Source: an uncultured Gammaproteobacteria bacterium
GTDB lineage: Bacteria; Patescibacteriota; Microgenomatia; Levybacterales; UBA12049
Length of the DNA stretch: 64,000 bases
Direction: 5' to 3'
NCBI GenBank assembly: GCA_964564035.1
Contig: CAZLZN010000001.1
Span: forward strand, 14,845 to 78,844
Under the pieces are notes generated by a model. That model saw nothing but the letters and a program-made list of their open reading frames with translations, had not been told where the DNA came from and ran no database searches. This document shows, piece by piece, positions 1 to 64,000 of this stretch. The stretch's first letter is position 1; every line of letters starts with the position of its first letter. Both the position numbers and the translations under genes were made by a program.

Positions 1-565
1 AATTGAATACGCTCTTGTTTGCATTTACCATCAAGGTATCGCCTACGCTTAGAGTATGCAGATTGGCAAATATAGTTTTGTAATTACTCGGGTCAAAAAG
101 AGGCGGGAGAGTTGAATGCCCGAATACCGCGGCGTTTCCGCGAGCCGGAGGCACAGCCGTTCCCGGAAAGTTAACCAGATGCCTCGACAGATCAGTGTCA
201 ATTGTCGTGACCACTGCATTTTCAATTTTTAACTTAGGTATAGATAAAAAATAATATGTAAGCTGGGAGTCAACATGACTTGCGCTAAAAGGAGATGCCG
301 GGATCCATTCCGAGCTATTTTGATTTGTGATTTGCTGAATTGAGCGCGCGGTGCTCAGCCAAAGACCTTGAATATAATCACTTGTGATAATCGTCGTCTG
401 CGGAATTGGCGCTGTGACCATTTGCGAAGCAAATACCGGCTCTAGATACATTTTCCAGGAAATGAATGGAAAGAAAAAGTACCCCCCAAGCAGAATGCCC
501 GTTAAAAACAGCCCCAAACCCGAAAATCTTACGACCTTCCGGGTTTTACCGGTATTTTTCTTCAC
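1..565 (-). CDS. Sortase-family protein, N-terminal part; the gene runs off the window start. Putative GTG start at 565, with an alternative ATG at 451.
   Basis: Manual minus-strand translation gives (M)KKNTGKTRKVVRFSGLGLFLTGILLGGYFFFPF..., a basic N-terminus followed by a TM helix. Further on is ...GNAAVFGHSTL..., which resembles the sortase His motif (xLAGH). The Cys (TLxTC) region would lie beyond the window. Confidence 0.4.
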   Translation of the reverse strand, partial: MKKNTGKTRKVVRFSGLGLFLTGILLGGYFFFPFISWKMYLEPVFASQMVTAPIPQTTIITSDYIQGLWLSTARSIQQITNQNSSEWIPASPFSASHVDSQLTYYFLSIPKLKIENAVVTTIDTDLSRHLVNFPGTAVPPARGNAAVFGHSTLPPLFDPSNYKTIFANLHTLSVGDTLMVNANKSVFN

Positions 566-578
566 ATAATACCGTTTA

Positions 579-2873
579 TTAATCAGATGCAAGCGTGACA
601 GTAACATTTTTAGGCAGGAACGGGAAAATATCCGCTACAAACGGAACACCCGGTTTATAAACTATTGATGTGTGGTCTACTTGCGGAAGCTTGGAAATCG
701 CAGACTTAAACTCTTCTTTGGATTTTCCTCCCAGCTCTTTAGCTAAGCCGGCAGAATCGATTTTTGGCAGAAGTGATCCGCTGATCACGACAGTCGCGGA
801 TACTCTTGCATCACTTATCTTCTCGACATCCTTGATCTCTGCGCTTATGTCCTCCTCCCGGATGTCTTTATCACCGGAATTTTCCTTCTCCAGCATCTTT
901 TTAGCAAAATCATTAAGTCTTTCCTTATCATAAGACAAACCCGTAAATTGCAGACTCGCTTCAACATTTACTTTTTTCGCTTCGTCTCCTTCTTTTTTGT
1001 CATATTTCGCGGTCTGAATTTTTGTACTTAAAAGTACCGGCAACACACTTTCGTCTTTTTGAGTTTTGGCCCCGAGAACACTCTCTGCTTCCTTCTCAAG
1101 ACTCGCTGTTAGACTCGAATTAAGTTTATCCAAATCCTTTTTAGACACAACTGTGATTTTTTTTGAAGACCCGCCTGAAAAGGCCTTATCGTTTTTAGCG
1201 GCAAGAGAGCTATTCCCATCAACGCTGAACTTCATACCCGATGGTAAATTATAATCCGATCCGATCTCCTCTGCGGTCACCTCAACATCAGCAGTACCGG
1301 GTTTTGTACCGGAAAATATATCTCCTGAAGCAGAAGCCACCTTGATATCCTTGTCTGTCACAAAATCCAAGTCTCCGCTTGTTGAAAGAACAGCGCCTTT
1401 TGGCAAATTTACAGACGATGAAGTATTATTGTTATAAACAGTAACAGTGCCGCGGGCTTTTTCTCCGACTTCTTTTTCTCCTGTTGCGTCAACTGTTTCC
1501 TCTCCGCTGATCGTATCTTCGATCTCACTTGCCTTTAGAATATTCTCATCAAAATCGTTCTCGGAGTCTGTCGCAAAAACTATCTCCTCTGTTTTCACTT
1601 TATTTTCCGGAGCAAGCGCTACCACAACCGACGCGCTCATAACATATGTATAAAAATAATAAATTCCCCCTGCTATGACAGCGAGAAGAACCGCGGGTAT
1701 CAAAATAAGCTTGAACCGCCCGATAGAAACCGAAGGCATCTCCGGAAGTCCGCTCCGGATTTTTTCTGTAACAATCTGAACAAAACCTGTCTTATTTCTC
1801 CCGACATCATCACTGTCTTCTGCGCCTAGATCCGGCTCGCTATCATAACTTTCTTGTAAGACTTGCGTTTCTTCTGCTGATTTATGCGCCCTGGTTGATT
1901 GATCATCGGATTCCAAATGCTCATCTTTTATTATTTTTTCTTCAACATCCTGATCTATAACAAAACCGAAATTATCCCCGTGTACGCTCTTATCCATAGA
2001 TACTTCGTCTTTTTGCAATGCACCCAAACTATCCTCCTCGGCAACAGCACTGCTAACAACATGATCATGTTTATCTGTTTCATAATTTTTTATATGATCT
2101 ATTATCCCGCTCGGAACTTCAAAACCCATTTGCTGTGCCGCCCCGAACGAAACAGCCCTGCTGTTAAAATCGGCAGACAGCATACTGATCTGAGGCATAT
2201 GCAAAAAAGGCAAACTCTTACTCCAGTGAAACGCTGCCAGCTTCTGTGCCAGATTCTCACCGTTGTCATTGCCGTACAATACAATTCTGGCCGGAAGTGC
2301 GTCAGCGGTAAACCCCTTCATTAATCCGTCAATTGTATGAGGTATATTTTCTTTTATTTCACCCGTCACGCGCTGGATGCTCTTGCCTCCCCGTAAAAGA
2401 GTTAATGAAACGCTTGTCCTACCTATTTCCGCGAGAATCGCGGACAATGGAGCGCCCTCTTCGCTTTGTATCAAATTAGCAATCGCCTCAGTCATCACCA
2501 TAAACCCAATAGGCGTCAGGCTCAACTTCTCGCATACTTCTTTCAGCTTTTTCAAATATTCTTTCTTGATTTTCTTGCTTTCCTGATCGACCCACTCGTC
2601 AGCTACTCCGAACACCGTTTCTCGAATTTCAACATCCGGCGGCAAAACCTCCTCAAGCGGAGTTATAGCACTGTCAACTGTCTCAATAACATCCTCAAGA
2701 GACAACTCATCAAAGCTACCGCTGAAAAATTTTTCGTCCCTGTTGACGAGCCTTATTTTTTTAACATATTCTTCAAACACGACAGAGCTTACCTTTTCGG
2801 GAGTAATTATCAACCCGAGGTAATAAATAGGAGCTTCTTTTTTCGATTTAAAAAATGGAAACTGCAGCTTCAT
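579..2873 (-). CDS. Large fusion protein. An N-terminal actin-fold, PilM/FtsA-like cytoplasmic domain is followed by a single TM helix and a Ser/Thr/Asp/Lys-rich extracytoplasmic domain. Possible PilM-PilN(-PilO)-type pilus-assembly or FtsA-like anchoring protein.
   Basis: 764-aa ORF. The N-terminal roughly 260 aa (LGLIITPEKVSSVVFEE ... IGRTSVSLTLLRGG ... IVLYGNDNGENLAQKL) is PilM/FtsA-like in pattern. A hydrophobic segment follows (FKLILIPAVLLAVIAGGIYYFYTYV), then a low-complexity extracellular region. Confidence 0.35.
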   Translation of the reverse strand: MKLQFPFFKSKKEAPIYYLGLIITPEKVSSVVFEEYVKKIRLVNRDEKFFSGSFDELSLEDVIETVDSAITPLEEVLPPDVEIRETVFGVADEWVDQESKKIKKEYLKKLKEVCEKLSLTPIGFMVMTEAIANLIQSEEGAPLSAILAEIGRTSVSLTLLRGGKSIQRVTGEIKENIPHTIDGLMKGFTADALPARIVLYGNDNGENLAQKLAAFHWSKSLPFLHMPQISMLSADFNSRAVSFGAAQQMGFEVPSGIIDHIKNYETDKHDHVVSSAVAEEDSLGALQKDEVSMDKSVHGDNFGFVIDQDVEEKIIKDEHLESDDQSTRAHKSAEETQVLQESYDSEPDLGAEDSDDVGRNKTGFVQIVTEKIRSGLPEMPSVSIGRFKLILIPAVLLAVIAGGIYYFYTYVMSASVVVALAPENKVKTEEIVFATDSENDFDENILKASEIEDTISGEETVDATGEKEVGEKARGTVTVYNNNTSSSVNLPKGAVLSTSGDLDFVTDKDIKVASASGDIFSGTKPGTADVEVTAEEIGSDYNLPSGMKFSVDGNSSLAAKNDKAFSGGSSKKITVVSKKDLDKLNSSLTASLEKEAESVLGAKTQKDESVLPVLLSTKIQTAKYDKKEGDEAKKVNVEASLQFTGLSYDKERLNDFAKKMLEKENSGDKDIREEDISAEIKDVEKISDARVSATVVISGSLLPKIDSAGLAKELGGKSKEEFKSAISKLPQVDHTSIVYKPGVPFVADIFPFLPKNVTVTLASD

Positions 2874-2941
2874 AAAATAATTCTCAATTTAAAATTTTTA
2901 ATTTAAAAATCAAATTTCAATTTATAAAATTTTGAAAATTC

Positions 2942-2955
2942 ATTGAAAATTGAAA
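2942..2955. repeat. Heptamer tandem repeat (ATTGAAA)x2, within an AT-rich spacer that also holds an inverted TTTCAAT / ATTGAAA arrangement.
   Basis: Read directly from the sequence at 2871-2963, between the alaS stop and the start of the downstream gene. Confidence 0.6.
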
Positions 2956-2963
2956 ATTTTTAA

Positions 2964-4811
2964 TTACCCAACAACTGCGTAAATTCTTCTCTGCTTATTC
3001 CCTATATTTTCCTGCTTTATTATCTTAAATGATTTTACTTTGGAAGTAAAATCAACATGCGGTCCTCCGCAAAATTCTATCGAATAAGACTTGTCCGGAC
3101 TCTTTGAATCTCCTCCGATAAAATATATTTTCGATTTTTCGCCGTATGTATCCATAAAAAGTCCGATAGCGCCCATATTCTTCGCTTCTTTTGTCGGAAT
3201 AAGCTCAAAATGCACCTGAATATTTTCCTTGATCTTGTTATTTATCTCTCTCTCAAGCTGAGAGATTTCTTCATCGCTTAGCTTCCTGTCAAAATTAAAA
3301 TCAAACCTCACCCTCTCGGTCGTGATGTTCGATCCTGTTTGATGAAGCTGCTTCCCGAACATATCACGAAGCGCCTGGTGCAATAGATGCGTTGCGGTAT
3401 GCCCCATTATTGTTCTCTCCTGATGATCTGCAAGTCCACCCCGGAATTTTTTCTCGGCTCCTGCCTTTGAAAGCTTTTGGTGCGCTTCCATTTTTTCCGC
3501 AAATGCTTTTTTATCAAAAACATAACCCAGACTGGTTATTTGTGTTGGCGAAAGACCATGCGAAGCGTACAAATAAAACGCGTCGTCCGCTGTAATTTCT
3601 TTATTTCCCATCAGCTCATCCCCGGTTTTAGTACCCAGTCCGTACTTTTTCTCTATATAATGACGGGCGCGTCCAAGTGCGTTGCTATATTTATCTATCT
3701 CTTCAACTATAGTTAGCTTTATACTCTCAAATTTATCAATTAAATACGCATCTGTATCCTTATACTGCTCAATAATTTGTTCAATTATCGGACTTATATC
3801 ATTGCCCCCGAGCTTTGAAAAATGATCGTACCCCCTCCTTATCAATCTACGCAGAATATAACCTTGTTCCGTATTGGAAGGCGTAACTCCTTCTGAAATT
3901 ATGAAACTTCCCGCGACCATATGATCCGTGATTATCCTCATATCCTTATCATTATTCGAGTATTCTTGATTAGTAGTTTTTTCGATTGACCGGATGATCG
4001 GATAAAAAAGCGAAGTCCTGAATACGTCAGGCTGATTTTCTATAGCCAAAAGCATTCTTTCAAGACCTCCCCCGAAATCAACATTGGGCTTCGGAAGGAG
4101 CGTAAGCGAACCATCGGGCATTTTTTTATACTGCATGAATACGCTGTTGGCAATCTCGATAAATCTTCCGCAGTCGCAATTTACATGACAATGACTATCC
4201 TTATACGGACTTTTTTCATGAATTTTGTGTTCTGCTCCGAAATCATAAAACACTTCGCTATCCGGCCCCCCCGGCTCACCCGGCGGCATATTGTTCGGCG
4301 GTCCGCTTCTGGACCACCAGTTTTTATCAACTCCGTATTCCAAAATCCTATTCTCGGGATCAATACCGCTTTTAGCAAATAACTCTTTCCAGATCTCGAT
4401 CGATTCCTTATCTTTACCCACATTTTCGGTACCTTTAAAGACCGTAGCATAAAGCTTCTTCGGATCAAGCTTCAGATTATGCGTCAAAAATTCCCAGATC
4501 CACGGCAATTGTTCCCGCTTGAAATAATCCCCGAGACTCCAGTTCCCAAGCATCCTGAAAAAAGTCGTGTGCCTGTTGTCGCCTATTTCATCTATATCGA
4601 CAGCCCTGAATGAATTCTGGACATTTACAAGCCTTGTTCCCTGCGGGTGTGTCTCACCGAGAAGATACGGAACAAGCGGCTGCATACCCGAACTTGTAAA
4701 GAGTGTAGTCGGATCATTTTGCGGAACAAGCGGAGAATTAGCAATCTGATTATGCCCTCTTTTCTTATAATATTCTATAAAAGATTTCAAAATCTCATGC
4801 GCCTTCATCAC
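2964..4811 (-). CDS. alaS: Alanyl-tRNA synthetase, short form: catalytic, tRNA-recognition and editing domains only, with no C-terminal C-Ala domain.
   Basis: N-terminus ...FIEYYKKRGHNQIANSPLVPQNDPTTLFTSSGMQPLVPYLLG...FRMLGNWSLGDYFK is a class II AlaRS core. Editing-domain motifs HTATHLLHQALR and CGGPHV are present. The protein is 615 aa versus about 870 aa typical. Confidence 0.9.
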   Translation of the reverse strand: MMKAHEILKSFIEYYKKRGHNQIANSPLVPQNDPTTLFTSSGMQPLVPYLLGETHPQGTRLVNVQNSFRAVDIDEIGDNRHTTFFRMLGNWSLGDYFKREQLPWIWEFLTHNLKLDPKKLYATVFKGTENVGKDKESIEIWKELFAKSGIDPENRILEYGVDKNWWSRSGPPNNMPPGEPGGPDSEVFYDFGAEHKIHEKSPYKDSHCHVNCDCGRFIEIANSVFMQYKKMPDGSLTLLPKPNVDFGGGLERMLLAIENQPDVFRTSLFYPIIRSIEKTTNQEYSNNDKDMRIITDHMVAGSFIISEGVTPSNTEQGYILRRLIRRGYDHFSKLGGNDISPIIEQIIEQYKDTDAYLIDKFESIKLTIVEEIDKYSNALGRARHYIEKKYGLGTKTGDELMGNKEITADDAFYLYASHGLSPTQITSLGYVFDKKAFAEKMEAHQKLSKAGAEKKFRGGLADHQERTIMGHTATHLLHQALRDMFGKQLHQTGSNITTERVRFDFNFDRKLSDEEISQLEREINNKIKENIQVHFELIPTKEAKNMGAIGLFMDTYGEKSKIYFIGGDSKSPDKSYSIEFCGGPHVDFTSKVKSFKIIKQENIGNKQRRIYAVVG

Positions 4812-4985
4812 CTAATATTATACCATGCCGGAATTAATCCAACTTGATAGGTTTTCGAACTATTATATTGATGATTAAAGCAATCTGGAATATACTATTT
4901 ACATATTTAAATCAATAAAAACTCAATTTATTTATATTTAAAAAGCTAATACTGTGAAATTAACCTAAATCTACCTAACTTTAAA

Positions 4986-6752
4986 ATGAACAAAAATGTC
5001 AAAAAATATTTCACCCGGTTATTCAAATACATAATTGCAATATTTATCTTTACCTTATCTGCAATTTATATTACCTACCCTCTTGCGCCCCATATAGCGG
5101 ACCGGGTTACAGGATTCGGTGACGAACTTGTTATAAGTTGGATACAAAATTGGGTAATTCATTCACTATTTACTGATCCCCTGAATATCTTCAATGCAAA
5201 TATTTACTATCCTTACAACAACACCCTAGCTTTTTCTGACCCTTTTATCCTCACCGGAATTATGGCTATTCCGATTAAATTTATTACAGGCGAAGCAATC
5301 TCTGTTTTCAACTTTACTTTGATAAGCTCCTTACTTCTGCTTGGCTTTTCAATTTTTACACTGATTTATTATCTTACGAAAAACTATCTATTATCAGTTT
5401 TTTGCGGATTACTTATTAATTTTTCACCTGCCGTTCTTGATTACTCTGTTCACGTTCAAGTTCTTGCGGTTTGGAGTGTCCCGCTGTCGACTCTTTTCTT
5501 TCTGCGCTTTCTGGAGACTGCAAAAACACGTTTTTTGGCAGTTAGTCTAATAATCTTATTAATACAAATATACAACAGCGTATTACCCGGTTATTTTATT
5601 GTTTTTTCATTTTGCGTAATTTTATTATTTTATTTTTCCAAAAAATCCGCTTCGTACAATAGATTTATTAATTTAAAAAATATATTAACCATAGCGCTTT
5701 TTGCATTTGCCATTATTCCCATCGGTAATGCTTATTTTTCGGTCTCAAAAGAATTCAACTATGTGAGAGATATAAGAGATGCAGTTCACTTCGCCTTCCA
5801 GCCTGAAGACTTTTTATTTCCCGGTGTAAGAACCAAATTACACGGATTCCTATACGAAGCAATTCCGAGTAACAAATTTTCCCAAAACAACGAATTCAAA
5901 CCCGGCTATTTAGGCTTGATATTCAGCGCGCTGGTCATATTAGCAATTCTATATATTATTAAAAATTTCAAAAGAATCAGTATTGATATAAAAACATTTT
6001 TCACAATATCCATGCTTGGATTTATCCTAAGCCTAGGTCCTGTTTTGCATCTTGGCAGACAAACAATACATGAACCGTTTATGATCCCTCTGCCTTACGC
6101 GCTATTTTACTACATTATTCCCGGCTTTCAGGGACTGCGCAATTCCGGCCGTTGGAACATGCTGTTTATGATCGCGGTAGTTATCGTAATTGGACTTATT
6201 TTGAATAAATTATTATCCAGGTTATCTCTTAAAAAACAAATAATCATATATGCGTCATTATTGTTTTTAGTAATTTCAGAACTTAGTCCCATCACGCTGT
6301 ATCCGGTCACGCAAAAAAAAGATTTCCCCCCTGTATATTCTTGGCTAAACACAACTCCTCGCGATACGGTTATCATCGAATTGCCGATTTATAATTGGAA
6401 CAATGAACGATTTACCGGTCGCGAAATTTGGCGCCAATATTACGGTACGGAACACTTTCGAAGAACTTCCAACGGTTATACCGGATTTTCACCGCCCCCA
6501 TGGCAAAAATTTGTCACAAGAACAACTTTAAACTTTCCTGATAATAAAACACTGAATGAACTAAAATCTATGGGGATTAACATTATTATAGTGCACAAAA
6601 AAGAATTCGACGCCATAAGTAAATCCAATATTTTCGCCGATCAAAAAACAAGGCCGGGTAGCGAGGTGGTTACTCTATTAAATAACTCAAAATCAGTTAA
6701 ACACCTCAAATATTTCCCCGACACCAACACGCATGTATACAAATTGCTATAA
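4986..6752 (+). CDS. Polytopic integral membrane protein, about 14 TM helices; possibly a GT-C-type glycosyl/mannosyltransferase.
   Basis: 588 aa, strongly hydrophobic periodic segments; N-terminal motif YPLAPHIADRVTGFGDELVISW. No catalytic family could be assigned with confidence. Confidence 0.5.
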   Translation: MNKNVKKYFTRLFKYIIAIFIFTLSAIYITYPLAPHIADRVTGFGDELVISWIQNWVIHSLFTDPLNIFNANIYYPYNNTLAFSDPFILTGIMAIPIKFITGEAISVFNFTLISSLLLLGFSIFTLIYYLTKNYLLSVFCGLLINFSPAVLDYSVHVQVLAVWSVPLSTLFFLRFLETAKTRFLAVSLIILLIQIYNSVLPGYFIVFSFCVILLFYFSKKSASYNRFINLKNILTIALFAFAIIPIGNAYFSVSKEFNYVRDIRDAVHFAFQPEDFLFPGVRTKLHGFLYEAIPSNKFSQNNEFKPGYLGLIFSALVILAILYIIKNFKRISIDIKTFFTISMLGFILSLGPVLHLGRQTIHEPFMIPLPYALFYYIIPGFQGLRNSGRWNMLFMIAVVIVIGLILNKLLSRLSLKKQIIIYASLLFLVISELSPITLYPVTQKKDFPPVYSWLNTTPRDTVIIELPIYNWNNERFTGREIWRQYYGTEHFRRTSNGYTGFSPPPWQKFVTRTTLNFPDNKTLNELKSMGINIIIVHKKEFDAISKSNIFADQKTRPGSEVVTLLNNSKSVKHLKYFPDTNTHVYKLL

Positions 6753-6789
6753 CCCCTGCGCCTCCAGACACAATTCCATTATACCTAAG

Positions 6790-6821
6790 TCCAATACACC
6801 TAAGGGGTGTCTTAGGTTGGA
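6790..6821. terminator. Hairpin between convergent genes; putative bidirectional terminator.
   Basis: TCCAA-taca-CCTAAG-gggtgt-CTTAGG-TTGGA forms an 11-bp stem with a 4-nt bulge and a 6-nt loop. It lies between the stop of the 4986..6752 gene and the stop of the SRAP gene. There is no strong U-tract. Confidence 0.4.
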
Positions 6822-6824
6822 CAC

Positions 6825-7505
6825 CTAGGGAATTTTATCAATGCTTCTAATCAACCTTTCATCATCTCTCCCCGGAACATTGACAGCCGTAGATACTCCG
6901 TAAGACACCATTTCCGCGTCAGGATATGGCGATAAAAGCGGAAGTAGTATGTCCGGCTCTGTAGTATCCGGGTTAAGCCACGCGTCCTCAGCGTCCCTCC
7001 GAAGTATCACGGGCATTCTGGGATGAACCTGGCCCACCACCCCGTTTGCCTGTGTGGTAATTATTGTGTAGCTTGTAACCTCGTGTCCGTCTTTCGGATT
7101 CACCCACACATCATATAGCCCCGCGAACGCGAACATCCCTTCATTTTTCAATCTGAAATAATACGGTTGACTCGGTTTCTGTTTTTTATCCCATTCATAA
7201 AAACCCGTAGCCGGCACCAGGCACCTCTGCATTCTGAACGGCTTTCTATATGCAGGTTTATTTTCAATCCCCTCGGCCCTTGCATTGATCGTCTTAAATT
7301 TGAAACTGTCATCCTTGGCCCATGCCGGAATAAGCCCCCAAAACATAAGACCGATCTGATTCGGACTATGCCTGGTGACAACCGGATTCATCTGACCCGG
7401 CGCGATATTATAACGCGGGGACAAATCTTTCAGAGTATTAATCGTTCCAAACCTATCCCGCAACTCCCTCGCTTCCTTTACTACAAGTCCATATCTGCCG
7501 CACAT
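6825..7505 (-). CDS. yedK: SOS-response-associated peptidase (SRAP/YedK/HMCES family); abasic-site DNA-protein crosslinking protein.
   Basis: The protein begins MCGRY... (catalytic Cys2). It carries RYNIAPGQ, FYEW and HPRMPVIL motifs typical of SRAP. It is divergent from lexA. Confidence 0.85.
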   Translation of the reverse strand: MCGRYGLVVKEARELRDRFGTINTLKDLSPRYNIAPGQMNPVVTRHSPNQIGLMFWGLIPAWAKDDSFKFKTINARAEGIENKPAYRKPFRMQRCLVPATGFYEWDKKQKPSQPYYFRLKNEGMFAFAGLYDVWVNPKDGHEVTSYTIITTQANGVVGQVHPRMPVILRRDAEDAWLNPDTTEPDILLPLLSPYPDAEMVSYGVSTAVNVPGRDDERLIRSIDKIP

Positions 7506-7577
7506 AGCAAGAGAATTTTAGATCTTATGTAAAAGAAATAGGTAATAATTTTGCTATACGCACACACCCAAGACACC

Positions 7578-7609
7578 CAAACCCGGTTCGTTTTATGTAG
7601 ACAAACAAG
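7578..7609 (+). repeat. REP-like element copy A (aaacccggttcgttttatgtagacaaacaagg).
   Basis: About 80% identical to the two REP copies flanking the RAYT gene at 10032-10064 and 10769-10800. It contains the GTTTnnnnnnnnnCAAAC hairpin core and sits in the SRAP/lexA divergent intergenic region. Confidence 0.7.
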
Positions 7610-7678
7610 GTGATTTTCAAATAAAGGGCTGATATTAAATTTTAAATATTAAAATTTGGTAATAAATTAAAAATCCCC

Positions 7679-7713
7679 TTGACAGGAAACGATCGTTTCC
7701 TATATATTATACT
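7679..7713 (+). promoter_or_regulatory. lexA promoter with embedded operator: -35 TTGACA (7679-7684), perfect 16-bp palindrome GGAAACGATCGTTTCC (7685-7700) filling the spacer, and a -10 TATATA/TATTAT (7701-7710).
   Basis: Read directly. The palindrome GAAAC-GATC-GTTTC resembles the Gram-positive Cheo/LexA box (GAAC-N4-GTTC). The ATG of lexA lies only about 5-10 nt past the -10, so the mRNA is likely leaderless. Confidence 0.6.
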
Positions 7714-7715
7714 CA

Positions 7716-8284
7716 TGACTATTGATGAAGCAGCCAAAAGAATAAAAAAATTTTATCTGCTCAACAGACGGATGCCGTCATACAAAGAGCTATGCATTGA
7801 GCTGGATCTCTCCTCCAAAAAAAACAGTTTCAAATGGGCAAAAAAACTTATAGAGACGGGCCTGCTTGGGAAAGACAAACAGGGTAAACTCTTTCCCAAG
7901 TCCCTGTTCGCGATTCCCGATTTCGGCATCATCAAGGCGGGATATGCTGCGCCGGCGCACCAGACAGAAAATAATAGCCTGGATTTATATAAATTTATAC
8001 TCGATCTTCCGAATGGAGTTTTCTCTTTAACTATACACGGAGACTCAATGATCGACGCGTCGATCCGGGAAGGAGACATCGCTCTTATTGATCCGAACAA
8101 ACAGCCTCTCCACGGAGATATCGTCGCCGCTTTGGTGGATGGCGAGTGTACTCTCAAATATTTTTACAAAGATCACCGGGGCGTACGCCTTGTACCCGGC
8201 AATCCCGAATATCCCATTATCTATCCGCAAAACGAACTCGTCGTACAGGGAGTATTAATCCATTTAATAAGGAAGTTCAGATGA
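7716..8284 (+). CDS. lexA: LexA repressor (wHTH plus S24 peptidase).
   Basis: Ala-Gly cleavage site (IIKAG-YAAP), GDSM catalytic Ser and a downstream Lys (TLKYF). The ATG at 7716 is preferred over the TTG at 7679, which would read through the promoter. Confidence 0.85.
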
Positions 8285-8412
8285 GGATATTATGTGCTTC
8301 TTTTTGAAATTTAAAAATATTAATTTAATATGTTAAATCAAAACTCAAAAACCATAGGAACAAGCGTCTTAACCATAAAAGGCAAAATGGATCTTTAAGC
8401 CTTGATCTAGGT

Positions 8413-8440
8413 TTTGATCTTTGAGATTTGATTTTTGATC
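8413..8440. repeat. Heptamer tandem repeat (TTTGATC)-like x4: TTTGATC TTTGAGA TTTGATT TTTGATC.
   Basis: Read directly; intergenic, upstream of the small-ORF/polymerase operon. The same unit recurs at 15042-15062. Confidence 0.65.
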
Positions 8441-8526
8441 TAATTTAGCTTGACACGCCTGTTCGTCATCTCGCTCATACTAAATGATGTAAATTAATTT
8501 TCTTAGATAAGCTCTGAAGGGGAGGT

Positions 8527-8787
8527 ATGTTAGAAAAAATACATGAAAAAATTGATGTCATTACTATTTACAAGAAATATCCGGCACGGGTCATTCCATA
8601 TAAAATCAGATGGAACGGTAGAGATCATATTATTACGAAAATCGGGTATCATCACAAAATTCGTAAAGGCCATACGTTCTTTCATATCTTTTCTGTCTGC
8701 TCCGATACCTTAGCGTTCCGCCTTCGCTTTGACACAGAAACTATGTACTGGACGCTGGAGGAAGTATCAGATGGATTTACCGATTAG
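8527..8787 (+). CDS. Small hypothetical protein (86 aa) immediately upstream of, and overlapping, the Y-family polymerase gene; possible accessory subunit.
   Basis: ORF with the purine-rich AAGGGGAGG just upstream of the ATG. The 3' end overlaps the polymerase start by 17 nt. No recognised family. Confidence 0.4.
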   Translation: MLEKIHEKIDVITIYKKYPARVIPYKIRWNGRDHIITKIGYHHKIRKGHTFFHIFSVCSDTLAFRLRFDTETMYWTLEEVSDGFTD

Positions 8788-10015
8788 CAAAAATAAACCC
8801 CAAATTATGCATATTGATCTCGATTCTTGCTTCGCAACAATCGAACAACAGGCAAATCCACTCCTCCGGGGGAAGCCCATCGTTGTCGCCGCACACAATG
8901 CTCCCAATGGATGCATTCTGGCATCGTCTATTGAGGCTAAAAGGATGGGAATAAAAACCGGAATGAGAATTAAAGAGTCGCGCTTAATCTATCCCTATAT
9001 AATAATCCGCACGCCTGACCCGGCAAAGTATCGTGACGTTCATGTCAAATTCAAAAAAATTTTTTCGGATTATTCAAACAAGGTTATTCCTAAGTCAATT
9101 GATGAAGCGATAATAGATCTACATGATATAGAACGACTTAACCTTGACTTGGTTAAAATCGGCCGGGAAATAAAACAGCGAATGAAGACGGAAATAGGAG
9201 AATGGATAAGCTGCAGTATAGGAATCTCTACAAATCGATTTCTCGCTAAGCTTGCCGCAACTATCCATAAGCCGGACGGCCTCGATGTTATAACACACAA
9301 AAATCTGGTTGATATCTACAGCAGGATAGAACTTCTGGACCTACACGGAATCAATGTGCGGTACCAGGCGAGACTCAACGCATACGGAATATTCACGCCG
9401 ATGGATTTCCTGCGGGCAGCCTGTGAAACTCTCGAAAAAAAAGTTTTCTTAAGCATCTGCGGCCGGCAGTGGTATGAAAGAATACGTGGATACGAGACTG
9501 ATGACATCGAATTCAAGACCAAAAGCATCGGTCAACAATACGCGCTAAAAAAGCCGACGGCAAATCCTGCGGAACTCGGCCCCATGATGATGAAACTATG
9601 TGAAAAAATGGGAAGAAGACTGCGTCACAAAGGCTATACCGCGCATGGCATCCACGTGAGAATTAATTATAAAGACGGGACGACTTGGCATAGAGGTCGC
9701 ATGACGAATAGTGAGCTGTACACTACAATGGAACTATATAAAGTGGCGCTTCTTATTTTTAACCAGCAACCGGAAATTAAGCAAGCCACACTTCTTGCAG
9801 TAAGCTGTTACAAGCTGGAAGCAAACGTAAAATCCCAAATGTCTTTATTTGACGCTGATCACACAAAACATAGAAAAATGTCTGATGCTATGGATGAGAT
9901 AAATGACCGCTGGGGAGAATTTACCGTAACACCAGGCCTAATGCTCGGGACAGAGAATATTATTCCTGACAGCATTGCCTTCGGTCGCGTTAAAGAACTT
10001 GAAAACTTAGAATAA
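8771..10015 (+). CDS. dinB: Y-family translesion DNA polymerase (DinB/Pol IV-like).
   Basis: MHIDLDSCFATIEQ... matches the Y-family N-terminal DxD motif, and SIDEAIIDL supplies the catalytic D/E. A strong SD (GGAGGAA) sits 7 nt before the ATG at 8771, with an alternative ATG at 8807. Confidence 0.85.
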   Translation: MDLPISKNKPQIMHIDLDSCFATIEQQANPLLRGKPIVVAAHNAPNGCILASSIEAKRMGIKTGMRIKESRLIYPYIIIRTPDPAKYRDVHVKFKKIFSDYSNKVIPKSIDEAIIDLHDIERLNLDLVKIGREIKQRMKTEIGEWISCSIGISTNRFLAKLAATIHKPDGLDVITHKNLVDIYSRIELLDLHGINVRYQARLNAYGIFTPMDFLRAACETLEKKVFLSICGRQWYERIRGYETDDIEFKTKSIGQQYALKKPTANPAELGPMMMKLCEKMGRRLRHKGYTAHGIHVRINYKDGTTWHRGRMTNSELYTTMELYKVALLIFNQQPEIKQATLLAVSCYKLEANVKSQMSLFDADHTKHRKMSDAMDEINDRWGEFTVTPGLMLGTENIIPDSIAFGRVKELENLE

Positions 10016-10031
10016 TTTTTCCACAAATGCA

Positions 10032-10064
10032 CGAACCTGGTTTGTTTTATATTGACAAACAAGG
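10032..10064 (+). repeat. REP-like element copy B (left flank of the RAYT).
   Basis: cgaacctggtttgttttatattgacaaacaagg; an inverted partner lies at 10769-10800. Confidence 0.7.
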
Positions 10065-10096
10065 ACAGAGTGCGTAATACTAAATTATCGCTTAGT

Positions 10097-10768
10097 ATGC
10101 CATATAGAAAAATTCCACTTGTAAAAAATGAAATTTATCATATCTTCAACCGAAGCATTGCAAGACAGCCTATTTTTAAAACACAAATAGATCACAAACG
10201 AATTCTTGAGATTATAAACTTTTATAGACATGATACCAGACCCCTACGATTTTCACATTTTAAAAGGTTACCAATTGACCAAAAAAAAGATATCTTAGAG
10301 GAATATGCAAAGAATCAAAAATATCTCGTAGAAATATATGCATACTGCGTAATGCCAAATCATTTCCACTTCTTATTAAAAGCAACTCAAGACTCCGGAA
10401 TTTCAATTTTCATGAGAAACCTGCAACATAGTTATTCTAATTATTTTAATATAAAAAACAACAGGACAGGATCATTATTTCAGTCCATGTTTAAAGCAAT
10501 CAGAATAGAAACTGACGAGCAGCTTTTCCATGTTTCAAGATATATTCATTTAAATCCGGCAACTTCATTTATCATACCTATTGAAGCTCTTGAAACATAT
10601 CAATGGTCTTCATTTAAAGATTTTATAAACAAAGCAACTGAAAGCATGATCAATAAGCAGTATATTTATGAGAATTTTAAAAGCGTAGGAGAATACAAAA
10701 AGTTTGTGTATGATCAAGCTGATTATCAGCGCGAGTTAGATAAAATAAAGCACCTTATCTTCAAATAA
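10097..10768 (+). CDS. REP-associated tyrosine transposase (RAYT; IS200/IS605-like HUH Y1 transposase).
   Basis: HUH motif YCVMPNHFHFLL and catalytic Tyr motif RYIHLNP. Flanked by inverted REP copies, one of which abuts the stop codon. The ATG at 10097 is preferred over the TTG at 10052, which lies inside REP B. Confidence 0.75.
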   Translation: MPYRKIPLVKNEIYHIFNRSIARQPIFKTQIDHKRILEIINFYRHDTRPLRFSHFKRLPIDQKKDILEEYAKNQKYLVEIYAYCVMPNHFHFLLKATQDSGISIFMRNLQHSYSNYFNIKNNRTGSLFQSMFKAIRIETDEQLFHVSRYIHLNPATSFIIPIEALETYQWSSFKDFINKATESMINKQYIYENFKSVGEYKKFVYDQADYQRELDKIKHLIFK

Positions 10769-10800
10769 CCTTGTTTGTCTACCTAAATCAAACCGGGTTC
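10769..10800 (-). repeat. REP-like element copy C (right flank of the RAYT, inverted orientation).
   Basis: ccttgtttgtctacctaaatcaaaccgggttc is the reverse complement of the copy A/B consensus. It contains the GTTTG-N11-CAAAC hairpin. Confidence 0.7.
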
Positions 10801-10875
10801 AGTTAACATATTAACATCGCAATACAACGAGACCTCTTGACCTTGCCCGCTGAATTATTTTATATTTAAATAAGA

Positions 10876-11088
10876 ATGAAAAAAGAAACAATACTCTGGC
10901 AAATAATTGTAGTTATCCTCGGTCTACTCCTGATATTGACTCTAAACTATTATCTGCAGGAAAATAACAAAATAAAAGCCCTCTCGGAAACGGCAAAATG
11001 CATATCCGATATGAAAAACGCGTTTCCCGATGGAAGCAGATCCGATGTATGCGAAGACATCCTGAACTTCAAAAATAAATCCCTCTAA
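10876..11088 (+). CDS. Small hypothetical membrane-anchored or secreted protein (70 aa).
   Basis: N-terminal TM/signal-like segment ILWQIIVVILGLLLILTL. Confidence 0.35.
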   Translation: MKKETILWQIIVVILGLLLILTLNYYLQENNKIKALSETAKCISDMKNAFPDGSRSDVCEDILNFKNKSL

Positions 11089-11100
11089 ACCAGATCTTAA

Positions 11101-11409
11101 TCAACTCACTCGCCACAAAGACTTACTCAGATCTACTTTATCGCCCTCAAAAAAAACACCCTCTTCCTCTAGCATTTTTTTCTTGGAGCTTATACCGTCA
11201 CCGGCCGAATACCCGGTAAGCTTTCCGTCGGACGCGACTACCCTGTGACACGGAGTATTCGGAATATCGGGATTATTCCTCATACACATCCCGACAGCGC
11301 GGGCCGCCCGCGGACTTCCGGCGAGCACCGCGATCTGCCCGTAAGTTGCAACCTTACCCCTGGGAATTTTTCTAACCTCTTCATACACTCTAAATCCAAA
11401 CTTTCTCAT
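11101..11409 (-). CDS. ogt: Methylated-DNA-protein-cysteine methyltransferase, a short form with the DNA-binding/active-site domain only.
   Basis: Active-site motif PCHRVV and the upstream YGQIA...G motif. Confidence 0.8.
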   Translation of the reverse strand: MRKFGFRVYEEVRKIPRGKVATYGQIAVLAGSPRAARAVGMCMRNNPDIPNTPCHRVVASDGKLTGYSAGDGISSKKKMLEEEGVFFEGDKVDLSKSLWRVS

Positions 11410-11417
11410 ACTTCCCC

Positions 11418-11438
11418 TTAATACTTAATACTTAATAC
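11418..11438. repeat. Heptamer tandem repeat (TTAATAC)x3.
   Basis: Read directly; lies between the MGMT start and the dnaJ stop. The same unit recurs at 56942-56955. Confidence 0.7.
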
Positions 11439-11442
11439 TATC

Positions 11443-12318
11443 TTAAAACCATCCCTTTTTCCCCTGCAATTCTTCCTTCCTGAATTCCTCCAAAAGCTCT
11501 TTTTGTTTCTTATTCAGTTTTTTCGGAACACTGACTTTGATTCTCACATAATGATTCCCGCGCCCACTGCCGCGAAGATGCGGCATGCCCCGGCCGTTAA
11601 GGCGTATCAATATTCCGGGCTGTGTCCCCTCCGGAATTTTTATTTTTAGAGGACCGTCAATCGTCTCAACTTCAACCTCATCTCCCAGCGCGGCCTGAGC
11701 GATCGAAACTTCTTTCTCTGAAATGATCTCCGACCCTTCTCTTTCAAATCTCGGATCGGACGCTACATCGAGCACTATATCATATTTCTCAAATCTGATT
11801 CTCGAACCGCTGTCAACGCCAGCCGGTATTTTTATTTTCTGCTTCTCTCCGTTTACTACCACTTCTTTTTCAGTGCCTTTCGCCGCTTCCATAAAAGTAA
11901 TTCTGGCCGAATAAACAGGCCTTCTCTGCCGGCCGCCAAACGGACTGCCGCCGCCGAAAAATTGCTCAAAAATCTCAAAAGGATCGGAATAGCCTCCGAA
12001 ATTAAAATCAAAACCGCCTCCATTATTGGAATAAGTGTAATTAAAAGGCCCGTATTGTCCGCCCTGACCTCCATAAGGATTTTGTCCCGCGCCCTGTTCA
12101 TACGCCGAATGTCCGACCTGATCATACATCTTCCTTTTTTCATCATTCGCCAATACTTCGTAAGCTTTAGTTACCTCTTTGAACTTCGCCTCAGCATCCT
12201 TGGATTTATTTCTATCAGGATGATATTCCAAAGCAAGCTTACGGTAAGCCTTCTTGATCTCATCAAGACTCGCTGTTTTATTGACCCCCAATATTGAATA
12301 ATAATCTCCGCTCGCCAT
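11443..12318 (-). CDS. dnaJ: DnaJ-class co-chaperone without a Zn-finger (CbpA-type).
   Basis: J domain (YYSILGV...HPDRN) and a G/F-rich region, but no CxxCxGxG repeats. Confidence 0.85.
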
Positions 12319-12406
12319 ATTACTACCTGTTATTTACCAAAAAAGCGCCTTACTGCGCTCAATTATTTCAAATTTCTAATTTATAATTTGAAATTAATTT
12401 TCAATG

Positions 12407-12427
12407 TTTTAAATTTTAAATTTTAAA
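12407..12427. repeat. Heptamer tandem repeat (TTTTAAA)x3.
   Basis: Read directly, in the dnaK-dnaJ spacer. Confidence 0.7.
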
Positions 12428-12439
12428 CATTTATGTTTG

Positions 12440-12474
12440 ATTGAAAATTGAAAATTGAAAATTTCAAATTGAAA
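12440..12474. repeat. Heptamer tandem repeat (ATTGAAA)x3, followed by ATTTCAA and ATTGAAA.
   Basis: Read directly, in the dnaK-dnaJ spacer, ending 1 nt before the dnaK stop. Confidence 0.75.
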
Positions 12475-12475
12475 A

Positions 12476-14398
12476 CTATTCTACCACTTCTCCCTCAACC
12501 GGCTCATCTTTGTCTTTTTTCTTTTTATCTTCTTTTTTCTCGCCCTCAGCATTCTCAGCCTGACCCTCGGCGCCTTGATCCTGAGCCTGATCTCCGGTTG
12601 CGCCGGCTGCACTGTACATGCTCTGACCAATCTTTTGCAGATGATCCGAAAGTTCCTGAGTTTTTGCCTTAATATCTTCTTTGGAACCGCTATCGAGTAT
12701 ATCTTTTAGCGCCTTTACCTTTTCCTCAACTTCTTTCCTCAGATCCTCGCTGATCTTGTCTTTATCTTCACGTAATGCCTTCTCTGCTGTAAATATCAAA
12801 GCATCTGCCTGATTCCTGACTTCAACTTTTTCTTTCTTTTCTTCATCTTCTTTCGCGTGCAATTCAGCCTCTTTGGTCATTTTCTCAACTTCTTCTTTCG
12901 ATAAACCTGTCGATCCGGTTATTTTGATGCTTTGCGCTTTGCCTGTTGCCTTATCTTTCGCGGTAACATTCAGAAGTCCGTTCGCGTCAATATCAAAAGT
13001 AACCTCAATCTGCGGTACGCCTCTCGGCGCCGGCGGAATTCCGTCCAAAATAAATCTCCCCAGTGATTTATTATCGTTCGCCATCGGCCGCTCTCCCTGT
13101 AAAATATTTATTTCTACCTGCGTCTGATTATCGCCTGCTGTAGAAAATACCTGCGATTTTGAAGTAGGAATAGTTGTATTTCTTGTAATAAGCGGCGTAG
13201 ATACTGCCCCCATCGTCTCAATACCCAGAGTCAGTGGCGTAACGTCAAGAAGCAATACGTCCTTAACTTCTCCGCCGAGAACTCCGGCCTGCACGGCCGC
13301 GCCGACTGCGACTACTTCATCCGGATTGACCGATCTATTGGCTTCTTTCCCGAAAAACCGCGTTACAACCTCAACCACTTTAGGCATCCTCGTCATACCT
13401 CCGACCAAAATTACTTCGTTTATATCTTTCTCAGTCATTCCGGCATCTTTTAGAGCCTTCTTGACCGGCTCAAGCGTTTTTTCAACTAATTCACCGACAA
13501 CCATCTCAAGCTTTGATCGTGTCAAAGTCATTGTCAGATGCAGCGGTCCGTCTTTGCCTTGAGTTATAAACGGCTGATTTATTTGCGCTTCCTGACTGCT
13601 GGACAGCTCTATCTTTGCCTTCTCCGCCGACTCTTTCAGCCTCTGAAGGGCTTGCGAATCTTTGCGTAGATCAATACTGTTTTCTTTCTGGAACTCCTCG
13701 GCTATATATTCTATTATTTTCTGATCAAAATCGTCTCCACCGAGATGCGTATCGCCATTCGTGGATTTGACGTGGTATACGCCTTCTCCAAGCTCAAGAA
13801 TTGAGATATCAAAGGTTCCGCCTCCCAAATCATAAACCGCAATCGTGTGTGTATTTTTCTTATCGAGCCCGTATGCCAAAGCTGCAGCTGTCGGTTCATT
13901 AATAATACGAAGTACCTCAAGTCCGGCTATCTCACCGGCCTGTTTGGTAGCCTGTCTCTGACTGTCATCAAAATACGCCGGAACCGTAATGACCGCCTGT
14001 GTTACTTTACTTCCCAAATACGCTTCGGCATCTGCCTTAATTTTCTGAAGAATCATCGCGGAAACTTCCTGCGGAGTAAATGTTTTACCCTCAACCTCAA
14101 CGACTGCCATATCATCACGACCTGCCTTGACTGTATATGGAAGCCATTTTGTATCAAACTGGACAGACTTATCATGGAACTTCTTTCCCATGAGTCTCTT
14201 AATTGAAAAGATTGTCCTCTTTGGCTTAAGCACCATTTGCCTCTTCGCGACGTCTCCGACCACGTGCGAGATTGGATCGACTACAGACGGTATAACATTG
14301 CGTCCTTCTGCGGAATGGATCACTTTTGGCGATCCGCCCTCCATTACAGCGACACACGAATTTGTTGTTCCTAAATCAATTCCTATTATTTTTCCCAT
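12476..14398 (-). CDS. dnaK: Chaperone DnaK (Hsp70).
   Basis: [18 protein letters not shown]..., DLGGGTFD and the full Hsp70 architecture. Confidence 0.95.
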
Positions 14399-14526
14399 AA
14401 TTTCCTTTCGTTAATAAACTACTTGTCAAAATTTATACCTCCCCAAGCTTTCTGATTCGAACTTATCATCAGTGTTCTGCTCTGCAGAACTTCTTCAGCG
14501 CTCTGCTCTGCAGAAATTACAATATC

Positions 14527-15033
14527 TTATTCTTCAGTGTCCTGCTTTGCTGAACCTACTATCACCTGTGCAGGTCTCAAAACCTTATCATTTATTATAT
14601 ACCCGGTTCTCAAAACTTCAAGCACTTTGTTTTCTTCTCCTTCCGCAACTTTTATACATTCCATCAGATTTGGATCAAACTCTTTACCCTGCGCTTCGAT
14701 CTGAGTTACCCCTTCGGCTTTCAGTGCGTCCAGAAACTGATCAATGCTTACTTTCAAACCTTCATTGTTTATGTGCTGATTTGCCAGTAATAGTGTATCC
14801 AAAACAGGCAATAATCGCAATAGCAATTCTCTGTTTGCCGACCTTATTAAATTTAACCTTTCATCTGCCGTCCGTTTCTGTAAATTTTGATAATCGGCAA
14901 GCGCCCTCTTATACTTACTCTCATTTTCCTCAACCTGAGCTTTCAATTTTTCCAGTTCCTGTTCATCCTCAGGTTTCTTCAGCTCTTTTTCTTCTACATC
15001 TTCCTTTTTATTTTTATTATCATCACTCTTCAT
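14527..15033 (-). CDS. grpE: Nucleotide exchange factor GrpE.
   Basis: Coiled-coil N-terminus and GrpE C-terminal motifs; syntenic position hrcA-grpE-dnaK-dnaJ. Confidence 0.9.
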   Translation of the reverse strand: MKSDDNKNKKEDVEEKELKKPEDEQELEKLKAQVEENESKYKRALADYQNLQKRTADERLNLIRSANRELLLRLLPVLDTLLLANQHINNEGLKVSIDQFLDALKAEGVTQIEAQGKEFDPNLMECIKVAEGEENKVLEVLRTGYIINDKVLRPAQVIVGSAKQDTEE

Positions 15034-15041
15034 CTTTAATT

Positions 15042-15062
15042 TTTGATCTTTGATCTTTGATT
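15042..15062. repeat. Heptamer tandem repeat (TTTGATC)x2 plus TTTGATT.
   Basis: Read directly, in the hrcA-grpE spacer. Confidence 0.7.
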
Positions 15063-15068
15063 TTATCT

Positions 15069-15803
15069 CTACCAGCCCGATGCGCTCGACTCAATCAAAT
15101 TCCCAAAATACCTGACTGTCGGTATAATAGATGTATATCTGAGCCTGACCGGACCTACCACTCCAATTTTACCCGTAATATTCCTTGGTGTCTTAAAATC
15201 TGTAAATATAAATCCATAAGGCCCATGCAGACTGTCTCCCAACTCATCCTCGATCAACACATGAATATCCTCAGACTCATTATTGGTATGAGCAAATATC
15301 CCTCTGATCAGATCATATTCATCAATAGCAGTCAGCAAATTTTTAGTAACGTCTATATCGTAAAACTCCGGCATATCCAAAATATTTGCGTACCCCGAGC
15401 AGTACAGGTTCTCATTGTCTATAGTCGCGATTGCCAAAGTGTTGGTTTTCTCCGCAAGAGATTTTGTAACTTCCTTCAAAAACCTCTGCATCTTATCTCT
15501 ATAGTCCCAAACTTTCTCCTTTAGCGCGACCTCTTCGACGATCGACAGCTCTTTTTCCTTCATCAACTCCCTGACATAAAACTTAATTCCTTTAGAAGTA
15601 GGTATGCGCCCGGCCGAAGAATGCGGCTTTTTCAGATATCCCTGCTCAGAGAGCTGCACCATCTCATTTCGTATCGTAGCAGGAGATGCGCTTATGTTCC
15701 TCTTCTTCTCAATCGTCTCGGAACCGACCGGCTCCGCTGTCTCAATATATTCCTCGACAATACTCTTGAGTATTTCAATTTGCCTTTGCGTTAAGTTATG
15801 CAT
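15069..15803 (-). CDS. hrcA: Heat-inducible transcription repressor HrcA, a compact 244-aa form.
   Basis: N-terminal wHTH (QRQIEILKSIVEEYIETAEPVGS) and its position at the head of the grpE-dnaK-dnaJ operon. Confidence 0.85.
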   Translation of the reverse strand: MHNLTQRQIEILKSIVEEYIETAEPVGSETIEKKRNISASPATIRNEMVQLSEQGYLKKPHSSAGRIPTSKGIKFYVRELMKEKELSIVEEVALKEKVWDYRDKMQRFLKEVTKSLAEKTNTLAIATIDNENLYCSGYANILDMPEFYDIDVTKNLLTAIDEYDLIRGIFAHTNNESEDIHVLIEDELGDSLHGPYGFIFTDFKTPRNITGKIGVVGPVRLRYTSIIPTVRYFGNLIESSASGW

Positions 15804-15812
15804 ATTACTAAT

Positions 15813-15839
15813 TTAGCAATAATATAACATGAGTGCCAA
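15813..15839. promoter_or_regulatory. Degenerate CIRCE-like inverted repeat (TTAGCAATA-N9-GAGTGCCAA) immediately upstream of hrcA.
   Basis: Compared by eye with the CIRCE consensus TTAGCACTC-N9-GAGTGCTAA. The right half matches 8/9 and the left half 6/9. It lies about 10 nt upstream of the hrcA ATG. Confidence 0.4.
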
Positions 15840-15884
15840 TTCATGTCAAGAGATAAAAATCCCGCAACTTAACGCTCGGGAAAT

Positions 15885-16075
15885 CATATACTGCGCTTTG
15901 TAGGGAGTGACCTGCCTTGCAGCCGTGTCTGCCTGCAGGCAGGAAATCCCGTCCGATACGAAAAACCTCTTCGCTCTCATCCTACAGCTTATGGTACGAC
16001 TACGCTCGCTATCCTGAGCATGCCGAAGGACGCTCGAATTTTTCCGCGAAGGGGGATAACATTCAGTATTAATTA
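15885..16075. ncRNA. GC-rich structured element; candidate small RNA of unknown class.
   Basis: An island of about 190 nt with visibly higher GC than its flanks. It contains an 11-bp hairpin (CCTGCC-t-TGCAG...CTGCA-GGCAGG). It lies between the hrcA promoter region and yidD. The only ORF here (89 aa, minus strand) has an implausible composition. It does not match RNase P, tmRNA or SRP RNA by eye. Confidence 0.25.
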
Positions 16076-16098
16076 TCATTATTCTGTATAATAACTGT

Positions 16099-16329
16099 AT
16101 GAATGGGCTATTCATTTATACAATACGTGTTTATCAAAAACTTTTCTCCCCCCTCCTGAGTTCTGCCGGGATCCAGTGTATATACAAAAAATCTTGCTCC
16201 GATTACTGTGTGGATCAGCTTAAAAAACACAATTTCATAAAAGCCTTGATTCTATGCGCTCTCAGGATCCTAAGCTGTAATCCTGTAAACTCTTATCTGA
16301 AAAATAAAAAATTACGCCGTACTCAATAA
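16099..16329 (+). CDS. yidD: Membrane protein insertion efficiency factor YidD.
   Basis: Pattern YQKLFSPLL...CIYKKSCSDYCVDQLKKHNFIKALILCALRILSCNP, with the conserved Cys spacing of YidD. Confidence 0.75.
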   Translation: MNGLFIYTIRVYQKLFSPLLSSAGIQCIYKKSCSDYCVDQLKKHNFIKALILCALRILSCNPVNSYLKNKKLRRTQ

Positions 16330-16380
16330 ATCCGCCTTTCATTGCGATAGTATTTAAAATATAATAAAAACAACACACCT

Positions 16381-16788
16381 ATGCCTGCATTTATACCATT
16401 TAAATCTTTCAATAAAAAAAATTTTATACTCAACTTTCTTTTCGGCATTATATTCCTGATAGCCTCGGCCGCAACAATCATTTTTTTCCCGCCCGGCCAT
16501 AATTTTAATCTATATGGCATAAACATAGCGGCCACTTCTGTTTTTTATACCTTATTATTCTTAACTGTTTATTTCCTGGTAAATTCGTTCCTCCCCAACA
16601 AAAAACACGGTATACTGATCGCATTATTTACTGTCATTTACCTGATTTTCCGCCAATACAACCTGCGCAATCCATTATTTCTCCTTCTATTACTTGCACT
16701 TTTTCTGACCTTCGAATTCCTCTTCTCAGGCTCTCGGACAAAATCACGCGGGGTAAAAAGCCTGGACAGCGGCTCCGATAATAATTAA
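16381..16788 (+). CDS. Hypothetical small integral membrane protein (4 TM).
   Basis: Hydrophobic 135-aa ORF. Confidence 0.5.
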   Translation: MPAFIPFKSFNKKNFILNFLFGIIFLIASAATIIFFPPGHNFNLYGINIAATSVFYTLLFLTVYFLVNSFLPNKKHGILIALFTVIYLIFRQYNLRNPLFLLLLLALFLTFEFLFSGSRTKSRGVKSLDSGSDNN

Positions 16789-16842
16789 TTACATTGTCAA
16801 GCTTGTACAAACAATAACGCTCTGATACAATTTTTTTATCAA

Positions 16843-18288
16843 ATGAATAAATTCTACATAACAAATGCGATCCCCTATGTTAACGCCCGACCCCATATTG
16901 GTCACGCGCTGGAATTTATTCAATCAGATGTTTACGCGCGCTTTCACCGTCTGCTTGGCCGCGATGTAATGCTTTTATGCGGCTCCGACGAAAACTCCCT
17001 CAAGAACGTCCAAGCTTCGGAAAAACTTGACCTCCCCATCCAGGAATTCGTGGATCGTTATAGCAAATACTTTGAAGAATTAGCCGGCAAACTGCATGTT
17101 AAATTTGACGTTTTCCAAAAAGGCTCAAATCCGCTCCACCACAAATCATCGCAAAAATTATGGGAATTATGCCGGGAGAAAGATGATATTTATAAAAAAA
17201 AATATACCGGCCTCTACTGCGTAGGCTGTGAAATGTTTTATACGCGCGATGAGCTAAACGAAAACGGCGAATGCTTTGAGCACCCGGGCACCAAGCTGGA
17301 AGAGATAGAGGAAGAAAACTATTTTTTCAAATTAAGTAAATACCAAAAAGAACTAAAAATATTGATCGAAAACGACACTCTAAAAATCACGCCTCTATAC
17401 CGCAAAAATGAGATACTTGCCTTTATAGATAGCGGCCTCGAAGACATAAGTATTTCCAGATCAAATCAGCGTGCCAAAAACTGGGGCGTATCAGTCCCGG
17501 GTGACAACAGTCAAAAAATGTATGTTTGGTTTGATGCCCTGAATATTTACCAAAGTGGAATCGGGTTTGGAGATGACGACCAAAAATACCGCAAGTGGTG
17601 GCCTGCGGACTTGCACGTGATCGGCAAAGGAATTATACGTTTTCATGCCGTATACTGGCCGGCTTTTCTGATCTCGGCAGGATTGCCTTTGCCGAAACAG
17701 CTTTTTGTCCACGAATATATCACTCTCAATGGACAGAAAATCTCAAAAACTCTCGGCAACATCATTGACCCGAACGACATTATTGATAAGTATGGAAGCG
17801 ATGCTCTCCGATACTATCTCCTGGCCAAAATATCGCCATTTCAGGATGGTGATTTTTCAGACATTAAATTTACACAAGCCTACAATGCGGATCTCGCGAA
17901 TGGTCTGGGCAATCTCATCGCGCGCGTTGCCAAAATCTGCGAAACAATCGAGTATCAGCAAATGGGAACCGCAAGCCGCGCGACCGAACACATTATTCAG
18001 GACAGCGAATATATGAAAACAATTGAAGAATTCAAATTCAATGAAGCTCTAAACTTTATCTGGAAAAAAATATCGGCACTCGATGTATATATAAATCAGG
18101 AAAAGCCTTGGACCTTGATCAAAACCAACAGTCAAAAACTCCAATCGATATTGGCTCACTGCGTAGACCAGATCCAGGAAATTGGACTCCTGCTGGATCC
18201 TTTTATGCCCGAAACATCTGCCAAAATTCTTGAGCAATTCAAAGGCCCCCAAATAAAATCAGACAAATCTCTATTCCCCAGAATTTAA
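16843..18288 (+). CDS. metG: Methionyl-tRNA synthetase, minimal form.
   Basis: HIGH motif (PHIGHAL), Zn knuckle (YCVGCEMFY...ECFEHPG), KISKT (KMSKS-like). Confidence 0.9.
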   Translation: MNKFYITNAIPYVNARPHIGHALEFIQSDVYARFHRLLGRDVMLLCGSDENSLKNVQASEKLDLPIQEFVDRYSKYFEELAGKLHVKFDVFQKGSNPLHHKSSQKLWELCREKDDIYKKKYTGLYCVGCEMFYTRDELNENGECFEHPGTKLEEIEEENYFFKLSKYQKELKILIENDTLKITPLYRKNEILAFIDSGLEDISISRSNQRAKNWGVSVPGDNSQKMYVWFDALNIYQSGIGFGDDDQKYRKWWPADLHVIGKGIIRFHAVYWPAFLISAGLPLPKQLFVHEYITLNGQKISKTLGNIIDPNDIIDKYGSDALRYYLLAKISPFQDGDFSDIKFTQAYNADLANGLGNLIARVAKICETIEYQQMGTASRATEHIIQDSEYMKTIEEFKFNEALNFIWKKISALDVYINQEKPWTLIKTNSQKLQSILAHCVDQIQEIGLLLDPFMPETSAKILEQFKGPQIKSDKSLFPRI

Positions 18289-18316
18289 ACTACATCATAT
18301 TCTAGGTTAGCTAAAA

Positions 18317-18337
18317 CCTAACACCTAAGCCCTAATC
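18317..18337. repeat. Heptamer repeat (CCTAACA CCTAAGC CCTAATC), adjacent to a TAGGTT-agctaa-AACCTA hairpin at 18303-18320.
   Basis: Read directly; lies at the convergent junction of metG and the sortase, overlapping the sortase stop codon. Confidence 0.5.
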
Positions 18338-18955
18338 ACTATGCGTTAACTCCGAAAAAACAACCGTTCTATGCGAATAATTTTCAGTATTTTCATTCCA
18401 TTCACCCCTGCATGTAATTAAATTAAGACGCGGCACATCAGACGCCCCGAATACCTCCTCAATCGGAAAATCATCATAAGGAAAATCTTGAATATTTGTA
18501 ACCAGAAACACAAACTCCTGACCCCTTTCATCCTCGATAACAATCTCATCGCCTTTTTCAAGCTTTGATAAATCCCAAAAAACAGCAGGTGACCCGTCCT
18601 CTCTATCATAATGCCCGGCAAGCACCGCGTTACCTTTGGTACCCGGTTTAAATCCCGGACCAAACCACGATGTATTTCCTGCGTCTTTCGGCACATCCAT
18701 TCTACCCTCACTGTCTACTCCTACGCGCTCAACTTGCGTATCTACATTTATAGTAGGTATGCGGACTTTGACAGGCGTAGAGGGCTCGTTCTCGACAGCC
18801 TGTTTACTAGAACTAATAATAGGACTTATCTCGTTTTTGGTATTAGATTTATCTCTCTGAGATTGTGCCTGTAAAAAATTAAAATTATTTACCAGTGCAA
18901 CACTTATAAATACCAACCCGATTAGTCCTATTATTAAAGCTATTCTCATATACAT
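18332..18955 (-). CDS. Sortase-family transpeptidase.
   Basis: N-terminal TM anchor; His motif VLAGHYDR and Cys motif NLITCRGEW. Confidence 0.8.
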   Translation of the reverse strand: MYMRIALIIGLIGLVFISVALVNNFNFLQAQSQRDKSNTKNEISPIISSSKQAVENEPSTPVKVRIPTINVDTQVERVGVDSEGRMDVPKDAGNTSWFGPGFKPGTKGNAVLAGHYDREDGSPAVFWDLSKLEKGDEIVIEDERGQEFVFLVTNIQDFPYDDFPIEEVFGASDVPRLNLITCRGEWNENTENYSHRTVVFSELTHSD

Positions 18956-18965
18956 GATGCTGCCT

Positions 18966-19145
18966 TTACTGCGCTCTTCCTGTCGCCGGTGCGCTATCCG
19001 GCATGGTTACCGATGGCGAAGTAGCTGGCGATACGGTAGGTGTAGTAGTTGGCCTTTGCGTTGGGCTTTGAGCCAATACTACGGTAGCCGCCGCTAGAAT
19101 TGAAAAAGCTATTACTCCTGTTGATAATGCTGCTCTTCTTATCAT
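18966..19145 (-). CDS. Small secreted protein (59 aa: signal peptide plus a Pro/Thr/Ala/Ser-rich region), immediately upstream of the sortase. It is below the ORF-track size cutoff.
   Basis: Manual translation gives MIRRAALSTGVIAFSILAAATVVLAQSPTQRPTTTPTVSPATSPSVTMPDSAPATGRAQ. A strong SD (GGAGGTG) lies 10 nt upstream of the ATG. Confidence 0.35.
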   Translation of the reverse strand: MIRRAALSTGVIAFSILAAATVVLAQSPTQRPTTTPTVSPATSPSVTMPDSAPATGRAQ

Positions 19146-19257
19146 AATTATTTATCACCTCCTTTATTATTTACTGATCTTCAATGATTAAAATACTAAC
19201 TTCTCAGGGTTTAAATCCAATAAGAATAATTTAATAACTAAGTAAGAAGAGCGAATT

Positions 19258-20748
19258 TCACCACAGCATCACCCAAAACTCCTGCATGACCAAAATTTGC
19301 ATAGCCTGAAAAAATAAGAATACGCAAAATTGGATTCTTGTAAATCTCAGGCTTTTTGTCAAAAAACCGGCTCCGATCAACGCCATAAACGGCATGAATA
19401 CAACCAGTATCCGTCCGCCCTCACCTCTTATCGAACCGGAAAAATTAACAATAATTAGCATCATTAAAAAAGCAATAAAAACAAAATCTAATTTCCTGAT
19501 ATTTTTTAAAAAATTTCTGCCAAAAACATTCAGGCAGAAAAATTTTGTTTCCCGAATGAATTTATAAAAAAATACCATACTCAATGGAATTCCCGCGAAT
19601 ATAAAAAAATCAACCGCGTTATACCAGAGCCACAAACTGTAAGATCTTGAATTAACATGTGTTACTGTCGTCATAATTATTCGCGTCATTTCATAAAAAT
19701 TAAAATTAAAAAACACCAATAATAAAATTGGCAAAAGCAAAAATCCACCCGCAAATACGGAAGAATCAATAAGCAATCTCATCGGCTTCAATTTTAATCC
19801 CAAAAAATTCAGCAAATAAAATATCATGAATAAAACACCGATCGTAAGAAGTGATAAATTAAAAAATACACCAACAAAAAGAGTTAAGCCCGACAAAAAT
19901 AAATAATATTTTTTATTTTCTTTTATACCTTTATAAAAAAACAAAAATGAAGTAATAGAAAAAATCGGCAAAAATGAATCGTTAATTGGAATAAAAAGCA
20001 CGGCGCTTGGGATAAAAATATATATAAAAATTGTTCTCAAAGCGATCTTTACCCCGTATAATGCGCTAGCCGCAAAATATAGAGGAACGACTGTGAAAGA
20101 CGCTAGCATAGGTATAAAAAAAGCAGAAAAAACAGCTCCCGCTTTTTGAGCAGCTTCGAGTGTAACCCAAATAAGCCTTACGTCCGGACGGCTGGGAGAT
20201 AGTTTATCCACATAATCGATAAACGCCGGAAACATCGAAGCGAATAAATTATTAAAATAAAAAAACAATATAGCCCCCGGCGGATGAGACGCCGCGTGAT
20301 AAACAAAGCTAAGAACATTTTCGTTGTATGTGCTTACAAATTCATAAACGTTTTTTATATTCAGTGACGCGGTAAAATACCCGTTCAATTCCGGATTAAT
20401 AATCCTGTGGATCAACACACCTATTCCGGCTCTGCTGAAGTACAAAACTCCCATCTGAAACATATAAGAAATTAGTGCGGCGCAAATTAAAAAAACATAA
20501 ATATGTTTGACGGCAAATTTCTGATGCCGCTCAACAAATAAATACATTCCGAAAATAATAATAGTCACTAAAAGCGGCGCCCATAATTTATTTAATGTAT
20601 TTACAAATAAATAATCCCATTGCCATTCCGGCGGATATGGCGCCGGCCCCCTCAAAAGCGGAAATATATCCCAAGAGACTGATGCAAAAAACCCCGCCGT
20701 CACGACGCTTACCAAAACCAAAAATCTATTTTTAAACCCCTCTGACAT
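19258..20748 (-). CDS. Polytopic integral membrane protein (hypothetical).
   Basis: 496 aa, more than 10 predicted TM segments; no motif assigned. Confidence 0.55.
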   Translation of the reverse strand: MSEGFKNRFLVLVSVVTAGFFASVSWDIFPLLRGPAPYPPEWQWDYLFVNTLNKLWAPLLVTIIIFGMYLFVERHQKFAVKHIYVFLICAALISYMFQMGVLYFSRAGIGVLIHRIINPELNGYFTASLNIKNVYEFVSTYNENVLSFVYHAASHPPGAILFFYFNNLFASMFPAFIDYVDKLSPSRPDVRLIWVTLEAAQKAGAVFSAFFIPMLASFTVVPLYFAASALYGVKIALRTIFIYIFIPSAVLFIPINDSFLPIFSITSFLFFYKGIKENKKYYLFLSGLTLFVGVFFNLSLLTIGVLFMIFYLLNFLGLKLKPMRLLIDSSVFAGGFLLLPILLLVFFNFNFYEMTRIIMTTVTHVNSRSYSLWLWYNAVDFFIFAGIPLSMVFFYKFIRETKFFCLNVFGRNFLKNIRKLDFVFIAFLMMLIIVNFSGSIRGEGGRILVVFMPFMALIGAGFLTKSLRFTRIQFCVFLFFQAMQILVMQEFWVMLW

Positions 20749-20787
20749 TTAAAACAATTATACAAATATTATTGCTATAATGTAATC

Positions 20788-21615
20788 ATGATCGATGCCC
20801 ATTGTCATTTGAATTTCAGTGCTTTCGAAAAAGATTTTGATGAAGTAATCAAAAACGCACAAAAAGAAGGCGTACATACTATTATTAATGCAGGAACGCA
20901 AATAAGCTCTTCGAAATGGGCCGTCGAACTGGCCGGCAAATTCCCGAACCTCTATGCTGTTATCGCAGTGCATCCTCATCACGCTGACAAACTTGATTCA
21001 AATGACAACACAAAATGGAGCGAAGAACTTGAAGCTTTAGGCAAACACCCCAAAGTAGTTGGAATAGGCGAATTTGGACTGGACTATTACAATTACAAAT
21101 CAAACGGAATTGTTGACCCCGAGCTCCAAAAAAAAGTATTTTTAACTCAACTGGAAATAGCACATGCTTTGAAACTGCCGCTCCAGATCCACACCAGAGA
21201 CGACCGGGCACGTACAGAACTTGTTAAATTACTGAAAAATAATAAAAGCCTGCTTCTAGATCCGCCCGGGATGTTCCATTGCTTTGCCGGCAGTATGGAA
21301 TCAATGAATTCGGTTTTAGATCTTGGATTTTATTTGGGCTTTGATGGAAATATCACATACGGCGGTACGCCGCCGGGTGAACCGCTGCCTCTTGCGGATT
21401 TAGTAAAATCTGCTCCTCTTGAGCGGATCATGATCGAAACGGACAGCCCGTATCTGACGCCCATGCCGTTGCGCGGCAGGAGAAATGAGCCGAAATATGC
21501 TATAATTACTGGCAAGTTCATCTCAAAAATCAAAAATATTTCATTCGAAGAAGTGGAACACCAGACAGAACAAAACGTATATACCGTTTTCAAAAAAATA
21601 TCCCGGTCAATATGA
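20788..21615 (+). CDS. tatD: TatD-family metal-dependent DNase/hydrolase.
   Basis: MIDAHCHLNF... and the conserved TatD His/Asp/Glu pattern. Confidence 0.9.
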   Translation: MIDAHCHLNFSAFEKDFDEVIKNAQKEGVHTIINAGTQISSSKWAVELAGKFPNLYAVIAVHPHHADKLDSNDNTKWSEELEALGKHPKVVGIGEFGLDYYNYKSNGIVDPELQKKVFLTQLEIAHALKLPLQIHTRDDRARTELVKLLKNNKSLLLDPPGMFHCFAGSMESMNSVLDLGFYLGFDGNITYGGTPPGEPLPLADLVKSAPLERIMIETDSPYLTPMPLRGRRNEPKYAIITGKFISKIKNISFEEVEHQTEQNVYTVFKKISRSI

Positions 21616-23105
21616 CAGACTTTTTTTCCAAAATATTCGCGCGCTATCCCGTCAAATCCCGCAGGATTTTAGAAATTTTCCCGGGATTTGTAGTCTGGAC
21701 ATTGATCACTCTTCCGGTTTGGGGATCTTTCCTGATACCTACAGTTGTCGCGTATTTCATTTTGTTTTTTGATATATTTTTCTTCTACAAATCTTTTGCC
21801 CTGGCCGTTACATCAACAATCGCATCAAAAAAAATCAGAGAGACTGAAAAAAAAGACTGGTATGAAATTGCCAAAAAGCTACCCAATTACAGACCTGTCG
21901 ATCACGTGCTTGTTATTACAAATTACCAGGAAAAAACAGAAAAGCTCCGTCTCACACTTGAAGCATTAGCAAATCAATCCTACCCGTCATCAAATCTGCA
22001 CGTCGTACTTGCTATGGAAGAGCGTGAAAAAGAAGCAAAAGAAAGAGCGCGAATTCTCATCAAAGAATTCAAACATGTCTTCGGAAATATTTTTGCCACA
22101 TTCCACCCGGATTTGCCGAATGAAGTAAAAGGGAAATCTTCCAATGAATCATACGCCGGCAAAGAGGCTTACAAAATTTTATTTGAAAAAGGCAAATTAA
22201 ATATAGATTTCGCGACAGCATCCTCAGTAGACGCTGACAGTATTTTCCACAAAGAATTCTTCGCTCATCTTACATACAAATTCCTTACCGATCCGGCCCC
22301 GTACAACAAATTCTGGCAATCCGCGACAGTTTACCACAACAATATCTGGAAAGTTCCGGCTCCGACCAGAATTATTTCATTTTTCGGCAGTCTTTGGAGA
22401 ACAGGCCTCCTGGTCCAGGGAGACAGGCTTATTACAAACGCCACATATACTCTGTCATTCAAAATGCTCAAAAAAATCGGCTTCTGGGATGTCGATGTGA
22501 TACCCGAAGACTATAGAGTTTTCTTCAAAGCCTTTTATGCTCTAAAAGGTCAAGTGTGGGTAGAACCGGTATTTTTAAAAACATCGATGGACGCGCCCCA
22601 TTCAATCGGCTATGTTAATAGCCTCAAAAACAAATACAATCAGGAACGCAGATGGGCATGGGGTGTGTCAGATGATCCGCTGTTTATTGAATGGTGGCTC
22701 ACTGTTCCGGGAGTTCCTTTCTTCCGCAAAACTTTCCTGCTATACCACGTACTGCTTGATCATATCCTATGGCCTACAAATTGGTTTATTGTTACAATTG
22801 CCGCCAACGTCATGGCCGTTCTGAATCCGGTTTATTCCCGCACCTCTCTTGGATACTATCTTCCGCAACTTGCAGGCATACTTTTAAACACCTGTCTAAT
22901 TGCTTTAATTGTGATGATGTATATAGACTACAAAAACCGCCCGGATCATGCCCGCATGTCTCTCAAAAGAAAACTGCTTTTCCCGTTCGAATTTATTTTA
23001 ATGCCTCTGGTTGGTTTTTTCTTGTCTTCATTGCCGGCGCTCATTTCCCATACACAGCTGATGCTCGGCAAAAGAATGGAATACAAAGTAACGGAAAAAA
23101 TCTGA
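21612..23105 (+). CDS. Membrane-embedded GT-A (family 2-like) glycosyltransferase.
   Basis: N-terminal TM helices, then HVLVITNYQE... in a GT2-like layout, with C-terminal TM helices. Confidence 0.5.
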   Translation: MTDFFSKIFARYPVKSRRILEIFPGFVVWTLITLPVWGSFLIPTVVAYFILFFDIFFFYKSFALAVTSTIASKKIRETEKKDWYEIAKKLPNYRPVDHVLVITNYQEKTEKLRLTLEALANQSYPSSNLHVVLAMEEREKEAKERARILIKEFKHVFGNIFATFHPDLPNEVKGKSSNESYAGKEAYKILFEKGKLNIDFATASSVDADSIFHKEFFAHLTYKFLTDPAPYNKFWQSATVYHNNIWKVPAPTRIISFFGSLWRTGLLVQGDRLITNATYTLSFKMLKKIGFWDVDVIPEDYRVFFKAFYALKGQVWVEPVFLKTSMDAPHSIGYVNSLKNKYNQERRWAWGVSDDPLFIEWWLTVPGVPFFRKTFLLYHVLLDHILWPTNWFIVTIAANVMAVLNPVYSRTSLGYYLPQLAGILLNTCLIALIVMMYIDYKNRPDHARMSLKRKLLFPFEFILMPLVGFFLSSLPALISHTQLMLGKRMEYKVTEKI

Positions 23106-23384
23106 TTATTTTTTGTGGCGCTTAGTAAATTCTTTATATATTTCTTCAATACTTATTCCCAAAGTCGAAAGCATAACTAGGCTATGGAACCATAGATCAG
23201 CGGTTTCCGAAATTACCTCTTTTTTGTTTTTATTTTTTGCGGCAATAACCGCCTCAACCGCCTCTTCGCCTACTTTTTGAATGATCCTGTCATCTCCGGA
23301 CTTAAAAAGCTCCGCGACATAAGAATTTTTAGGCATTCTCTTTTTTCTGTCCTCGATTATTTTATAAACTTCATCAATGTTCAT
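23106..23384 (-). CDS. hisE: Phosphoribosyl-ATP pyrophosphohydrolase.
   Basis: 92 aa; ...SYVAELF...GxxxIxxKVGEEAxE... HisE (MazG-like) pattern. Confidence 0.85.
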   Translation of the reverse strand: MNIDEVYKIIEDRKKRMPKNSYVAELFKSGDDRIIQKVGEEAVEAVIAAKNKNKKEVISETADLWFHSLVMLSTLGISIEEIYKEFTKRHKK

Positions 23385-23401
23385 GATTTTGTTTAATACT
23401 A

Positions 23402-23746
23402 TTATATAACTGTTTTTTTGTCCGTTTTTACTTTGCTAAAAAAACAGCTTAGACTGCCGGTATGACACACATTTTTACCTATCAGTGTAACTTTTATCAA
23501 AAGCGTATCCAAATCGCAATCCCTTAATATTTGATTAACCTTCAGCATATTTCCCGACTCCTCCCCTTTCATCCATAATTTCTTACGTTTTCTGCTCCAA
23601 AAATGCACATATCCTGATTCCATAGTTTTGGTCAGCGCTCTATCATTCATATATCCAAGCATATATACCTGATTTGATTCAGAGTCTTGAATTATTGCCG
23701 GCACCAGCCCGCTATTTTTCTCAAAATTTATTAATTTATGTTCCAT
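23402..23746 (-). CDS. hisI: Phosphoribosyl-AMP cyclohydrolase.
   Basis: 114 aa; ...GLVPAIIQD...YMNDRALTKT...HFWSRKR...KGEESG...DCD HisI motifs. Confidence 0.85.
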   Translation of the reverse strand: MEHKLINFEKNSGLVPAIIQDSESNQVYMLGYMNDRALTKTMESGYVHFWSRKRKKLWMKGEESGNMLKVNQILRDCDLDTLLIKVTLIGKNVCHTGSLSCFFSKVKTDKKTVI

Positions 23747-23807
23747 AATTCATATTTGTAATTTATAATTTGCATAAAAATTTAAAATTATAAATTGAAA
23801 ATTGCCA

Positions 23808-24563
23808 TTAAATCCTCATCTCTATTTTATTCTTTCTTAGATTATTCTTTACTTCTTTAATCCTAAGCTCTCCAAAATGAAAAAGTGATGCCGCTAGAGC
23901 GGCGTCCGCTTTGCCTGTTGTAAAAACATCCCGAAAATCCGAAAGACTCCCCGCACCACCTGACGCAATTACCGGCACATTCACACGGGATGAAACACTG
24001 GCAGTCAAGCCCAGGTCAAAACCTATTTTTGTACCGTCCCGATCCATACTTGTCAAAAGTATCTCTCCGGCGCCTAGTTTGACAGCATCCCGCGCCCATT
24101 TAACCGCGTCTTTTCCGGCAGAGATACGTCCGCCGTTTACAAACACATCCCACCCGGATCCGGCTTTTTTAGCATCAATCGCGAGTACAACACATTGATT
24201 TCCGAAAATATTTGCCAATTCCGATATGATCCTTGGATTTTTGACAGCAGCCGAATTCACCGCTATCTTATCCGCGCCGTTTTTCAATATACTTCTCGCG
24301 TCATTGACATTGTTTATCCCCCCTCCGACAGTAAACGGGATAAATATTTTTGCCGCAATTTGCTTTACAATATCCAGCATAATATCCCGCCGCTCATGTG
24401 TCGCGGTTATATCCAAAAAAGTAAGCTCATCTGCTCCTTCATTATTATATATCTCGGCAAGCCGCACAGGATCTCCCGCGTCTTTTATATTTACGAAATT
24501 AACCCCTTTGACAACCCTTCCGTCTTTTATATCCAGACATGAAATTATTCTTTTAGCTATCAT
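23808..24563 (-). CDS. hisF: Imidazole glycerol phosphate synthase, cyclase subunit.
   Basis: [20 protein letters not shown]...; ATG at 24563, 2 nt after the hisA stop. Confidence 0.9.
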
Positions 24564-24565
24564 AA

Positions 24566-25273
24566 TCAACTTCTTATCATCTCTTTAATTGAAATCTTAT
24601 TTTCATACAAAGCCTTACCGACTATTACGCCTTCGACTCCTATTGCATCTAACTTTTTTATAGCACTTATACTAGATATTCCGCCCGCTGCAATAATAGG
24701 CACATTTAAATTATCAATAAGTTTTTTAACCTCTTTATAATTCGGAACAGTCAGTGTGCCATCCCTCGTTACATCTGTATAAATAAAACGCATAACGCCG
24801 CTTTCCTCAAGCTCCCGCGCTTTCTTTAACGCGCCGGTATCTGCCTCTTCCTGCCATCCTTTAATAGCTAATTTTCCGTTTTTCGCATCAATCGATACTA
24901 TTATATTGTCCCGATATTTAATTAAAAGTTTTTCAAAAATCGGCTTTTCTATAACCGCCATAGTGCCGATAATTATTCTTTCTATTCCAATTGCGATCAG
25001 CTTATCGGCTGTCTGAATATTATTGATACCGCCCCCGACTTGAATCGGAATTTTGACGGCGTTACGAATTTTTTTAATAACGTCAAAATTTTTAAGAGTG
25101 CTTTTTTCCGCTCCGTCTAAATCAACGATGTGTAAATATTTTGCGCCTTCACTTTCCCATCGCAGGGCAAACTCAACCGGATCATCGCTATACACTTTTA
25201 CATCACTAAATCTACCCTGCGTAAGCCGCACGCATTTACCGTTTTGGATATCTATTGCCGGAAAAATTATCAC
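24566..25273 (-). CDS. hisA: ProFAR isomerase.
   Basis: [17 protein letters not shown]...; 4-nt overlap with hisH. Confidence 0.9.
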
Positions 25274-25908
25274 AATAAATTCTCCTTTCGCTCGACTGCT
25301 ATATCATAAAAATTATTCAACAATTTTAAACCCGTTTCTCCACTTTTTTCAGGATGAAACTGTACTCCATATATATTTTCATACGCGAAGGCACTGCAGA
25401 ATTTTTTCCCATATCTCGTAACTCCGGCAACAACTGCATCGTCAGCCGGCGCGCAGTAATAACTATTCACAAAATAAAAGTGACTATTATTCTCTATATT
25501 TTTAAATAAATTCTGAATTCTGAATTCTGAATTCTGAATTCCGACTTTATTCCATCCAATTTGCGGCACTTTAAATTTTGTTCTAAATTTCTTTACGTTT
25601 CCCTTTATCAAATCCAGACATTCGGTTTCTCCCTCTTCGCTAAATGACATCATAATCTGCATTCCAAGACAGATACCGAGAATTGGAGTTCCGCTCATCA
25701 CTTTCTCGATTATGACTTGGTCCATACCCGTAGACTTCAAATTTTTCATACCGGTACCCGCTGACCCTACGCCGGGCAATATCAGCGCTTCAGACTTTTG
25801 TAATTCTGAAATGCTGTCTGCAATCAAATAAGGTATCCTCAATTTTTTCAGCGCGTTTGCAACACTGGCCAAATTCCCAAGTCCGTAATCAATTATTGTT
25901 AATTTCAT
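25270..25908 (-). CDS. hisH: Imidazole glycerol phosphate synthase, glutaminase subunit.
   Basis: GxGNLxS, GVG and HPEKS motifs. It carries a 28-nt heptamer array in a loop (see the repeat at 25511-25538). Confidence 0.9.
   Translation of the reverse strand: MKLTIIDYGLGNLASVANALKKLRIPYLIADSISELQKSEALILPGVGSAGTGMKNLKSTGMDQVIIEKVMSGTPILGICLGMQIMMSFSEEGETECLDLIKGNVKKFRTKFKVPQIGWNKVGIQNSEFRIQNLFKNIENNSHFYFVNSYYCAPADDAVVAGVTRYGKKFCSAFAYENIYGVQFHPEKSGETGLKLLNNFYDIAVERKENLL
25511..25538. repeat. Intragenic heptamer tandem array (TTCTGAA)x4 inside hisH; it encodes ...IQNSEFRIQN....
   Basis: Four perfect 7-nt units, read directly. They lie in a loop that is about 4 aa longer than in E. coli HisH, by memory alignment. 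Confidence 0.8.
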
Positions 25909-25913
25909 ATAAT

Positions 25914-26789
25914 TTAAATTATCATTTTTTCAATTGGCAACACTATTATCCCTGTCGCGCCGTACTTCTTTAACTTCTCGATCGTTTCCCAAAAAAACTC
26001 TTCTTTGACAACAGTTTGCACAGAAACCCAATCCCGATCGGCAAGCGTTGAAATAGTCGGAGACCTAAGGCCCGGCACTACTCTTTTTATTTTATCTATA
26101 GCATTTTTGGGCACATTCATCATGATATATTTATAATCCCGCGCGCTCAAAACAGCATTAAAACGCATCAATAACCCGTCAAGAATTTTTTTCCTGCCGT
26201 TTACAAAAGAATCTTTATTCGCGATCAAAACCGCCTCGGAATCGTAAACTTTCTCCAATATCCTCAGGTCATTAAGCGCCAAAGTGCTCCCCGTAGAAAC
26301 CAGATCAACAATTGCGTCGGCGATTCCCAGGGCAGGAGTAATCTCCAGAGAACCGCTTATCGCAACTATCTCCACGTCAATTTTATTTTTCTTAAAAAAA
26401 CTTTTTGCGGACACAGGATATGATGTCGCGATTCTTTTCTTATCCAAATCGATAATGCTTTTGTACTTGGACTCTTTCGGAACAGCGGCATACAGTGAGC
26501 AATAACCATAATTTAAATTAAAGATCTTTCTTACATCCGGCCGCTCTTCATTCAAAATGTTTTGTCCGACAATTCCCAGATCAACGGTTCCGGTCGCGAC
26601 ATAATTCGGAATATCATCGTCTCTGACATACAATATTTCAAGCGGAAAATTCCTGCACTTCGAAAATAATTTTTGCTTATAGCTTGTAAATTCGAGCCCT
26701 GATCTTCGCAAAAATTCAAGAGTCTCCTCCGTCAGTCTGCCGCTTTTTTGCACAGCTAATTTTAAATTTTTATTGTTTAAATTTGCCAT
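25914..26789 (-). CDS. hisG: ATP phosphoribosyltransferase, long form.
   Basis: MANLNNKNLKLAVQKSGRL... The ATG at 26789 sits directly after the T-box terminator U-tract. Confidence 0.9.
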   Translation of the reverse strand: MANLNNKNLKLAVQKSGRLTEETLEFLRRSGLEFTSYKQKLFSKCRNFPLEILYVRDDDIPNYVATGTVDLGIVGQNILNEERPDVRKIFNLNYGYCSLYAAVPKESKYKSIIDLDKKRIATSYPVSAKSFFKKNKIDVEIVAISGSLEITPALGIADAIVDLVSTGSTLALNDLRILEKVYDSEAVLIANKDSFVNGRKKILDGLLMRFNAVLSARDYKYIMMNVPKNAIDKIKRVVPGLRSPTISTLADRDWVSVQTVVKEEFFWETIEKLKKYGATGIIVLPIEKMII

Positions 26790-26995
26790 AAAAAAACTCC
26801 CGTCCTTTACAACCAATATCTTTGGTTATAAGGAACGAGAGGTCAAACATTTCTCCCGCGGTCCCATCCTCATTCCCCGATTCCTGTATCTATATCGGGG
26901 CGCTCTATACCGACTCCGCATCTTGTGCGACATCGTCTACCCAATTTTACGGCTGGATTTCCGTGGAGTATTTCGCTCCCAACGCTCTCTTTATT
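26790..26995 (-). promoter_or_regulatory. T-box riboswitch leader of the his operon, probable tRNA-His specifier.
   Basis: On the minus strand: AAGAGAGCG... stem I start; GAGGATGGGACCGCGGGAG matches the T-box sequence AGGGUGGNACCGCG; a CAC is present in the candidate specifier region. A terminator hairpin (CTCGTTCCTT...AAGGACGGGAG) plus U7 directly abuts the hisG ATG. Confidence 0.55.
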
Positions 26996-27142
26996 TTTAA
27001 TGAATAGAATTCCGGATCGTGACTCCGGTCAGACGTTTTATAATAAAATTATTATATAAATATAATGCATGCGTGTCAATTGCGAACTCATTTGCTTTCA
27101 GCTATTTCAAAAACTATAATAAATCAAACGATCTTAGCAATG

Positions 27143-28636
27143 AACAAAATAAATTTAAAATCAATAAAAACCGAATTATTATTTTTGGCAGGCATTATAA
27201 TTGTTTTCATTTTATTACGCATCCCTTCCTTAATTGAGCCGCTCTGGTACGGCGATGAAGCAATCTACCAAGTCGTTGGCGATGCGCTCAATTCCGGCAG
27301 ATCAATCTACTCTGAAATCTGGGACAACAAGCCTCCGCTTCTCTATTATATATATGCCCTAGCAAATAGCGACATGTTTACTGTAAAATTCCTATCGCTG
27401 ATTTTCGGAACTTTGTCTATCATTCCTTTTTACTTTTTATCAAAAAAATTATTCGCAAACAAGCTGACATATTTAACTACCGGGATTTATTCATTATTTT
27501 TTGCCCTACCGCTTTTAGAAGGCAACATCGCTAATGCTGAAAACTTTATGCTCTTACCTGTCATAACTGCCGGATTCTTGATTTACACAACTGCTGTGAC
27601 AAAAAAAACAAAAATAATAAATCTAAAATATTTTACAGCCGGACTTTTACTTGGCATAAGCTTCTTATTCAAAATAGTTGCAGTGTTTGATTTGATCGCA
27701 TTTTTGTTTTTCCTGATATTTTTTATATATAAAAATCAAATCCTGAATAAAAATATATATCCAAAACTCAAAAAAATAATAAAATATACATTAATAATTA
27801 AATCCGGTTTTCTTTTACCTGTATTACTGGTGTCTGTTTTTTATATCATCAGCGGCAACTTTACAGCGTTTATCCAATCGGCATTTTTTGAAAATGTTGG
27901 TTACGTAGAGTACGCTAACGAATTGATAATCCCTCAAGGATTACTGATCTTGAAATTTTTAATCCTCATCATATCGCTGATTGTAATAATGCGCTTCAGT
28001 AAATCAATGTCTTCGCCCGTTTTATTTATATTCCTCTGGTTTATTTTTGCTCTCTGGAATTCTCTCTTCTCCGGACGAATATGGACTCATTATTTATTAA
28101 CAGTCTTGCCTGCTTTTGCGCTCATTAACGGACTGCTTTTCAACAAGTCCAAACCGATCAGATTAGTTTCCCTTCTCGCTATTGCTGTTCTGATTTACTT
28201 TTCAAATACTCATTTTAAACTATCAGATAAAAGCATCATTGGCACTGCACAATATTACACAAACTTTATAAACTATACAGCAGGAGCATCATCTCTTGAT
28301 GAATACAGAATGTCTTTCGACTCCGATGTGCCCCGGGATTACGCTGTTGCGAAATACCTGAAATCAAATACTGCCAAAACTGACAATATTTTTATCTGGG
28401 GCAACAACCCCCAAATATATCATCTCACAAACAAACTTCCGCCGGGCAGATATACTGTGGCATATCACATTATTCAAAATCCCGGTGCGATAAATGAAAC
28501 AAAAAAAGTCTTGCAAAAATCGCGCCCGAAATATATCGTCCTACTCGATTCCGATCCGGAATATCCTTTTTCTTTAAATAATTACAGATATGTATATAAT
28601 ATAAAGGGAGCGCGTATTTATGAAAAATCTGATTAA
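27143..28636 (+). CDS. GT-C fold glycosyltransferase of the ArnT/PMT (GT39/GT83) family.
   Basis: LWYGDEAIYQVVGDALNSGRSIYSEIWDNKPPLLYY, the DE...KPPL signature of ArnT/PMT-type enzymes; polytopic. Alternative upstream start at 27065. Confidence 0.7.
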   Translation, partial: NKINLKSIKTELLFLAGIIIVFILLRIPSLIEPLWYGDEAIYQVVGDALNSGRSIYSEIWDNKPPLLYYIYALANSDMFTVKFLSLIFGTLSIIPFYFLSKKLFANKLTYLTTGIYSLFFALPLLEGNIANAENFMLLPVITAGFLIYTTAVTKKTKIINLKYFTAGLLLGISFLFKIVAVFDLIAFLFFLIFFIYKNQILNKNIYPKLKKIIKYTLIIKSGFLLPVLLVSVFYIISGNFTAFIQSAFFENVGYVEYANELIIPQGLLILKFLILIISLIVIMRFSKSMSSPVLFIFLWFIFALWNSLFSGRIWTHYLLTVLPAFALINGLLFNKSKPIRLVSLLAIAVLIYFSNTHFKLSDKSIIGTAQYYTNFINYTAGASSLDEYRMSFDSDVPRDYAVAKYLKSNTAKTDNIFIWGNNPQIYHLTNKLPPGRYTVAYHIIQNPGAINETKKVLQKSRPKYIVLLDSDPEYPFSLNNYRYVYNIKGARIYEKSD

Positions 28637-28973
28637 CAAAATAAAATTAGACAAAATTATCAAACTGGGAACATATCTTTCACTGAGTTTAATTTTTTTG
28701 CACTTGATAATAATTGCGGGTTTTTACGTGATCCTCCCGCCATATATACCCTTATACAACCAGATGTCCTGGGGCAATGATCAGATTGCGTCCAAAATGG
28801 AGATCTTTATACCTATTTTTATTACATCTGTTTTTTTTATAATGAATTTATTTATCGGATTAAAAATTTATGAAAAAATGCCGCTCCTTTCAAGAATACT
28901 TAGCATAACAGCATTGCTTCTGTGCATACTTTCAATTATATTTATAATACGGATAATTAGTCTCGCGCTATAA
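28620..28973 (+). CDS. Small integral membrane protein (hypothetical).
   Basis: 117 aa, 3-4 TM. Confidence 0.5.
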   Translation: MKNLINKIKLDKIIKLGTYLSLSLIFLHLIIIAGFYVILPPYIPLYNQMSWGNDQIASKMEIFIPIFITSVFFIMNLFIGLKIYEKMPLLSRILSITALLLCILSIIFIIRIISLAL

Positions 28974-28974
28974 T

Positions 28975-30069
28975 ATGTCATTCTTACCCTCTTTAGTTTA
29001 TATCCCGTTTATTGCGGCTTTTTTAGCAACAGTTATACTCACGCCTCTGTGTATCCGTCTTATTAAAAAAGCAGGACTTATTGACCACCCGAAGCTTCAC
29101 ATTCATCCGGCAATAATCCACAAAAAACCAACGCCGCGGGGAGGCAGTATTTCGATATTTCTTGGTGCCGCGATTGCCGGACTCCTTGTTCTCCCTATTA
29201 ACAATATCACACTAAGTATTTATTTAGCGGCATTTATAGCGTTGGTAGTCGGCATTGTCGATGACTGGTTAAATGCCAAATCCAAAGACGTCCCCCCGTC
29301 GCTTAGATTTTTAGCCAACATTCTCACCGCTGTAATAGTTGTCGCGAGCGGTGTCAGTATAAAATTTATTACAAACCCCTTCGGTGGAATTTTGTATCTC
29401 GATATTATCAAAATACCGTTATTCATCCTCCCGTATAGTATTTTATTATCAGATCTTGTTTCGATCTTATGGCTTGTTTGGGTAATGAATATGCTTAACT
29501 GGAGCAAAGGGATCGATGGTCAAATGCCGGGCATCGTTGCAATCTCCGCGATCATAATCGGAATTTTAAGTCTTAGGTTTATTCCGTCCGGAGATTTAGC
29601 ATATATCGATGTCAAGCTTTCATTCATAATCGCGGGGGCATCATTAGCATTTTTAATATATAATTTTTATCCCGCAAAAATATTTCCGGGTTATGGCGCT
29701 ACTTCTCTTTATCTTCTGCTGGGTGTTGTTTCAATTTTATCGGGCGCTAAACTGGCAACTGCAATTTTAGTAATGGGCATCCCGACTGTTGATGCATTAT
29801 TTACAATCGGCAGAAGAATTTATCAAAGACACCACCCCTTCAAAGGCGACAAAAAACATCTTCACCATATTCTTTTACAATTCGGTTTTTCTCAAAGACA
29901 AATTGCATTGTTTTATTGGATAATCTCTGTTATATTAGGTATAGTTTCTTTGACATTACAAAGCGCAAATAAACTATTTGCAATTATAATGTTAATAGTC
30001 ATTACAATAGGTGCGTTATTTTATTTGCATCTCATTGCAAAAAATGAAACAGAGAAAACTCATTCGTGA
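28975..30069 (+). CDS. Polyprenyl-phosphate N-acetylhexosamine-1-phosphate transferase (WecA/TagO/MraY family).
   Basis: VGIVDDWL (DD motif) and an MraY/WecA-like TM topology. Confidence 0.8.
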   Translation: MSFLPSLVYIPFIAAFLATVILTPLCIRLIKKAGLIDHPKLHIHPAIIHKKPTPRGGSISIFLGAAIAGLLVLPINNITLSIYLAAFIALVVGIVDDWLNAKSKDVPPSLRFLANILTAVIVVASGVSIKFITNPFGGILYLDIIKIPLFILPYSILLSDLVSILWLVWVMNMLNWSKGIDGQMPGIVAISAIIIGILSLRFIPSGDLAYIDVKLSFIIAGASLAFLIYNFYPAKIFPGYGATSLYLLLGVVSILSGAKLATAILVMGIPTVDALFTIGRRIYQRHHPFKGDKKHLHHILLQFGFSQRQIALFYWIISVILGIVSLTLQSANKLFAIIMLIVITIGALFYLHLIAKNETEKTHS

Positions 30070-30982
30070 TTATCTAAGACTTCTTCGTCCGCGGCAGTGG
30101 ACAAAAAACCTGGCTGTTTATGCGGCTATCCTTTTCACCGGTCAACTTTTCTATTATCCTCTTTTCGAAAAAGTTTCCTACGGCTTTCTGATTTTTTGCG
30201 CGATTTCTTCGGCAATCTATATAATTAACGATATTTTTGACATCCAAAAAGATAAACTTCATCCGTTTAAAAAATACCGCCCCCTGGCACATGGGGATAT
30301 CTCCAAAAAATCCGCGATTATATTAGCAGTTACCCTCGCATCAATTTCGCTTATAGGCAGCTACCTTATCGCTCCGCCTTTTTTCCTGATTACCCTGAGT
30401 TATTTAATTCTGCAATTATCATATACAACTGTATTCAAGCATCTCATGATCCTGGACATTTTGGCACTCGCCGGAGGATACATACTCAGAGTATATGCCG
30501 GTGAAGTAGTAAGCGGCGCTCATATTTCTGCCTGGCTACTATTAACAACAATTTCACTCTCGCTATTCTTGGTTATAGGAAAAAGAAAATCCGAACTAAC
30601 CCTTCTGCGATCTCATGTTGGCGCTCAAGTAGCCGCGACCCGAAAAACACTCTCTCATTATTCCGAAGACCTGCTAAGCGTATACGCGTCAATATTTGCT
30701 ACATCAACGTTCATATCGTATGCGCTTTTTACATTTCTGGAAACCCCTCAGGGACCCCCGCTCGCGGGATTCCTGTTCCCGCACGCTTTCAGTATATTCA
30801 TCCAAAAAAAATGGCTAATGCTGACAATCATTCCGGTCGTATATGGCCTAATGCGGTATTTACAAGATATTTACGAAAAACATGAAGGAGAAAGTCCTGA
30901 AAGAGTAATCTTCTCTGATAAACAGCTTTTATCAGCGCTTATAATCTGGGCAGTATTAGTGATAGTTATAATCTACTCCTGA
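30044..30982 (+). CDS. UbiA-family prenyl-phosphate phosphoribosyltransferase (decaprenyl-phosphate 5-phosphoribosyltransferase-like).
   Basis: LRPRQWTKNL motif and Asp-rich NDIFDIQKD (NDxxDxxxD); polytopic. Alternative GTG start at 30011. Confidence 0.65.
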   Translation: MKQRKLIRDYLRLLRPRQWTKNLAVYAAILFTGQLFYYPLFEKVSYGFLIFCAISSAIYIINDIFDIQKDKLHPFKKYRPLAHGDISKKSAIILAVTLASISLIGSYLIAPPFFLITLSYLILQLSYTTVFKHLMILDILALAGGYILRVYAGEVVSGAHISAWLLLTTISLSLFLVIGKRKSELTLLRSHVGAQVAATRKTLSHYSEDLLSVYASIFATSTFISYALFTFLETPQGPPLAGFLFPHAFSIFIQKKWLMLTIIPVVYGLMRYLQDIYEKHEGESPERVIFSDKQLLSALIIWAVLVIVIIYS

Positions 30983-31029
30983 TTCCTATTGCCTTTAGAT
31001 ATATATTAATAGTACAATATCTTTAGTGT

Positions 31030-32067
31030 ATGAAAAAGATCCTTATAACAGGCGGAACAGGTTTTCTAGGCGTACATCTTGCAAGAAAATTTTTAAAAGA
31101 CAAGCACAAAGTCACCCTTTTTGATATGGCTGATCTGGACGCGCGTGATCTTTTTGGCAAAGTAACAGTCATAAAAGGAGATATTCGAAATAAATCAGCA
31201 GTCGACAAAGCCCTGAAGGGACAGGAGTATGTCGTGCACGCCGCCGCCGCTCTCCCTATCCAATTGACCCAAAAAAGTATCTACAGCGTAAATATTGACG
31301 GCACGCGCAATGTACTACAATCATGTCTGAAACACAAAATTAAAAAAGTAGTATTTATATCATCAACCGCCGTTTACGGTATTCCCAGAGACTTACCCGA
31401 AAAAGAAACCAGCCCGATTGACCCGATCGGTTATTACGGGGAATCAAAAATAGCCGGTGAAAATCTATGCAGAGAATTCGGTAAAAAAGGACTCAAAATA
31501 AATATAATTCGTCCGAAAACTTTCTTGGGAATTGAAAGACTGGGCGTATTTGAATTATGGTTTGAGGCAATTTATTCGGGCAAAAGAGTATATGTCTTGG
31601 GCAATGGCAATAACTTATATCAGCTCCTTGCAGTCACCGATGTCGTGAGCGCGATAGAAAAAGCACTATTCAGCAGGATTAGCGGCGAAACCTTCAATAT
31701 AGGAGCAAAAGAATTCGGTTCATGGCGGGAAGACTTGGGCTATGTCATTTCTAAAACAGGTTCAAAATCACGTATCACCGGCTTGCCTACAATTCCTTCC
31801 CAACTAGCTTTGTCTGTACTTGAAAAACTAAATCTGTCCCCGATAGCCGCGTGGCATTACAAAACAATGCCCGTTGATTCTTATGTTTCTATCGAAAAAG
31901 CCGAAAAACTCCTCGATTGGCATCCCAAAAAATCAAACAAAGAGCTTTTCCTGGAAAGTTATTTATGGTATAAAAAAAACAGGGACAAAGTTATAAACCG
32001 CGTCGGCAACACACACCGGGTCGGTTGGAACTTCAAAATACTTAACCTGATTTCAAAATTAGGTTAA
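31030..32067 (+). CDS. NAD-dependent epimerase/dehydratase (extended SDR).
   Basis: MKKILITGGTGFLGVHL... Rossmann motif, and catalytic Y in the context AVYGI...YGESK. Confidence 0.85.
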   Translation: MKKILITGGTGFLGVHLARKFLKDKHKVTLFDMADLDARDLFGKVTVIKGDIRNKSAVDKALKGQEYVVHAAAALPIQLTQKSIYSVNIDGTRNVLQSCLKHKIKKVVFISSTAVYGIPRDLPEKETSPIDPIGYYGESKIAGENLCREFGKKGLKINIIRPKTFLGIERLGVFELWFEAIYSGKRVYVLGNGNNLYQLLAVTDVVSAIEKALFSRISGETFNIGAKEFGSWREDLGYVISKTGSKSRITGLPTIPSQLALSVLEKLNLSPIAAWHYKTMPVDSYVSIEKAEKLLDWHPKKSNKELFLESYLWYKKNRDKVINRVGNTHRVGWNFKILNLISKLG

Positions 32068-32095
32068 TTTGGACCATTAATTTTTTTATTTACCT

Positions 32096-32644
32096 ATGAA
32101 CATCGGCTTCGATTTGGATAAAATATTTATTGATACACCTCCGCTTATACCCAAAAAAATAATTGAAAAACTATACAAAAAAAAAGATAATGGAATACTC
32201 TTATACAGAATACCAAGCAAAACAGAACAACTTTTTAGAATGCTGACTCACTGGGATATACTTCGCCAACCCTTGAAAGAAAACTTGGAATTTCTTCACA
32301 GTCTCCCAAAAGACAACAACAGATTTTACCTCATATCAAGCCGCTTCAAATTTCTCGAAAAAAAAACGCAAAACTTAATTAAAAAATACCGTTTCGAAAA
32401 AATATTCAGCGGTATGTATTTTAATTTCAAAAACGATCAGCCGCATCTTTTTAAAAACAAAATAATATCCGATCTCAAACTTGACCTGTACATTGACGAC
32501 GACTTGTCTCTACTCGAATTTGTAGCAAAACACAATCCCAAAACCAAATTTTTCTGGCTCGACACAAATAAAGATAGAACAATTAAGGCGCAGAACATTA
32601 AAAACATCAAAAACTTAACCGAAATTATTCATTTAATCAAATAA
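32096..32644 (+). CDS. HAD-superfamily phosphatase-like protein.
   Basis: N-terminal FDLDK (DxD) and C-terminal YIDDD motifs. Confidence 0.5.
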   Translation: MNIGFDLDKIFIDTPPLIPKKIIEKLYKKKDNGILLYRIPSKTEQLFRMLTHWDILRQPLKENLEFLHSLPKDNNRFYLISSRFKFLEKKTQNLIKKYRFEKIFSGMYFNFKNDQPHLFKNKIISDLKLDLYIDDDLSLLEFVAKHNPKTKFFWLDTNKDRTIKAQNIKNIKNLTEIIHLIK

Positions 32645-32648
32645 TATT

Positions 32649-34850
32649 ATGACGACATATGATATTATCTCAGTATTTCAGTGGTGGCTCGTGATCCTTT
32701 TTATCGGTATAATTTATCTCCCTCTTGCCTCAGTGATATTTTCCCGCTTTTTTGATAAGGGCTATATATTCTCCAAGCTAATAGGAATAGCACTTGCTAC
32801 ATATACGGTATTTCTGTTCGGTATTCTCAAAATAATACCGTTCGGTCAAAATTCTTCAATCTTTATAACTCTACTGCTCGCCATAACTATATTCTTTTTA
32901 TTACCCGCGAAATTCAATATTATTTCTTTCTTCAAAGAAAATTGGAAAATATTCCTGCTGGAAGAAATTATCTTTTTATCGGCTCTTTTCTTCTGGAGTT
33001 ATATCCACGGCTTCAATCCCGACATTCATGGACTTGAAAAATACATGGACTACGGCTTTATAAATTCTATCCTGCGCTCGGATTATTTCCCGCCTCTGGA
33101 CATGTGGTTTCCCCCTGAGCCTATTAATTATTATTATTTTGGCCACTTGATCACAGCATTTTTAACCAAAATATCATCCGTCCCGCCGGCTCTGACTTTC
33201 AACATCATGCTTTCAACCCTGTTTGCTTTTTGCTTAGCTCAAACTTTTTCAATCGGAGCAAACCTGTTTTATTTCTCACGCGAAAAAATCGACAGCAAAA
33301 AATTAAAAATTAAACTTTTTATCGCGGGTATGCTGACCGCTATGTTGACAACACTGGGAGGAAATCTGCACATTATTTATGCTTTTTTTGAGCCTTACAA
33401 AGTAGATGACCCGAAACCGGTCTGGGAGCTTGCTTTTAATCCTTTAAATTTTCCCAACTCCTATTGGTATCCAAACGCCACGCGCTATATCTACAATACT
33501 ATTCATGAATTCCCCGCGTACTCCTGGGTCGTTGCCGACGTTCACGGCCATGTTTTGGATATTCCGTTTGTCCTGCTGCTCATTGCGCTGCTGCTGAGTA
33601 TTTTCATAAAATCCGATCAAACAGACAACAAAAATAATACTACTACAAAATTCGGACTTTTATTACAAAACGCCAGAATAAAACAATTCACGAAGCTCTT
33701 TCTCCTTCATCCATTTTGGATTGTACTCTTAGGATTTATATTGGCTATCATGTATATGACTAATGCCTGGGATGGAGCGATATATCTGCTTTTAACGGCG
33801 CTGGTTATTTTGTATCTAATTTATGAGAAACAGAAAAAATTATCCATACCGGTTTTCCTGATACGCGCGGTTGTACCGGTCATACTTATCGCGTCATCTT
33901 TCCTGCTTTTTACACTTCCTTATAATTTATTTTTCAAACCCTTTGCGTCCGGTATTGGGATTTTATGCAGTCCTGAATTCCTGACGAAAATCGGTAAATT
34001 TGGTCCATTTTTATTCGAAAAAGATCATTGTCAGCATTCTTATCTCTGGGAGCTGTTGATGCTTTATGGATTCTTTTATTTTTTTGTAATACTATTTATA
34101 ATCTACCTGAATTTTACCAAAAAAATCCGCCGGATAGATTCTTTCGTACTAATACTCATTGCGCTTTCGACCCTGCTCATTATTTTACCCGAATTTATTT
34201 ATGTCAAAGATATATATCCGGGGCACTACCGCGCGAATACCATGTTCAAACTCGTCTTCCAAGCCTTCATCATGCTCTCAATATCAAGCGTTTATATTAT
34301 TTCGGTACTTTCTCAAACGAAATATAAAATTCCTTTCTTATTCTCCTCGATCATTCTGATCGCGCTTGTTATGACTTATCCGTATCTCGCTATTCCTTCA
34401 TATTACGGAGATTTCAAAAATTATAAAGGTCTAAATGGCACTACCTATCTGAATAATTTGTATCCGGACGACTACGCCGCGATACTATGGCTCAACGCGT
34501 ACATTGATGGCCAGCCTGTTATTCTGGAAGCGCAAGGCGATTCATATACCGACTATGCCAGAGTTTCCGCGAACACCGGACTGCCGACAGTACTCGGATG
34601 GACCGTTCACGAATGGCTATGGCGCGGAGATTATAGCGTGCCTGCTCCGAGAATTACCGACGTAGCAACGCTTTATGAAACACAAGATCTCAAAAAAACA
34701 CAAGAGCTTCTCGAAAAATATAAGGTCGAATATGTTTTTATCGGTAATTTGGAAAAAGAAAAATATCCGAATCTTTTTGAAGACAAATTCAGCTCGCTTG
34801 GCAAAATAGTATATCAGCGAAATAATACCAAGATCTACAAAGTTTTATAA
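32649..34850 (+). CDS. Large polytopic membrane protein with a YYYFGH motif; probable GT-C glycosyltransferase (Chlor_Arch_YYY-like).
   Basis: 733 aa, many TM helices; PPEPINYYYFGHLITAF. Confidence 0.5.
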   Translation: MTTYDIISVFQWWLVILFIGIIYLPLASVIFSRFFDKGYIFSKLIGIALATYTVFLFGILKIIPFGQNSSIFITLLLAITIFFLLPAKFNIISFFKENWKIFLLEEIIFLSALFFWSYIHGFNPDIHGLEKYMDYGFINSILRSDYFPPLDMWFPPEPINYYYFGHLITAFLTKISSVPPALTFNIMLSTLFAFCLAQTFSIGANLFYFSREKIDSKKLKIKLFIAGMLTAMLTTLGGNLHIIYAFFEPYKVDDPKPVWELAFNPLNFPNSYWYPNATRYIYNTIHEFPAYSWVVADVHGHVLDIPFVLLLIALLLSIFIKSDQTDNKNNTTTKFGLLLQNARIKQFTKLFLLHPFWIVLLGFILAIMYMTNAWDGAIYLLLTALVILYLIYEKQKKLSIPVFLIRAVVPVILIASSFLLFTLPYNLFFKPFASGIGILCSPEFLTKIGKFGPFLFEKDHCQHSYLWELLMLYGFFYFFVILFIIYLNFTKKIRRIDSFVLILIALSTLLIILPEFIYVKDIYPGHYRANTMFKLVFQAFIMLSISSVYIISVLSQTKYKIPFLFSSIILIALVMTYPYLAIPSYYGDFKNYKGLNGTTYLNNLYPDDYAAILWLNAYIDGQPVILEAQGDSYTDYARVSANTGLPTVLGWTVHEWLWRGDYSVPAPRITDVATLYETQDLKKTQELLEKYKVEYVFIGNLEKEKYPNLFEDKFSSLGKIVYQRNNTKIYKVL

Positions 34851-35990
34851 ACTGGGCTTTGGGGTTACAGTCGGAGCTGTTGAACAATTTCCCCGCTCTA
34901 TCTCACACTTCACATACTCCCGAATATCCGAATAATCTCCGTTTCCCGCTTTCGGGATAAGTATCCACTGATTTCTGTACTCGGCGCCGGTCGGAGGATT
35001 GATGAGTAACCCTTCACGTTCGGAAGCATAGTCGCCTGTATCTATAATGGCACTGCGTATTTCCGACTTCTGGAATTTCTGAGCAAGTCTGACAAAATCA
35101 TCATATTCTTCCTCCTTGATATCGGTAGCGATACTGTCCTTGATTACGTCAATTATATCCATGACATTAACCGGATTAAGCAGTAGATTTAATGAAAAAA
35201 CCTTATCTTTTATAGCCGAAATTACCCGCTCTTGCCTTTTTGACCTCGCGAAATCCGACCCCTCGGGTCCGAGCGCATGCCTTGACCTCACATACTTCAG
35301 CGCTGTTTCCCCATCCATTTGCACAATGCCCTGATCAAAATGCAGATGCTCATACCGGCACGGAAATGATTCCGATTCTGTAGCGCTCCCGGTCGCGATC
35401 TGCGCGGAAAGAGACGCGATTATCGTCTCGTCAAAACCGCAGGATTCATCTTCTTTTCCGGTAATAGGATATGCATAATCATCAAAAGATCTTTCAACAT
35501 TTACATCCAGACCCCCCATTTTATCAATTGCCTTAACAAACCCATCAAAATCAATTTTAACCGCGTAATCAATATCTTGTCCCAAAATTCTGGAAACCAT
35601 TGCCTTGGCAAGCACTAACCCGCCGCCCTTATCTTTCTCTTCGCCATAAACATATGCTGTATTAATTTTCGCGGAAATCTCAGGCACCCACATATCACGC
35701 GGCAGAGAAACAAGAACAGCCTCCTGTTTTTTGGGGTCAATTGTCGCAAATATTATTGTATCTGTCAGATCAGGCCCTTCATGTACGCCTCCCCCCACAC
35801 CCAAGAGCAATACATTGATTCTCTTTTCCTCAGCCTGCTTCAGTTCGATCTTATCATTTGTAACCACTTGGACACCGATAGTCAGATATTTCCACAACCT
35901 GACTCCCGCAACGGCTCCGATTATAATTATAAATATTACGAGTACCAGTAGTACTTTTTTCAAACTCTTGCTCTCTTTTTGGGTAGGCAT
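34845..35990 (-). CDS. LytR-CpsA-Psr (LCP) family glycopolymer-peptidoglycan ligase.
   Basis: N-terminal TM anchor; NVLLLGVGGG...DTIIFATIDPKKQEAVLVSLPRDMWVP LCP core. Confidence 0.85.
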   Translation of the reverse strand: MPTQKESKSLKKVLLVLVIFIIIIGAVAGVRLWKYLTIGVQVVTNDKIELKQAEEKRINVLLLGVGGGVHEGPDLTDTIIFATIDPKKQEAVLVSLPRDMWVPEISAKINTAYVYGEEKDKGGGLVLAKAMVSRILGQDIDYAVKIDFDGFVKAIDKMGGLDVNVERSFDDYAYPITGKEDESCGFDETIIASLSAQIATGSATESESFPCRYEHLHFDQGIVQMDGETALKYVRSRHALGPEGSDFARSKRQERVISAIKDKVFSLNLLLNPVNVMDIIDVIKDSIATDIKEEEYDDFVRLAQKFQKSEIRSAIIDTGDYASEREGLLINPPTGAEYRNQWILIPKAGNGDYSDIREYVKCEIERGNCSTAPTVTPKPSL

Positions 35991-35994
35991 AAAA

Positions 35995-36711
35995 TTAAAA
36001 TGAAGCTTCTTTTACTAGTGCTGCAAACTTGACCGGATCCAAACTGGCACCTCCGACCAAAACGCCGCTGATCGTATCTTTTTGAATATAACTCTGAATT
36101 ATCTCCGAATTAACACTGCCGCCATAAACTACATCTTCAATAGCTGCATGTTTACTCTTTACTAATCCGGCTACTCTATGCGCGTTATCCGGCGTATCCG
36201 GATTACCTGTTCCGATAGCGCTCGGCGGCTCATATGCAACCAGTTTTACGCCATTTGGTATTTGCGTATTTTCGTCCTGAATACAGTATATCGGAGTCAG
36301 ACCGTTCTTAAGTGCTTGCTCTGTTTTCTTGAAAATCAGATCATCACTTTCCCCCAAATTCCGCCGCCTTTCAGAATGTCCGATTATTACATAATCTCCG
36401 AACTCTTTAATTTGTCGGGCATTTATCTCGCCGGTATAAGCACCCGCTTCAAATGGAGAAATATCCTGCGCGCCAATCTTAAACGGAAGCTTTTTATCTT
36501 CGATCAATTTTTTAAGCGTGGAAAAGAGAGTAAACGGCGGACAAATTATAACTTCTTTTTCACTAACCTCGTCCGATTGCCCGATCTTATCTTTTAGGAG
36601 AAGCGCGTTGTTGATAAAGACCTCAATATTTGATTCCTCATCAAACCATCTGTTGGTTTCCTCAACTGTCATGTTTGATTTCCAGTTTGCGATGATAAAC
36701 ACCTTCTTCAT
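35995..36711 (-). CDS. tpiA: Triosephosphate isomerase.
   Basis: IGHSERR and VYGGSV motifs. Confidence 0.9.
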   Translation of the reverse strand: MKKVFIIANWKSNMTVEETNRWFDEESNIEVFINNALLLKDKIGQSDEVSEKEVIICPPFTLFSTLKKLIEDKKLPFKIGAQDISPFEAGAYTGEINARQIKEFGDYVIIGHSERRRNLGESDDLIFKKTEQALKNGLTPIYCIQDENTQIPNGVKLVAYEPPSAIGTGNPDTPDNAHRVAGLVKSKHAAIEDVVYGGSVNSEIIQSYIQKDTISGVLVGGASLDPVKFAALVKEASF

Positions 36712-36753
36712 GTGGTAAAATTTTATGTACTCTCTGTTCCATTATTATACTCT

Positions 36754-38640
36754 ATGAAAGATATATTACTCAAGGAATTAAACCCCATGCAAAAAGAAGC
36801 AGTTACCCACACTGATGGCCCGACCATTATCCTGGCAGGTGCGGGAAGCGGCAAGACACGAGTTCTTACCTATAAAATCGCGTATTTACTCCTCGAAAAA
36901 AATATCCCCGCGGAATCAATTCTCGCAGTCACATTCACCAATAAAGCCGCGAACGAAATGAAAGAACGAATAAAAAAAACTATTCATTCATTTCCTGAAT
37001 ACAAAAAATATATTGGCAACCCGTGGATTTCGACTTTTCATTCGCTCTGCGCCAAAATACTGCGCCTGAACGGTCAATACATCGGATACTCTCCTAAATT
37101 CGCGATATACGACAGCCACGATCAGCTGGAAGTTGTAAAAACCGCCATGAATAAATTATTCATTTCTGTCAGAGACTTCAAACCTGCCTCCATTCATGCA
37201 GTTATTTCTCAAATAAAAAATGAACTTATCACGCCTGAAGAATATCCTTCTTTTGCTAGGGGCTATTTCCAGGAAGCTGTCGCCAAAATATATCCTCTAT
37301 ACCAGAAAATTCTGAAAGAAAGCGACGCACTCGATTTTGACGACTTGATCATGCAAACCATAAAGCTCTTCAAAGAAAACGAAGCTGTCTTAAACAAATA
37401 TCAAACTATGTTTCAATATATTCTGATCGACGAATACCAGGACACAAACAGAGCGCAGTACTTGCTGACTCGTCTTTTAAGCGCCAAATATCAAAATATA
37501 TGCGTTGTCGGTGATTTTAGCCAAAGCATATACAGTTGGCGAGGCGCTGATTACCGCAATCTGATCAAATTCAAAGATGATTTTAAAAATACCCGCACTT
37601 TCACACTTGAACAAAATTATAGATCCACCCAAACAATACTTGATTGTGCCTCGGCTGTCGTTTCCAAAAATACATCTCACCCCGTTCTCAAGCTTTGGAC
37701 CGAGAATCCCGGAGGAGAAGAAATTGAAATTTATGAAGCCGACAACGAAGAAGATGAAGCGCTTTTTATAATACGCAAAATAATTGAATTAAACATCAAA
37801 AATCTGCACGAAGTCGCTGTTCTTTACCGCACAAATGCTCAGTCACGCGTCTTGGAAGAAGCACTTCTGCATCATTCCGTTCCCTACGTACTAGTAGGCG
37901 GTACGCGCTTTTATGAACGCCGTGAAATCAAAGATATACTTGCCTATCTCCGCCTTATAGAAAATCCCAAAGACGTGATATCATACCGCCGCGCGGAAAA
38001 ACTCGGCAAAGGAAGGCTCGCTAAATTCCTGGAATTTCAATCAGCCGTCACACCTCAGTTAATAAATGCTCAGGGCGCGAACGAAATCCAAAAACAACAG
38101 GAAAAACCGAAAACAATCGATATCCTGGATGGCGTACTTAGAGCTACAAAATATTTGGATCTTTACGACGAAAAAATAGAAGAAGACAGGATGCGCCTCG
38201 AAAATATCAAAGAGCTCAGATCTGTCGCGATCAGGTTTCCGGATCTTACTGATTTTCTGGAAAACGTCGCTCTTGTCGAGCAGGAATATTCTTCAAATCG
38301 GACAAAATCGGATCAGGACCCCAAATCGGACTATGACAAAAAAAACGCTATTACACTGATGACTCTTCACGCCGCCAAAGGACTCGAGTTTCCATATGTA
38401 TTCATGATCGGTATGGAAGAAGGATTGTTTCCGCACAGCAGAAGCATCAATGACCGCCTGGAGATGGAAGAGGAAAGAAGACTCTGCTATGTCGGTATGA
38501 CCCGGGCCAAGGATAAGCTTTTTCTGACACATGCCAGACGGAGATTATTTTTCGGAAGCAGAACCATGAACACCATCTCCCGATTCATCTTCGACCTCCC
38601 GGAAGATCTAATAATCAAAAAAGAAGCCTTTGACTTCTAA
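36754..38640 (+). CDS. pcrA: UvrD/PcrA-type ATP-dependent DNA helicase.
   Basis: Walker A AGAGSGKT plus helicase motifs. The C-terminus ...RFIFDLPEDLIIKKEAFDF is duplicated downstream. Alternative start at 36712. Confidence 0.9.
   Translation: MKDILLKELNPMQKEAVTHTDGPTIILAGAGSGKTRVLTYKIAYLLLEKNIPAESILAVTFTNKAANEMKERIKKTIHSFPEYKKYIGNPWISTFHSLCAKILRLNGQYIGYSPKFAIYDSHDQLEVVKTAMNKLFISVRDFKPASIHAVISQIKNELITPEEYPSFARGYFQEAVAKIYPLYQKILKESDALDFDDLIMQTIKLFKENEAVLNKYQTMFQYILIDEYQDTNRAQYLLTRLLSAKYQNICVVGDFSQSIYSWRGADYRNLIKFKDDFKNTRTFTLEQNYRSTQTILDCASAVVSKNTSHPVLKLWTENPGGEEIEIYEADNEEDEALFIIRKIIELNIKNLHEVAVLYRTNAQSRVLEEALLHHSVPYVLVGGTRFYERREIKDILAYLRLIENPKDVISYRRAEKLGKGRLAKFLEFQSAVTPQLINAQGANEIQKQQEKPKTIDILDGVLRATKYLDLYDEKIEEDRMRLENIKELRSVAIRFPDLTDFLENVALVEQEYSSNRTKSDQDPKSDYDKKNAITLMTLHAAKGLEFPYVFMIGMEEGLFPHSRSINDRLEMEEERRLCYVGMTRAKDKLFLTHARRRLFFGSRTMNTISRFIFDLPEDLIIKKEAFDF
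38570..38640 (+). repeat. Direct repeat copy 1 (intact 3' end of uvrD/pcrA, about 70 bp).
   Basis: acaccatctcccgattcatcttcgacctcccggaagatctaataatcaaaaaagaagcctttgacttctaa. It is near-identical to 40509-40580, which carries a 2-nt CG insertion and a TAG in place of the TAA. Confidence 0.85.
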
Positions 38641-40433
38641 ATCTTCTCAAATATCACTAACTCTACGCCTCCAAGCGGATTATTAATAAAGGTACTTTTT
38701 AATTTGATATTCCTCAATTCGTCTTGAGAATATTTGCCTACAGCAAGCCCTTCAATTAAGCCTTGACTTTTATCTGTAACACTTACCGCAACAGCATCGT
38801 TTTTTTTAATTGCCGCAACCAAGTCGCTATCTTCATTTAGCCTAAATGCTGTTACCCTTTTCCTATATCCGGTAAGATAATTTATAAATCCGTCCTCCAA
38901 TGAATCCGATATGCCGATAGACTTATTGTCAGTACTGCTTAAATACTTTCCCGCAGAAATAGTTTTGCCGTGATTAAACTTATAGTTATACAAGTAAAAA
39001 TTCGGCTGAATATCTCTCTGATTAAAATACAAATGCCAATTCCAGAAACAAACCACTATAACAGGTATCACCAGAAGAGTAACCATTTCGGTTTTTAGTT
39101 TCATCTCCCATCTGCAATACGCCCAATGCATTGCGGCTGTTGCAGCAAATAGTATCAAAAGAATGAACCCGGACACCCTTAGCGCATTAGGATGACCTAA
39201 TCCATAATAATGGAAATCCGGAATTACCTCCGAGGAGAATATGTCGCTAACAATCGGCGGAATAAAAAGTATCGCCATTAGCAAAAATATTTTGCGCTTA
39301 TAAAAAAAGAGATAAATAAAACCGAAAATCGCAGTTATCATAGTAATGATATCAAAAACAGGAGCCGCGGCGGGATTCTTTCCTGGATTGGGGTCTCCGC
39401 TCGCGGGAGGAGCATCGGGATCAGGGTTAGGTAACTGAAAAAAAGTATACACAACAGTCCTGCTGAAATTTCCCCAAATTTCCTTTCTAAATTCCTCTGC
39501 TGTATAATTTCGGTTAAAAATCGAGATCTCGTTTGTTCTGCCCCAGAATCCGGCCGGATCCAAAATCCAGCTTGTTATCAAAGGCATTATTGATATCAAA
39601 AATACCGTAACAAAAAAAACAGCGCTTCTGATAAATTTCTCTCGATTTGAATAAAAAATGAATAACATAGTAAATAAAAAAATTACAACGGCAAAAGGTC
39701 TGAAATTCAAATAGGTATATAATCCTCCTCCCAAAGACAACGCAATTCCAGCCAAATTATAAATATTTTTATTCTTGATATATAAAAATATAAAGAGCAA
39801 GGTTAGAATCTGAAAAAATAGAGATGGAATAGGCTCATAAGCTAATCTTGACAGAACTATATGCGTATATTGGAATATCATCATGCTTGCTCCGAGCACT
39901 GCGATTACGGGATTAAAAAATAGCCTTAAAAATATATAGAATACGGCAACCGAAAATGCACCGAACAATATGCTGGGAAACCTTATTGCTGTTAAAGTAT
40001 TACCAATAATATTGATGCTATGAGCTGTCATATACATAAGCGGTGTCGGATGAAAATAATAATGAGGATATGTACCGTCATAAGGTATCCACTCCGGATA
40101 TTTCAATAAATCCAGGCTGAATACTGCTACAGTCAACTCATCCCCATACATCCCGGGCGTAATTTCTTCAACCTGAAACATCCTGATCATAAAAGCAAGT
40201 GTAAATAATAAAAATATTATTAATAACTCTTTATATTTTGACTTTATAATCCTGAGTAAATGCAGTTTTTGAAATATCATTAACCACAGCAAGGCTACAG
40301 TAGTAATATGCAGGGACATAATAAGAGGCGGGTATTTTCTAAATGTGACAAAATACGCAAAAATTATTAAATTTATGGAAATAAATGCAATTATAATATT
40401 CTGCAGTCTGATAAATTTTTCTAAAAAAAACAT
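38637..40433 (-). CDS. GT-C fold membrane glycosyltransferase (PMT/ArnT-like), located between the 70-bp direct repeats.
   Basis: 598 aa, polytopic; GMYGDELTVAV... (DE motif region). The stop codon overlaps the uvrD stop. Confidence 0.6.
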   Translation of the reverse strand: MFFLEKFIRLQNIIIAFISINLIIFAYFVTFRKYPPLIMSLHITTVALLWLMIFQKLHLLRIIKSKYKELLIIFLLFTLAFMIRMFQVEEITPGMYGDELTVAVFSLDLLKYPEWIPYDGTYPHYYFHPTPLMYMTAHSINIIGNTLTAIRFPSILFGAFSVAVFYIFLRLFFNPVIAVLGASMMIFQYTHIVLSRLAYEPIPSLFFQILTLLFIFLYIKNKNIYNLAGIALSLGGGLYTYLNFRPFAVVIFLFTMLFIFYSNREKFIRSAVFFVTVFLISIMPLITSWILDPAGFWGRTNEISIFNRNYTAEEFRKEIWGNFSRTVVYTFFQLPNPDPDAPPASGDPNPGKNPAAAPVFDIITMITAIFGFIYLFFYKRKIFLLMAILFIPPIVSDIFSSEVIPDFHYYGLGHPNALRVSGFILLILFAATAAMHWAYCRWEMKLKTEMVTLLVIPVIVVCFWNWHLYFNQRDIQPNFYLYNYKFNHGKTISAGKYLSSTDNKSIGISDSLEDGFINYLTGYRKRVTAFRLNEDSDLVAAIKKNDAVAVSVTDKSQGLIEGLAVGKYSQDELRNIKLKSTFINNPLGGVELVIFEKI

Positions 40434-40508
40434 ATCTCCAAAATACTTACCAATTTATCATTTCATAATTAGACATGCAGTTCAATATCATAAAAAGAAT
40501 CTACATAT

Positions 40509-40580
40509 ACACCATCTCCCGATTCATCTTCGACCTCCCGCGGAAGATCTAATAATCAAAAAAGAAGCCTTTGACTTCTA
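40509..40580 (+). repeat. Direct repeat copy 2 (degenerate duplicate of the uvrD 3' end).
   Basis: See 38570-38640. The frame is broken by the CG insertion. It is followed by a GC-richer non-coding relic (40582-40640) that reads HPEPYTDLDQIARSFHYEP* in the same frame. Confidence 0.85.
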
Positions 40581-40811
40581 GCATCCTGAGCCCTACACCG
40601 ACCTCGACCAAATCGCCCGGTCCTTCCACTACGAACCATAATTCAACACCTCAATCCCCCATCTCGCAAACTTGCGCTATTCAGGCTATAATAATCATCA
40701 GTGATAAATGTATATACCAATTAACAGAGACCTAACTTTGCAAAAAAACACGATACATTTCACACCTGAATCAATAATGCTAATAATTAAAACTTGAAAT
40801 AAAATCAAAAT

Positions 40812-41948
40812 ATGGAAATACGCGAAATTGCTGAGAAAGAAAAAATTGAATTTAACAGAGTCGTCACTCACCCTCTCCAATCCTACGAATGGGGCGAGTT
40901 TCGGCAGGCAACAGGTATCAAAGTAATACGCCGCGGCTTTTATAAAAATAATAAACTTATCAAAGCTTTTACTCTCACAATTCACAAAATCCCCCATACT
41001 CCGTCTACAATCGGCTATTTCCCCAAAGGCGATTTACCCGATACGGATGTAATTCACGAATTAATTAAGATAGGAAAAACGGAAAAATGCATCTTCATCC
41101 AACTCGAACCAAATATCATTAAAAAAAACGTGTCAAAAACTAATATTGTAAATTATGAAAATGAAAATTTAAATTTCATTGAAAATTGTAAATTGAAAAT
41201 TGAAAATTTAACAATTACACCTGCTGCCCATCCCCTCTTTACCAAATATACTTTTGTTCTGGATCTTACAAAAACAGAAGAAGAACTCCTCAAAAATATG
41301 CATTCCAAGGCGCGCTACAACATCAAAGTTGCCAAAAAACACGGCGTCGAGGTTACTGAGAATAACTCAGATAAAGCATTTGAAAACTACCTGAAGCTAA
41401 TGAGTGAAACAACCGCACGCCAAAAATTTTACGCACATACCGAAAATTATCACCGAGTTTTATGGAAAACTTTAAAATGTCATCCCGAATTTATTTCGGG
41501 ATCTTCTAATGACAAGATGCTGAAACAAGTTCAGCATGACAAAACTGGCAAGGAAACCAATAAATTAACAACCCATCTTCTCACTGCCAAATATCAAGAC
41601 AAGATATTAACCGCCTGGATGCTATTTGTTTTTAAAGATTCGCTATATTATCCATATGGCGCCTCAAGCAGTGAAAACCGTGAAGTAATGTCAAGCAGTC
41701 TGATGATGTGGGAAGCAATCAGATTCGGCAAAAAATTAGGACTTAAAAAATTCGACATGTGGGGCGCGCTCGGCCCTGATCCCGACCCCAAAGATCCCTG
41801 GTTTGGCTTTCACAATTTTAAACAAAAATACAGCCCGGACCATGTCGAATTTATCGGAAGCTATGATCTGATCATAAATCCGGCTTTATATCAACTTTAC
41901 AAATTAACCGATAAACTGAGATGGATATATCTAAAATTTAGAAAATAA
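40812..41948 (+). CDS. FemAB-family peptidoglycan aminoacyltransferase (Lipid II / tRNA-dependent cross-bridge formation), by inference.
   Basis: HPLQSYEWGEF..., KARYNIKVAKKHGV and a C-terminal coiled region typical of FemAB/FemX. It carries an in-frame AT-rich heptamer insertion at 41179-41206. Confidence 0.6.
   Translation: MEIREIAEKEKIEFNRVVTHPLQSYEWGEFRQATGIKVIRRGFYKNNKLIKAFTLTIHKIPHTPSTIGYFPKGDLPDTDVIHELIKIGKTEKCIFIQLEPNIIKKNVSKTNIVNYENENLNFIENCKLKIENLTITPAAHPLFTKYTFVLDLTKTEEELLKNMHSKARYNIKVAKKHGVEVTENNSDKAFENYLKLMSETTARQKFYAHTENYHRVLWKTLKCHPEFISGSSNDKMLKQVQHDKTGKETNKLTTHLLTAKYQDKILTAWMLFVFKDSLYYPYGASSSENREVMSSSLMMWEAIRFGKKLGLKKFDMWGALGPDPDPKDPWFGFHNFKQKYSPDHVEFIGSYDLIINPALYQLYKLTDKLRWIYLKFRK
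41179..41206. repeat. Intragenic heptamer tandem array (ATTGAAA ATTGTAA ATTGAAA ATTGAAA) inside the FemAB-like gene; it encodes ...IENCKLKIENL....
   Basis: Read directly. This is the same unit as the intergenic arrays at 2942 and 12440. Confidence 0.75.
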
Positions 41949-42037
41949 ATAATTTTTTATTTATATATATTTTTTGCCTGCCCCGTAGACTCGCTCCTCC
42001 GAGGCATGGACGCAGGCCTTGCGAGGAGGTAAGAGCT

Positions 42038-42610
42038 CTATGGGGAATTTTTATTTATAGTTTTGATCTTTGCACTTTGATCTTTGATCTTTTCTGGTAC
42101 TTCGTACATATAAAACTCGTTCTTCAAATCCTGCTTCACAATCGGCAGATCAATTTTATATACAAAAGTCACAATCTTCGTACCCGGTTTCAGCTCTTTA
42201 AGAAGTTTCGGCTTCAACTTCGCAAGAGTTTTAGGAATAAGATACATAAATACAACTGTCGCATCTCCGATCTCCGACTGGAAAAAATTCTGCCTTTTGA
42301 TCTTTACCTTGTATCCAACGTTATTAATAAATACCATCAATTTTGAAATAAAGTACCTCAGAGGATCAATTTCAATTCCCACCGCTCGCGCGCCGAATTT
42401 CTTCGCAGCCGTAATCAATAGAGTGGAATCCCCGGATCCCAGATCATATATGACATCTTTTTTGGAGATATTTACAAACTTACAAATCAACCGGCTTCGA
42501 GCCCCATTGGTTCTCCACCAGGGAGACCATGGGCTATCAGGCGGCCATACCATTGAGAGCAGGAACAGAAGCAGAGTGACTGTAACTAATATCAGAACCG
42601 ACTCGACCAT
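42038..42610 (-). CDS. Class I SAM-dependent methyltransferase with an N-terminal TM anchor.
   Basis: VIYDLGSGDSTLLI (motif I) and the context AVGIEIDP; it overlaps sodX by 19 nt. Confidence 0.6.
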   Translation of the reverse strand: MVESVLILVTVTLLLFLLSMVWPPDSPWSPWWRTNGARSRLICKFVNISKKDVIYDLGSGDSTLLITAAKKFGARAVGIEIDPLRYFISKLMVFINNVGYKVKIKRQNFFQSEIGDATVVFMYLIPKTLAKLKPKLLKELKPGTKIVTFVYKIDLPIVKQDLKNEFYMYEVPEKIKDQSAKIKTINKNSP

Positions 42611-43014
42611 ATTACTTTTCCTATTATACTCCCTCTGTCGAGATAACCAAAGTACCTGCTGTCGGTACTCATATTTTTATTATCCCCCTCAACAAAATAT
42701 TTACTGCTTTCAATTCCGGTAATTCTTTTAATAAGCACCCTCCCGCCCCTCGGATCTCTAACTGCAACTATATCGCCCTGCTCAGGCTTATCAAAAATAT
42801 ATACTATTCTGCTCACTATAAGCAGATCGCCTTGATTAATAATAGGCTTCATGCTATTGCCATGGATTTTGAAAAATAAAATTGGTGAAAATTTATTAAA
42901 TAACTGAATTAAAGAAGAATATATTTTGAATTTTGAGCTGTAGTTTTGACTGTTGACTTTTGAATTTTTACTTTCTTTATTACTTCGCGGCTTTCGTTGC
43001 TTTAAAAATTTCAT
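42592..43014 (-). CDS. sodX: S26-family signal-peptidase-like protease; predicted NiSOD maturation peptidase SodX.
   Basis: GNSMKP (catalytic Ser) and GDNKNMSTDSRYFG (S26 box E-like). It lies immediately downstream of, and overlapping, sodN. Confidence 0.7.
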   Translation of the reverse strand: MKFLKQRKPRSNKESKNSKVNSQNYSSKFKIYSSLIQLFNKFSPILFFKIHGNSMKPIINQGDLLIVSRIVYIFDKPEQGDIVAVRDPRGGRVLIKRITGIESSKYFVEGDNKNMSTDSRYFGYLDRGSIIGKVIWSSRF

Positions 43015-43393
43015 CGATCTCCTGAATTAATTTCAATAATTCCTCTGCATCCGCCGGGTTTGTTGATTTCTTAGTTTGTCCTGCCGCTTTTGTCGCCTTC
43101 CAAAAAAGATCATGCAGATTTGGATATTTCTCTAAATGCTCAGCCTTGAAATAATCGGTCCACAAAACCCACAAATGATGTTTACAAAGCTCTGCCCGTT
43201 CTTCTTTGATAATAATTGCCCGAGTCTTGAAATGCACATCATCGGATTCATTATATTTTTTTATCGTGTTAAGAATACTTTGTGCTTCAATTCGAGCCTG
43301 GACCGGATCATAAACCCCGCATGGGAGATCGCAGTGTGCATAAGCTGCTTGGACAGGGAGTAGCTGAAATAATTTCTTGATCAAAACTTTCAT
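42980..43393 (-). CDS. sodN: Nickel-containing superoxide dismutase precursor (NiSOD).
   Basis: Leader MKVLIKKLFQLLPVQAAYA, followed by the Ni-hook HCDLPCGVYDP that defines mature NiSOD. The ATG at 43393 is preferred over the longer TTG-containing ORF, and gives a precursor of about 137 aa. Confidence 0.85.
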   Translation of the reverse strand: MKVLIKKLFQLLPVQAAYAHCDLPCGVYDPVQARIEAQSILNTIKKYNESDDVHFKTRAIIIKEERAELCKHHLWVLWTDYFKAEHLEKYPNLHDLFWKATKAAGQTKKSTNPADAEELLKLIQEIDEIFKATKAAK

Positions 43394-43508
43394 CTCATTA
43401 ATGATAGTATCCGTACGCAAAAAAATCAAGATAGGAATCAGTAAGAAAAGCCTTCTTCTTACAGCAATATTACTAAATATCCTAAAACCGTCGGGTATAA
43501 TTAACGTT

Positions 43509-43901
43509 ATGGAAATGCATCTGAAGATAGCGTCAGTTATCGCCAATCTCCTGGACAACAGTTTTGAGATTTTCGGCAGACGCTTCGGGATAAACGGCCT
43601 GCTCGGATTACTGCCCGGCTTAGGAGACCTGATTCCCGCCCTGTTATCACTTTACCTGGTCTGGGTCGGAACCAAAATGAATCTCCCCAAAACCGAAATA
43701 GCCCGCATGCTTGGCAATATTGGATTTAATTTCTTCGTCGGCCTGATTCCGCTGGTCGGAGATTACATCGATTTTTTCAATCACGCTAATATGAAAAACC
43801 TGGCGATACTGCGCAAATATTCTCAAGATAAAATTATAGACGGGGAAATAATTGAGTCTGAGAATTTGACAAATAAATCAAATAATATTACTGTCAAATA
43901 G
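43509..43901 (+). CDS. Small membrane protein, DUF4112-like.
   Basis: FGINGLLGLLPGLGDLIPALLSLYLV pattern. The internal start at 43509 is preferred, because the ORF's 43377 start would overlap the sodN 5' end. Confidence 0.45.
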   Translation: MEMHLKIASVIANLLDNSFEIFGRRFGINGLLGLLPGLGDLIPALLSLYLVWVGTKMNLPKTEIARMLGNIGFNFFVGLIPLVGDYIDFFNHANMKNLAILRKYSQDKIIDGEIIESENLTNKSNNITVK

Positions 43902-44620
43902 TGAAGTATATCAACCAATTACTCCTCTTAATTATAGTCTCGCTGATCACTGCTATCTCTTACATAGGAATTTCCGGAACATGGTCATACATATTTACCG
44001 TACCGCTTATAATAATAGTTGGCTTTATTGTATTTTATCTTTATAAGCAATTCGAATCTGATGAAAAGGACAGAAAACAGAAGGCGCTCAAACTGGCAAT
44101 AGAAGACGAAGAAGCAGGAAAATGGATTAAAGACTCGTTTTTACCTCAAGCAATCGGCTTCGGCCTGCAAAACCGCAAAACACTTTTAATTTACTTTTTT
44201 ATCTTTATTATCAGCATTTACTTCTTATGGCATTTTATTTCATATGGGTTTGAAAATGCAATCTATAGCACGCTTACCGGCGCGGCTTTTTTATTACTGT
44301 TTATGATCTATGTCTTCATTATGTCATCAATAACCGCAAAAATGATCAAATTCATACCTGAAAATCTGCGCAAAATTGTCTCAAGTGACTGGATACGCGC
44401 GTATATTTATCTTCTTCCGGTTGCATTTATTGCTTACCTCTTTAATCCAACCGATACCTCTGCACCTGACTTTAATAACAAATTATTTTCAGTCCCGCTG
44501 TTTATTTTAATTTACACCTTTTTATTCCTCGGCATATACTCCATCTTTTACCTTTATTCAGAAATCAATAAGGACGCTGAAATCAAACCTAAAAACGAAT
44601 TTGAGGATATTCGGATTTAA
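43901..44620 (+). CDS. Hypothetical integral membrane protein.
   Basis: 239 aa, about 6 TM. Confidence 0.5.
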   Translation: MKYINQLLLLIIVSLITAISYIGISGTWSYIFTVPLIIIVGFIVFYLYKQFESDEKDRKQKALKLAIEDEEAGKWIKDSFLPQAIGFGLQNRKTLLIYFFIFIISIYFLWHFISYGFENAIYSTLTGAAFLLLFMIYVFIMSSITAKMIKFIPENLRKIVSSDWIRAYIYLLPVAFIAYLFNPTDTSAPDFNNKLFSVPLFILIYTFLFLGIYSIFYLYSEINKDAEIKPKNEFEDIRI

Positions 44621-45303
44621 TCTTTTTTATAAGCCGCGAGGTTATTAGCAAGTGCGTCAGCTCTTTCATTATTCAAATCTCCCGAGTGCCCCAGAACTTT
44701 TTCATACCGTACATGCAAATTATTTTTCGCTATCAAATCTTCTATTTTCTCAAAAATCTCCCGATTCATTTTCACCATATGCGAACGTTTTTTTAAGTTG
44801 TGTAGTGATATCTGGCTATCCGTAAAAATCTTAATTTTCCTGATATTCATCTCAGCCGATTTTTCAATTGCCTTAAGAATTGCAGTACCCTCAGCGACAT
44901 TATTGGTCTGCTTAGATCCTGTTATAAGACCCGAGCCTTCAATTACTTCCGGATTATTTGCGCGCCGGATCACATAAGCCCAGGCGGCGCGGGCGTTTGG
45001 TTGCCCGTTAAATACACAAGCTCCGTCCGTCCAAATCTCCGCATCAAAGCTATTGTCCTTCAATTCTCTTTCTCCTCCGAACAAATTATTATTCACAACC
45101 TTAAATTTATCATCATGATAAATTTTCCGGCATCCGGCACAGTAATAATAAGCCGTATAATAATAAGCCTTTTTTAGCTGTTCGGATTTCTTCTGCGTCT
45201 GACGGATTATTAATTTATCTCCGCAACTGCGGCAAATTTCAGTATTTGTCATTCTTTTTGTTATTTTATCATCTTGTCCTAAAAATTTCTTACTGCGCTG
45301 CAT
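44617..45303 (-). CDS. rnhA: Ribonuclease HI with an N-terminal zinc-ribbon (CxxC...CxxC) domain.
   Basis: WTDGAC, NNVAEGTAI, IFTDSQ and NERADALA motifs (the DEDD set of RNase HI). N-terminal CRSCGDK...CAGCRK. Confidence 0.8.
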   Translation of the reverse strand: MQRSKKFLGQDDKITKRMTNTEICRSCGDKLIIRQTQKKSEQLKKAYYYTAYYYCAGCRKIYHDDKFKVVNNNLFGGERELKDNSFDAEIWTDGACVFNGQPNARAAWAYVIRRANNPEVIEGSGLITGSKQTNNVAEGTAILKAIEKSAEMNIRKIKIFTDSQISLHNLKKRSHMVKMNREIFEKIEDLIAKNNLHVRYEKVLGHSGDLNNERADALANNLAAYKKD

Positions 45304-45447
45304 AACTGCTTAAAAGAGTCTGCTTTATATTTTTGTATTCCTGAACTAATTATTATATATAGAGCTTAGATAAAAGAACAGATAAACTTCTTCTGCGGAG
45401 TAAAGCCTAACCTTGGACGTTAAATGGGTTTACAAATAAACAAATTT

Positions 45448-46218
45448 TTAATATTTCGGCATCTCCACCTCAAGCCACGGAGCGTTTTCTTTTTTAATTC
45501 TGTCAAATATTTCTTGTGCTTTTGTGGGATCTTTTCCAAAAATTTGAACCGCCCTAAATACTTCTGAAACCCTATTCAAATTTGAAATATTTTGTTCTCT
45601 TAATACCTGTTGCCAATTCCCACTTTCATTTTTCGACAAATAACCAAGATCACCAATTATAAAGTTATAACTTCCATCCGGTTTAATTACCGCAAACCAT
45701 GCATCGGTAGGGATTAATAAATCAGCATTTGCGGCCTTCATAGCTAATTTTTGAATAATTTCTTTTTCCAGCTCCGAATCCATGGGTACAGCGTTTGCGA
45801 AATTATCCATTAGTTCCCGATTTTCGGCATAAATACTACTCATTGTTTTTCTGTCATATAACAAATCCGTTTCCGAAAATACTATATTTATCCCATTTTC
45901 TGACAAATCGCTTATAAGCAGATCCCTACCGTCTTCGGTAGATCTGAATGTTGTAGGAACAGGTAAGCCTGCCTTTTTAGCATTATTATAATTTTCTAAT
46001 TCATACCTATTCCCCAGTTGCTCTGACCGCCTGGCTCGATAAACAAAATTAAGCATCCGGCTCCGCTGATTTTTACTCCATCTAATAGTAGCGCCAAATA
46101 TTTCAGCCTCTGCACCTTCACCAATTTTATCTCTTAATTTAATTTCTAATTGTTTCCCTGATTTAGTGAATAATATGGGAGGATTTTTTATTTCTGACCT
46201 ATCTTCTAAAAGAGGCAT
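45448..46218 (-). CDS. Protein-kinase-like fold protein (atypical; RIO/Bud32/Kdo-kinase-like).
   Basis: Gly-rich loop IGEGAEAEIF, catalytic-loop-like LISDLSENGINIV, and the DFG-like IIGDLGY. Confidence 0.45.
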   Translation of the reverse strand: MPLLEDRSEIKNPPILFTKSGKQLEIKLRDKIGEGAEAEIFGATIRWSKNQRSRMLNFVYRARRSEQLGNRYELENYNNAKKAGLPVPTTFRSTEDGRDLLISDLSENGINIVFSETDLLYDRKTMSSIYAENRELMDNFANAVPMDSELEKEIIQKLAMKAANADLLIPTDAWFAVIKPDGSYNFIIGDLGYLSKNESGNWQQVLREQNISNLNRVSEVFRAVQIFGKDPTKAQEIFDRIKKENAPWLEVEMPKY

Positions 46219-46285
46219 ATGGATATATTATACCAACATTAAATTTTTATAAATATTTTTAACTGCTTGGCTGTTTTTCAAAGCA

Positions 46286-48421
46286 TCAAAAAATTAGTTT
46301 TCCGGATTTGACCTTCGGTTCAATAGTATCTCCCGCCTTAATACTCCCTTCAATTATCCTCGTCGCGATTTCATCGACCAGCTTTTCCTCTATCGCACGC
46401 CTCAAAGGCCTCGCGCCAAACAGCGGATCATAACCGGTTTCCGCGAAATACATTGCAACATCATCCGTTATTTTCAGATCAATATTATTCTCGCTCATCC
46501 TGACCCGAACTTGATCAAGCTGTTGTTTTGCAATCTCAATAATATCTTTGGCAGACAAAGGATTATATATAACAACACTATCTAATCTGTTAAGAAATTC
46601 CGGTTTAAAACTCCGGTGTAAAAGATCCCAAACTTTAGTTTTAATTTTCTTGGCATCTTTTTCCTCCTGTATCAGCTCTCCGCCCAAATTACTGGTCATT
46701 ATCAAAATCGCATTTGTAAAATCAACCGTCACGCCCTTGCTGTCGGTCAGTCTGCCTTCGTCAAATATTTGCAGGAACAAATTAAACACCTGAGGATGCG
46801 CTTTTTCAATCTCGTCAAGCAAAATCACCGAATACGGTTTTCTCCGAACTGCCTCCGTTAGCTGACCGCCCTCTTCATAACCGACATATCCGGGCGGCGC
46901 CCCGATAAGCCTCGCCACCGAATGAGACTCCATATATTCACTCATATCAATTCTGGTCATCGCGTGTTCATCGCTGAATAAAATCCTTGCAAGCGCCTTG
47001 GCAGTCTCAGTCTTGCCCACACCTGTCGGTCCCAAAAAAAGAAACGATCCGATCGGCCTGTTTTTCGCGCCAAGCCCCGATCGACTGCGTCTAATAGCTC
47101 TTGCGACAACATTCACAGCCTCGTCCTGCCCGACCACCTGCTTCTTCATTTCTTCATCCAAATGAAGAAGTTTCTCCGATTCGGTAGATAGCATTCTTGT
47201 AACCGGTATTCCCGTCCATCTGGAAACTACCTTTGCAATATCCTCCTCATCAACCTCTTCGCGCAACACTCTCTCGTCTCGCGGTATTTTATTCCACTCC
47301 TCCGAAAGCATATTTAATTGCTTTTCGATCTCCGGCATCTTCCCGTATTTCAGCTCCGCGGCTTTTTGCAGATCAACATCACGCTCCGCTTGATCAAGCT
47401 CTATCTTCAAAGCGTCGATTTTCGCCCGCGCATCCTGGATCTTTTGAATGGTCTCTTTCTGCTTTAACCATCTATCCTCAATTGTTGACGCCTGTTTTTT
47501 GAGCAACTCTAATTCTTGCTCCCGCTGAACTTTTCGGCTCTTCGCGATATCATTTTTATCTTTACGCAAAGCAGCCAGCTCAATTTCAATCTGCGTAATT
47601 TTTCTCTTGAGACCATCCAGCTCCGCCGGCATACTCTCGGTTTCTATCTTGATAGCGGAAGCCGCCTCGTCAACCAAATCAATCGCCTTATCGGGTAAAA
47701 ATCTTTGCGGAATATATTGAGCCGAAAGCTTTGCCGCGGCAATAATCGCGTTATCCGTAATTCTGATACCGTGATGAACTTCATACTTCTGCTTAATCCC
47801 CCTGAGAATTGATATTGTATCCTCAATCGTCGGCTCATCAATAAGAACCGGCTGGAAACGTCTCGCAAGCGCCGGATCTTTTTCAATATATTTCCTGTAT
47901 TCGGCAACTGTAGTTGCCCCGATCATACGAAGTGTACCGCGTGCAAGCGCGGGCTTAAGCATATTTGCCGCGTCAACCGACCCCTCAGCCGCACCGCCTC
48001 CGACCAATGTATGAAGTTCGTCAATAAATATAATATATTTACCGTCTGAATCTTCGATCGCTTTTATAACCGCTTTCAGTCTTTCTTCAAATTCCCCCCT
48101 GAATTTTGCACCTGCCAGAAGTTGTGCAAAATCAAGTACCATCACTTCTTTGTCGCGAAGGGTAGTCGGTACGGATTTTTCAACGATCTTCTGCGCCAGC
48201 CCTTCGACGATTGCGGTTTTCCCGACACCCGGATCGCCGATCAAAATCGGATTATTTTTCGTCCGCCTGGAGAGTATCTCCATAACCCGTCTGATTTCAA
48301 TCTCGCGTCCGATTACAGGGTCAATTTTCCCTGCCTTCGCCTGTGAAGTCAGATTGATCGTAAACTTTTTTATCGCCTCCTCCGGCGTAACCGGTTTTAA
48401 TAAATCTTGCATATTATCCAT
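46286..48421 (-). CDS. clpB: ClpB disaggregase lacking the N-terminal domain.
   Basis: The protein starts directly at ...LTSQAKAGKIDPVIGREIEIRR, with two AAA+ modules and a middle coiled-coil. The ATG at 48421 is preferred over the TTG at 48445, which lies inside the CIRCE. Confidence 0.9.
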   Translation of the reverse strand: MDNMQDLLKPVTPEEAIKKFTINLTSQAKAGKIDPVIGREIEIRRVMEILSRRTKNNPILIGDPGVGKTAIVEGLAQKIVEKSVPTTLRDKEVMVLDFAQLLAGAKFRGEFEERLKAVIKAIEDSDGKYIIFIDELHTLVGGGAAEGSVDAANMLKPALARGTLRMIGATTVAEYRKYIEKDPALARRFQPVLIDEPTIEDTISILRGIKQKYEVHHGIRITDNAIIAAAKLSAQYIPQRFLPDKAIDLVDEAASAIKIETESMPAELDGLKRKITQIEIELAALRKDKNDIAKSRKVQREQELELLKKQASTIEDRWLKQKETIQKIQDARAKIDALKIELDQAERDVDLQKAAELKYGKMPEIEKQLNMLSEEWNKIPRDERVLREEVDEEDIAKVVSRWTGIPVTRMLSTESEKLLHLDEEMKKQVVGQDEAVNVVARAIRRSRSGLGAKNRPIGSFLFLGPTGVGKTETAKALARILFSDEHAMTRIDMSEYMESHSVARLIGAPPGYVGYEEGGQLTEAVRRKPYSVILLDEIEKAHPQVFNLFLQIFDEGRLTDSKGVTVDFTNAILIMTSNLGGELIQEEKDAKKIKTKVWDLLHRSFKPEFLNRLDSVVIYNPLSAKDIIEIAKQQLDQVRVRMSENNIDLKITDDVAMYFAETGYDPLFGARPLRRAIEEKLVDEIATRIIEGSIKAGDTIEPKVKSGKLIF

Positions 48422-48438
48422 ATGCCAATATTTTAAAA

Positions 48439-48465
48439 TTAGCAATCAAATTTGTCAAGTGCTAA
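48439..48465. promoter_or_regulatory. CIRCE operator (TTAGCAATC-N9-AAGTGCTAA) upstream of clpB.
   Basis: Matches the HrcA CIRCE consensus at 8/9 plus 8/9 with an exact 9-nt spacer. It lies 18 nt upstream of the clpB ATG. Confidence 0.6.
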
Positions 48466-48474
48466 TATCATAGT

Positions 48475-50790
48475 TTGACATATATAAAACATTTATGTTA
48501 TCAAATATATAGAGTGGAAAATAATACTCAAAACAAAGACAAACAACCGTCAGTCATATCTACCTCCGGATCGCGCAAAAAACTATTTATTTTAGCAGGA
48601 CTTGTTGTAATTATATTAATAATTTTAGGTTTTGTTTTCTTTAGCAATACCGGTATAAATAATAACAGCGCTAAAAACCAAGCCCAAAACTCCCCCTCAA
48701 ATACGATAGAACAAAACCGGACCAACAACAACACCAATACCCAGGTAAACAATCAAAATAAATTAATACCCGATCTGATCTATGGTGTATGGAGCGGAGA
48801 AAATTCAGTTATCAAAAGCTACAATTTCGCGTCGGGAGATACCCGTATACTGGCAAACCTGCCTCAGGATATTAAAAAAGTGAGCATTTTATCACCAAGC
48901 TCACTCATATATATAGATAAAACCAACGACCGCGATCATGGCTCCACAATATCAATGTACAATACGCAGACCAAACAAAGCCGTATCATATATACTGCTT
49001 CAGCCGGATATGGAATTGATGATTATGTTCTCTCACAAAATAAAAAATATATTTCTACCTGGGAAGTTGCGTTTGCCCCGAACTCGTCAGTTATGGCCGG
49101 CGGCAAATCTAGACTATTTGTCATAAATATAGATCAGCCGGACATAAAAAATATGCTTTACGACGAAACAGCAGACAAACCGGTACATTACCCGAGGATG
49201 GTTATGAATAATGGAAATGTTCTCGCGGATACATTCATGCCCAATGATCCTATCGGTGGAACAGGATGGGCATACGGCATGAGTCTTGCAAGTTTTGACG
49301 GTAAACAAAAAAAAGACCTTGATACCATGAAAGCCGGAACATACGGCACCCAGCCTGAACCGACTCTTGACGGTAATTATCTGGTTTTTGCGGGATATGA
49401 CGGCAAAAACGGCCCTGGAGAAGCTGTCGTAAATGGATTCAGACAATCGATCCTGACGCCGAACACAATAGAGCTTCTTGATACTAAGACATTTACCCGC
49501 AGTAAAATAGCGCTATTTAACAATGAAGACATTTATAGTACAGCCGGTGTGGATAAAGCTTCAGGACAAATTTTGGTTACTGCTATTTCAAAAAATCTAA
49601 ACGATATGGGCCTGTACCGTTATGACCTATCTAAACAAACCAAAACCAAAGTTGACTTGGATGCGACCAATATTACCGGACTCACGCTGGTTTCCCTCAT
49701 ACCGGACAATCAACTACTCTTGGCAAGCACTCAGGATTCAAATGTATCAATCAGTAATCTTGGTGAAAACTATGCACCAAACCTTTTACAACTTTATAAA
49801 TTTGCAGATGGCAAAACGGAAGTACTCAAACTTCCCGATACCATTATGCAATTTATAACATTTTTACCTATCGATAATGATCTCGTACTGGGGAGTAACG
49901 ACCGGAAAGTATTATCGGAGACTGCAGCTCCAACAAGTATTATTTATTTTGATGAAAAATCAAACAAAAATAAAGAAAGCCTTCAGCTTCACAGTTTCTT
50001 TGTAAAATTAAATCTTGGCCAAAGCAGACTAAGTCAGCAATCGGATAATACTGAAGTGGATGAAGCAACTAGAAAATTATTCGGTGATGACCGGCAAACC
50101 GGAACCAGATGCAGAGACTTAGCGGCCGCCCAATGTTCATCACAAGGATACCAGCCGGACACGACGGAATTCAAGCAATGCCAAATTAGAACCATGGTAA
50201 CAATTAAAACATCGTCGATGAACAATGGCGGAGGTTCATCTGCTGTTTGCTACGACTCACCCCTGTATCTATATGGACCCAAAGGACAACAGGTGCAAGT
50301 AAACATCAATACTCCTGTTTATAATAGCTTCCCTGAATACAAAAACGGTTACAATATAACTTTAGACAACAACAACTTACAAATAAATGGTAAATCATAC
50401 GAAAGTATAAAATATGATTATATTCCGCAAACCTTGGTTAAGCCTGATATGTCATCCGGAAGAATAGTTACCGCTGAGAAAGTAAAAGATGTGCTCGAAG
50501 ATTATTCAAACAAACTAGGATTAAATGAAAAAGAGACCCAGGATCTATTATTTTATGCGGCACAAAAAATCACCAAACCCTTCGTCTTCGTATCCTTCTA
50601 TCCTCATGAAATATCATCCAAAATTCTTCCTATTTCTTTCATGCCGCAACCCGACAATTACCTGAACATTATTTTCTACTTCAAGCAGTTCGATAAATAT
50701 CCGTTTATAAGCGTATCTGATCCGGTATTCCCGCCGCCTCTGGACCGCACCGGCTTCACCGCCGTTGAAATTAGTGGAGTTGTTGAATAA
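48475..50790 (+). CDS. Large membrane-anchored or secreted protein, possibly beta-propeller-like (hypothetical).
   Basis: N-terminal TM/signal anchor, an Asn/Thr/Gln-rich linker, and a long beta-rich body. Confidence 0.5.
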   Translation: MTYIKHLCYQIYRVENNTQNKDKQPSVISTSGSRKKLFILAGLVVIILIILGFVFFSNTGINNNSAKNQAQNSPSNTIEQNRTNNNTNTQVNNQNKLIPDLIYGVWSGENSVIKSYNFASGDTRILANLPQDIKKVSILSPSSLIYIDKTNDRDHGSTISMYNTQTKQSRIIYTASAGYGIDDYVLSQNKKYISTWEVAFAPNSSVMAGGKSRLFVINIDQPDIKNMLYDETADKPVHYPRMVMNNGNVLADTFMPNDPIGGTGWAYGMSLASFDGKQKKDLDTMKAGTYGTQPEPTLDGNYLVFAGYDGKNGPGEAVVNGFRQSILTPNTIELLDTKTFTRSKIALFNNEDIYSTAGVDKASGQILVTAISKNLNDMGLYRYDLSKQTKTKVDLDATNITGLTLVSLIPDNQLLLASTQDSNVSISNLGENYAPNLLQLYKFADGKTEVLKLPDTIMQFITFLPIDNDLVLGSNDRKVLSETAAPTSIIYFDEKSNKNKESLQLHSFFVKLNLGQSRLSQQSDNTEVDEATRKLFGDDRQTGTRCRDLAAAQCSSQGYQPDTTEFKQCQIRTMVTIKTSSMNNGGGSSAVCYDSPLYLYGPKGQQVQVNINTPVYNSFPEYKNGYNITLDNNNLQINGKSYESIKYDYIPQTLVKPDMSSGRIVTAEKVKDVLEDYSNKLGLNEKETQDLLFYAAQKITKPFVFVSFYPHEISSKILPISFMPQPDNYLNIIFYFKQFDKYPFISVSDPVFPPPLDRTGFTAVEISGVVE

Positions 50791-50915
50791 GCATTATAAA
50801 CCTCGAATATATTGACTCTACAAAACAAACTGTTACTGCAGCTCATGACCCGTTGGAGAAATGTTGGTATTGTCAAATACCGACAACAAGAGTATAATCT
50901 GATCTCTTTATATTT

Positions 50916-51749
50916 ATGAGCAAAGAACGTAGCTTACCCGTACCCCACAATCCTGATTGGGGCATGCAACGAGCCCCACTGCTTGAAAGAGATAGTGACT
51001 TCAATAACGCATACTTTAAATATTTAAGAAACACCAGTGAATCCCATGTTCACAATAGAAACCCACAGGAGCCTCGTGCCCTTATGTGCATGGACGAAGG
51101 CATTACACCGCCTGCGCAATCAACAATTCGTGTAGCCGGACCTGTTCCGTTTTTTACGAGAACCAAGGAGACTTTATTGGAAGCGGTTGTTCAAGGCAAA
51201 GTGGTAATTAGTACAATATATAGCCATGATCACTGCGGAGCAATGGGATACAATATGAAAGCCCTTGATCAAGAAGATTACAATCCGAATATCGTTGGGA
51301 AAGCTATGGCGAGATATTTTCAAGACAGAATTAGAAAAGCTCTTTACAGAGAACAGTCCAGTAGCGCTCAGGAAAATGAGCTTGCGTATGGAGGACATCT
51401 TCCGATCACAAGAAGGCCAAGAAACAAACACACTGGTCAGATAATATACTTTGATAACCGAATAAACGGTCTTGACCCGGCCCTTATACCCGGATTGCGC
51501 CCTGGCTTTACAATTAGTCGACGAATTGTCGGCGAGCACGCATCGTATGAATATGCAACAGTTGCACTTGATATTGCATTCAACGCCCAACATTTAGGAA
51601 ATGAACTGGACGAGAAACATCCATTTTATCTTGTAGGATTAGCTCAAGACGAAAGAGATACAAAAAAAATAAAGGGTGAACTTGATGACATAAGGCGCTC
51701 ACATCTCAACGATAAGGACAGGATGCAGGTCAAAATCATTACCGTCTAA
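50916..51749 (+). CDS. Hypothetical protein with a beta-carbonic-anhydrase-like metal-site pattern, divergent.
   Basis: CMDEG ... SHDHCGAMG resembles beta-CA CxDxR ... GHxxCGA, but lacks the Arg of the Asp-Arg dyad. The local GC content looks higher than the surroundings. Confidence 0.3.
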   Translation: MSKERSLPVPHNPDWGMQRAPLLERDSDFNNAYFKYLRNTSESHVHNRNPQEPRALMCMDEGITPPAQSTIRVAGPVPFFTRTKETLLEAVVQGKVVISTIYSHDHCGAMGYNMKALDQEDYNPNIVGKAMARYFQDRIRKALYREQSSSAQENELAYGGHLPITRRPRNKHTGQIIYFDNRINGLDPALIPGLRPGFTISRRIVGEHASYEYATVALDIAFNAQHLGNELDEKHPFYLVGLAQDERDTKKIKGELDDIRRSHLNDKDRMQVKIITV

Positions 51750-51752
51750 AAT

Positions 51753-52763
51753 CTACAGCTTCCTGATCTCCTCCTCCACGAAACCATCCAACTCGCCGCC
51801 CAAAACACCCTCCGTATCTGACGACTCAAATCCCGTCCTCAGATCCTTGACCATTCTGTACGGATGCAAAACATATGACCTGATCTGATTTCCCCAGCCC
51901 GGAGTTTTATATGCACCCTTCAGCTTCGCTTCCTGTTTTCGTCTCTCTTCCTCCTGCAGGAGCCAAAGCTTAGCGCTAAGCAGCTTCATAGCAAACTCCC
52001 TGTTCTGCGCCTGAAATCTCTGCGTCTGTGCAGTTACCACGATGCCTGTCGGCATATGCTTGAGCCTTACCGCGGTCGACACCTTATTCACATTCTGCCC
52101 CCCATGTCCGCCGCTTCTAAACGCCTCAAATTCAATATCATCCTCCTTTATCACAACCCCTGTACTCTGATCAATATCAGGCAGTACCTCAACCAAAGCA
52201 AAAGACGTTTGTCTCAGGCTATCGGCGTTGTAAGGCGACAGCCTCACAAGCCGGTGTACTCCTGCCTCATGCTTCAAATGCCCATACGCATAATTCCCCT
52301 TTATCTCAATAACTATGCTCTTGAGCCCTGCCTCGTCTCCCGGCGTTTGCTCGACAATTTCATACTTCCAGCCTTTTCTCTCACAATACCTCGTATACAT
52401 CCGAAAAAGCATCTCCGCCCAGTCCATGGCCTCGGTCCCACCCTGACCGGAATGAATTGACAATATAACCCCGTCCTTGTCGTGGACAGACGAAAAATAA
52501 AGCAGTGTCTCAAGCTTCTTAAGCAGACTCTCCGCCTCCTTATACTCCCCCTCATCGATCCACAACTGCAAAAGCTCTATCTCCTCAACTTCTTTTTGGA
52601 GATCAGACATCTCTTTCATCTTGCGCGCGGCTGTCTGGTGATCCTGCCAGAAATTAACATGCATACTCTCCGCCTCAAGCTCGCGGATCTTTTTACGCTT
52701 GCCGTCAGCATCAACAACCTCAATCAGCTTACGGCATCGGTCTACCAAAACATCTTTTTCCAT
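51753..52763 (-). CDS. prfB: Peptide chain release factor 2, with no programmed frameshift.
   Basis: SPY (SPF-type) and GGQ motifs. A TATAAT-like -10 sits directly upstream of the ATG; no in-frame CUU-UGA site was seen. Confidence 0.85.
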
Positions 52764-52822
52764 AATATTTACATTATACCCTAGAAAAGATTTGTTTTCT
52801 TATTGAAGAGAAGCGGTAAAAA

Positions 52823-53167
52823 TTACTTATTATTTAAAAATCCCTCAGCTTGAGCTTTTATATACTCCTGAAATCCCCTGAAGTCCTCGGCTATTTTTTG
52901 CCCGCGGTTTACAATATTTACAAGATCCGATACTTTCAAATTCAACGCTTCACCCTGAACTTTTTTAACACCTTCATCAATATCGGATTTGATCTGCCCG
53001 GTCACATCCTGTGCTTTTTCGGTACCAATTCCTTTTACATCCGGAAGCGACTTATTTTGCGGTAAATAAGTTAGAATATTATTTCGAATCGCAGGCTGAT
53101 TATAAAGAAGTATCCCCCCGCCGATGACAATAAAAAGTAAACACAGAGATATAAACTTGAGCAGCAT
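52823..53167 (-). CDS. Hypothetical membrane-anchored protein.
   Basis: Signal/TM N-terminus, 114 aa. Confidence 0.45.
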   Translation of the reverse strand: MLLKFISLCLLFIVIGGGILLYNQPAIRNNILTYLPQNKSLPDVKGIGTEKAQDVTGQIKSDIDEGVKKVQGEALNLKVSDLVNIVNRGQKIAEDFRGFQEYIKAQAEGFLNNK

Positions 53168-53174
53168 AACTTTT

Positions 53175-55022
53175 TTACTTAATCAACTTTTTCACTCTCT
53201 TAACAATATGTTTCGCGCTTATACCGGCGTTATCCAGAAGCTCATCTGCTGTGCCGGACGTTGAGATTTCCTTGACCGCCATTTTCACGACCTGCGCCCC
53301 GCTTCCCGATACCCCGTCCAGTACAAAATCCCCAAGCCCACCGTGTTCAAAATGATCCTCGACTGTCAAAATTATTTTCTTTTTCGTCTCACCCACTGCT
53401 TTTGTTAGCGTTTTCGCGTCGATCGGCTTTATACTGTAGCAATCGATTATCCTAACATTAATCCCTTCTTTTTCAAGCTCTTCATATGCTTTTAACGCCT
53501 CAAATACAGTTATACCTGCGCATGCAATCGTCAACAGGTCCTTTCCGGACCTTCTCAGAACTTTGGATCCTCCTATTTCAAACTTATCATTTTTATCATA
53601 AACGATAGGTGTTTTTGGTCTAAGTGTTCTCAGATATGAGATGCCATTATGCTGTGTTAGGAGAGGCATTAATTTTGCCGTAGACTCCCCATCGCTCGGA
53701 TGAAGAACAATCGACCCGGGAATGGCGCCAAATATCGCGAAATCCTCAAGCGCCATTTGTGACGGCCCGTCCTCGCCAATAGATACACCCGCGTGCGAAC
53801 CGCATATTTTCAAGTTAGCTCCTCCTATTGCAGCGACTCTGATCTGGTCAGTTGCTCTCGTCAAAAAAGCCCCGAACGAAGAAATGAAAGGAATCTTTCC
53901 CAGTCTCTGTAATCCGACTCCGATGCCGATCATGTTTTGCTCTGCTATAAAACACTCGACAAATCTGTCCGGATAAACTTTCAAAAATTCCTGAGAATAT
54001 GTAGAATTCTTGACTTCCGCATCAAGCGCGAAAACATTACTGTTAGCTTCTCCGATTTTTACCAGCACTTGCCCATAAACTTCCCGCGTAGCATAATTTT
54101 TGGATTTATCAAGCTCCGGCAATTTGACTTTGCCTTCTGCACCGGACTGTTTCACCGCAACGGTTTTAACAGGCTTTTTAAGTGTAAACTTCAAATTTTC
54201 ATCAACATCTCCCAATTCTTTCAAAGCAGTCTCAAGCTCATCTTTCTTGAGCGGCTTACCATGCCAACCCGATTTATCCTGAAGAAACGATATTCCGCTT
54301 CCTTTAAAAGTTTTCGCGACAATCACAAAAGGCTTGCCGCTTTTGTTGCTGACAGCCAGCTTAAATGCACGATCTGCTTCATATAAATTATTCCCGTCTA
54401 TTGCGATTACCTCAAACCCGAAAGCCCTGAATCTGTTAATATACTCATCAACCTGATGTCCGAACATAGCCTCCTGACTTTGCCCCAGCCTGTTTATGTC
54501 AGCAATTGCGATCAGATTATCAAGCTTATTAAAGCTCGCGAAATTACAAGCCTCCCAAATTTGACCCTCCGCAAGCTCTCCGTCTCCGAGAAATACATAA
54601 GTATTAAAGGGCAAACCCTCACGTTTCGCGAGTAAGGCCATTCCCGCTCCGACTGACAATCCCTGCCCGAGCGATCCTGTCGCTGCCTCGGCATAAGGAT
54701 AAAGCCTTGTATTAGGATGCCCCTCATATATACTGCCGAGTTTGCGAAGCGTCATCAGATCCCGAAGCGGATAAGCGCCTGCCATACCAAAAAGCGTATA
54801 TAGAAGCGGAGCCGCATGTCCCTTGGACAAAACGATTCGATCGTTATAAATATTTAATGGATTTTTTACATCGTATGTAAAATATCTATCGAATAATACG
54901 GTTCCCAAATCGGCCGCGGAAAGACACGAAGTGGGATGACCCGAACCTGCTTCGGTTGTAGATACCAAACACCATTTCCTGACCAATTTTGCTTTATCTG
55001 CCAGATCGCCCAAACTCTTCAT
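53175..55022 (-). CDS. tkt: Transketolase.
   Basis: TPP-binding GSGHPTS...GDG motifs; full length at 615 aa. Confidence 0.9.
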   Translation of the reverse strand: MKSLGDLADKAKLVRKWCLVSTTEAGSGHPTSCLSAADLGTVLFDRYFTYDVKNPLNIYNDRIVLSKGHAAPLLYTLFGMAGAYPLRDLMTLRKLGSIYEGHPNTRLYPYAEAATGSLGQGLSVGAGMALLAKREGLPFNTYVFLGDGELAEGQIWEACNFASFNKLDNLIAIADINRLGQSQEAMFGHQVDEYINRFRAFGFEVIAIDGNNLYEADRAFKLAVSNKSGKPFVIVAKTFKGSGISFLQDKSGWHGKPLKKDELETALKELGDVDENLKFTLKKPVKTVAVKQSGAEGKVKLPELDKSKNYATREVYGQVLVKIGEANSNVFALDAEVKNSTYSQEFLKVYPDRFVECFIAEQNMIGIGVGLQRLGKIPFISSFGAFLTRATDQIRVAAIGGANLKICGSHAGVSIGEDGPSQMALEDFAIFGAIPGSIVLHPSDGESTAKLMPLLTQHNGISYLRTLRPKTPIVYDKNDKFEIGGSKVLRRSGKDLLTIACAGITVFEALKAYEELEKEGINVRIIDCYSIKPIDAKTLTKAVGETKKKIILTVEDHFEHGGLGDFVLDGVSGSGAQVVKMAVKEISTSGTADELLDNAGISAKHIVKRVKKLIK

Positions 55023-55106
55023 GAAGGAACTTTACTATAGACCAAGATATAAAGTCAAGTATCTCCTGAATTTGTTTTTTACACAAAATTCTGATATACA
55101 AATAAT

Positions 55107-56072
55107 GTGGAAAATTCGATGATTATAATCGACAGAATATACGGAAAGTACAAAATCGATAACCCCCTGTTGATTGACCTTATAAATTCGGCACCGGTTC
55201 AGAGATTGAAAAAAATTGCTCAATACGGCATACCCGACAAATACTACCACCTCACAAACTATTACCGCTTTGAACACAGTATTGGAGTCATGATACTTCT
55301 CAAAAGACTTGGCGCCGGAATTGAAGAACAGGCCGCGGGGCTCCTTCACGATGTCTCTCATACTGCCTTTTCTCATTTGATCGATTGGGTCGTCGGGGAC
55401 GGTACCAAAGAAGACTTTCAGGATGATCAGCACGAAAAATTTTTCTCTAATTCGATTTTGCCGGGTATTATCAAAAAACATGGGTTTGACCCGCAAAAAA
55501 TCTCAAACTACAAAAACTTTACGCTCTTAGAGCAGGAAATACCGGATCTTTGTGCTGACCGCGTCGATTATTCACTGCGCGAGTTCAATCCTGAACTGGT
55601 AAAACAAATACTCCCCGCGTTAAGCGCGTACAAAGGCAAAATAGTATTTACCAATCCCAAACCCGCGTCCCTATTTGCATATTCATTTTTGGAAAAACAG
55701 GAGAGCCACTGGGGAGGATTCGAGGCTGTAACCAGGTACAAATATTTTTCAAAACTTCTCAAAACTGCTTTGGCGGAAAAAGTAATTACCGAACAAGACT
55801 TTTGGCAAACAGACACCCTGATAATTAACAAACTGGAAAAATCCAAAAACACAAATATCCGCGAGCTTTTAAGATCCATGTCGAATAAATCTCTTGAAAA
55901 ATTTCCGCTTAGCGGAAAAATATTTCACAAAAAATTCAGACACACCGATCCGCGCGTACTCATAAACGGCAAACTGAAAAAACTAAGTACGATCGATAAA
56001 AACTTCTCCAACCTGCTGTCAACCGCCAAAAAACACAACAAAGACGGCATCCAAATCCCGATTTTGCCCTAA
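55107..56072 (+). CDS. HD-domain metal-dependent phosphohydrolase.
   Basis: H...HD...H...D pattern (HSIGV...LLHDVSHTAFSH...CADRVDY). Confidence 0.7.
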   Translation: MENSMIIIDRIYGKYKIDNPLLIDLINSAPVQRLKKIAQYGIPDKYYHLTNYYRFEHSIGVMILLKRLGAGIEEQAAGLLHDVSHTAFSHLIDWVVGDGTKEDFQDDQHEKFFSNSILPGIIKKHGFDPQKISNYKNFTLLEQEIPDLCADRVDYSLREFNPELVKQILPALSAYKGKIVFTNPKPASLFAYSFLEKQESHWGGFEAVTRYKYFSKLLKTALAEKVITEQDFWQTDTLIINKLEKSKNTNIRELLRSMSNKSLEKFPLSGKIFHKKFRHTDPRVLINGKLKKLSTIDKNFSNLLSTAKKHNKDGIQIPILP

Positions 56073-56087
56073 AAAAAGCATCACCAT

Positions 56088-56294
56088 CTACACGTTTTTC
56101 TCCCATGCGGCAATCGATGAATGGGCCTCATCCGGAGTCAAGATCTTGACGATTATTCCCATTTGCACCATCACATAATCTCCGACGCTTACAGGATCGG
56201 CGCCGATGAGAGCCTTCCTGCTCTCCGTGCCGTACTGAACCAGCGCTGTCCTTCCATCAACTTTTATGACTTTACCCGGTGCCGCAATACACAT
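56088..56294 (-). CDS. hypC: [NiFe]-hydrogenase maturation chaperone HypC.
   Basis: The MCIAAPGKV N-terminus (MC(L/I)A(I/A)P signature); 68 aa. Confidence 0.8.
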   Translation of the reverse strand: MCIAAPGKVIKVDGRTALVQYGTESRKALIGADPVSVGDYVMVQMGIIVKILTPDEAHSSIAAWEKNV

Positions 56295-56301
56295 AAAATA
56301 A

Positions 56302-56336
56302 TTCAGAATTTAAAATTCAGAATTCAGAATTTCTCA
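56302..56336. repeat. Heptamer-phased array TTCAGAA TTTAAAA TTCAGAA TTCAGAA TTTCTCA.
   Basis: Read directly; lies in the hypC / hydrogenase divergent intergenic region. The unit is the reverse complement of the hisH intragenic unit. An (ATTCTAA)x2 follows at 56361-56374. Confidence 0.7.
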
Positions 56337-56411
56337 ACTTTTGATATTCTTAATTATTGAATTCTAAATTCTAAAATTTTGTAAAATATGTTATGATTAT
56401 ATCATCTTTGT

Positions 56412-56918
56412 ATGGATCAGCAGACAGCTCAAAATAAAAAACTCGTTATCGGTTGGTTCTCGTTTACCTGCTGTGAAGACAGTACAATTCTCCTCACCGA
56501 ACTCCTCAATGACAATTTACTCGAATGGAAAAAACTGGTCGAGTTTAGACACCTCAAAGCACTCAAAACAAAAAACTCAATGGAAGGACTTGATGTCGCT
56601 TTTATCGAAGGCGCGGTTTCATCAGATTCCCAGGCGGAAGAGGTCAAAAAAATCAGAAACAATGCCAAATATGTAGTCGCGATCGGCTCCTGTGCCTGCA
56701 CAGGGATGCCCTCAGCGTCCAGAAACGCCTTTGTCAGCGAGCAAATAAACGACAAAATCAAATGGTATATGAGCCAGTTCAGCTATAGCGACAAAGTCCG
56801 CAAGCTCGAAGAGGTCATAACTGTCGACGACAAAGTCCAGGGCTGCCCCATGAGCGCATCATCTTTTATCGAAACTTTGACGAAATACTTAAAGCAATTT
56901 AATATAATAGCGGTTTAA
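56412..56918 (+). CDS. [NiFe]-hydrogenase small subunit, proximal-cluster-only, group-3-like.
   Basis: FTCCEDS, GSCACTG and QGCP cysteine motifs; 168 aa. Confidence 0.75.
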   Translation: MDQQTAQNKKLVIGWFSFTCCEDSTILLTELLNDNLLEWKKLVEFRHLKALKTKNSMEGLDVAFIEGAVSSDSQAEEVKKIRNNAKYVVAIGSCACTGMPSASRNAFVSEQINDKIKWYMSQFSYSDKVRKLEEVITVDDKVQGCPMSASSFIETLTKYLKQFNIIAV

Positions 56919-56941
56919 CAAAAATAAAAAAACCTTTATAC

Positions 56942-56955
56942 TTAATACTTAATAC
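56942..56955. repeat. Heptamer tandem repeat (TTAATAC)x2, just upstream of the hydrogenase large-subunit start.
   Basis: Read directly; the same unit as at 11418-11438. Confidence 0.65.
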
Positions 56956-56960
56956 AAATT

Positions 56961-58265
56961 ATGCACAGCGCCGATATAACAATCGAAAATATAACCAAAA
57001 TAGAAGGTAACGCCAGCTTGAAAGTAACGATCGAAAACGATTCTGTAAAACAACTTCAGTTTATAATCTCGGACTACCGCCGCTTCTACACAACAGCAGT
57101 CAAAGGCAAACCATTCATGACAGTCCCTTCATTCCTGTCCAGAATCTGCGGCACCTGCTCGGTAGCGCATTTATTTGCCTCAATAAAAGCTATAGAGCGG
57201 TCTCAGGGCATCGAAGTCTCCGAACAGACCAAGCTTCTCCGCGCCTTAGCGTATGACGGCCTTATGATCCGCGATCATGCACTGCATTTATACTTCTTCG
57301 TTTTACCCGATATTCTCGGAATTGATTCAATCCTCGACATTCCGGACGATGACAACAATCCCGGCCATATTCTTCTTCACGATTCCTTTGACATAAAACG
57401 CCTTGGCACAGATATCACAAACGTGATTATAGGAGCCGCGATCCACGCGCCCTTCCCGACGATCGGAGGATTCCTCAAAAACCCCGATCCATCCAAATTC
57501 CCCGAACTGATCCAAAGACTTGAAGCCATCCGGCCGCAGGTACTTCGCGGCATTAAAACCTTCTATGACTGGAACGCGTCATTGATTCGCAATTCCAACT
57601 ACTTAGGGCTTCGCAGTGAAAAAAAATTCGACTTTCTGGAAGGCGACGTATTCAATTCCAACGGCAGACTTATCGCGCAAAATGATTTCAAGAATTATCT
57701 CAGGTACGTCCAAATTCCCTATTCACAAGCTGAGGGTTATGAATTCTCCGACACACAAAAAGACTACCTTGCCGGCTCATTAGCGAGAATAAACCTCAAT
57801 AAAGACCTCCTTCACGAACGTACCAAAAAAGATGCAGCCGAGTATATCGCGGCTTTCCCCTCTAACAATATCTATCACAATAATCTCGCACAGGCAATAG
57901 AAATACTTCACTGCGTAGATGAAGCAATAGATATCTTGAAAACGATCCAAATATCACCCGATGAAAAACCCGTTCGCAAACCTCCTCAGGCAGGCGTTGG
58001 CGTCGGACTTGTCGAAGCTCCAAGAGGCATACTATATCATATGGCCAAAGTAAACGACAAAGGACTGATCGAAGACTACGACGTGATCGTACCTACAGCC
58101 CAAAACCAAATTCAAATAGAAAACGATCTCAAAGAATATTTCAACAGAAATTTAAATAAACCGGAAGAAGAACTCAGACTGGATGCTGAGAAAATTATCA
58201 GAGCCTACGACCCCTGCATGTCCTGCGCCACCAATTTCCTCAAAATCGACTGGATACGCAAATAA
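56961..58265 (+). CDS. [NiFe]-hydrogenase large subunit (group 3 type).
   Basis: L1 RICGTCSVAH and L2 DPCMSCATN motifs; 434 aa. Confidence 0.85.
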   Translation: MHSADITIENITKIEGNASLKVTIENDSVKQLQFIISDYRRFYTTAVKGKPFMTVPSFLSRICGTCSVAHLFASIKAIERSQGIEVSEQTKLLRALAYDGLMIRDHALHLYFFVLPDILGIDSILDIPDDDNNPGHILLHDSFDIKRLGTDITNVIIGAAIHAPFPTIGGFLKNPDPSKFPELIQRLEAIRPQVLRGIKTFYDWNASLIRNSNYLGLRSEKKFDFLEGDVFNSNGRLIAQNDFKNYLRYVQIPYSQAEGYEFSDTQKDYLAGSLARINLNKDLLHERTKKDAAEYIAAFPSNNIYHNNLAQAIEILHCVDEAIDILKTIQISPDEKPVRKPPQAGVGVGLVEAPRGILYHMAKVNDKGLIEDYDVIVPTAQNQIQIENDLKEYFNRNLNKPEEELRLDAEKIIRAYDPCMSCATNFLKIDWIRK

Positions 58266-58606
58266 TCCGCGCCTGTCCCCATCGGAATCCCGATAAGCGT
58301 TATCTTCCCGAGTTTACCGAGTTTTTTTAAATATTTTAATTGAAAACCCAGATCAAAATCATGAACCGATCCCCGGGGATTGTCGGTTAATTTTCCGGGA
58401 TCAAAATCATCAAATAATTCTACGCTCTCAAGCCCCTGAACGTTGTCCAGAATGACAACCCGGCTTTCACCGACAAACGGCAAATCTTCGTTTGGCTTTA
58501 CAAAAACAAAATCACACTCGCTCATAGTTTTTTTTAATTCCAATGCTGCTTTTATGGCGCCGCTGTCAATCGCCTCATCTTCATTCCCGAAAACATACAC
58601 TTTCAT
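58205..58606 (-). CDS. Hydrogenase maturation endopeptidase (HycI/HyaD family).
   Basis: VFGNEDEAIDSGAIKAA (GNxxxxDDGxG-like) and GSVHDF motifs; convergent with the large subunit, overlapping it by 61 nt. Confidence 0.7.
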   Translation of the reverse strand: MKVYVFGNEDEAIDSGAIKAALELKKTMSECDFVFVKPNEDLPFVGESRVVILDNVQGLESVELFDDFDPGKLTDNPRGSVHDFDLGFQLKYLKKLGKLGKITLIGIPMGTGADYLRIQSILRKLVAQDMQGS

Positions 58607-58667
58607 ACTTGCACCATTTTACCAAAGTTGTAAATGCAAAATCGCTTAAAATGCGGTTATCCCAAAG

Positions 58668-59273
58668 TTATTTTATTTTATAAACCAAAGCGGCAAGTGC
58701 GGATCCCAAAAACGGACCTATCAGATAAATAAACAAGTTATTCAGATTCTGAGACAAATTCGCGCTGTCATACAAAATAGGCCCGATAGCAACAGCCGGA
58801 TTAAATGCCCCTCCCGATATCGGCCCTACAGAATAAGCGCCTGCCAAGACCGTGATACCAATAGCAAGACCGAAGTAATTATTGCCTTTTGTTTTATCGG
58901 CAACAGCTACATGAAGTACTACACTGCAAAGTAAAAAAGTATACAAAACCTCAAGTAATATCGCGGTATTTATCGGCGTAGTCGGAGCCGGAGCCGGAAC
59001 AAAATTATTCAAACTCACCAAGCCGAACACAACAGCCGCCGCGAGACCTCCCAATATTTGAGAAATCATATAAAGCATCGATGTTTGCGGTTTAATGCCT
59101 TTATTTAACATCACGGCAAGCGTAACAGCCGGATTGTAATGCGCCCCGGATATATATCCGCCCATATACACAAGTGCCGCGAGCACCAAGCCGATAGCCA
59201 GAGGATTGCCGGAAAACGCTATCGTCAAAACCAGAAAAAAAGTCCCGATAAATTCAATAATATAGCTTCTCAT
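58668..59273 (-). CDS. Aquaporin/MIP-family channel.
   Basis: Two NPA boxes (HYNPAVT, AFNPAVA). Confidence 0.85.
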   Translation of the reverse strand: MRSYIIEFIGTFFLVLTIAFSGNPLAIGLVLAALVYMGGYISGAHYNPAVTLAVMLNKGIKPQTSMLYMISQILGGLAAAVVFGLVSLNNFVPAPAPTTPINTAILLEVLYTFLLCSVVLHVAVADKTKGNNYFGLAIGITVLAGAYSVGPISGGAFNPAVAIGPILYDSANLSQNLNNLFIYLIGPFLGSALAALVYKIK

Positions 59274-59343
59274 AAAACTTACTCATCTATTATTATTGCA
59301 CATCAAACCCAAAATGCAATAAGTACTTTCATAACCAAAATAC

Positions 59344-59364
59344 CCCTAAGCCCTAAGCCCTAAA
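59344..59364. repeat. Heptamer tandem repeat (CCCTAAG)x2 plus CCCTAAA.
   Basis: Read directly; intergenic. Confidence 0.7.
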
Positions 59365-59394
59365 ACCTGATACAATATTATATAATTACTTCAA

Positions 59395-60108
59395 ATGGAC
59401 AAAAAAGCACTAATTCTCGAATCACGATTCTCCCTCCCTCCAAATTTTCTCGGATACTGCGGCCAAAAAACAGCACACGAGAATTTCAAAAAGTGCATAA
59501 CTGCAGGCGACTGCACGGGCGTCCCCCGGGAGGTCACCAAATTCATCGTGTTATATCCTTATCTGAAAACTTTATCCTCTGTAACCGGACTATCTGAATT
59601 ATCCTATCCCGTAGTAGAAAGTTACTGGTTCGGAAACGATAAGCTCAGTCTTGCCAAAAACGAACACTACGATCTGCTCCTCGACAACTTTCTCCGGCAA
59701 GGCGTGCCCGATTTTTTCGTGGAAGAATTACGAGCTAAAAAACCGACAGTATTTATACCAAGCCACCTGTTCCACGTACTCCATATCGGAGTAGGCCGCG
59801 CAAGTGGTGCTGTACCCTTCAACATGGACTCAATAAACAACTGCATGATCCGCTGGGGCAAAATTATTGAAATTACAAACAACTCCGCTCTTGTTGATCT
59901 CCATTCGCTAAAAACAAACAAAACCGGCTATGTTCTCTTTAAGCACAAAGAAGTAATACCTATCGATCACGAATTAACTCCCGGACTCAAACAAAACCAA
60001 ACTGTTGCTGTTCACTGGAAATTAATTGTCAAAAAATTGACATCCGAGGAAACTGAAAAATTGGACTATTGGACTAAAAAAGTCATTAGTATTATCAAAC
60101 CCGCATGA
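59395..60108 (+). CDS. Hypothetical protein (Cys-containing N-terminus).
   Basis: 237-aa ORF; no family recognised. Confidence 0.45.
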   Translation: MDKKALILESRFSLPPNFLGYCGQKTAHENFKKCITAGDCTGVPREVTKFIVLYPYLKTLSSVTGLSELSYPVVESYWFGNDKLSLAKNEHYDLLLDNFLRQGVPDFFVEELRAKKPTVFIPSHLFHVLHIGVGRASGAVPFNMDSINNCMIRWGKIIEITNNSALVDLHSLKTNKTGYVLFKHKEVIPIDHELTPGLKQNQTVAVHWKLIVKKLTSEETEKLDYWTKKVISIIKPA

Positions 60109-60116
60109 TCTATAAT

Positions 60117-61049
60117 TTATGCCGCTTGAGCTATGCGCTCTTGTTTGACAGTGCGGATTGCCGAATACCCGAATAGTGCGGCTCCGGCTATTATCAGAAC
60201 AGCTTGAATTCCAAGCTCAGCCGGCCACTTTTGAGTAACAAATACTGCTGACAGTGCGTTTGTCACAAGAGTAGATGATACCAAAATCGACGTGACGAGT
60301 GTAGCAGGCGCAAATCTCAGCGCCCTATACCATGTCATGACATAACCGAGAAGCGTTACCATAGTAATTATCATCCACATAATTTGTGAATTTTCCAAAC
60401 TGAACACGCTCCCCAATGCCGCAGGCGCCACCATGAAAGACGCCCCAAGCAGAATCAGGGATCCAAAGCCCATCCTCGCAGCGGTAACAATATCCGGATC
60501 AACTGTCGGCAGAATTTTTTTAGCAAGCACATTCTCAACCGCCCAAAATATTGTCGCTATCAATACCAAAAACTCTCCCTCCATAAGCGTAAATCCCTGA
60601 AAACCTCCTACAAAAACATTCGCGCCAAACAGTATTAGAACAGCCAGGATCTGCAGCTTGCTAAGCCTCTCCTTAAGAAGCGGGATCGCCATGATCGCAA
60701 CCCAAATAATAAGGGTTTTATGGATAATCGCGGCGTTTATCGCCGGAATTTGAGTAAGACCGGTAAAATAAAGATAAAACGGTATCGTGCCTCCGATTAT
60801 CCCTATCAGCGCCAAATAAACTATTTCCCTTTTATTTAATTTTCCGAACAGCTTCCACTTTCGGCTCGCGAGAATTACTGCGGCTATCAAAAGCCCTACG
60901 CCGAGATTTTTCACCGTAGTAAAAACCAAGGGAGGCTGTATCGCCGTTACTGCAAATTTATTCACAAAAATTGCAACACCTGAAATAACAGACGTCATGA
61001 GGGAAAAATAAATACCTTTTTTAATATTGGACATATAATTAATGCTCAA
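60117..61049 (-). CDS. EamA/DMT-family transporter (10 TM).
   Basis: Duplicated EamA-like hydrophobic halves. Confidence 0.7.
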   Translation of the reverse strand: MSINYMSNIKKGIYFSLMTSVISGVAIFVNKFAVTAIQPPLVFTTVKNLGVGLLIAAVILASRKWKLFGKLNKREIVYLALIGIIGGTIPFYLYFTGLTQIPAINAAIIHKTLIIWVAIMAIPLLKERLSKLQILAVLILFGANVFVGGFQGFTLMEGEFLVLIATIFWAVENVLAKKILPTVDPDIVTAARMGFGSLILLGASFMVAPAALGSVFSLENSQIMWMIITMVTLLGYVMTWYRALRFAPATLVTSILVSSTLVTNALSAVFVTQKWPAELGIQAVLIIAGAALFGYSAIRTVKQERIAQAA

Positions 61050-61140
61050 TTCCCAACTATTTCTCTTTAAGTATACAGAACATACATCTACAAAATCAAT
61101 ACAGCTATTGACATAAATTTTTATTTAATATAAAGTTATT

Positions 61141-61286
61141 ACTAATCAAGAGTGATGGGGAGAGAATTGGCTCAACGATCCATCCGGCAACCCCGCTAAG
61201 CGGGGTGCCAAACCCAAACCCGTGAGGGAAGGATTAGCTCCGATTATTTCGGGGAAACATCTTACCCCGCTCGGCGGGGTTTTTTT
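61141..61286 (+). promoter_or_regulatory. SAM-I (S-box) riboswitch with an intrinsic terminator.
   Basis: cTAATCAAGAG...GGGGAGAG...GGCAACC...GGTGCCAAACCC...GGATTAG matches SAM-I conserved blocks (AUCAAGAG, GGCAACC, GGUGCUAAAUCC, P1 closure). A terminator CCCCGC-tcg-GCGGGG plus U7 ends 1 nt before the metF ATG. A TTGACA -35 lies at 61108. Confidence 0.8.
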
Positions 61287-62240
61287 ATGGACAAATCAAA
61301 TTCATTATCTTTTAAAATAAGAAACAAGCGCCCATGCGTCTTGTTTGAACTGGTTCCTCCGCCGGCAGAATACAAAAAAAACATAATCAATGAGTCTCTC
61401 GCGTCTCTCACCCAAATTTTGACCCGCACATCAGTCGACGGCATAAATATTCCGGAAGTAATTGATGAACATCGAAACGGTGAGAGGGTGAATAAAATTC
61501 CCGACAAGCTCGAGCCTCGAATATTAGCAAAGTATCTGCACGGCCTGGGCTTAGACAATATAATAATTAACCGGCCCGTAGTTTATTCCCCCTGGGATCT
61601 TCAAATGAAATGGCTCAAAGAAACATATTCCAAATTCAAAATTAAAAACTTTGTTCTGGTAGGCGGCGAATCATCCGGCACCGAATATCCCGGATATTCG
61701 GTAAACAAAACAGCGCTGGAAATTTCCGTGTCCCAAAAAGATCTCTTTCCTGACATTCTTCTTGGCGGCATTACGATACCGGGTAGAAAAAATGAAGCTG
61801 ACAGATTATATAAAAAAACACAAAACGGAATTAACTTTTTCACGACGCAAATAATTTATGATTCAAGATCCATAACAAAACTGCTCGCCGCTTACTGGAA
61901 AATATGCATTGCAAAAAAAGAAAAACCCAAAATGATATTTCTCAGCTTCGCGCCTGTAATCACAAAAAAAGACATTGAGCTTCTGCTATGGTTGGGAGTT
62001 AAAATTCCGCAATCCACTTTGAAACAGCTGAAAAATGGCTGGCTCGGCGTCGGACACAGATCAACCAAAATCTGCATAGATATTCTAAAAGATATCTTTT
62101 CGTTTATAAAAAAATATGATATAAGTATACCTGTCGGCCTGAATATAGGTTATGTCAACAGAAATAACTTTGAATTTTCACTTGAATTTCTGGATAAATT
62201 AAGTCAGGTCTATCTGAAAGAAATAAAAAATAATAAATAA
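61287..62240 (+). CDS. metF: Methylenetetrahydrofolate reductase-like protein.
   Basis: MTHFR-family pattern (VLFELVPPP...). It is under a SAM riboswitch and upstream of metE. Confidence 0.65.
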   Translation: MDKSNSLSFKIRNKRPCVLFELVPPPAEYKKNIINESLASLTQILTRTSVDGINIPEVIDEHRNGERVNKIPDKLEPRILAKYLHGLGLDNIIINRPVVYSPWDLQMKWLKETYSKFKIKNFVLVGGESSGTEYPGYSVNKTALEISVSQKDLFPDILLGGITIPGRKNEADRLYKKTQNGINFFTTQIIYDSRSITKLLAAYWKICIAKKEKPKMIFLSFAPVITKKDIELLLWLGVKIPQSTLKQLKNGWLGVGHRSTKICIDILKDIFSFIKKYDISIPVGLNIGYVNRNNFEFSLEFLDKLSQVYLKEIKNNK

Positions 62241-62243
62241 AAT

Positions 62244-63200
62244 ATGGCAACCGTAAAAACATACATACATGGCATTTACCCGCGCTCAAATGACCTGATC
62301 CAGACTAGCAGAGAACTGATCCGCAAAAAGAAAAAAGAATCGGATTATCTGTCTCAGCTAAAAAAAGATTTTTTAAATTTGCAGCAAATTCAAAAATCTA
62401 ATAATTTCGATTACATAGAAGACGGAAAATTGAATTGGCACGACATATTCCGGCCTATCGTCGAATCAGCTTCAGGTTTCAAAATCGGCGCGCTGACCAG
62501 ATGGTTTGACAACAATTGTTTTTTCAGGCAACCCGTCGCGGCAGGCAAATTAAAACTCGACAAAAATAAACTGGATAAATTATTTCCAAGAATTACGCCT
62601 GAAAAAAAATGGAAAGTTACGCTTCCTTCCCCTTTTACTTTCGCGCGCCTAACCCTGAACGAAACTGGTACTTCATTTGAAAATCTGCTTGATCAAATTA
62701 CTGAAATAATCTCGGAAATTATCAGCTACCTTGATAAAAAAGGGGTAAATTTTGTACAGCTGAATGAACCCTTCCTGCCCTATCAAGGTGTGAGCAATCA
62801 GGATATTACTTTATTCAACAAAATGATCAAAAAACTTGAATCAAAAAAAGGCAAACTCGCAATCGCTTTGCATCTATACTTTGGTGATGCCGGACCTGTT
62901 TTAAAAAAACTCGACAAAAATAAATTCATAGATATCATCGGGATAGATTTTTACAAAACAGCCCTCACCTCTATCCCCAAAAATTTTGACTATGCACTGG
63001 CCGCGGGCATAGTCGACGGCAGGAACTCACTTATCGAAGACCAAAAAACGCTGAAAAAATTTATAAACGACGCGGTAGAGCACCTCAAGCTCGAGGAGAT
63101 TTATATTACAAACAACTCCGACTTGGACTTGTTGCCCGAAACGATAGCATCCAAAAAAATTGAAATACTCTCAGGTATAAAAAACTTATACAATAAATAA
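62244..63200 (+). CDS. MetE N-terminal-like (non-catalytic UroD/MetE-fold) domain protein.
   Basis: Degenerate MetE-like blocks (VQLNEPFLPY compared with IQIDEPA). Adjacent to the catalytic metE domain gene. Confidence 0.45.
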   Translation: MATVKTYIHGIYPRSNDLIQTSRELIRKKKKESDYLSQLKKDFLNLQQIQKSNNFDYIEDGKLNWHDIFRPIVESASGFKIGALTRWFDNNCFFRQPVAAGKLKLDKNKLDKLFPRITPEKKWKVTLPSPFTFARLTLNETGTSFENLLDQITEIISEIISYLDKKGVNFVQLNEPFLPYQGVSNQDITLFNKMIKKLESKKGKLAIALHLYFGDAGPVLKKLDKNKFIDIIGIDFYKTALTSIPKNFDYALAAGIVDGRNSLIEDQKTLKKFINDAVEHLKLEEIYITNNSDLDLLPETIASKKIEILSGIKNLYNK

Positions 63201-63201
63201 T

Positions 63202-64000
63202 ATGAAACAATTTATAACTCATGAAATAGGAAGCCTTGCCAAAGTCGAATGGCTCCGCAAGCTCAACATGAATAATCCGATAGACTCCAAAGATATCGAA
63301 TGGGCTGAAAACTGGGGCAAAAGACTATCCCTGCGCTACAAGCCTCTCCTCGCGATTCTCGCCAAGAAAAAATATTCGGAAACAGACAAAAACGAGCTTC
63401 GCAAATGGGCATCAATTTACGGCGTAGGCATTTTGGACAAAGCAGGGATCGATGTTGTTTATGACGGAGAACAGCAAAGAAGCGAAATGTACCAATATCC
63501 TGTTAATAAATCTACAGGATTCTTATTCCGCGGCTGGGTCAAATCCTTCGACAACAGATACTACCGCAAGGCATCCTGCGTCGCCCGCCCCAAAGTCAAA
63601 GAGCCGTGGCACACGCAAGAATATGAATTACTAACTTCGATCACAAACAAAAGGATCAAAATTCCTGTCACCGGCGCATACACACTGGCGGCCTGGTCAT
63701 TTGATGAATACTACGGCAAAAATGCCCAAGCTCTCGGAAGTATTAGTAGTCTGAAGGACAAACAAAAAGCCCGCCGCGAATTCATATTAGATATTGCCAG
63801 AAATCTCGTCAGGCCCAATCTCAAAATGCTTCTCGACGCCGGCGCGGATTGGATTCAGATAGACGAACCGGCAGCGACAACTGTCCCCGGCGAAACCGAT
63901 CTGTTTGTCGAATCATTCAACGAATCCGTCAAAGGCCTCAAGGGTGAATTCAGCGTCCATATCTGCTTCTCGGATTACCGCCTGCTGTTCCCTCACATTC
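63202..64000 (+). CDS. metE: Cobalamin-independent methionine synthase catalytic domain, a stand-alone short MetE; partial, runs off the window.
   Basis: Manual translation gives YDGEQQRSEMYQY, GWVKSFDNRYYRKASCVARPKV, WSFDE, IQIDEPAATT and HICFSDY, which are canonical MetE C-domain motifs. Confidence 0.8.
   Translation, partial: MKQFITHEIGSLAKVEWLRKLNMNNPIDSKDIEWAENWGKRLSLRYKPLLAILAKKKYSETDKNELRKWASIYGVGILDKAGIDVVYDGEQQRSEMYQYPVNKSTGFLFRGWVKSFDNRYYRKASCVARPKVKEPWHTQEYELLTSITNKRIKIPVTGAYTLAAWSFDEYYGKNAQALGSISSLKDKQKARREFILDIARNLVRPNLKMLLDAGADWIQIDEPAATTVPGETDLFVESFNESVKGLKGEFSVHICFSDYRLLFPHI

Follow-up and report, generated by a model that had tools for sequence, protein, structure and literature searches.

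The locus analysed here raises the question of why a histidine gene cluster that ends at imidazole-glycerol phosphate (IGP) is preceded by what looks like a tRNA-His-dependent switch. The initial annotation of the 64-kb stretch of DNA (hereafter the window) had proposed that, were hisB, hisC and hisD absent genome-wide, the operon might work as a generator of AICAR/ZMP, a purine precursor. We consider it likely that a histidine-specific T-box switch combined with an ordinary split pathway, hisD, hisC and hisB lying elsewhere, is the joint best explanation.

Six intact genes, hisG-H-A-F-I-E, occupy positions 23106-26789 of the minus strand:

25914-26789, minus strand: hisG, ATP phosphoribosyltransferase, long form with C-terminal regulatory domain (ATG at 26789, 291 aa; NCBIfam TIGR00070 203 bits, C-terminal domain TIGR03455 112 bits)
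25270-25908, minus strand: hisH, glutaminase subunit of IGP synthase (TIGR01855 215 bits)
24566-25273, minus strand: hisA, ProFAR isomerase (TIGR00007 273 bits)
23808-24563, minus strand: hisF, cyclase subunit of IGP synthase (TIGR00735 359 bits)
23402-23746, minus strand: hisI, PR-AMP cyclohydrolase (NF000768 140 bits)
23106-23384, minus strand: hisE, PR-ATP pyrophosphatase (NF001611 112 bits)

All six identities score above the curated NCBIfam equivalog cut-offs, which confirms that six his genes stand side by side, and at family level they also agree with the steps proposed initially: the genes cover the first six reactions of histidine synthesis, from PRPP and ATP to IGP and AICAR. The hisE end adjoins that of a convergent glycosyltransferase gene at 23105. 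Translational coupling, which had been claimed for the whole cluster, is right only in part: hisG, hisH, hisA and hisF are closely spaced (a 5-nt spacer between hisG and hisH, a GTGA overlap between hisH and hisA, a 2-nt spacer between hisA and hisF), but for hisF-hisI and hisI-hisE, gaps of 61 and 17 nt confine the tight packing to the first four genes.

As had been noted for the locus, hisB, hisC and hisD are missing: no homologue was found in the 64-kb window when 50 ORFs of 110 aa or longer (every long ORF except antisense shadows of longer genes) were scanned against Pfam, or by tblastn with HisD, HisC and HisB queries, and a complete histidine operon, with hisB/IGPD, hisC, hisD and a histidinol-phosphatase gene, is not contained in it. 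In tblastn maps, the operons of close relatives are complete, hisG-D-C-B-H-(A)-F-I-E, with hisD-hisC-(x)-hisB in the place of the window's 5-nt hisG-hisH gap. The block directly follows hisG in all 21 distinct loci that have hisD/C/B, and on every contig long enough to include hisH it separates that gene from hisG. Judged by gene order, the window's operon is thus the usual Microgenomates operon minus its D-C-B module. The G-H-A-F-I-E order was also found in the syntenic L068 (HisG identity 91%), L069 (82%) and L046/L049 (70%), and by this comparison the D/C/B-less operon recurs in two lineages under purifying selection (the window with L068; L046/L049).

The block missing relative to these relatives is exactly contiguous, as would be expected if the six genes were decaying remnants of a recent deletion, or if the hisG-hisH junction were an assembly artefact. 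We hold this to be very improbable, since L068 and L069, assembled independently from other samples, show the same junction, the HisG of the window's strain was seen on 14 contigs, and all six genes pass the equivalog cut-offs. Moreover, dN/dS relative to L068 is 0.044 for hisG, 0.128 for hisH, 0.155 for hisA, 0.109 for hisF, 0.135 for hisI and 0.120 for hisE, i.e. 0.04-0.16 versus 0.01-0.18 for neighbouring genes, at dS ~0.7-1.0. The L068/L069 junctions and dN/dS effectively refute decay or artefact, and these values indicate that the six his genes are functional and under purifying selection.

Upstream of hisG, the following elements were delineated:

27051-27079, minus strand: sigma-70-type promoter, TTGACA-17 nt-TATAAT (-35 at 27079-27074, -10 at 27056-27051; 12/12 consensus match)
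26830-27039, minus strand: putative T-box(His) leader of ultrashort-Stem-I type, aptamer through antiterminator (RF00230 and family model R1)
27012-27028, minus strand: Stem I, hairpin CCGG-AGUCACGAU-CCGG (stem covaries at 4/4 pairs, 100% paired)
26964-26981, minus strand: Stem II-like hairpin, GGAG/CUCC with loop CGAAAUA (5/5 pairs compensatory; aligned by Rfam to Stem II)
26939-26964, minus strand: Stem IIA (ACGG/CCGU, F-box-like CCGUAA) and IIB pseudoknot (pseudoknot covaries at 4/4 pairs)
26909-26937, minus strand: extra hairpin 'X' between Stem IIA/B and Stem III (5/8 pairs compensatory in the family)
26875-26900, minus strand: Stem III, CCCCGAU ... AUCGGGG (aligned by Rfam to Stem III; 6/6 pairs covary)
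26830-26870, minus strand: T-box sequence and antiterminator (core AGGAUGGGACCGCG at 26870-26857; bulge UGGG at 26866-26863, predicted to receive the tRNA 3' end)
26790-26841, minus strand: intrinsic terminator, an interrupted 9 + 10 bp hairpin (26841-26797) followed by U7 (26796-26790)

The leaders of the relatives likewise have a TTGACA/TATAAT pair at the corresponding position, and the transcript would start near 27044. The T-box motif GGATGGGACCGCGGGAG quoted in the initial annotation was recovered in this minus-strand leader at 26869-26853, and the U7 of the terminator indeed abuts the hisG ATG. The Rfam T-box model RF00230 matched 26828-27000 on the same strand with 31.8 bits (E = 2.2e-5 in a local scan, 0.0028 over the whole window); this is far below the gathering score of 93 bits, and the leader goes unreported at default or gathering thresholds. 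The core AGGAUGGGACCGCG aligns with high posterior probability to the 3' half of the model, whereas in Stem I only 4 nt stand in for 88 model positions: the leader has neither the long stem nor the specifier internal loop, AG bulge and distal-loop platform that go with it, and the family consensus is a hairpin of 4-5 bp. The model handles hairpin 'X', which has a conserved UGUC/GGAG internal segment, as an insertion.

This design is shared by 20 Microgenomates leaders, always upstream of hisG and with one T-box element per locus (~690 kb searched). Their RF00230 scores range from 32 to 46 bits (L037 45.8, L055 32.9), and the family-specific covariance model R1 gives the window's leader 131.9 bits, which makes it the full-length member that diverges most; at the K-turn-like base of Stem I, its 3' side reads AA instead of the consensus GA, followed by a ~24-nt A/U-rich insert. 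Within the family 93.6% of cells are paired, whereas sliding the partners leaves no more than 48.7%; compensatory changes occur in 30 of 46 pairs, among them every pair in Stem II, the pseudoknot and the Stem I hairpin. RNAalifold recovered the same helices from an alignment that was not fitted to the family model. The Stem I stem varies as CCGG, CUGG/CCAG, GUGG/CCAC, GUGA/UCAC and UUCC/GGAA, and the pseudoknot as GUUG/CAAC, AUUG/CAAU, ACUG/CAGU, GUUU/AAAC and, in the window, AUCC (26958-26955) with GGGU (26942-26939); GUCU/AGAU of L068, though outside the covariation alignment, is complementary as well. The core AGGAUGGGACCGCG is invariant in all 20 members.

The terminal loop of Stem I carries the specifier codon CAC (His) at 27021-27019, with a purine (G) after it; counting the A-U closing pair, this is a 7-nt loop, GU-CAC-GA, invariant in 19 of the 20 members, the exception being L055, where it ends in C. 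The G of the UGGG bulge is complementary to discriminator C73 in all 12 tRNA-His(GUG) genes (G-1/C73) of the relatives. At the level of these two signatures, the suggestion that tRNA-His controls the cluster appears sound, and the leader looks like a histidine-specific T-box riboswitch of a stripped-down type. The variant looks new; our literature search found no published T-box report for Microgenomates. The expectation that a T-box would point towards Firmicutes did not hold, all relatives being Microgenomates (CPR/Patescibacteria). Separately, eight sister contigs that have no T-box (L002, L003, L006, L034, L043, L044, L048 and L066) carry a different leader at the same position, namely a short ORF with two His codons, then a GC hairpin and a U-run.

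We propose that the GUG anticodon of uncharged tRNA-His would pair with CAC in the terminal loop of the 4-5 bp Stem I, and that Stem II and the IIA/B pseudoknot might aid binding, since there is no elbow-binding platform. The free tRNA 3' end (C73-C-C-A) would then pair with the UGGG bulge and stabilise the weak antiterminator, letting RNA polymerase read through into hisG-H-A-F-I-E. Charged tRNA-His would be unable to do so, and the stronger terminator would form and stop transcription at U7. The two structures are mutually exclusive, as CUCUCGUUCC is common to both helices, with a centroid fold of -23.9 kcal/mol for the terminator against -11.9 kcal/mol for the antiterminator. The same hairpin probably also blocks translation in the window's lineage, because its 3' arm holds the sole SD-like sequence, GGGAG at 26801-26797, 7 nt before the hisG ATG; the window, L068 and L069 have the identical junction GGACGGGAG-U7-AUG.

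This last feature could also mean that the 3' hairpin is mainly or only a Shine-Dalgarno sequestrator, as in the known ultrashort T-boxes, and that the U-run is incidental. Such a reading would fit the position of GGGAG in the window, L068 and L069, the arm CUAAGGAGG of L055, which has no U-run, and the literature, which links Stem I's without a platform to translational control. However, in 17 of the 20 members a U-run of at least six immediately follows a hairpin of -23 to -32 kcal/mol, and in 12 the next feature is a tRNA-His gene and not an ORF, so that there is no ribosome-binding site to hide. Both facts argue for transcriptional control, and we regard purely translational control as improbable; L055 alone resembles a pure sequestrator, and the window's leader could do both. 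According to published work, transcriptional T-boxes capture tRNA fast enough only with a long Stem I platform (PMC7583486), and because of this requirement, termination control by a platform-less T-box must still count as unproven.

With such a switch in place, where the pathway ends can be considered. The genes hisD, hisC and hisB (and the phosphatase) are probably encoded elsewhere in the genome, in an ordinary split pathway. His genes are usually scattered in bacteria, and Corynebacterium glutamicum has a separate hisEG locus (PMC3896937). Many of the relatives' full operons are without hisA, and some of their loci consist of only hisG-hisE (L010, L011, L052) or hisG alone, so that in this clade it is common for his genes to lie apart from the main cluster.

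The pathway could instead be truly truncated, hisD/C/B having been lost genome-wide and the operon retained for a role other than histidine synthesis, for example to turn adenine nucleotides into IMP and GMP by way of AICAR, or to supply IGP or AICAR for another purpose. In favour of this, at least two lineages conserve the operon without D/C/B under purifying selection, losing a contiguous block takes a simpler mechanism than moving it, and CPR genomes are often biosynthetically patchy. Furthermore, ten context look-ups among relatives, eight of which targeted HisD or those HisG matches that lacked a corresponding HisD contig, found no stand-alone D-C-B locus, and since hisD/C/B always follows hisG in the 21 loci, translocation of the block is undocumented in the clade. 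Nevertheless, AICAR made from ATP brings no net gain of purine. This follows from the origin of its ring, as the AICAR released by HisHF carries that of the ATP consumed by HisG (PMC3896937). The operon also keeps a tRNA-His-specific sensor, which we regard as functional because it covaries (between the window and L068, the pseudoknot sequence differs and its pairing is kept), and HisG retains a histidine-feedback domain that would be pointless unless the product were histidine. We know of no other use for IGP, and phosphorylated intermediates hardly lend themselves to exchange with a host. A sensor specific for histidine and a HisG feedback domain make sense only with histidine as the end product. 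We therefore find a truncated pathway unlikely, and its explicit form, in which the window's lineage and, separately, that of L046/L049 lost hisDCB genome-wide while keeping hisG-H-A-F-I-E under selection and tRNA-His control, a shade more doubtful still; if true, a reduced CPR genome would maintain a truncated pathway serving, for example, adenine-to-guanine nucleotide conversion via AICAR. The AICAR-generator idea itself is not supported, given the lack of net purine, the retained sensor and the full operons of sister genomes. The absence of genes in cis is not evidence of pathway rewiring.

The Microgenomates leader family extends T-boxes to CPR bacteria. Standard annotation would miss such T-boxes, the family scoring about one third to one half of the Rfam threshold. 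In most relatives the switch directly precedes a tRNA-His gene, so that the supply of the riboswitch's ligand would itself be under riboswitch control.

Among known systems, the hisEG plus hisDCB-...-hisHA-impA-hisFI arrangement of C. glutamicum resembles that of the CPR relatives with a hisG-hisE-only locus; in the window, by contrast, the split is between G+HAFIE and DCB, and the second locus is unseen in its lineage. The leader-peptide his attenuators of Enterobacteria (and RNA attenuators in some Firmicutes) resemble the leaders of the T-box-less sister contigs; unlike them, the window's leader has no His-codon ORF and is a predicted tRNA-binding riboswitch. In Lactococcus and other Lactobacillales, T-boxes are known to control his operons (PMC9413887). 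The Microgenomates family shares with these classical (class I, RF00230) His T-boxes of Lactococcus lactis and Lactobacillales the T-box core, the terminator/antiterminator competition, the regulated pathway and, as predicted here, the course from uncharged tRNA-His through antitermination to his expression; but the classical elements score above the Rfam threshold, which the Microgenomates family does not, and their Stem I is long, with specifier internal loop, AG bulge and distal loop. Also close are the ultrashort (US) Stem I T-boxes that precede ileS in Actinobacteria (Sherwood, Grundy and Henkin 2015; Mycobacterium ileS structures), which are described as confined to that phylum, to ileS and tRNA-Ile, and to translational control through an SD sequestrator. 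Like the Microgenomates family, they have a short Stem I helix with the specifier in its terminal loop and no distal elbow-binding platform, keep Stem II and the IIA/B pseudoknot, conserve the UGGN bulge and discriminator core, and bear extra insertions near Stem III and atop helix A2. Unlike the US ileS T-boxes, the Microgenomates family has CAC and UGGG (tRNA-His), targets his biosynthesis and tRNA-His genes, ends in a hairpin and U-run of at least six in 17 of 20 members, and is hosted by CPR bacteria. It thus combines an ultrashort Stem I and a terminator with another amino-acid specificity and another phylum, and would be a natural test of the kinetic argument that transcriptional T-boxes need a Stem I platform.

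The six minus-strand ORFs between 23106 and 26789 were identified as hisG, hisH, hisA, hisF, hisI and hisE, all of them scoring above the curated NCBIfam equivalog cut-offs. The features of the locus and its leader are as follows.

27079-27051, minus strand: perfect promoter, TTGACA-17-TATAAT, upstream of the T-box leader
27000-26828, minus strand: match to the Rfam T-box model, RF00230
26796-26790, minus strand: U7 directly touching the hisG ATG
26789-25914, minus strand: hisG
25908-25270, minus strand: hisH
25273-24566, minus strand: hisA
24563-23808, minus strand: hisF
23746-23402, minus strand: hisI
23384-23106, minus strand: hisE

The window HisG is of the long form, with a regulatory C-terminal domain, and its start, which the sequence corrects to the ATG at 26789, gives 291 residues, a length equal to that of its closest homologues. 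Neighbours among hisG, hisH, hisA and hisF lie at most 5 nt apart (5 nt between hisG and hisH) or overlap, whereas hisF and hisI are separated by 61 nt and hisI and hisE by 17 nt. The initial annotation, which described six contiguous and translationally coupled genes, was therefore right about the genes but only partly right about the coupling. It had also noted the absence of hisB, hisC and hisD, and the 64-kb window yielded none, either among 50 ORFs of 110 aa or more scanned against Pfam, a set that takes in all long ORFs except antisense shadows of longer genes, or by tblastn with HisD, HisC and HisB of an Aggregatibacter operon.

The T-box called upstream of hisG was not reported by RF00230 at its gathering threshold, the sole Rfam report in the window being a SAM-I riboswitch elsewhere (61140-61239 (+), 55.2 bits, above threshold), which precedes two ORFs at 61287-63200; a MetE N-terminal-like domain is present in the second. 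With permissive filters, RF00230 matched 26828-27000 (-) at 31.8 bits, where the threshold is 93 (E = 2.2e-5 in a local scan, 0.0028 over the whole window). The alignment is good in the 3' half (Stem II, Stem IIA with an F-box-like CCGUAA, Stem III and the T-box/antiterminator), but 4 nt stand in for 88 Stem I model positions. Thus, the T-box motif is real and the element is atypical. The terminator with U7 abutting the hisG ATG was found as described.

In a HisG scan of species-representative genomes, Microgenomates MAGs labelled Gottesmanbacteria and Blackburnbacteria contained the nearest relatives, with 51-72% identity, and protein searches brought additional matches named Levybacteria and Daviesbacteria. 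Among the related his loci and contigs (handles L001 to L082), metagenome and protein-database searches yielded L068, with a HisG 91% identical to that of the window and synteny from TIM to HrcA, and L069 (82%). Several TPA-assembled MAGs titled "uncultured Gammaproteobacteria bacterium" (L001, L003, L006, L007, L008, L011) have Microgenomates-type his operons and leaders; their Gammaproteobacteria labels look wrong. One common architecture was found in 20 distinct leaders.

Architecture of the 20 leaders, from 5' to 3'
Promoter, then AAAGCG..UGA
Specifier hairpin of 4-5 bp with the invariant loop AGUCACGAU (loop end deviating in L055)
GA-GCU, then the Stem II hairpin
Stem IIA/B and an extra hairpin (hairpin X), then Stem III
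Antiterminator with the invariant AGGAUGGGACCGCG, then the 3' hairpin

A family covariance model built from 14 of these leaders found, in the ~690 kb searched, exactly one element per T-box locus, each upstream of hisG; no further T-box of this short-Stem-I His type was detected elsewhere in the window or in any locus examined. Among full-length members, the window copy diverges most (131.9 bits), and the 3' side of its Stem I base has AA where the consensus is GA, followed by an A/U-rich insert of ~24 nt. In the model-based alignment, 93.6% of cells are paired, against at most 48.7% with slid partners, and compensatory changes occur in 30 of 46 pairs, with covariation at all pairs of the Stem I hairpin, Stem II and the IIA/B pseudoknot. 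Since this alignment is fitted to the covariance model, RNAalifold was run on a plain MAFFT alignment as an independent check; it recovered the same helices (28 of 45 pairs compensatory) and closed the specifier hairpin as 5 bp with the 7-nt loop GU-CAC-GA, which is anticodon-loop geometry. The pseudoknot reads AUCC/GGGU in the window and GUCU/AGAU in L068 with pairing kept in both, and the element is therefore constrained in the immediate lineage.

The specifier codon, whose identification the initial annotation had called for, is CAC (His); with the purine that follows, it matches the anticodon GUG in sequence comparison. The G of the UGGG bulge matches the discriminator C73, found together with an encoded G-1 in 12/12 tRNA-His genes of the relatives. 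In folding, the antiterminator alone reached -11.9 kcal/mol versus -23.9 kcal/mol for the competing terminator, and the leader, like other T-boxes, is predicted to be off by default. Right behind the hairpin, 17 leaders have six or more consecutive U's, with weaker runs in L009 and L010 and none in L055. In L054 and L055 the 3' hairpin arm CUAAGGAGG is followed by UUUCAUC-GUG without a U-run; from its sequence, this hairpin would be a Shine-Dalgarno (SD)-sequestering version of the same riboswitch family. No tRNA follows the leader in the window, L068 and L069, and the sole SD-like sequence, GGGAG, lies in the terminator 3' arm, 7 nt before the ATG, so that termination and SD occlusion are plausibly combined in these three.

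A tRNA-His gene comes next in 12 of the 20 leaders, in many cases directly behind the U-run, and control at these loci must be transcriptional because a tRNA has no ribosome-binding site.

tRNA-His(GUG) genes between the T-box terminator and hisG
L037:9840-10003: G-1 encoded, C73
L004, L005, L008, L009, L010, L011, L046, L047, L051, L073 and L075: likewise

With the tRNA behind the terminator, the riboswitch would control production of its own ligand. G-1 follows the U-run without a gap in L037 and L009, where 0-3 nt separate the tRNA 3' end from the hisG ATG; tRNA processing would then yield a nearly leaderless hisG mRNA. The literature searched held no published precedent for tRNA genes downstream of T-boxes. 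A tRNA-His gene also stands upstream of hisG in L034, L077 and L082, loci without a T-box.

Other candidate regulators were seen in the relatives. There is no T-box upstream of hisG in L048:700-870, L066, L043, L044, L002, L003, L006 and L034, but a short ORF in which two His codons stand side by side or close together (e.g. MNQTITQATASNHHATLPSRAV*), then a GC hairpin and U-run, which by its sequence looks like a leader-peptide attenuator. Two RNA mechanisms thus seem to alternate at one operon within the clade. An ORF of the TrpR family (PF01371) lies just upstream of the hisG leader in L049, L043, L044, L048 and L066, likewise at L070:9652-9933, L075:8422-8724 and L076:8975-9292, and is divergent in L077 and L082; it occurs together with a T-box in L049 and L075, and the window has none. 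It is probably a HisR-type histidine repressor, a type described in Firmicutes and other phyla.

Most relatives have the order hisG-D-C-(phosphatase or gap gene)-B-H-(A)-F-I-E, and the window operon is this order minus the D-to-B block. The same D/C/B-less order is present in L068, L069, L046, L049 and L056, from independent samples, and comparison of the window with L068 gives dN/dS values of 0.04-0.16 for the his genes, versus 0.01-0.18 for the 13 flanking genes (dS ~0.5-1.05); this recurrence and these ratios rule out an artefact or a fresh deletion. Daviesbacteria, considered as additional cases, proved to have full operons. In a neighbour-joining tree of concatenated HisG+H+F+I+E (300 bootstraps), the window groups with L068 and L046 with L049 (100% each), the full-operon L076 joins L046/L049 at 100%, and a clade of all five loci has 78% support. 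The four D/C/B-less loci alone were never monophyletic (0/300 bootstraps), and one origin for all of them was rejected; L076 complicates the picture. Its operon (L076:9360-16087) joins a short-form HisG (214 aa) and D-C-B to an H-A-F-I-E half, and HisH and HisF trees put it with L046/L049 whereas HisG does not, which argues that operon halves recombined in this group. The L076 operon is thus chimeric, its G-D-C-B and H-A-F-I-E halves having different histories.

For a separate D-C-B locus, the protein database was searched with the HisD of L001, and HisD and HisG matches were compared for shared contigs. Eight protein matches were followed to their loci, six of them HisD or HisG matches for which this comparison gave no partner on the same contig (P0210, P0225, P0212, P0017, P0037, P0108) and two with an N-terminally extended HisD (P0095, P0056). 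Seven proved to be full operons in which hisG and hisH flank D-C-B, and the contig of P0056 (L078) starts at hisD. His genes outside the main cluster are common in this clade.

hisG-hisE only, behind T-box-tRNA-His: L010 and L011:9500-11150, L052
T-box-hisG only: L055:9720-10840

Moreover, one HisA/HisF-family gene (HisF-like) without hisA is found in many Microgenomates his operons that are otherwise complete (L004, L007, L008, L037, L051, L070, L071, L073, L075 and L082); either hisA is encoded elsewhere or one enzyme does both jobs. The lineage of the window has hisA. Full clustering of his genes is the exception, with a separate hisEG locus in C. glutamicum (PMC3896937). A literature search on histidine synthesis in Microgenomates returned nothing relevant.

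HisHF releases AICAR whose ring comes from the ATP used by HisG. The route therefore recycles purine and makes none, and at most turns adenine nucleotides into IMP, which weakens the proposal of the initial annotation that the operon, if hisB, hisC and hisD were absent genome-wide, would generate AICAR as a purine precursor. That the pathway is truly truncated, with hisD, hisC and hisB lost, fits the lack of a stand-alone D-C-B locus in the ten genomic contexts inspected among the relatives; however, the conserved predicted tRNA-His sensor and the HisG feedback domain are signs of histidine as product, and we know of no fate of IGP other than histidine synthesis. We consider such a loss improbable, and think it likely that the T-box works and that the pathway is simply split between loci. 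Thus, the T-box-led hisGHAFIE without hisB, hisC or hisD is confirmed in the window, and its first interpretation is partly supported.

Elsewhere, the window carries a nickel superoxide dismutase gene adjoining an S26/S24-type peptidase, probably its maturation protease (42592-43558 (-)); this dismutase is unexpected in a CPR-type genome. A damage-response cluster at 6825-10768 (SRAP peptidase, LexA-like S24 repressor, Y-family polymerase) adjoins an IS200-like Y1 transposase. NiFe-hydrogenase small- and large-subunit-like genes lie at 56412-58265 (+), and the start of the window (579-2873 (-)) encodes a protein of 764 aa that has a phage Baseplate_J-like domain.

In Lactococcus and many Lactobacillales, his operons are known to be under the control of T-boxes, classical elements with a long Stem I that were detected with RF00230 (PMC9413887). 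All family members tested score only 32-46 bits with that model, and threshold-based surveys would therefore miss them. No literature was found on T-boxes in CPR/Patescibacteria. Short T-boxes whose specifier lies in a hairpin loop have been described as actinobacterial and as regulating translation, and according to a 2023 preprint the ultrashort ones all control ileS and respond to tRNA-Ile (bioRxiv 10.1101/2023.02.28.530422). In contrast to that class, the Microgenomates family is His-specific, stands before biosynthetic and tRNA genes, has a terminator at its end in most members and comes from CPR bacteria. A 2020 review argues that T-boxes acting on transcription generally depend on the platform of a long Stem I to capture tRNA quickly, and notes that insertions in Stem III and on helix A2 are frequent in platform-less T-boxes (PMC7583486); the family shares insertions of this type, with hairpin X and the long A2 inserts of L001 and L007. 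The family is thus a T-box by its core and inferred mechanism, lies outside RF00230 as curated, and is set apart from the ultrashort ileS class by the description of that class. It is a new T-box variant, and this riboswitch, rather than the metabolism, is the main point of interest.

Follow-up and report, generated by a model that had tools for sequence, protein, structure and literature searches.

A composite Levybacteria locus that may make a lipid-linked pentose from PRPP and add it to an envelope glycan

Does a compact cluster of membrane and sugar-modifying genes encode a pathway that turns PRPP into a lipid-linked pentose? The question arose from an original prediction made for a 64,000-nucleotide stretch of DNA (the window), in which seven genes were likened to the mycobacterial arabinogalactan set: WecA, UbiA (DPPR synthase), a phosphatase, the DprE1/E2 epimerase, GT-C arabinosyltransferases and Lcp1. 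The host lineage of the locus is Candidatus Levybacteria (Patescibacteria/CPR), an ultra-small uncultured bacterium. With moderate confidence, we interpret the cluster as a composite envelope-glycan locus whose products would make a lipid-linked pentose from PRPP, to be added to a glycan outside the membrane. A PRPP-derived donor pathway feeding GT-C transferases, as had been proposed, is supported by sequence, fold and comparative genomics. The pathway type is known; the lineage is new, and several parts are unfamiliar.

The seven genes originally listed are real ORFs at or near their predicted coordinates (Table 1), and their domains were checked by profile search. An eighth gene, encoding a 117-aa membrane protein, had been overlooked, and the GT2 gene lies outside the range first described (27065-35990). 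From PMT_2 to DUF2298 the plus-strand genes are tightly packed: successive pairs overlap by 17 nt, stand 1 nt apart, overlap by 26 nt and then stand 47, 28 and 4 nt apart. The LCP gene is convergent with the DUF2298 gene and overlaps it by 6 nt. The same gene arrangement was found again on 6 independent metagenome contigs.

Table 1. Genes at and around the locus, with positions counted in the window.
Feature	Coordinates	Strand	Remark
Membrane GT2 glycosyltransferase (497 aa)	21612..23105	+	First gene of Block A; Pfam Glyco_trans_2_3, 30.6 bits
his operon	23106-26816	-	Inserted between GT2 gene and remainder of Block A
PMT_2-type GT-C (ArnT/PMT-like)	27140..28636	+	PF13231
Small membrane protein, 117 aa	28620..28973	+	Conserved; between PMT_2 and GT4 genes in 79 of 80 genomes
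Predicted MraY/WecA-superfamily polyprenyl-phosphate sugar-1-phosphate transferase (GT4)	28975..30069	+	Glycos_transf_4, PF00953
Predicted PPPRS, UbiA superfamily, DPPR-synthase type	30044..30982	+	NF008978
Extended SDR, NAD-dependent epimerase/dehydratase fold	31030..32067	+	PF01370
Predicted HAD-superfamily phosphatase, soluble	32096..32644	+	AlphaFold2 fold and motifs I-IV
DUF2298 / chlor_Arch_YYY membrane protein, 733 aa	32649..34850	+	TIGR03662
LCP (LytR-CpsA-Psr) family ligase	34845..35990	-	PF03816, TIGR00350

The cluster is contiguous here, as predicted, but its unity is not ancestral. The locus is a fusion, not one old operon: its two blocks lie at different places in most Levybacteria and were joined recently and only in this sub-lineage. 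Block A comprises the GT2, PMT_2, small membrane protein, GT4 and PPPRS genes and encodes neither a phosphatase nor an epimerase. Block B comprises (FAD oxidase, two or three PMT_2 genes, GT-B), SDR, HAD, DUF2298 and LCP. Among 80 Levybacteria species genomes, the small protein, GT4 and PPPRS genes are adjacent in 79, with GT4 immediately 5' of PPPRS, the PMT_2 GT-C keeps synteny with PPPRS in at least 75, and GT2 lies directly 5' of the PMT_2 gene in most. Within Block B, HAD is directly 5' of DUF2298 in 43 of the 46 loci longer than 6 kb, and LCP follows DUF2298 in nearly all loci. Because the housekeeping genes for TIM and PcrA are equally syntenic, the LCP adjacency may mirror mere conserved gene order. 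PPPRS adjoins SDR-HAD-DUF2298 only in the sub-lineage of the window (the window itself and loci L007, L093 and L099). Toxin-antitoxin genes occupy the junction between the blocks in L007 and L093, which marks a rearrangement breakpoint.

The UbiA-family enzyme (PPPRS) has an ORF that opens at GTG 30011, and its homologues begin at ATG 30044. The protein scores 214.5 bits with the NCBIfam decaprenyl-phosphate phosphoribosyltransferase model NF008978, passing the cut-off of 207, and 228.2 bits with NF008977, slightly under the cut-off of 234; the UbiA, MqnP and heme-o-synthase models reach only 22-40 bits. A PDB search retrieved the Rv3806c structure 8j8j at E = 4e-41 and an archaeal UbiA at 4.6e-9. 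The protein is 32% identical to Rv3806c and retains all 11 of the PRPP/DP-binding residues taken from PMC10994848 (R22, K28, Y70, N73, D77, K87, R90, Q135, Y138, K143 and Y157), which cover the Mg2+/diphosphate motif NDxxDxxxD, the K/R cluster and the phosphoribose contacts. The 5-phosphate contacts K28 and Y70 are conserved in the PPPRS clade only, are not shared by E. coli UbiA or MenA, and are invariant or nearly so among 21 Levybacteria homologues. In a neighbor-joining tree the window protein falls inside the PPPRS clade, apart from UbiA and MenA, and 470 GTDB species genomes have relatives with 60-80% identity. These features strongly support its prediction as a polyprenyl-phosphate 5-phosphoribosyltransferase of the Rv3806c type.

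If the protein were instead a menaquinone/ubiquinone aromatic prenyltransferase, the pentose parallel would be spurious. We give this reading next to no probability. Some JGI annotations do label close homologues "4-hydroxybenzoate polyprenyltransferase," but the UbiA and MqnP models yield 24-40 bits compared with 214-228 for the DPPR-synthase models, BLAST searches against E. coli UbiA and MenA found no match at E ≤ 10, and the phosphoribose-binding residues are conserved. Profile scores, the 8j8j match, residues and tree together refute an aromatic prenyltransferase identity. The original assignment to the DPPR-synthase type stands, because a curated cut-off is passed, the PRPP-binding residues are kept, and the protein groups with Rv3806c enzymes and away from MenA and UbiA.

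The SDR matches PF01370 with 148 bits and carries TGxxGxxG and YxxxK motifs. Aligned from end to end, it shares 39-43% identity with SDRs adjoining PPPRS on four haloarchaeal plasmids; identity is 34-37% to SDRs of Streptomyces, Nonomuraea and rhizobial sym plasmids whose genes lie 0.2-24 kb away from PPPRS. Among 72,556 plasmids, a match at E ≤ 1e-30 occurs on only 16. A PPPRS homologue accompanies it on 14 of them and lies no more than 9 kb away on 12, whereas a PPPRS of any kind is present on only 99 plasmids of the whole collection. Polyprenyl-phospho-ribose is the candidate substrate of this SDR, which would serve as epimerase or oxidoreductase. The nearest plasmid relatives of both the SDR and the GT-B of Block B adjoin PPPRS in archaea, rhizobia, actinomycetes and a roseobacter; judged by these neighbors, Block B is still tied functionally to the PPPRS pathway. 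The check for a DprE1-like oxidase suggested with the original prediction was negative: tblastn with DprE1-like and DprE2-like queries from Chondrinema and with Marivivens PAP2 detected no DprE1, DprE2 or PAP2 in the window or in the Levybacteria loci.

The HAD protein has no Pfam or NCBIfam match even at E = 10. Its AlphaFold2 model (pLDDT 88) retrieves PDB entries at E ≤ 1e-3 in Foldseek that all belong to the HAD superfamily and are nearly all phosphatases, and motifs I-IV (D6xD8, S81/S82, K120 and D134-D136) do not vary across 32 homologues. Although no family model matches, the fold and catalytic motifs bear out the predicted HAD assignment, and the protein represents a small, undescribed family of predicted HAD-superfamily phosphatases. 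No sequence relation could be detected between it and the Lactococcus HAD-IB protein or the presumed phosphatase domain at the N-terminus of a Vibrio fusion. In relatives, an N-terminal HAD is fused to GT-B (CAZy GT4) in at least nine representatives of 50%-identity clusters, and seven of nine confirmed representatives are full-length fusions of 551-601 aa; divergent GT-B/HAD gene pairs also occur. Because GT-B, not PPPRS, is the sole fusion partner, the HAD substrate could be another phospho-intermediate. The GT-B found beside or fused to HAD gives exactly one plasmid match at E ≤ 1e-25, in Marivivens (a roseobacter), where the gene order is EamA, GT-B, PPPRS, PAP2. No GT-B gene lies within the 64 kb of the window, though HAD is present.

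We consider the HAD protein a candidate 5'-phosphatase of lipid-linked phosphoribose. Across other PPPRS clusters the phosphatase is replaced non-orthologously by PAP2, PHP or EEP enzymes. The suggestion that a HAD phosphatase replaces PAP2 fits the fold and genome comparisons; the exact substrate of the HAD protein is a matter of deduction, because its tightest partner by gene fusion is GT-B.

The DUF2298 protein matches TIGR03662 (chlor_Arch_YYY) with 512 bits and has about 13 TM segments followed by a C-terminal soluble domain. Invariant positions include D36, right behind TM1, and N160-YYY-xGH166. AftA is a mycobacterial arabinofuranosyltransferase. Modeling of the YYY protein, suggested along with the original prediction, gave an AlphaFold2 structure (pLDDT 77.5, pTM 0.81) whose sole credible Foldseek match in the PDB is AftA 8if8 (E = 2.6e-3, probability score 1.0); the similarity is weak, with TM-scores of 0.37/0.43 over 639 columns. 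The model suggests a candidate GT-C glycosyltransferase. The protein has no profile similarity to GT-Cs adjoining PPPRS in other organisms, and a Pseudobutyrivibrio plasmid carries a DUF2298 gene in a polysaccharide cluster that lacks PPPRS.

The PMT_2 ORF opens at 27065, and in public gene calls the protein is 498 aa long, with its start at 27140. The gene product scores 31.7 bits with PF13231 (cut-off 26.1) and has about nine hydrophobic segments; PPPRS genes of Legionella, Chondrinema and haloarchaea are likewise flanked by GT39/PMT-like GT-Cs. The GT2 protein has hydrophobic segments at both ends. The predicted WecA/MraY-like transferase is confirmed at the level of its superfamily (PF00953, 77.6 bits), but it falls below the equivalog cut-offs for MraY (57.4 versus 192) and WecA (71.6 versus 326). 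In the PDB its match to an MraY is weak (E = 1e-11). Identity as a true MraY was rejected, the score being below the cut-off and the PF00953 match indicating superfamily membership only; the protein probably initiates synthesis of a lipid-linked glycan. The LCP protein matches PF03816 (111 bits) and TIGR00350 (101.7 bits, cut-off 62.3) and has a single N-terminal TM segment before the LCP domain. The 117-aa protein, with about three hydrophobic segments, has no Pfam or NCBIfam match even at E = 10 and is dissimilar to the GtrA and EamA flippases of other PPPRS clusters. Its position makes it a candidate flippase or accessory subunit. Homologues of MATE, SMR, GtrA and EamA flippases were found neither in the window nor in 172 Levybacteria loci.

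In the pathway that we propose, the UbiA-family enzyme would move 5-phosphoribose from PRPP onto polyprenyl phosphate at the cytoplasmic face, a step with strong support from sequence comparisons. The HAD phosphatase would then remove the 5-phosphate, and the extended SDR, given the association of its subfamily, may change the configuration of the ribose. It could do so by itself, as the single-enzyme epimerase ORF13 of Citrobacter youngae O2 does, or supply the reduction step of a two-part oxido-reduction. What results would be a polyprenyl-phospho-pentofuranose, with Ribf, Xylf and Araf as candidate sugars. The lipid-linked sugar would be flipped, the 117-aa protein being a positional candidate only. 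Outside the membrane, the PPPRS-syntenic PMT_2 protein, the AftA-like DUF2298 protein or both would pass the pentose to an acceptor glycan. Judging from the gene set, this acceptor would probably be a polymer linked to polyprenyl diphosphate, with GT4 initiating and GT2 extending it, and LCP would ligate it to peptidoglycan.

The separation of the blocks in most Levybacteria also fits a rearrangement that juxtaposed two unrelated pathways. Block A would then be self-contained, and SDR-HAD-DUF2298 would belong to the modification of another glycan or of a lipid; the SDR substrate would be a nucleotide sugar, and that of HAD a soluble or other phospho-intermediate. The toxin-antitoxin genes at the L007/L093 junction, the Pseudobutyrivibrio DUF2298 gene without PPPRS, the fusion of HAD to GT-B rather than to PPPRS, and the dissimilarity of HAD to the Lactococcus and Vibrio proteins are in line with such a juxtaposition. 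However, Block A lacks a phosphatase or epimerase of its own, and chance is a difficult explanation for the closest plasmid relatives of the SDR and GT-B subfamilies adjoining PPPRS in four unrelated phyla; we regard simple juxtaposition as distinctly unlikely. A somewhat less improbable arrangement is that HAD and GT-B form a synthase/phosphatase pair, in which GT-B glycosylates a phosphorylated acceptor and HAD then removes the phosphate, while the lipid-ribose 5-phosphate is kept or is cleaved by another enzyme. Such two-step logic is established for GT-B and HAD enzymes, as in sucrose-phosphate synthase and phosphatase, and the recurrent fusions and divergent gene pairs favor the pairing. 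On the other hand, the window HAD has no GT-B within 64 kb, and in Marivivens the same GT-B subfamily lies between EamA and PPPRS-PAP2. Because of that position, the phospho-intermediate of GT-B may be the PPPRS product, which would merge this arrangement with our main model.

The lipid-linked pentose could also be made as proposed but be destined for a surface protein, for example a type IV pilin, O-glycosylated by the GT-Cs in the manner of Pseudomonas aeruginosa pilin arabinosylation. In other Levybacteria a PilO gene and an fn3/Big_13 surface-protein gene adjoin the start of Block B, and PMT_2-type GT-Cs include protein O-glycosyltransferases. PPPRS-dependent pilin glycosylation has a precedent, cited in PMC11127046. 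Nevertheless, GT4 abuts PPPRS in nearly every genome and LCP follows DUF2298, adjacencies that point to a lipid-diphosphate-linked polymer bound for peptidoglycan, and the window's cluster contains no pilin gene. We therefore judge a protein acceptor unlikely, at a level between the two preceding alternatives.

Returning to the composite glycan pathway, a wider proposal can be offered tentatively, as possible rather than probable. Levybacteria, and probably neighboring Microgenomates, may have a peptidoglycan-attached pentofuranose polymer that is a functional analogue of arabinogalactan, encoded at two loci throughout the lineage and made of largely non-orthologous parts. DUF2298 would represent a new AftA-like family of GT-C pentofuranosyltransferases, the new HAD family (fused to the PPPRS-linked GT-B in relatives) would replace PAP2, and the SDR subfamily, which haloarchaea, rhizobia, actinomycetes and CPR bacteria have in common, would be a general polyprenyl-phospho-ribose epimerase, acting alone or with a non-DprE1 FAD oxidase.

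The nearest known system is the characterized three-component extracytoplasmic pentofuranose system of C. youngae O1/O2, with ORF15 (PRP-PPPRS), ORF14 (flippase), ORF12 (GT-C/GT136) and ORF13 (SDR epimerase) (Kelly et al., PNAS 2024, PMC11127046). It resembles the locus more than the DprE1/E2 arabinogalactan route does. HAD phosphatases and single SDR epimerases are already known in such pathways (Kelly et al. 2024, PMC11127046). Both systems have a PRPP-dependent UbiA-family synthase, a HAD-fold phosphatase (a candidate one in the window), GT-C transferase(s) and, in place of DprE1/E2, a GalE-like SDR, ORF13 being likened by its description. The cluster of Rhizobium sp. CCGE531, an "elaborate" candidate in PMC11127046, has a homologue of the window SDR (36% identical). 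In contrast to C. youngae, where the phosphatase is an N-terminal PRP domain, the window HAD is encoded as its own protein, from an undescribed family; the genes are spread over two loci in most Levybacteria relatives; there is no MATE, SMR, GtrA or EamA flippase in the window; and the GT-Cs are PMT_2 and DUF2298 rather than GT136. In addition, the window locus comes from a monoderm CPR bacterium and is associated with a GT4 phosphotransferase and an LCP ligase, whereas the C. youngae system is associated with O-antigen.

The locus shares with the mycobacterial arabinogalactan pathway an Rv3806c-type enzyme, a WecA/MraY-superfamily initiator, GT-Cs (AftA/Emb in mycobacteria, AftA being the one credible structural match of DUF2298) and an LCP ligase, but the window lacks PAP2 (Rv3807c), DprE1 (a VAO-type FAD oxidase) and DprE2 (a classical SDR). 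The likeness is one of genes, and Araf is only one of three candidate sugars. Outside actinobacteria, an Rv3806c-type enzyme supplies a lipid-linked pentofuranose for a membrane transferase in rhizobial noeCHOP Nod-factor arabinosylation (PMC5080398) and likewise in D-arabinofuranosylation of Pseudomonas aeruginosa pilin (PMC11127046). Both systems use DprE1/DprE2 homologues, which the window lacks, and their acceptors are lipo-chitooligosaccharides and pilin, respectively.

Gram-positive wall glycopolymer assembly, with TagO/WecA-type initiation and LCP ligation, can be compared where it is combined with three-component decoration, as on Lactococcus plasmid pLLF27D, which encodes a possible GT-C (533 aa, unannotated), PPPRS, HAD-IB, GtrA and LCP. 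Like the window, this plasmid of a monoderm combines PPPRS with a small membrane protein and a free-standing HAD phosphatase, and an LCP gene lies nearby. However, the Lactococcus HAD is a Pfam-recognized HAD-IB protein unrelated to the window HAD, the small protein belongs to the GtrA family, and pLLF27D lacks SDR and DUF2298. PPPRS clusters on Halostagnicola, Haloterrigena and Natronococcus plasmids and in Streptomyces sp. SAT1 differ from the window in having an LPG_synthase_TM membrane protein and a PHP- or EEP-type rather than HAD phosphatase, and in lacking DUF2298, the GT4 phosphotransferase and LCP. They also carry a GT-C or GT2 together with the phosphatase (products as named in the plasmid records), and the same SDR subfamily (35-43% identical) lies directly beside their PPPRS.

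Residues and phylogeny together assign the UbiA-family protein of the window as a predicted polyprenyl-phosphate phosphoribosyltransferase (PPPRS) of the Rv3806c type. The protein scores 214.5 bits against the NCBIfam model for decaprenyl-phosphate phosphoribosyltransferase (NF008978, cut-off 207) and 22-40 bits against models for aromatic prenyltransferases, and its top match in the PDB is Rv3806c (8j8j, E = 4e-41); an archaeal UbiA reaches 4.6e-9. In Rv3806c, PRPP and the lipid phosphate are bound by R22, K28, Y70, N73, D77, K87, R90, Q135, Y138, K143, and Y157, and other UbiA enzymes do not conserve the phosphoribose contacts (PMC10994848). The window protein has the same amino acid at all 11 positions; E. 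coli UbiA and MenA have other residues in place of K28 and Y70. A neighbour-joining tree groups the window protein with Rv3806c and PPPRS-like proteins of Lactococcus, haloarchaea, Bacteroidota, and Proteobacteria, and a BLAST search with it gives no match to E. coli UbiA or MenA. The original prediction had proposed such an enzyme rather than a quinone prenyltransferase, and this assignment survives because the tree, BLAST, model scores, and binding residues all favor a PPPRS.

All seven genes that had been listed for the cluster are present, six recognized by Pfam or NCBIfam and the HAD gene by an AlphaFold2 model and motifs. That list omitted a conserved gene for a 117-aa membrane protein, which has no Pfam match at a lenient E-value. 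The plus-strand genes overlap or are separated by 1-47 nt, a spacing compatible with a single transcript, and the identical arrangement is found on six independent metagenome contigs. A promoter and terminator scan of this AT-rich DNA was uninformative.

Coordinates of features in the window and in related loci (window positions unless another locus is named)
Feature	Locus	Coordinates	Strand	Basis
Protein with Baseplate_J-like domain	window	579-2873	-	PF04865
588-aa ORF	window	4986-6752		
496-aa ORF	window	19258-20748		
his operon	window	23106-26816	-	
PMT_2 GT-C	window	27065/27140-28636	+	Pfam/NCBIfam
117-aa membrane protein	window	28620-28973	+	
Glycos_transf_4 phosphotransferase	window	28975-30069	+	Pfam/NCBIfam
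UbiA-family protein (PPPRS)	window	30011/30044-30982	+	Pfam/NCBIfam
Extended SDR	window	31030-32067	+	Pfam/NCBIfam
HAD protein	window	32096-32644	+	AlphaFold2 model, motifs
DUF2298/chlor_Arch_YYY protein	window	32649-34850	+	Pfam/NCBIfam
LCP protein, convergent	window	34845-35990	-	Pfam/NCBIfam
Second PMT_2-type GT-C	window	38637-40433	-	
FemAB-family gene	window	40812-41948	+	
771-aa ORF	window	48475-50790		
NiFe-hydrogenase-like protein	window	56961-58265	+	PF00374
SAM (S-box) riboswitch	window	61140-61239	+	
ORF downstream of riboswitch	window	61287-62240		
Toxin-antitoxin-like genes	L007	10942-12096		
Toxin-antitoxin-like genes	L093	7401-8904		
Block B FAD oxidase	L087	4108-5391		PRK07233
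Block B FAD oxidase	L089	1825-3111		PRK07233
Block B FAD oxidase	L188	15909-17171		PRK07233
SDR, HAD, GT-B	L138	7404-11748		
658-aa membrane protein	L183 (pNGR234a)	12356-14332	-	

The window comes from a member of the Microgenomates group within the CPR. For its UbiA, HAD, and DUF2298 proteins, homologues sharing 55-98% identity are encoded in MAGs that carry the labels Candidatus Levybacteria/Levyibacteriota or Patescibacteria, and the window has a G+C content of ~40% and carries FemAB, LCP, and several PMT_2 genes. Levybacteria MAG records (L010, L012, L016, L018, and others) are often titled "uncultured Gammaproteobacteria bacterium," Methylomirabilota, Limnocylindrales, or Saccharimonadales. 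In this collection, the title of a genome record is an unreliable guide to taxonomy.

The cluster is a fusion of two gene blocks. In tblastn searches of 80 Levybacteria species genomes with the window proteins, the order of Block A, (MetRS, TatD,) GT2, PMT_2, small membrane protein, Glycos_transf_4, PPPRS, is nearly universal, and the coding strand switches after PPPRS. SDR, HAD, DUF2298, and LCP genes lie downstream of PPPRS only in the window and its closest relatives, L007, L093, and L099. Other Levybacteria have HAD and DUF2298 at another place, in Block B, which comprises, in order, PilO, an fn3/Big_13 protein, a CrtI/HpnE-like FAD oxidase, two or three PMT_2 proteins, GT-B (opposite strand) or SDR, HAD, DUF2298, LCP and TIM (both minus strand), PcrA, and FemAB. 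The contiguity described originally is real in the window, but the adjacency of PPPRS to the SDR-HAD-DUF2298-LCP genes is confined to this sub-lineage. Among 46 loci longer than 6 kb, HAD is immediately upstream of DUF2298 in 43, and an SDR of this subfamily adjoins HAD in ~25. L007 and L093 carry toxin-antitoxin-like genes (a PIN-like toxin, a small antitoxin, and a P-loop kinase-like ORF) exactly at the PPPRS-SDR junction, consistent with either a rearrangement breakpoint or a hot spot for insertion. A his operon (HisG, a glutamine amidotransferase, two His_biosynth proteins, and two small ORFs) separates GT2 from PMT_2 in the window and L007; judged by gene spacing, L093, L099, and the other genomes lack this insertion.

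In one lineage (locus L138), the gene for a 536-aa membrane protein comes first, then an SDR-HAD pair and, on the opposite strand, GT-B; DUF2298 is missing. Therefore, the soluble trio of SDR, HAD, and GT-B seems to be a stable core with a variable GT-C partner. Just past the window cluster, between PcrA and a FemAB-family gene, a second PMT_2-type GT-C (598 aa) may belong to the same envelope system.

Two independent lines of sequence comparison argue that Block B is tied to the PPPRS pathway, in that both its SDR and its GT-B come from subfamilies with their closest kin alongside PPPRS in unrelated phyla. Aligned over its full length, the window SDR shares 39% identity (E = 1e-83) with a Halostagnicola oxidoreductase whose gene adjoins a PPPRS gene divergently. 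When 72,556 plasmids were searched with this SDR (tblastn, E <= 1e-30), 16 records were found, 14 of which also carry a PPPRS homologue; PPPRS-like genes of any kind occur on only 99 of these plasmids. The two genes are 0.2-0.6 kb apart in Natronococcus sp. AD-5, Haloterrigena, Halostagnicola, Streptomyces, and Nonomuraea, 3.4-8 kb apart in Natronococcus sp. CG52, four Sinorhizobium/Rhizobium plasmids, and two Mesorhizobium plasmids, and 12-23 kb apart on two further plasmids. The subfamily accompanies Rv3806c-type enzymes in Bacteria and Archaea. Some Levybacteria encode a second SDR type next to HAD, on the minus strand; at 52% identity, it resembles the haloarchaeal enzyme more closely than the window SDR does. 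The SDR would presumably act on lipid-linked ribose.

The second line involves the HAD protein and its GT-B neighbor. No Pfam or NCBIfam model matches the HAD protein even at E = 10. However, structural matches to its AlphaFold2 model (pLDDT 88) are exclusively HAD-superfamily proteins, nearly all phosphatases, and the motifs D6xD8, S81/S82, K120, and D134-D136 are invariant in 32 homologues, which supports a predicted HAD fold. The original suggestion of a HAD phosphatase in place of PAP2 is compatible with this fold and these motifs, and the protein would be a candidate for that step. The family is small, with 231 representatives found by profile among 1.84 billion. The longer ones number 13 (314-601 aa), and a Pfam scan of nine of these showed an N-terminal HAD fused to a C-terminal GT-B (CAZy GT4) domain in each of the seven that are full-length (551-601 aa) and the GT-B N-terminal domain in the two shorter ones (314 and 414 aa). 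One fusion gene has DUF2298, LCP, and PMT_2 genes as neighbors in a rearranged Block B. The stand-alone GT-B beside the Levybacteria HAD shares 35-38% identity with its nearest counterparts among the fusion domains and 27-38% across all seven. Its single match among all plasmids (E <= 1e-25) is a Marivivens gene in the order EamA, GT-B, PPPRS, PAP2. The same GT-B subfamily occurs with a PAP2 phosphatase in Marivivens and fused to or beside HAD in CPR relatives. Comparison of the HAD profile with Lactococcus HAD-IB and a Vibrio N-terminal domain by hhalign, at the limited sensitivity of single-sequence templates, gave no similarity.

The DUF2298 (YYY) protein had been predicted to be a GT-C. 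Its AlphaFold2 model (pLDDT 77.5, pTM 0.81) has ~13 membrane helices, with a mixed alpha/beta domain at the C terminus, and the sole credible Foldseek match in the PDB is the arabinofuranosyltransferase AftA (8if8; probability 1.0, E = 2.6e-3, TM 0.37/0.43 over 639 columns), with Pmt1 a distant second. D36, directly after the first helix, and an NYYYxGH motif are invariant. The AftA match is weak, and sequence profiles give nothing, either against PDB sequences or, by hhalign, against the GT-Cs beside PPPRS in Lactococcus, Marivivens, and NGR234. The model lends slight support to a GT-C and is faintly suggestive of a pentofuranosyl donor. DUF2298/YYY proteins are widespread (Chloroflexi, Archaea, Firmicutes, CPR), and a literature search gave no functional characterization; one gene, on a Pseudobutyrivibrio plasmid, is in a polysaccharide cluster without PPPRS. 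In Sinorhizobium fredii NGR234, a 658-aa hypothetical membrane protein encoded next to a HAD::PPPRS fusion may be a very remote relative: an "FD" motif after TM1 and "YYY" align with DUF2298 at similar spacing, with hhalign not significant.

Among characterized systems, the best fit is the "three-component" pentofuranose pathway of Citrobacter youngae. There, a UbiA-type synthase with a HAD phosphatase domain yields undecaprenyl-phospho-ribofuranose, an optional GalE-like SDR (ORF13) turns this donor into a xylofuranose donor, and, after export by a flippase, a GT-C adds the pentose to a glycan (PMC11127046). The window SDR may be a counterpart of ORF13; a homologue of the window SDR is carried by the Rhizobium sp. 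CCGE531 cluster, an "elaborate" candidate in the same study (PMC11127046). The Levybacteria version differs in five respects: a HAD of an undescribed family, DUF2298 and PMT_2 proteins as GT-Cs, no recognizable flippase, genes divided over two loci, a constant Glycos_transf_4 phosphotransferase, and, by position, an LCP ligase.

The original prediction instead drew its parallel with mycobacterial arabinogalactan synthesis. Its idea of a lipid-linked pentose holds as a hypothesis. The mycobacterial pathway is a looser analogue; its PAP2, DprE1, and DprE2 are not found in Levybacteria, and nothing marks the sugar as arabinose. The window and 172 Levybacteria loci contain no homologue of DprE1, the FAD oxidase whose presence had been in question, nor of DprE2, PAP2, PHP, GtrA, EamA, or LPG synthase. 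Block B of other Levybacteria constantly includes an HpnE-like FAD oxidase of amine-oxidase/CrtI fold (375 bits to NCBIfam PRK07233), of which the 64-kb window has no copy, and pNGR234a has a GMC-type FAD oxidase beside its SDR homologue. Both could be non-orthologous DprE1 counterparts that partner the SDR. UDP-galactopyranose mutase was considered for the Block B oxidase and rejected in view of its PRK07233, HpnE/CrtI-like match.

The pathway is modular. In PPPRS clusters, the phosphatase step is repeatedly taken by unrelated proteins, namely PAP2 (Marivivens), HAD-IB (Lactococcus), PHP (haloarchaea), and EEP (Streptomyces), and the epimerase step either by an extended SDR or, in Chondrinema, by a pair resembling DprE1/E2. 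With the corrections made here, a lipid-linked pentose donor pathway feeding GT-Cs is upheld as a hypothesis for Levybacteria. The comparisons establish the domain identities, the PPPRS assignment, the HAD fold, the two-block history, and a link of the SDR and GT-B subfamilies to PPPRS that spans phyla. A flippase, a donor-using GT-C, an acceptor, and LCP ligation would presumably complete the pathway. Because the pathway is retained at 60-80% identity in hundreds of Levybacteria species, it is likely central to their surface. CPR (Patescibacteria) are host-attached cells whose envelope glycans are almost wholly undescribed, and the literature searched does not link DPPR synthase or a lipid-linked pentose pathway to them. 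The hypothesis would widen the range of a recently defined pentofuranose glycosylation pathway to a new phylum and offers first testable roles for DUF2298/YYY proteins, the unannotated HAD family, and the PPPRS-associated SDR subfamily.

Elsewhere in the window, Pfam and NCBIfam give no credible match for three ORFs of 588, 496, and 771 aa; for the longest, there are just two NCBIfam matches, far under cut-off. A 764-aa protein with a Baseplate_J-like domain (E = 1e-9) may be part of a prophage or contractile injection system, and another, of 434 aa, resembles NiFe-hydrogenase large subunits over their C-terminal part (E = 1e-27). A SAM (S-box) riboswitch (55 bits, gathering score 44) resides upstream of an ORF.

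Follow-up and report, generated by a model that had tools for sequence, protein, structure and literature searches.

Integrative elements of the ICESt1/ICESt3 family lie in the 3′ end of fda, and transposons typically leave target-site duplications of 2-15 bp. Homology-facilitated illegitimate recombination and 'C-terminal displacement' in Rhs and T6SS effector-immunity arrays have reportedly been described by de Vries and Wackernagel in 2002, by Prudhomme et al. in 2002 and by Jackson et al. in 2009. In the CPR/Patescibacteria, gene gain is poorly documented; the genomes are small, with few recognisable mobile elements and highly variable envelope glycosylation genes. In E. coli, the integration of circular molecules with partial homology by a single crossover produced target duplications of 109-950 bp (Amarir-Bouhram et al. 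2011, PMC3240628), and for T6SS and Rhs arrays, anchored illegitimate recombination is a proposed cause of gene 3′-end displacement (Kirchberger et al. 2017, PMC5361080).

We analyzed a window (the whole stretch of DNA, 64,000 nucleotides or 64 kb) of an uncultured Levybacteria-like (CPR) bacterium, in which the 3′ end of the helicase gene uvrD/pcrA is present twice, on either side of one gene for a GT-C glycosyltransferase and upstream of femAB (Table 1).

The duplicated uvrD end and the gene between its copies

Comparison of the window with itself confirmed that the last 70 nt of uvrD/pcrA recur upstream of femAB, in agreement with the sequence-only reading, which had described a direct repeat of about 70 bp with a 2-nt CG insertion and a TAG replacing the TAA. 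The first 32 nt and the last 40 nt of the copies match exactly and overlap by 2 nt in copy 1, so that every base of copy 1 is matched; the copies differ solely in the CG of 38600-38601, which copy 2 has as CGCG (40539-40542), and show no substitutions. Just after the repeat, copy 1 has an A (giving TAA) and copy 2 a G (giving TAG), and leftward of the repeat 5 nt more show weak homology (CATGA versus CATAT). Past the CG slip, copy 2 reads in frame EDLIIKKEAFDF, a stop, HPEPYTDLDQIARSFHYEP and a second stop. The pair is the sole long high-identity direct repeat within the window. Further copies had been suggested as a check, and a 25-nt core pattern with at most 3 mismatches matched only the two known sites in 64 kb and none in 100 shuffles. 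Two other roles for the repeat were considered and rejected. The fold of a minus-strand terminator hairpin within it does not surpass that of shuffles (z = -1.3 and -0.2), and the sister-strain contig L010 has a weaker one. A conserved micro-ORF spanning copy 2 was suggested by an in-frame ATG that precedes the copy of L010, but in the window the CG slip shifts the copy into another frame.

Table 1. Features of the uvrD-femAB interval, in window coordinates
Feature	Position	Strand	Remarks
uvrD/pcrA helicase gene	36787..38640	+	Pfam UvrD-helicase E = 4.9e-91, UvrD_C; NCBIfam pcrA 720 bits
Repeat copy 1	38570..38639	+	coding; last 70 nt of uvrD including TA of the stop; contig L001 begins exactly at 38570
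GT-C-fold (PMT_2/ArnT-like) membrane glycosyltransferase gene, 598 aa	38637..40433	-	Pfam PMT_2 E = 2.4e-9
GT-C upstream region, 75 nt	40434..40508	-	presumed promoter and 5′ UTR, arrived with the cargo; collinear and closely aligned with L010
Repeat copy 2	40509..40580	+	non-functional uvrD 3′-end copy; 72 nt owing to CGCG at 40539-40542; seen in contig L005
C-rich spacer ('relic'), 69 nt	40581..40649	.	55% GC, 42% C; not a uvrD tail
Conserved femAB upstream region	40650..40811	+	TATAAT-like box; aligns with L099, about 77% of aligned positions identical
femAB-family peptidoglycan-bridge transferase gene	40812..41948	+	Pfam FemAB E = 7.9e-40; usual downstream neighbour of uvrD

The uvrD reading frame is open from a GTG at 36712, and its start was set at M26, as gene callers do for the closest homologues. 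Exact look-ups of the UvrD protein of the window in a public collection, with three start codons, gave no match. The C-terminus LIIKKEAFDF is also the end point of the 60 closest homologues examined. Therefore, the TAG/TAA is the native stop, and the GC-richer 'relic' reported after copy 2 (HPEPY...) is not a displaced uvrD tail. It is not a conserved femAB leader either, as conservation with the sister strain begins only at 40650; the spacer has no counterpart upstream of femAB in the sister-strain contig L099. Its similarity to the femAB upstream region of the relative L007 is marginal (27 of 500 shuffles reach the alignment score), and only 0.26% of 69-nt windows in 64 kb are equally C-rich. 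A simple scan placed a promoter-like site at 40759-40787, upstream of femAB. Among known RNA families, just one sub-threshold match was obtained around the insert, inside the helicase coding region.

The GT-C gene is the single ORF between the repeat copies and lies on the minus strand, with a PMT_2 score of 38 bits against a Pfam gathering cut-off of 26.1. It converges on uvrD with a 4-nt overlap, and its TAG stop, the complement of 38637-38639, is supplied by copy 1 and overlaps the uvrD stop (38638-40). The protein is full length compared with 18 homologues, its VIFEKI end being the natural C-terminus of the family. A hydropathy scan detected about a dozen hydrophobic segments, and the acidic residues D98 and E99 are invariant in all 19 aligned sequences. 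Because dN/dS is 0.135 against the 85%-identical orthologue of L010, the cargo is, as judged from its sequence, a single functional GT-C gene. No paralogue that might have been a local source copy was found within the window, and a simple scan detected no strong consensus promoter on the minus strand upstream of the gene. The base composition and codon bias of the cargo, also suggested for checking, proved typical of the window: GC3 is 0.354 against a mean of 0.415 (sd 0.059), synonymous codon usage is average, and neither measure gives a compositional sign of foreign origin.

Empty sites, independent contigs and the age of the insertion

In four Levybacteria-type relatives, L009 and the species representatives L012, L013 and L014, femAB comes directly after uvrD at a gap of 3 to about 60 nt; their UvrD shares 59-75% identity with that of the window. 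These unoccupied sites bear out the claim of the sequence-only reading that the GT-C gene was inserted between uvrD and femAB. The surrounding gene order is conserved (LCP-TIM-uvrD-femAB-methyltransferase-signal peptidase-SodN). In the closest relative, a different ORF of 186 aa occupies the slot, and unrelated small genes occupy it in L007, L015 and L016, none with a duplication; the junction thus accepts inserted DNA through more than one route. Of 83 other uvrD loci, close and distant Microgenomates included, none has its uvrD 3′ end in duplicate.

One sister strain shares the arrangement. Its contig L010 (run ERR12350060) encodes a GT-C protein 85% identical to that of the window, has the same left junction, with IKKEAFDF and its stop abutting the GT-C stop, and repeats the uvrD end once more upstream of that gene. 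On the right-hand side, the insert boundary is not the same in the two strains, L010 having about 23 nt more. At the nucleotide level, femAB of the window is 83% identical to that of L099, from the same run as L010, and 77% identical to that of L007, which places L007, without the GT-C gene, as the outgroup. As the sister strain has the insertion together with a duplicated uvrD end, the DNA was inserted before the two strains separated.

This sharing, by two strains about 15% apart at the nucleotide level, could also be expected if the order uvrD-GT-C-femAB were ancestral and the GT-C gene had been lost elsewhere, or if a tandem duplication of the uvrD end with the GT-C gene had later been trimmed. 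However, uvrD and femAB are adjacent in the relatives at 59-75% UvrD identity, the nearest outgroup lacks the GT-C gene, and the dead uvrD end sits exactly where the live end sits in relatives. Moreover, the tandem version needs a second deletion that ends precisely at the repeat boundary. We therefore consider an ancient arrangement very unlikely; the duplication, which the sequence-only reading would have regarded as an old one had it recurred in distant relatives with no empty site, is common to one close sister strain only.

Logan contigs assembled from other sequencing runs served as independent confirmation. L005 connects the GT-C N-terminus, by way of copy 2 with its CGCG, to femAB, and L001 equals window positions 38570-40538 exactly. 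Four further contigs (L002, L003, L004 and L006) each begin exactly 30 nt ahead of the G at 40581, the point at which a k=31 assembly is expected to break on such a repeat; the femAB contigs of four runs break there. None of the contigs retrieved joins the uvrD body to copy 1. L001, reported in two samples, is 1,969 nt long and circular-looking, with a 30-nt (k-1) terminal overlap; a k=31 assembly gives the same shape for any repeat-flanked segment. A metagenome-type assembly with a repeat longer than common k-mer sizes might be suspected of an artefact or a chimera of two strains, in which case the duplication would exist in no real genome. However, the independent runs reproduce the right junction with CGCG and the interior, in four runs the contigs are broken at exactly the point expected of a real repeat, and a diverged strain has both junctions. 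With the GT-C-side junctions confirmed in this way, an artefact has a negligible chance of being the explanation; the insertion and the duplication are real.

Probable gene conversion and the proposed route of insertion

The identity of the repeat copies does not match their age. Between the window and the sister strain, synonymous divergence is dS = 0.57 for the GT-C gene and 0.93 for the flanking femAB. By our own estimate, a free-running relic should have accumulated roughly 15 or more differences from copy 1 per 70 sites, compared with the 0 substitutions observed. As the copies lack substitutions despite their origin before the strain split, gene conversion must, on this evidence, have kept them identical. 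Compared with the uvrD end of the window, copy 2 of L010 has five synonymous codon changes and one non-synonymous change, with the frame kept; such a pattern marks a sequence that was copied from a functional gene not long ago. The dead copy would thus have been overwritten repeatedly from the live uvrD end after the insertion, and the CG slip would have arisen later, in the lineage of the window.

The sequence-only reading had recognized the architecture of site-specific integration with attL/attR-like duplication and had suggested a decayed integrative element or a cassette-like gain. In such a scenario, the GT-C gene would be a remnant of an integrative element, or a cis-mobilisable, integrase-less CIME-like element, targeting the uvrD 3′ end, with the copies as attL and attR and the integrase lost or acting in trans. 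The descriptive part of this claim stood: the direct repeats include a protein-gene 3′ end, the gene is intact, relatives have empty sites and the cargo is a single gene. The circular look of L001 would also suit an excised circle. However, that look arises equally from a k=31 assembly of a repeat-flanked segment, the cargo consists of one gene only, and no positive sign of the mechanism was found. The earlier remark that no integrase is visible held for the 49 ORFs of at least 140 aa in 64 kb, in which Pfam scans detected no integrase, serine recombinase or DDE transposase. Additionally, the site is not reused in the 83 other uvrD loci, no viral or plasmid-type neighbours occur at the locus, and the two strains with the insertion have different right boundaries, in contrast to a fixed att site. 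The insert ends do not form an inverted-repeat pair. Neither the GT-C family nor the repeat core has matches among viral contigs, and the core pattern gave no match in the viral or the species-representative genome collection. We regard site-specific integration as a rather unlikely origin. The only recombinase-like match in the window was a REP-associated tyrosine transposase-like gene, 28 kb from the insert.

We lean towards a homology-driven insertion, independent of a dedicated recombinase and followed by gene conversion of the copies, as the somewhat probable origin, with the recombination route itself inferred. DNA of 1.87 kb, consisting of one GT-C gene and about 75 nt of its own upstream sequence, would have been inserted where uvrD and femAB met in an ancestor within a Levybacteria-like (Microgenomates, CPR) lineage. 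This could have occurred by a single Campbell-type crossover of a circularised fragment in which a uvrD 3′ end already lay beside the GT-C gene. Alternatively, a linear fragment anchored in uvrD could have been joined illegitimately 70 nt upstream of the uvrD stop, by homology-facilitated illegitimate recombination. Both routes would leave uvrD intact and its last 70 nt flanking the cargo, with one dead copy moved beside femAB.

Some observations weigh against these routes. Both presuppose a donor with the GT-C gene already next to a uvrD end, and none of the eight GT-C homologue loci examined (L011 and L092-L098, 45-51% identity) had the gene beside uvrD; a metagenome scan for the donor context gave only three loci. 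A homology of 70 nt is short for efficient RecA-dependent crossover. An integrase encoded outside the 64 kb might also act in trans. Moreover, the original junctions may have been rewritten, and because the right boundary differs between the strains, junction microhomology is not readable with confidence.

A replication or repair event would need neither prior homology nor the donor that was not found. In a template switch of the MMBIR/FoSTeS type, replication would have departed at the uvrD stop, continued on the GT-C segment of another molecule and resumed 70 nt upstream of the point of departure; in the other version, a 70-nt staggered break would have been filled in with a ligated fragment. 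Such an event gives exactly this layout, a duplication bounded by the points of departure and return, and a short CAT match lies at the right junction. However, this junction microhomology is minimal and untrustworthy after gene conversion, and the window holds no source copy of the GT-C gene. We know of no documented natural bacterial case of insertion plus duplication by template switch or fill-in, and we judge this origin unlikely.

A further reading is a cycling cassette, in which the GT-C gene and one 70-nt copy would alternate between the chromosome and a 1.94-kb circle through RecA-type recombination between the repeats and re-enter uvrD 3′ ends in other cells, with no recombinase of its own. 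We consider this reading quite improbable. Three hints favour it, none decisive: the circular-looking L001, the lower dS of GT-C than of femAB and the homogenised repeats in both lineages. If it were true, the uvrD end would be a portable homology arm that spreads a surface-glycosylation gene among competent CPR strains.

Meaning of the locus and comparison with known systems

Overall, the locus is a real but fairly ordinary gene gain and reveals no new kind of element. Its value lies in being a clean and dated gain of one surface-modifying GT-C gene at a conserved core-gene junction, with the empty site known and both a sister strain and an outgroup available for comparison. The 70-nt duplication of a gene end, apparently kept identical by conversion, speaks for recombination with DNA that the cell took up, not for an integrase. 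As different small genes occupy the uvrD-femAB slot across lineages, the slot might be used as a marker for variation of the envelope at strain level.

Like integrase-mediated islands, ICEs and CIMEs, the insert is bounded by direct repeats that include a gene 3′ end, the gene is functional and relatives have empty sites. In contrast to them, it has no integrase, excisionase or transfer gene, carries one gene, occupies a site not reused at 83 loci and has a variable right boundary. With transposons it shares a direct target duplication around the insertion, although at 70 nt this duplication is far longer, terminal inverted repeats are missing and the insert has no transposase in it or next to it. 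Further parallels are homology-facilitated illegitimate recombination and Rhs-T6SS displacement, in which the upstream gene acts as a one-sided anchor and an old 3′ end is pushed downstream as an orphan. However, the classic outcome is deletion or replacement, whereas the result here is a clean 70-nt duplication; the remnant stays identical to the live copy, and the locus is no polymorphic-toxin array. Campbell-type insertion-duplication differs in that the present case is a natural CPR event with 70 nt of homology, no plasmid backbone, one gene with its upstream region and a circular donor that is only hypothetical. Nevertheless, both show a single continuous chromosomal stretch duplicated directly on the two sides of the insert and an intact target gene, and neither needs a dedicated recombinase.

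The duplicated uvrD end and its assembly

The window carries the last 70 nt of uvrD (copy 1) a second time on the femAB side of a GT-C glycosyltransferase gene (copy 2). The two copies agree exactly over their first 32 nt and last 40 nt, stretches with 2 nt in common in copy 1, and the sole difference between them is a CG at 38600-38601 that reads CGCG at 40539-40542 in copy 2. The 5 bases to the left of the repeat are CATGA for copy 1 and CATAT for copy 2. The repeat ends in TTCTA; with the following base, copy 1 reads TAA and copy 2 reads TAG. The TAG stop of the GT-C gene is the complement of 38637-38639, within copy 1; therefore, the convergent uvrD and GT-C genes share 4 nt. A search with a 25-nt core pattern, allowing up to 3 mismatches, found two sites in the 64 kb, the copies themselves, and none in shuffled sequences, and no further long high-identity direct repeat was detected in the window. 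The description of the locus in the sequence-only reading was accurate.

Features of the locus and of the rest of the window (window positions unless a contig is named)
Feature	Coordinates	Strand	Remarks
LCP-family gene		minus	first in order around the repeats
Triosephosphate isomerase gene		minus	after the LCP-family gene
UvrD/PcrA helicase ORF	36712-38640		probable start 36787
Copy 1	38570-38639		last 70 nt of uvrD
GT-C fold PMT_2 glycosyltransferase	38637-40433	minus	598 aa
Copy 2	40509-40580		dead copy of uvrD end
C-rich segment	40581-40649		69 nt, 42% C, 55% GC
FemAB-family transferase	40812-41948
Methyltransferase, signal peptidase, nickel superoxide dismutase			downstream of femAB, in that order
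AT-rich ATTGAAAATTGAAAATT-type motif	41168-41229, 2932-2965, 12430-12477		intergenic regions and within femAB
Protein with Baseplate_J-like domain	579-2873		764 aa
SOS-type cluster	6825-10015		SRAP peptidase, LexA-like S24 peptidase, Y-family (ImpB/MucB) polymerase
REP-associated tyrosine transposase-like gene	10052-10768		238 aa; Pfam Y1_Tnp; NCBIfam REP_Tyr_transpos below cut-off; GC 0.30, lowest in the window
Release-factor gene	51753-52763		GC3 0.585, unusually high
NiFe-hydrogenase small/large-subunit-like genes	56412-58265
SAM riboswitch RF00162	61140-61239		55 bits, above gathering score; upstream of the next entry
MTHFR-like and cobalamin-independent methionine synthase-like genes	61287-63200
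uvrD-femAB slot of L007	L007:11938-12498		186-aa ORF, no Pfam match
uvrD-femAB slot of L015 (Gottesmanbacteria)	L015:7832-8293		153-aa ORF
uvrD-femAB slot of L016 (Curtissbacteria)	L016:7875-9147		190-aa and 258-aa membrane ORF

An assembly artefact was ruled out by contigs assembled from other public sequencing runs and retrieved by exact-protein look-ups. One contig (L005, SRR27422829) runs from the interior of the GT-C gene through copy 2, including its CGCG, into femAB, and another (L001, SRR32942133) matches the window exactly from 38570 to 40538. In four further runs, the femAB contig begins at 40551, exactly 30 nt short of the first base that belongs to the femAB side alone; a graph built with k=31 has to break at this point if the repeat is real. 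The runs that contain this strain are SRR32942133, SRR27422829, SRR32841056, SRR17331997, SRR31850043 and SRR34334330. The join from the body of uvrD into copy 1 is spanned by none of the independent contigs. Entries from NCBI and Logan exist for both the GT-C and the FemAB protein of the window; its UvrD is missing from the public protein collection with each of three start codons, the best homologue being 91% identical. Contig breaks within the repeat, which truncate uvrD, are one possible cause of the missing record.

The uvrD-femAB junction in related genomes

By their UvrD, FemAB and GT-C proteins, the nearest named relatives are Candidatus Levybacteria/Levyibacteriota and Roizmanbacteria, which belong to the Microgenomates of the CPR. 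The sequence-only reading had pointed to related genomes as the place to look for an empty site, with uvrD followed directly by femAB, and such sites were seen in four of them. In L009, which lies on an 894-kb contig and whose UvrD is 75% identical to that of the window, and in three Levybacteria-type species representatives (L012-L014; 59-65%), the gene order is kept and the spacing from uvrD to femAB is 3 to ~60 nt. These empty sites support the view that the GT-C gene was inserted. The closest relative found (L007; UvrD protein 91% identical, flanking DNA ~80% identical) has an unrelated ORF between uvrD and femAB and no duplication, and the Gottesmanbacteria and Curtissbacteria loci likewise hold other small ORFs in this slot with no duplicated uvrD end. 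The occupants differ and are unrelated across Microgenomates lineages; therefore, the junction is a recurrent landing place, and it looks like a hot spot for insertion. Of the 84 uvrD loci scanned, that of the window alone has the last 100 nt of uvrD in a second copy. The duplication is peculiar to the lineage of the window; the occupancy of the slot is not.

The C-rich segment behind copy 2 had been taken for a GC-richer relic. Past the CG slip, copy 2 can be read in frame through its TAG into HPEPYTDLDQIARSFHYEP and a stop. All 60 of the closest UvrD homologues examined stop at the position of the FDF and stop codon of the window, and this shared end identifies the TAA/TAG as the native uvrD stop, so that the relic reading is not supported. 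An open run of twenty codons is no evidence of coding where the sequence is C-rich. The composition of the segment is unusual, and it lies between copy 2 and the conserved region upstream of femAB. It is absent upstream of the femAB of a sister strain (L099), where homology to the window begins at 40650, and its resemblance to L007 is marginal. The segment may be a scrap of an earlier occupant of the slot. At the AT-rich motif, the FemAB of the window (378 aa) contains extra residues (…NENLNFIENCKLKIENL…) compared with that of L009 (345 aa), and the FemAB of L007 has a similar extra stretch.

Age of the insertion and state of the cargo

A GT-C orthologue, 85% identical in protein sequence, was found in run ERR12350060 (contig L010). 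The left end of this contig is the last 26 nt of uvrD (IKKEAFDF and the stop), which adjoin the GT-C stop just as they do in the window. The right end of the contig, on the upstream side of the GT-C gene, carries a second uvrD-end copy that reads ISRFIFDLPEHLIIKK in frame and whose left boundary has ~23 nt more than in the window. The femAB of the same run (L099) shares 83-84% nucleotide identity with the window, compared with 77% for L007; this places the two strains that bear the GT-C gene as sisters, with L007 as their outgroup. Given this sisterhood and the shared arrangement, both the insertion and the duplication are older than the split of the two strains.

For the GT-C gene, dS between the window and the sister strain is 0.57, and for femAB it is 0.93; the difference hints at a later exchange of the cassette. 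We estimate that roughly 15 or more of the 70 nt would differ between the copies if the dead one were unconstrained, whereas the window shows no substitution apart from the CG slip. Of the codon changes that separate copy 2 of L010 from the uvrD end of the window, five are synonymous and one is non-synonymous. By hand arithmetic, assuming that ~1/4 of random changes are synonymous, the probability of at least five synonymous changes in six is ~0.005, and such a bias is expected only for a copy recently derived from a functional gene. Because of the lack of substitutions in the window and the synonymous bias in L010, the data point to ongoing gene conversion of the dead copy by the live uvrD end or to a duplication that has been created anew repeatedly.

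The cargo gene is full length and ends in VIFEKI, a conserved C-terminal motif where several homologues also stop. Its dN/dS of 0.135 indicates purifying selection, and it has no paralogue within the window. GC and codon bias, which the sequence-only reading had suggested as a check on the cargo, proved unremarkable (GC3 is 0.354, where the window has a mean of 0.415 and an sd of 0.059; synonymous-codon divergence average). The next-nearest homologues are ~50% identical at best and lie on Microgenomates-type contigs in unrelated contexts, none beside a uvrD gene. On a short contig, a 45%-identical homologue (P0125, L096:318-1220) adjoins a Replic_Relax (replication-relaxation) gene, which hints that part of the family travels on plasmid-like elements.

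Routes of insertion

Site-specific integration into the uvrD 3′ end, with the repeats as attL/attR-like sites, had been the initial proposal. Of the hallmarks of an integrase-borne element, the locus has the repeats and the empty site and nothing more. No recombinase was found among the 49 ORFs of at least 140 aa in the 64 kb, no terminal inverted repeats at the insert, no reuse of the uvrD-end site in the other loci of the 84 scanned, and no viral matches. The sole recombinase-related match, the REP-associated tyrosine transposase-like gene, is 28 kb from the insert; a similar Y1_Tnp gene is present in the syntenic block of L008. The integrase reading is therefore not supported, and we rank site-specific integration, by a decayed or trans-acting system, second and as unlikely. 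An origin by template switching or a staggered break comes third and seems somewhat less probable still. A transposon footprint was rejected, as the 70-nt duplication is far too long.

Homology-driven routes are ranked first, and we lean towards them. If a circular molecule bearing 70 nt of uvrD beside the GT-C gene recombined with the chromosome by a single crossover, the 70-nt duplication would result as seen. Alternatively, the same layout would arise from a one-sided homologous anchor if the other side joined illegitimately upstream of the uvrD stop. The search for a donor in which uvrD and the GT-C gene were already paired found none, and this is the chief weakness of the homology-driven model; additionally, gene conversion has probably erased the details of the original junction. 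Contig L001, reported in 2 samples, has identical 30-nt termini (a k-1 overlap) and thus has the look of a circle whose period is 1,939 nt, a shape that could fit a repeat-flanked chromosomal segment, an excised circle or a tandem array. Its circular look, together with a synonymous divergence that is lower for the GT-C gene than for femAB, leaves some room for a cassette that needs no recombinase and uses the repeat to excise and re-enter, a reading that we regard as improbable.

The homology-driven routes that we favor have known counterparts. Single crossovers of this kind gave duplications of 109-950 bp experimentally (PMC3240628), and a one-sided anchor has been put forward to explain the 3′ ends displaced in T6SS and Rhs arrays (PMC5361080). 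Overall, the event at this locus is well documented and of a known kind, in a phylum that is under-studied.
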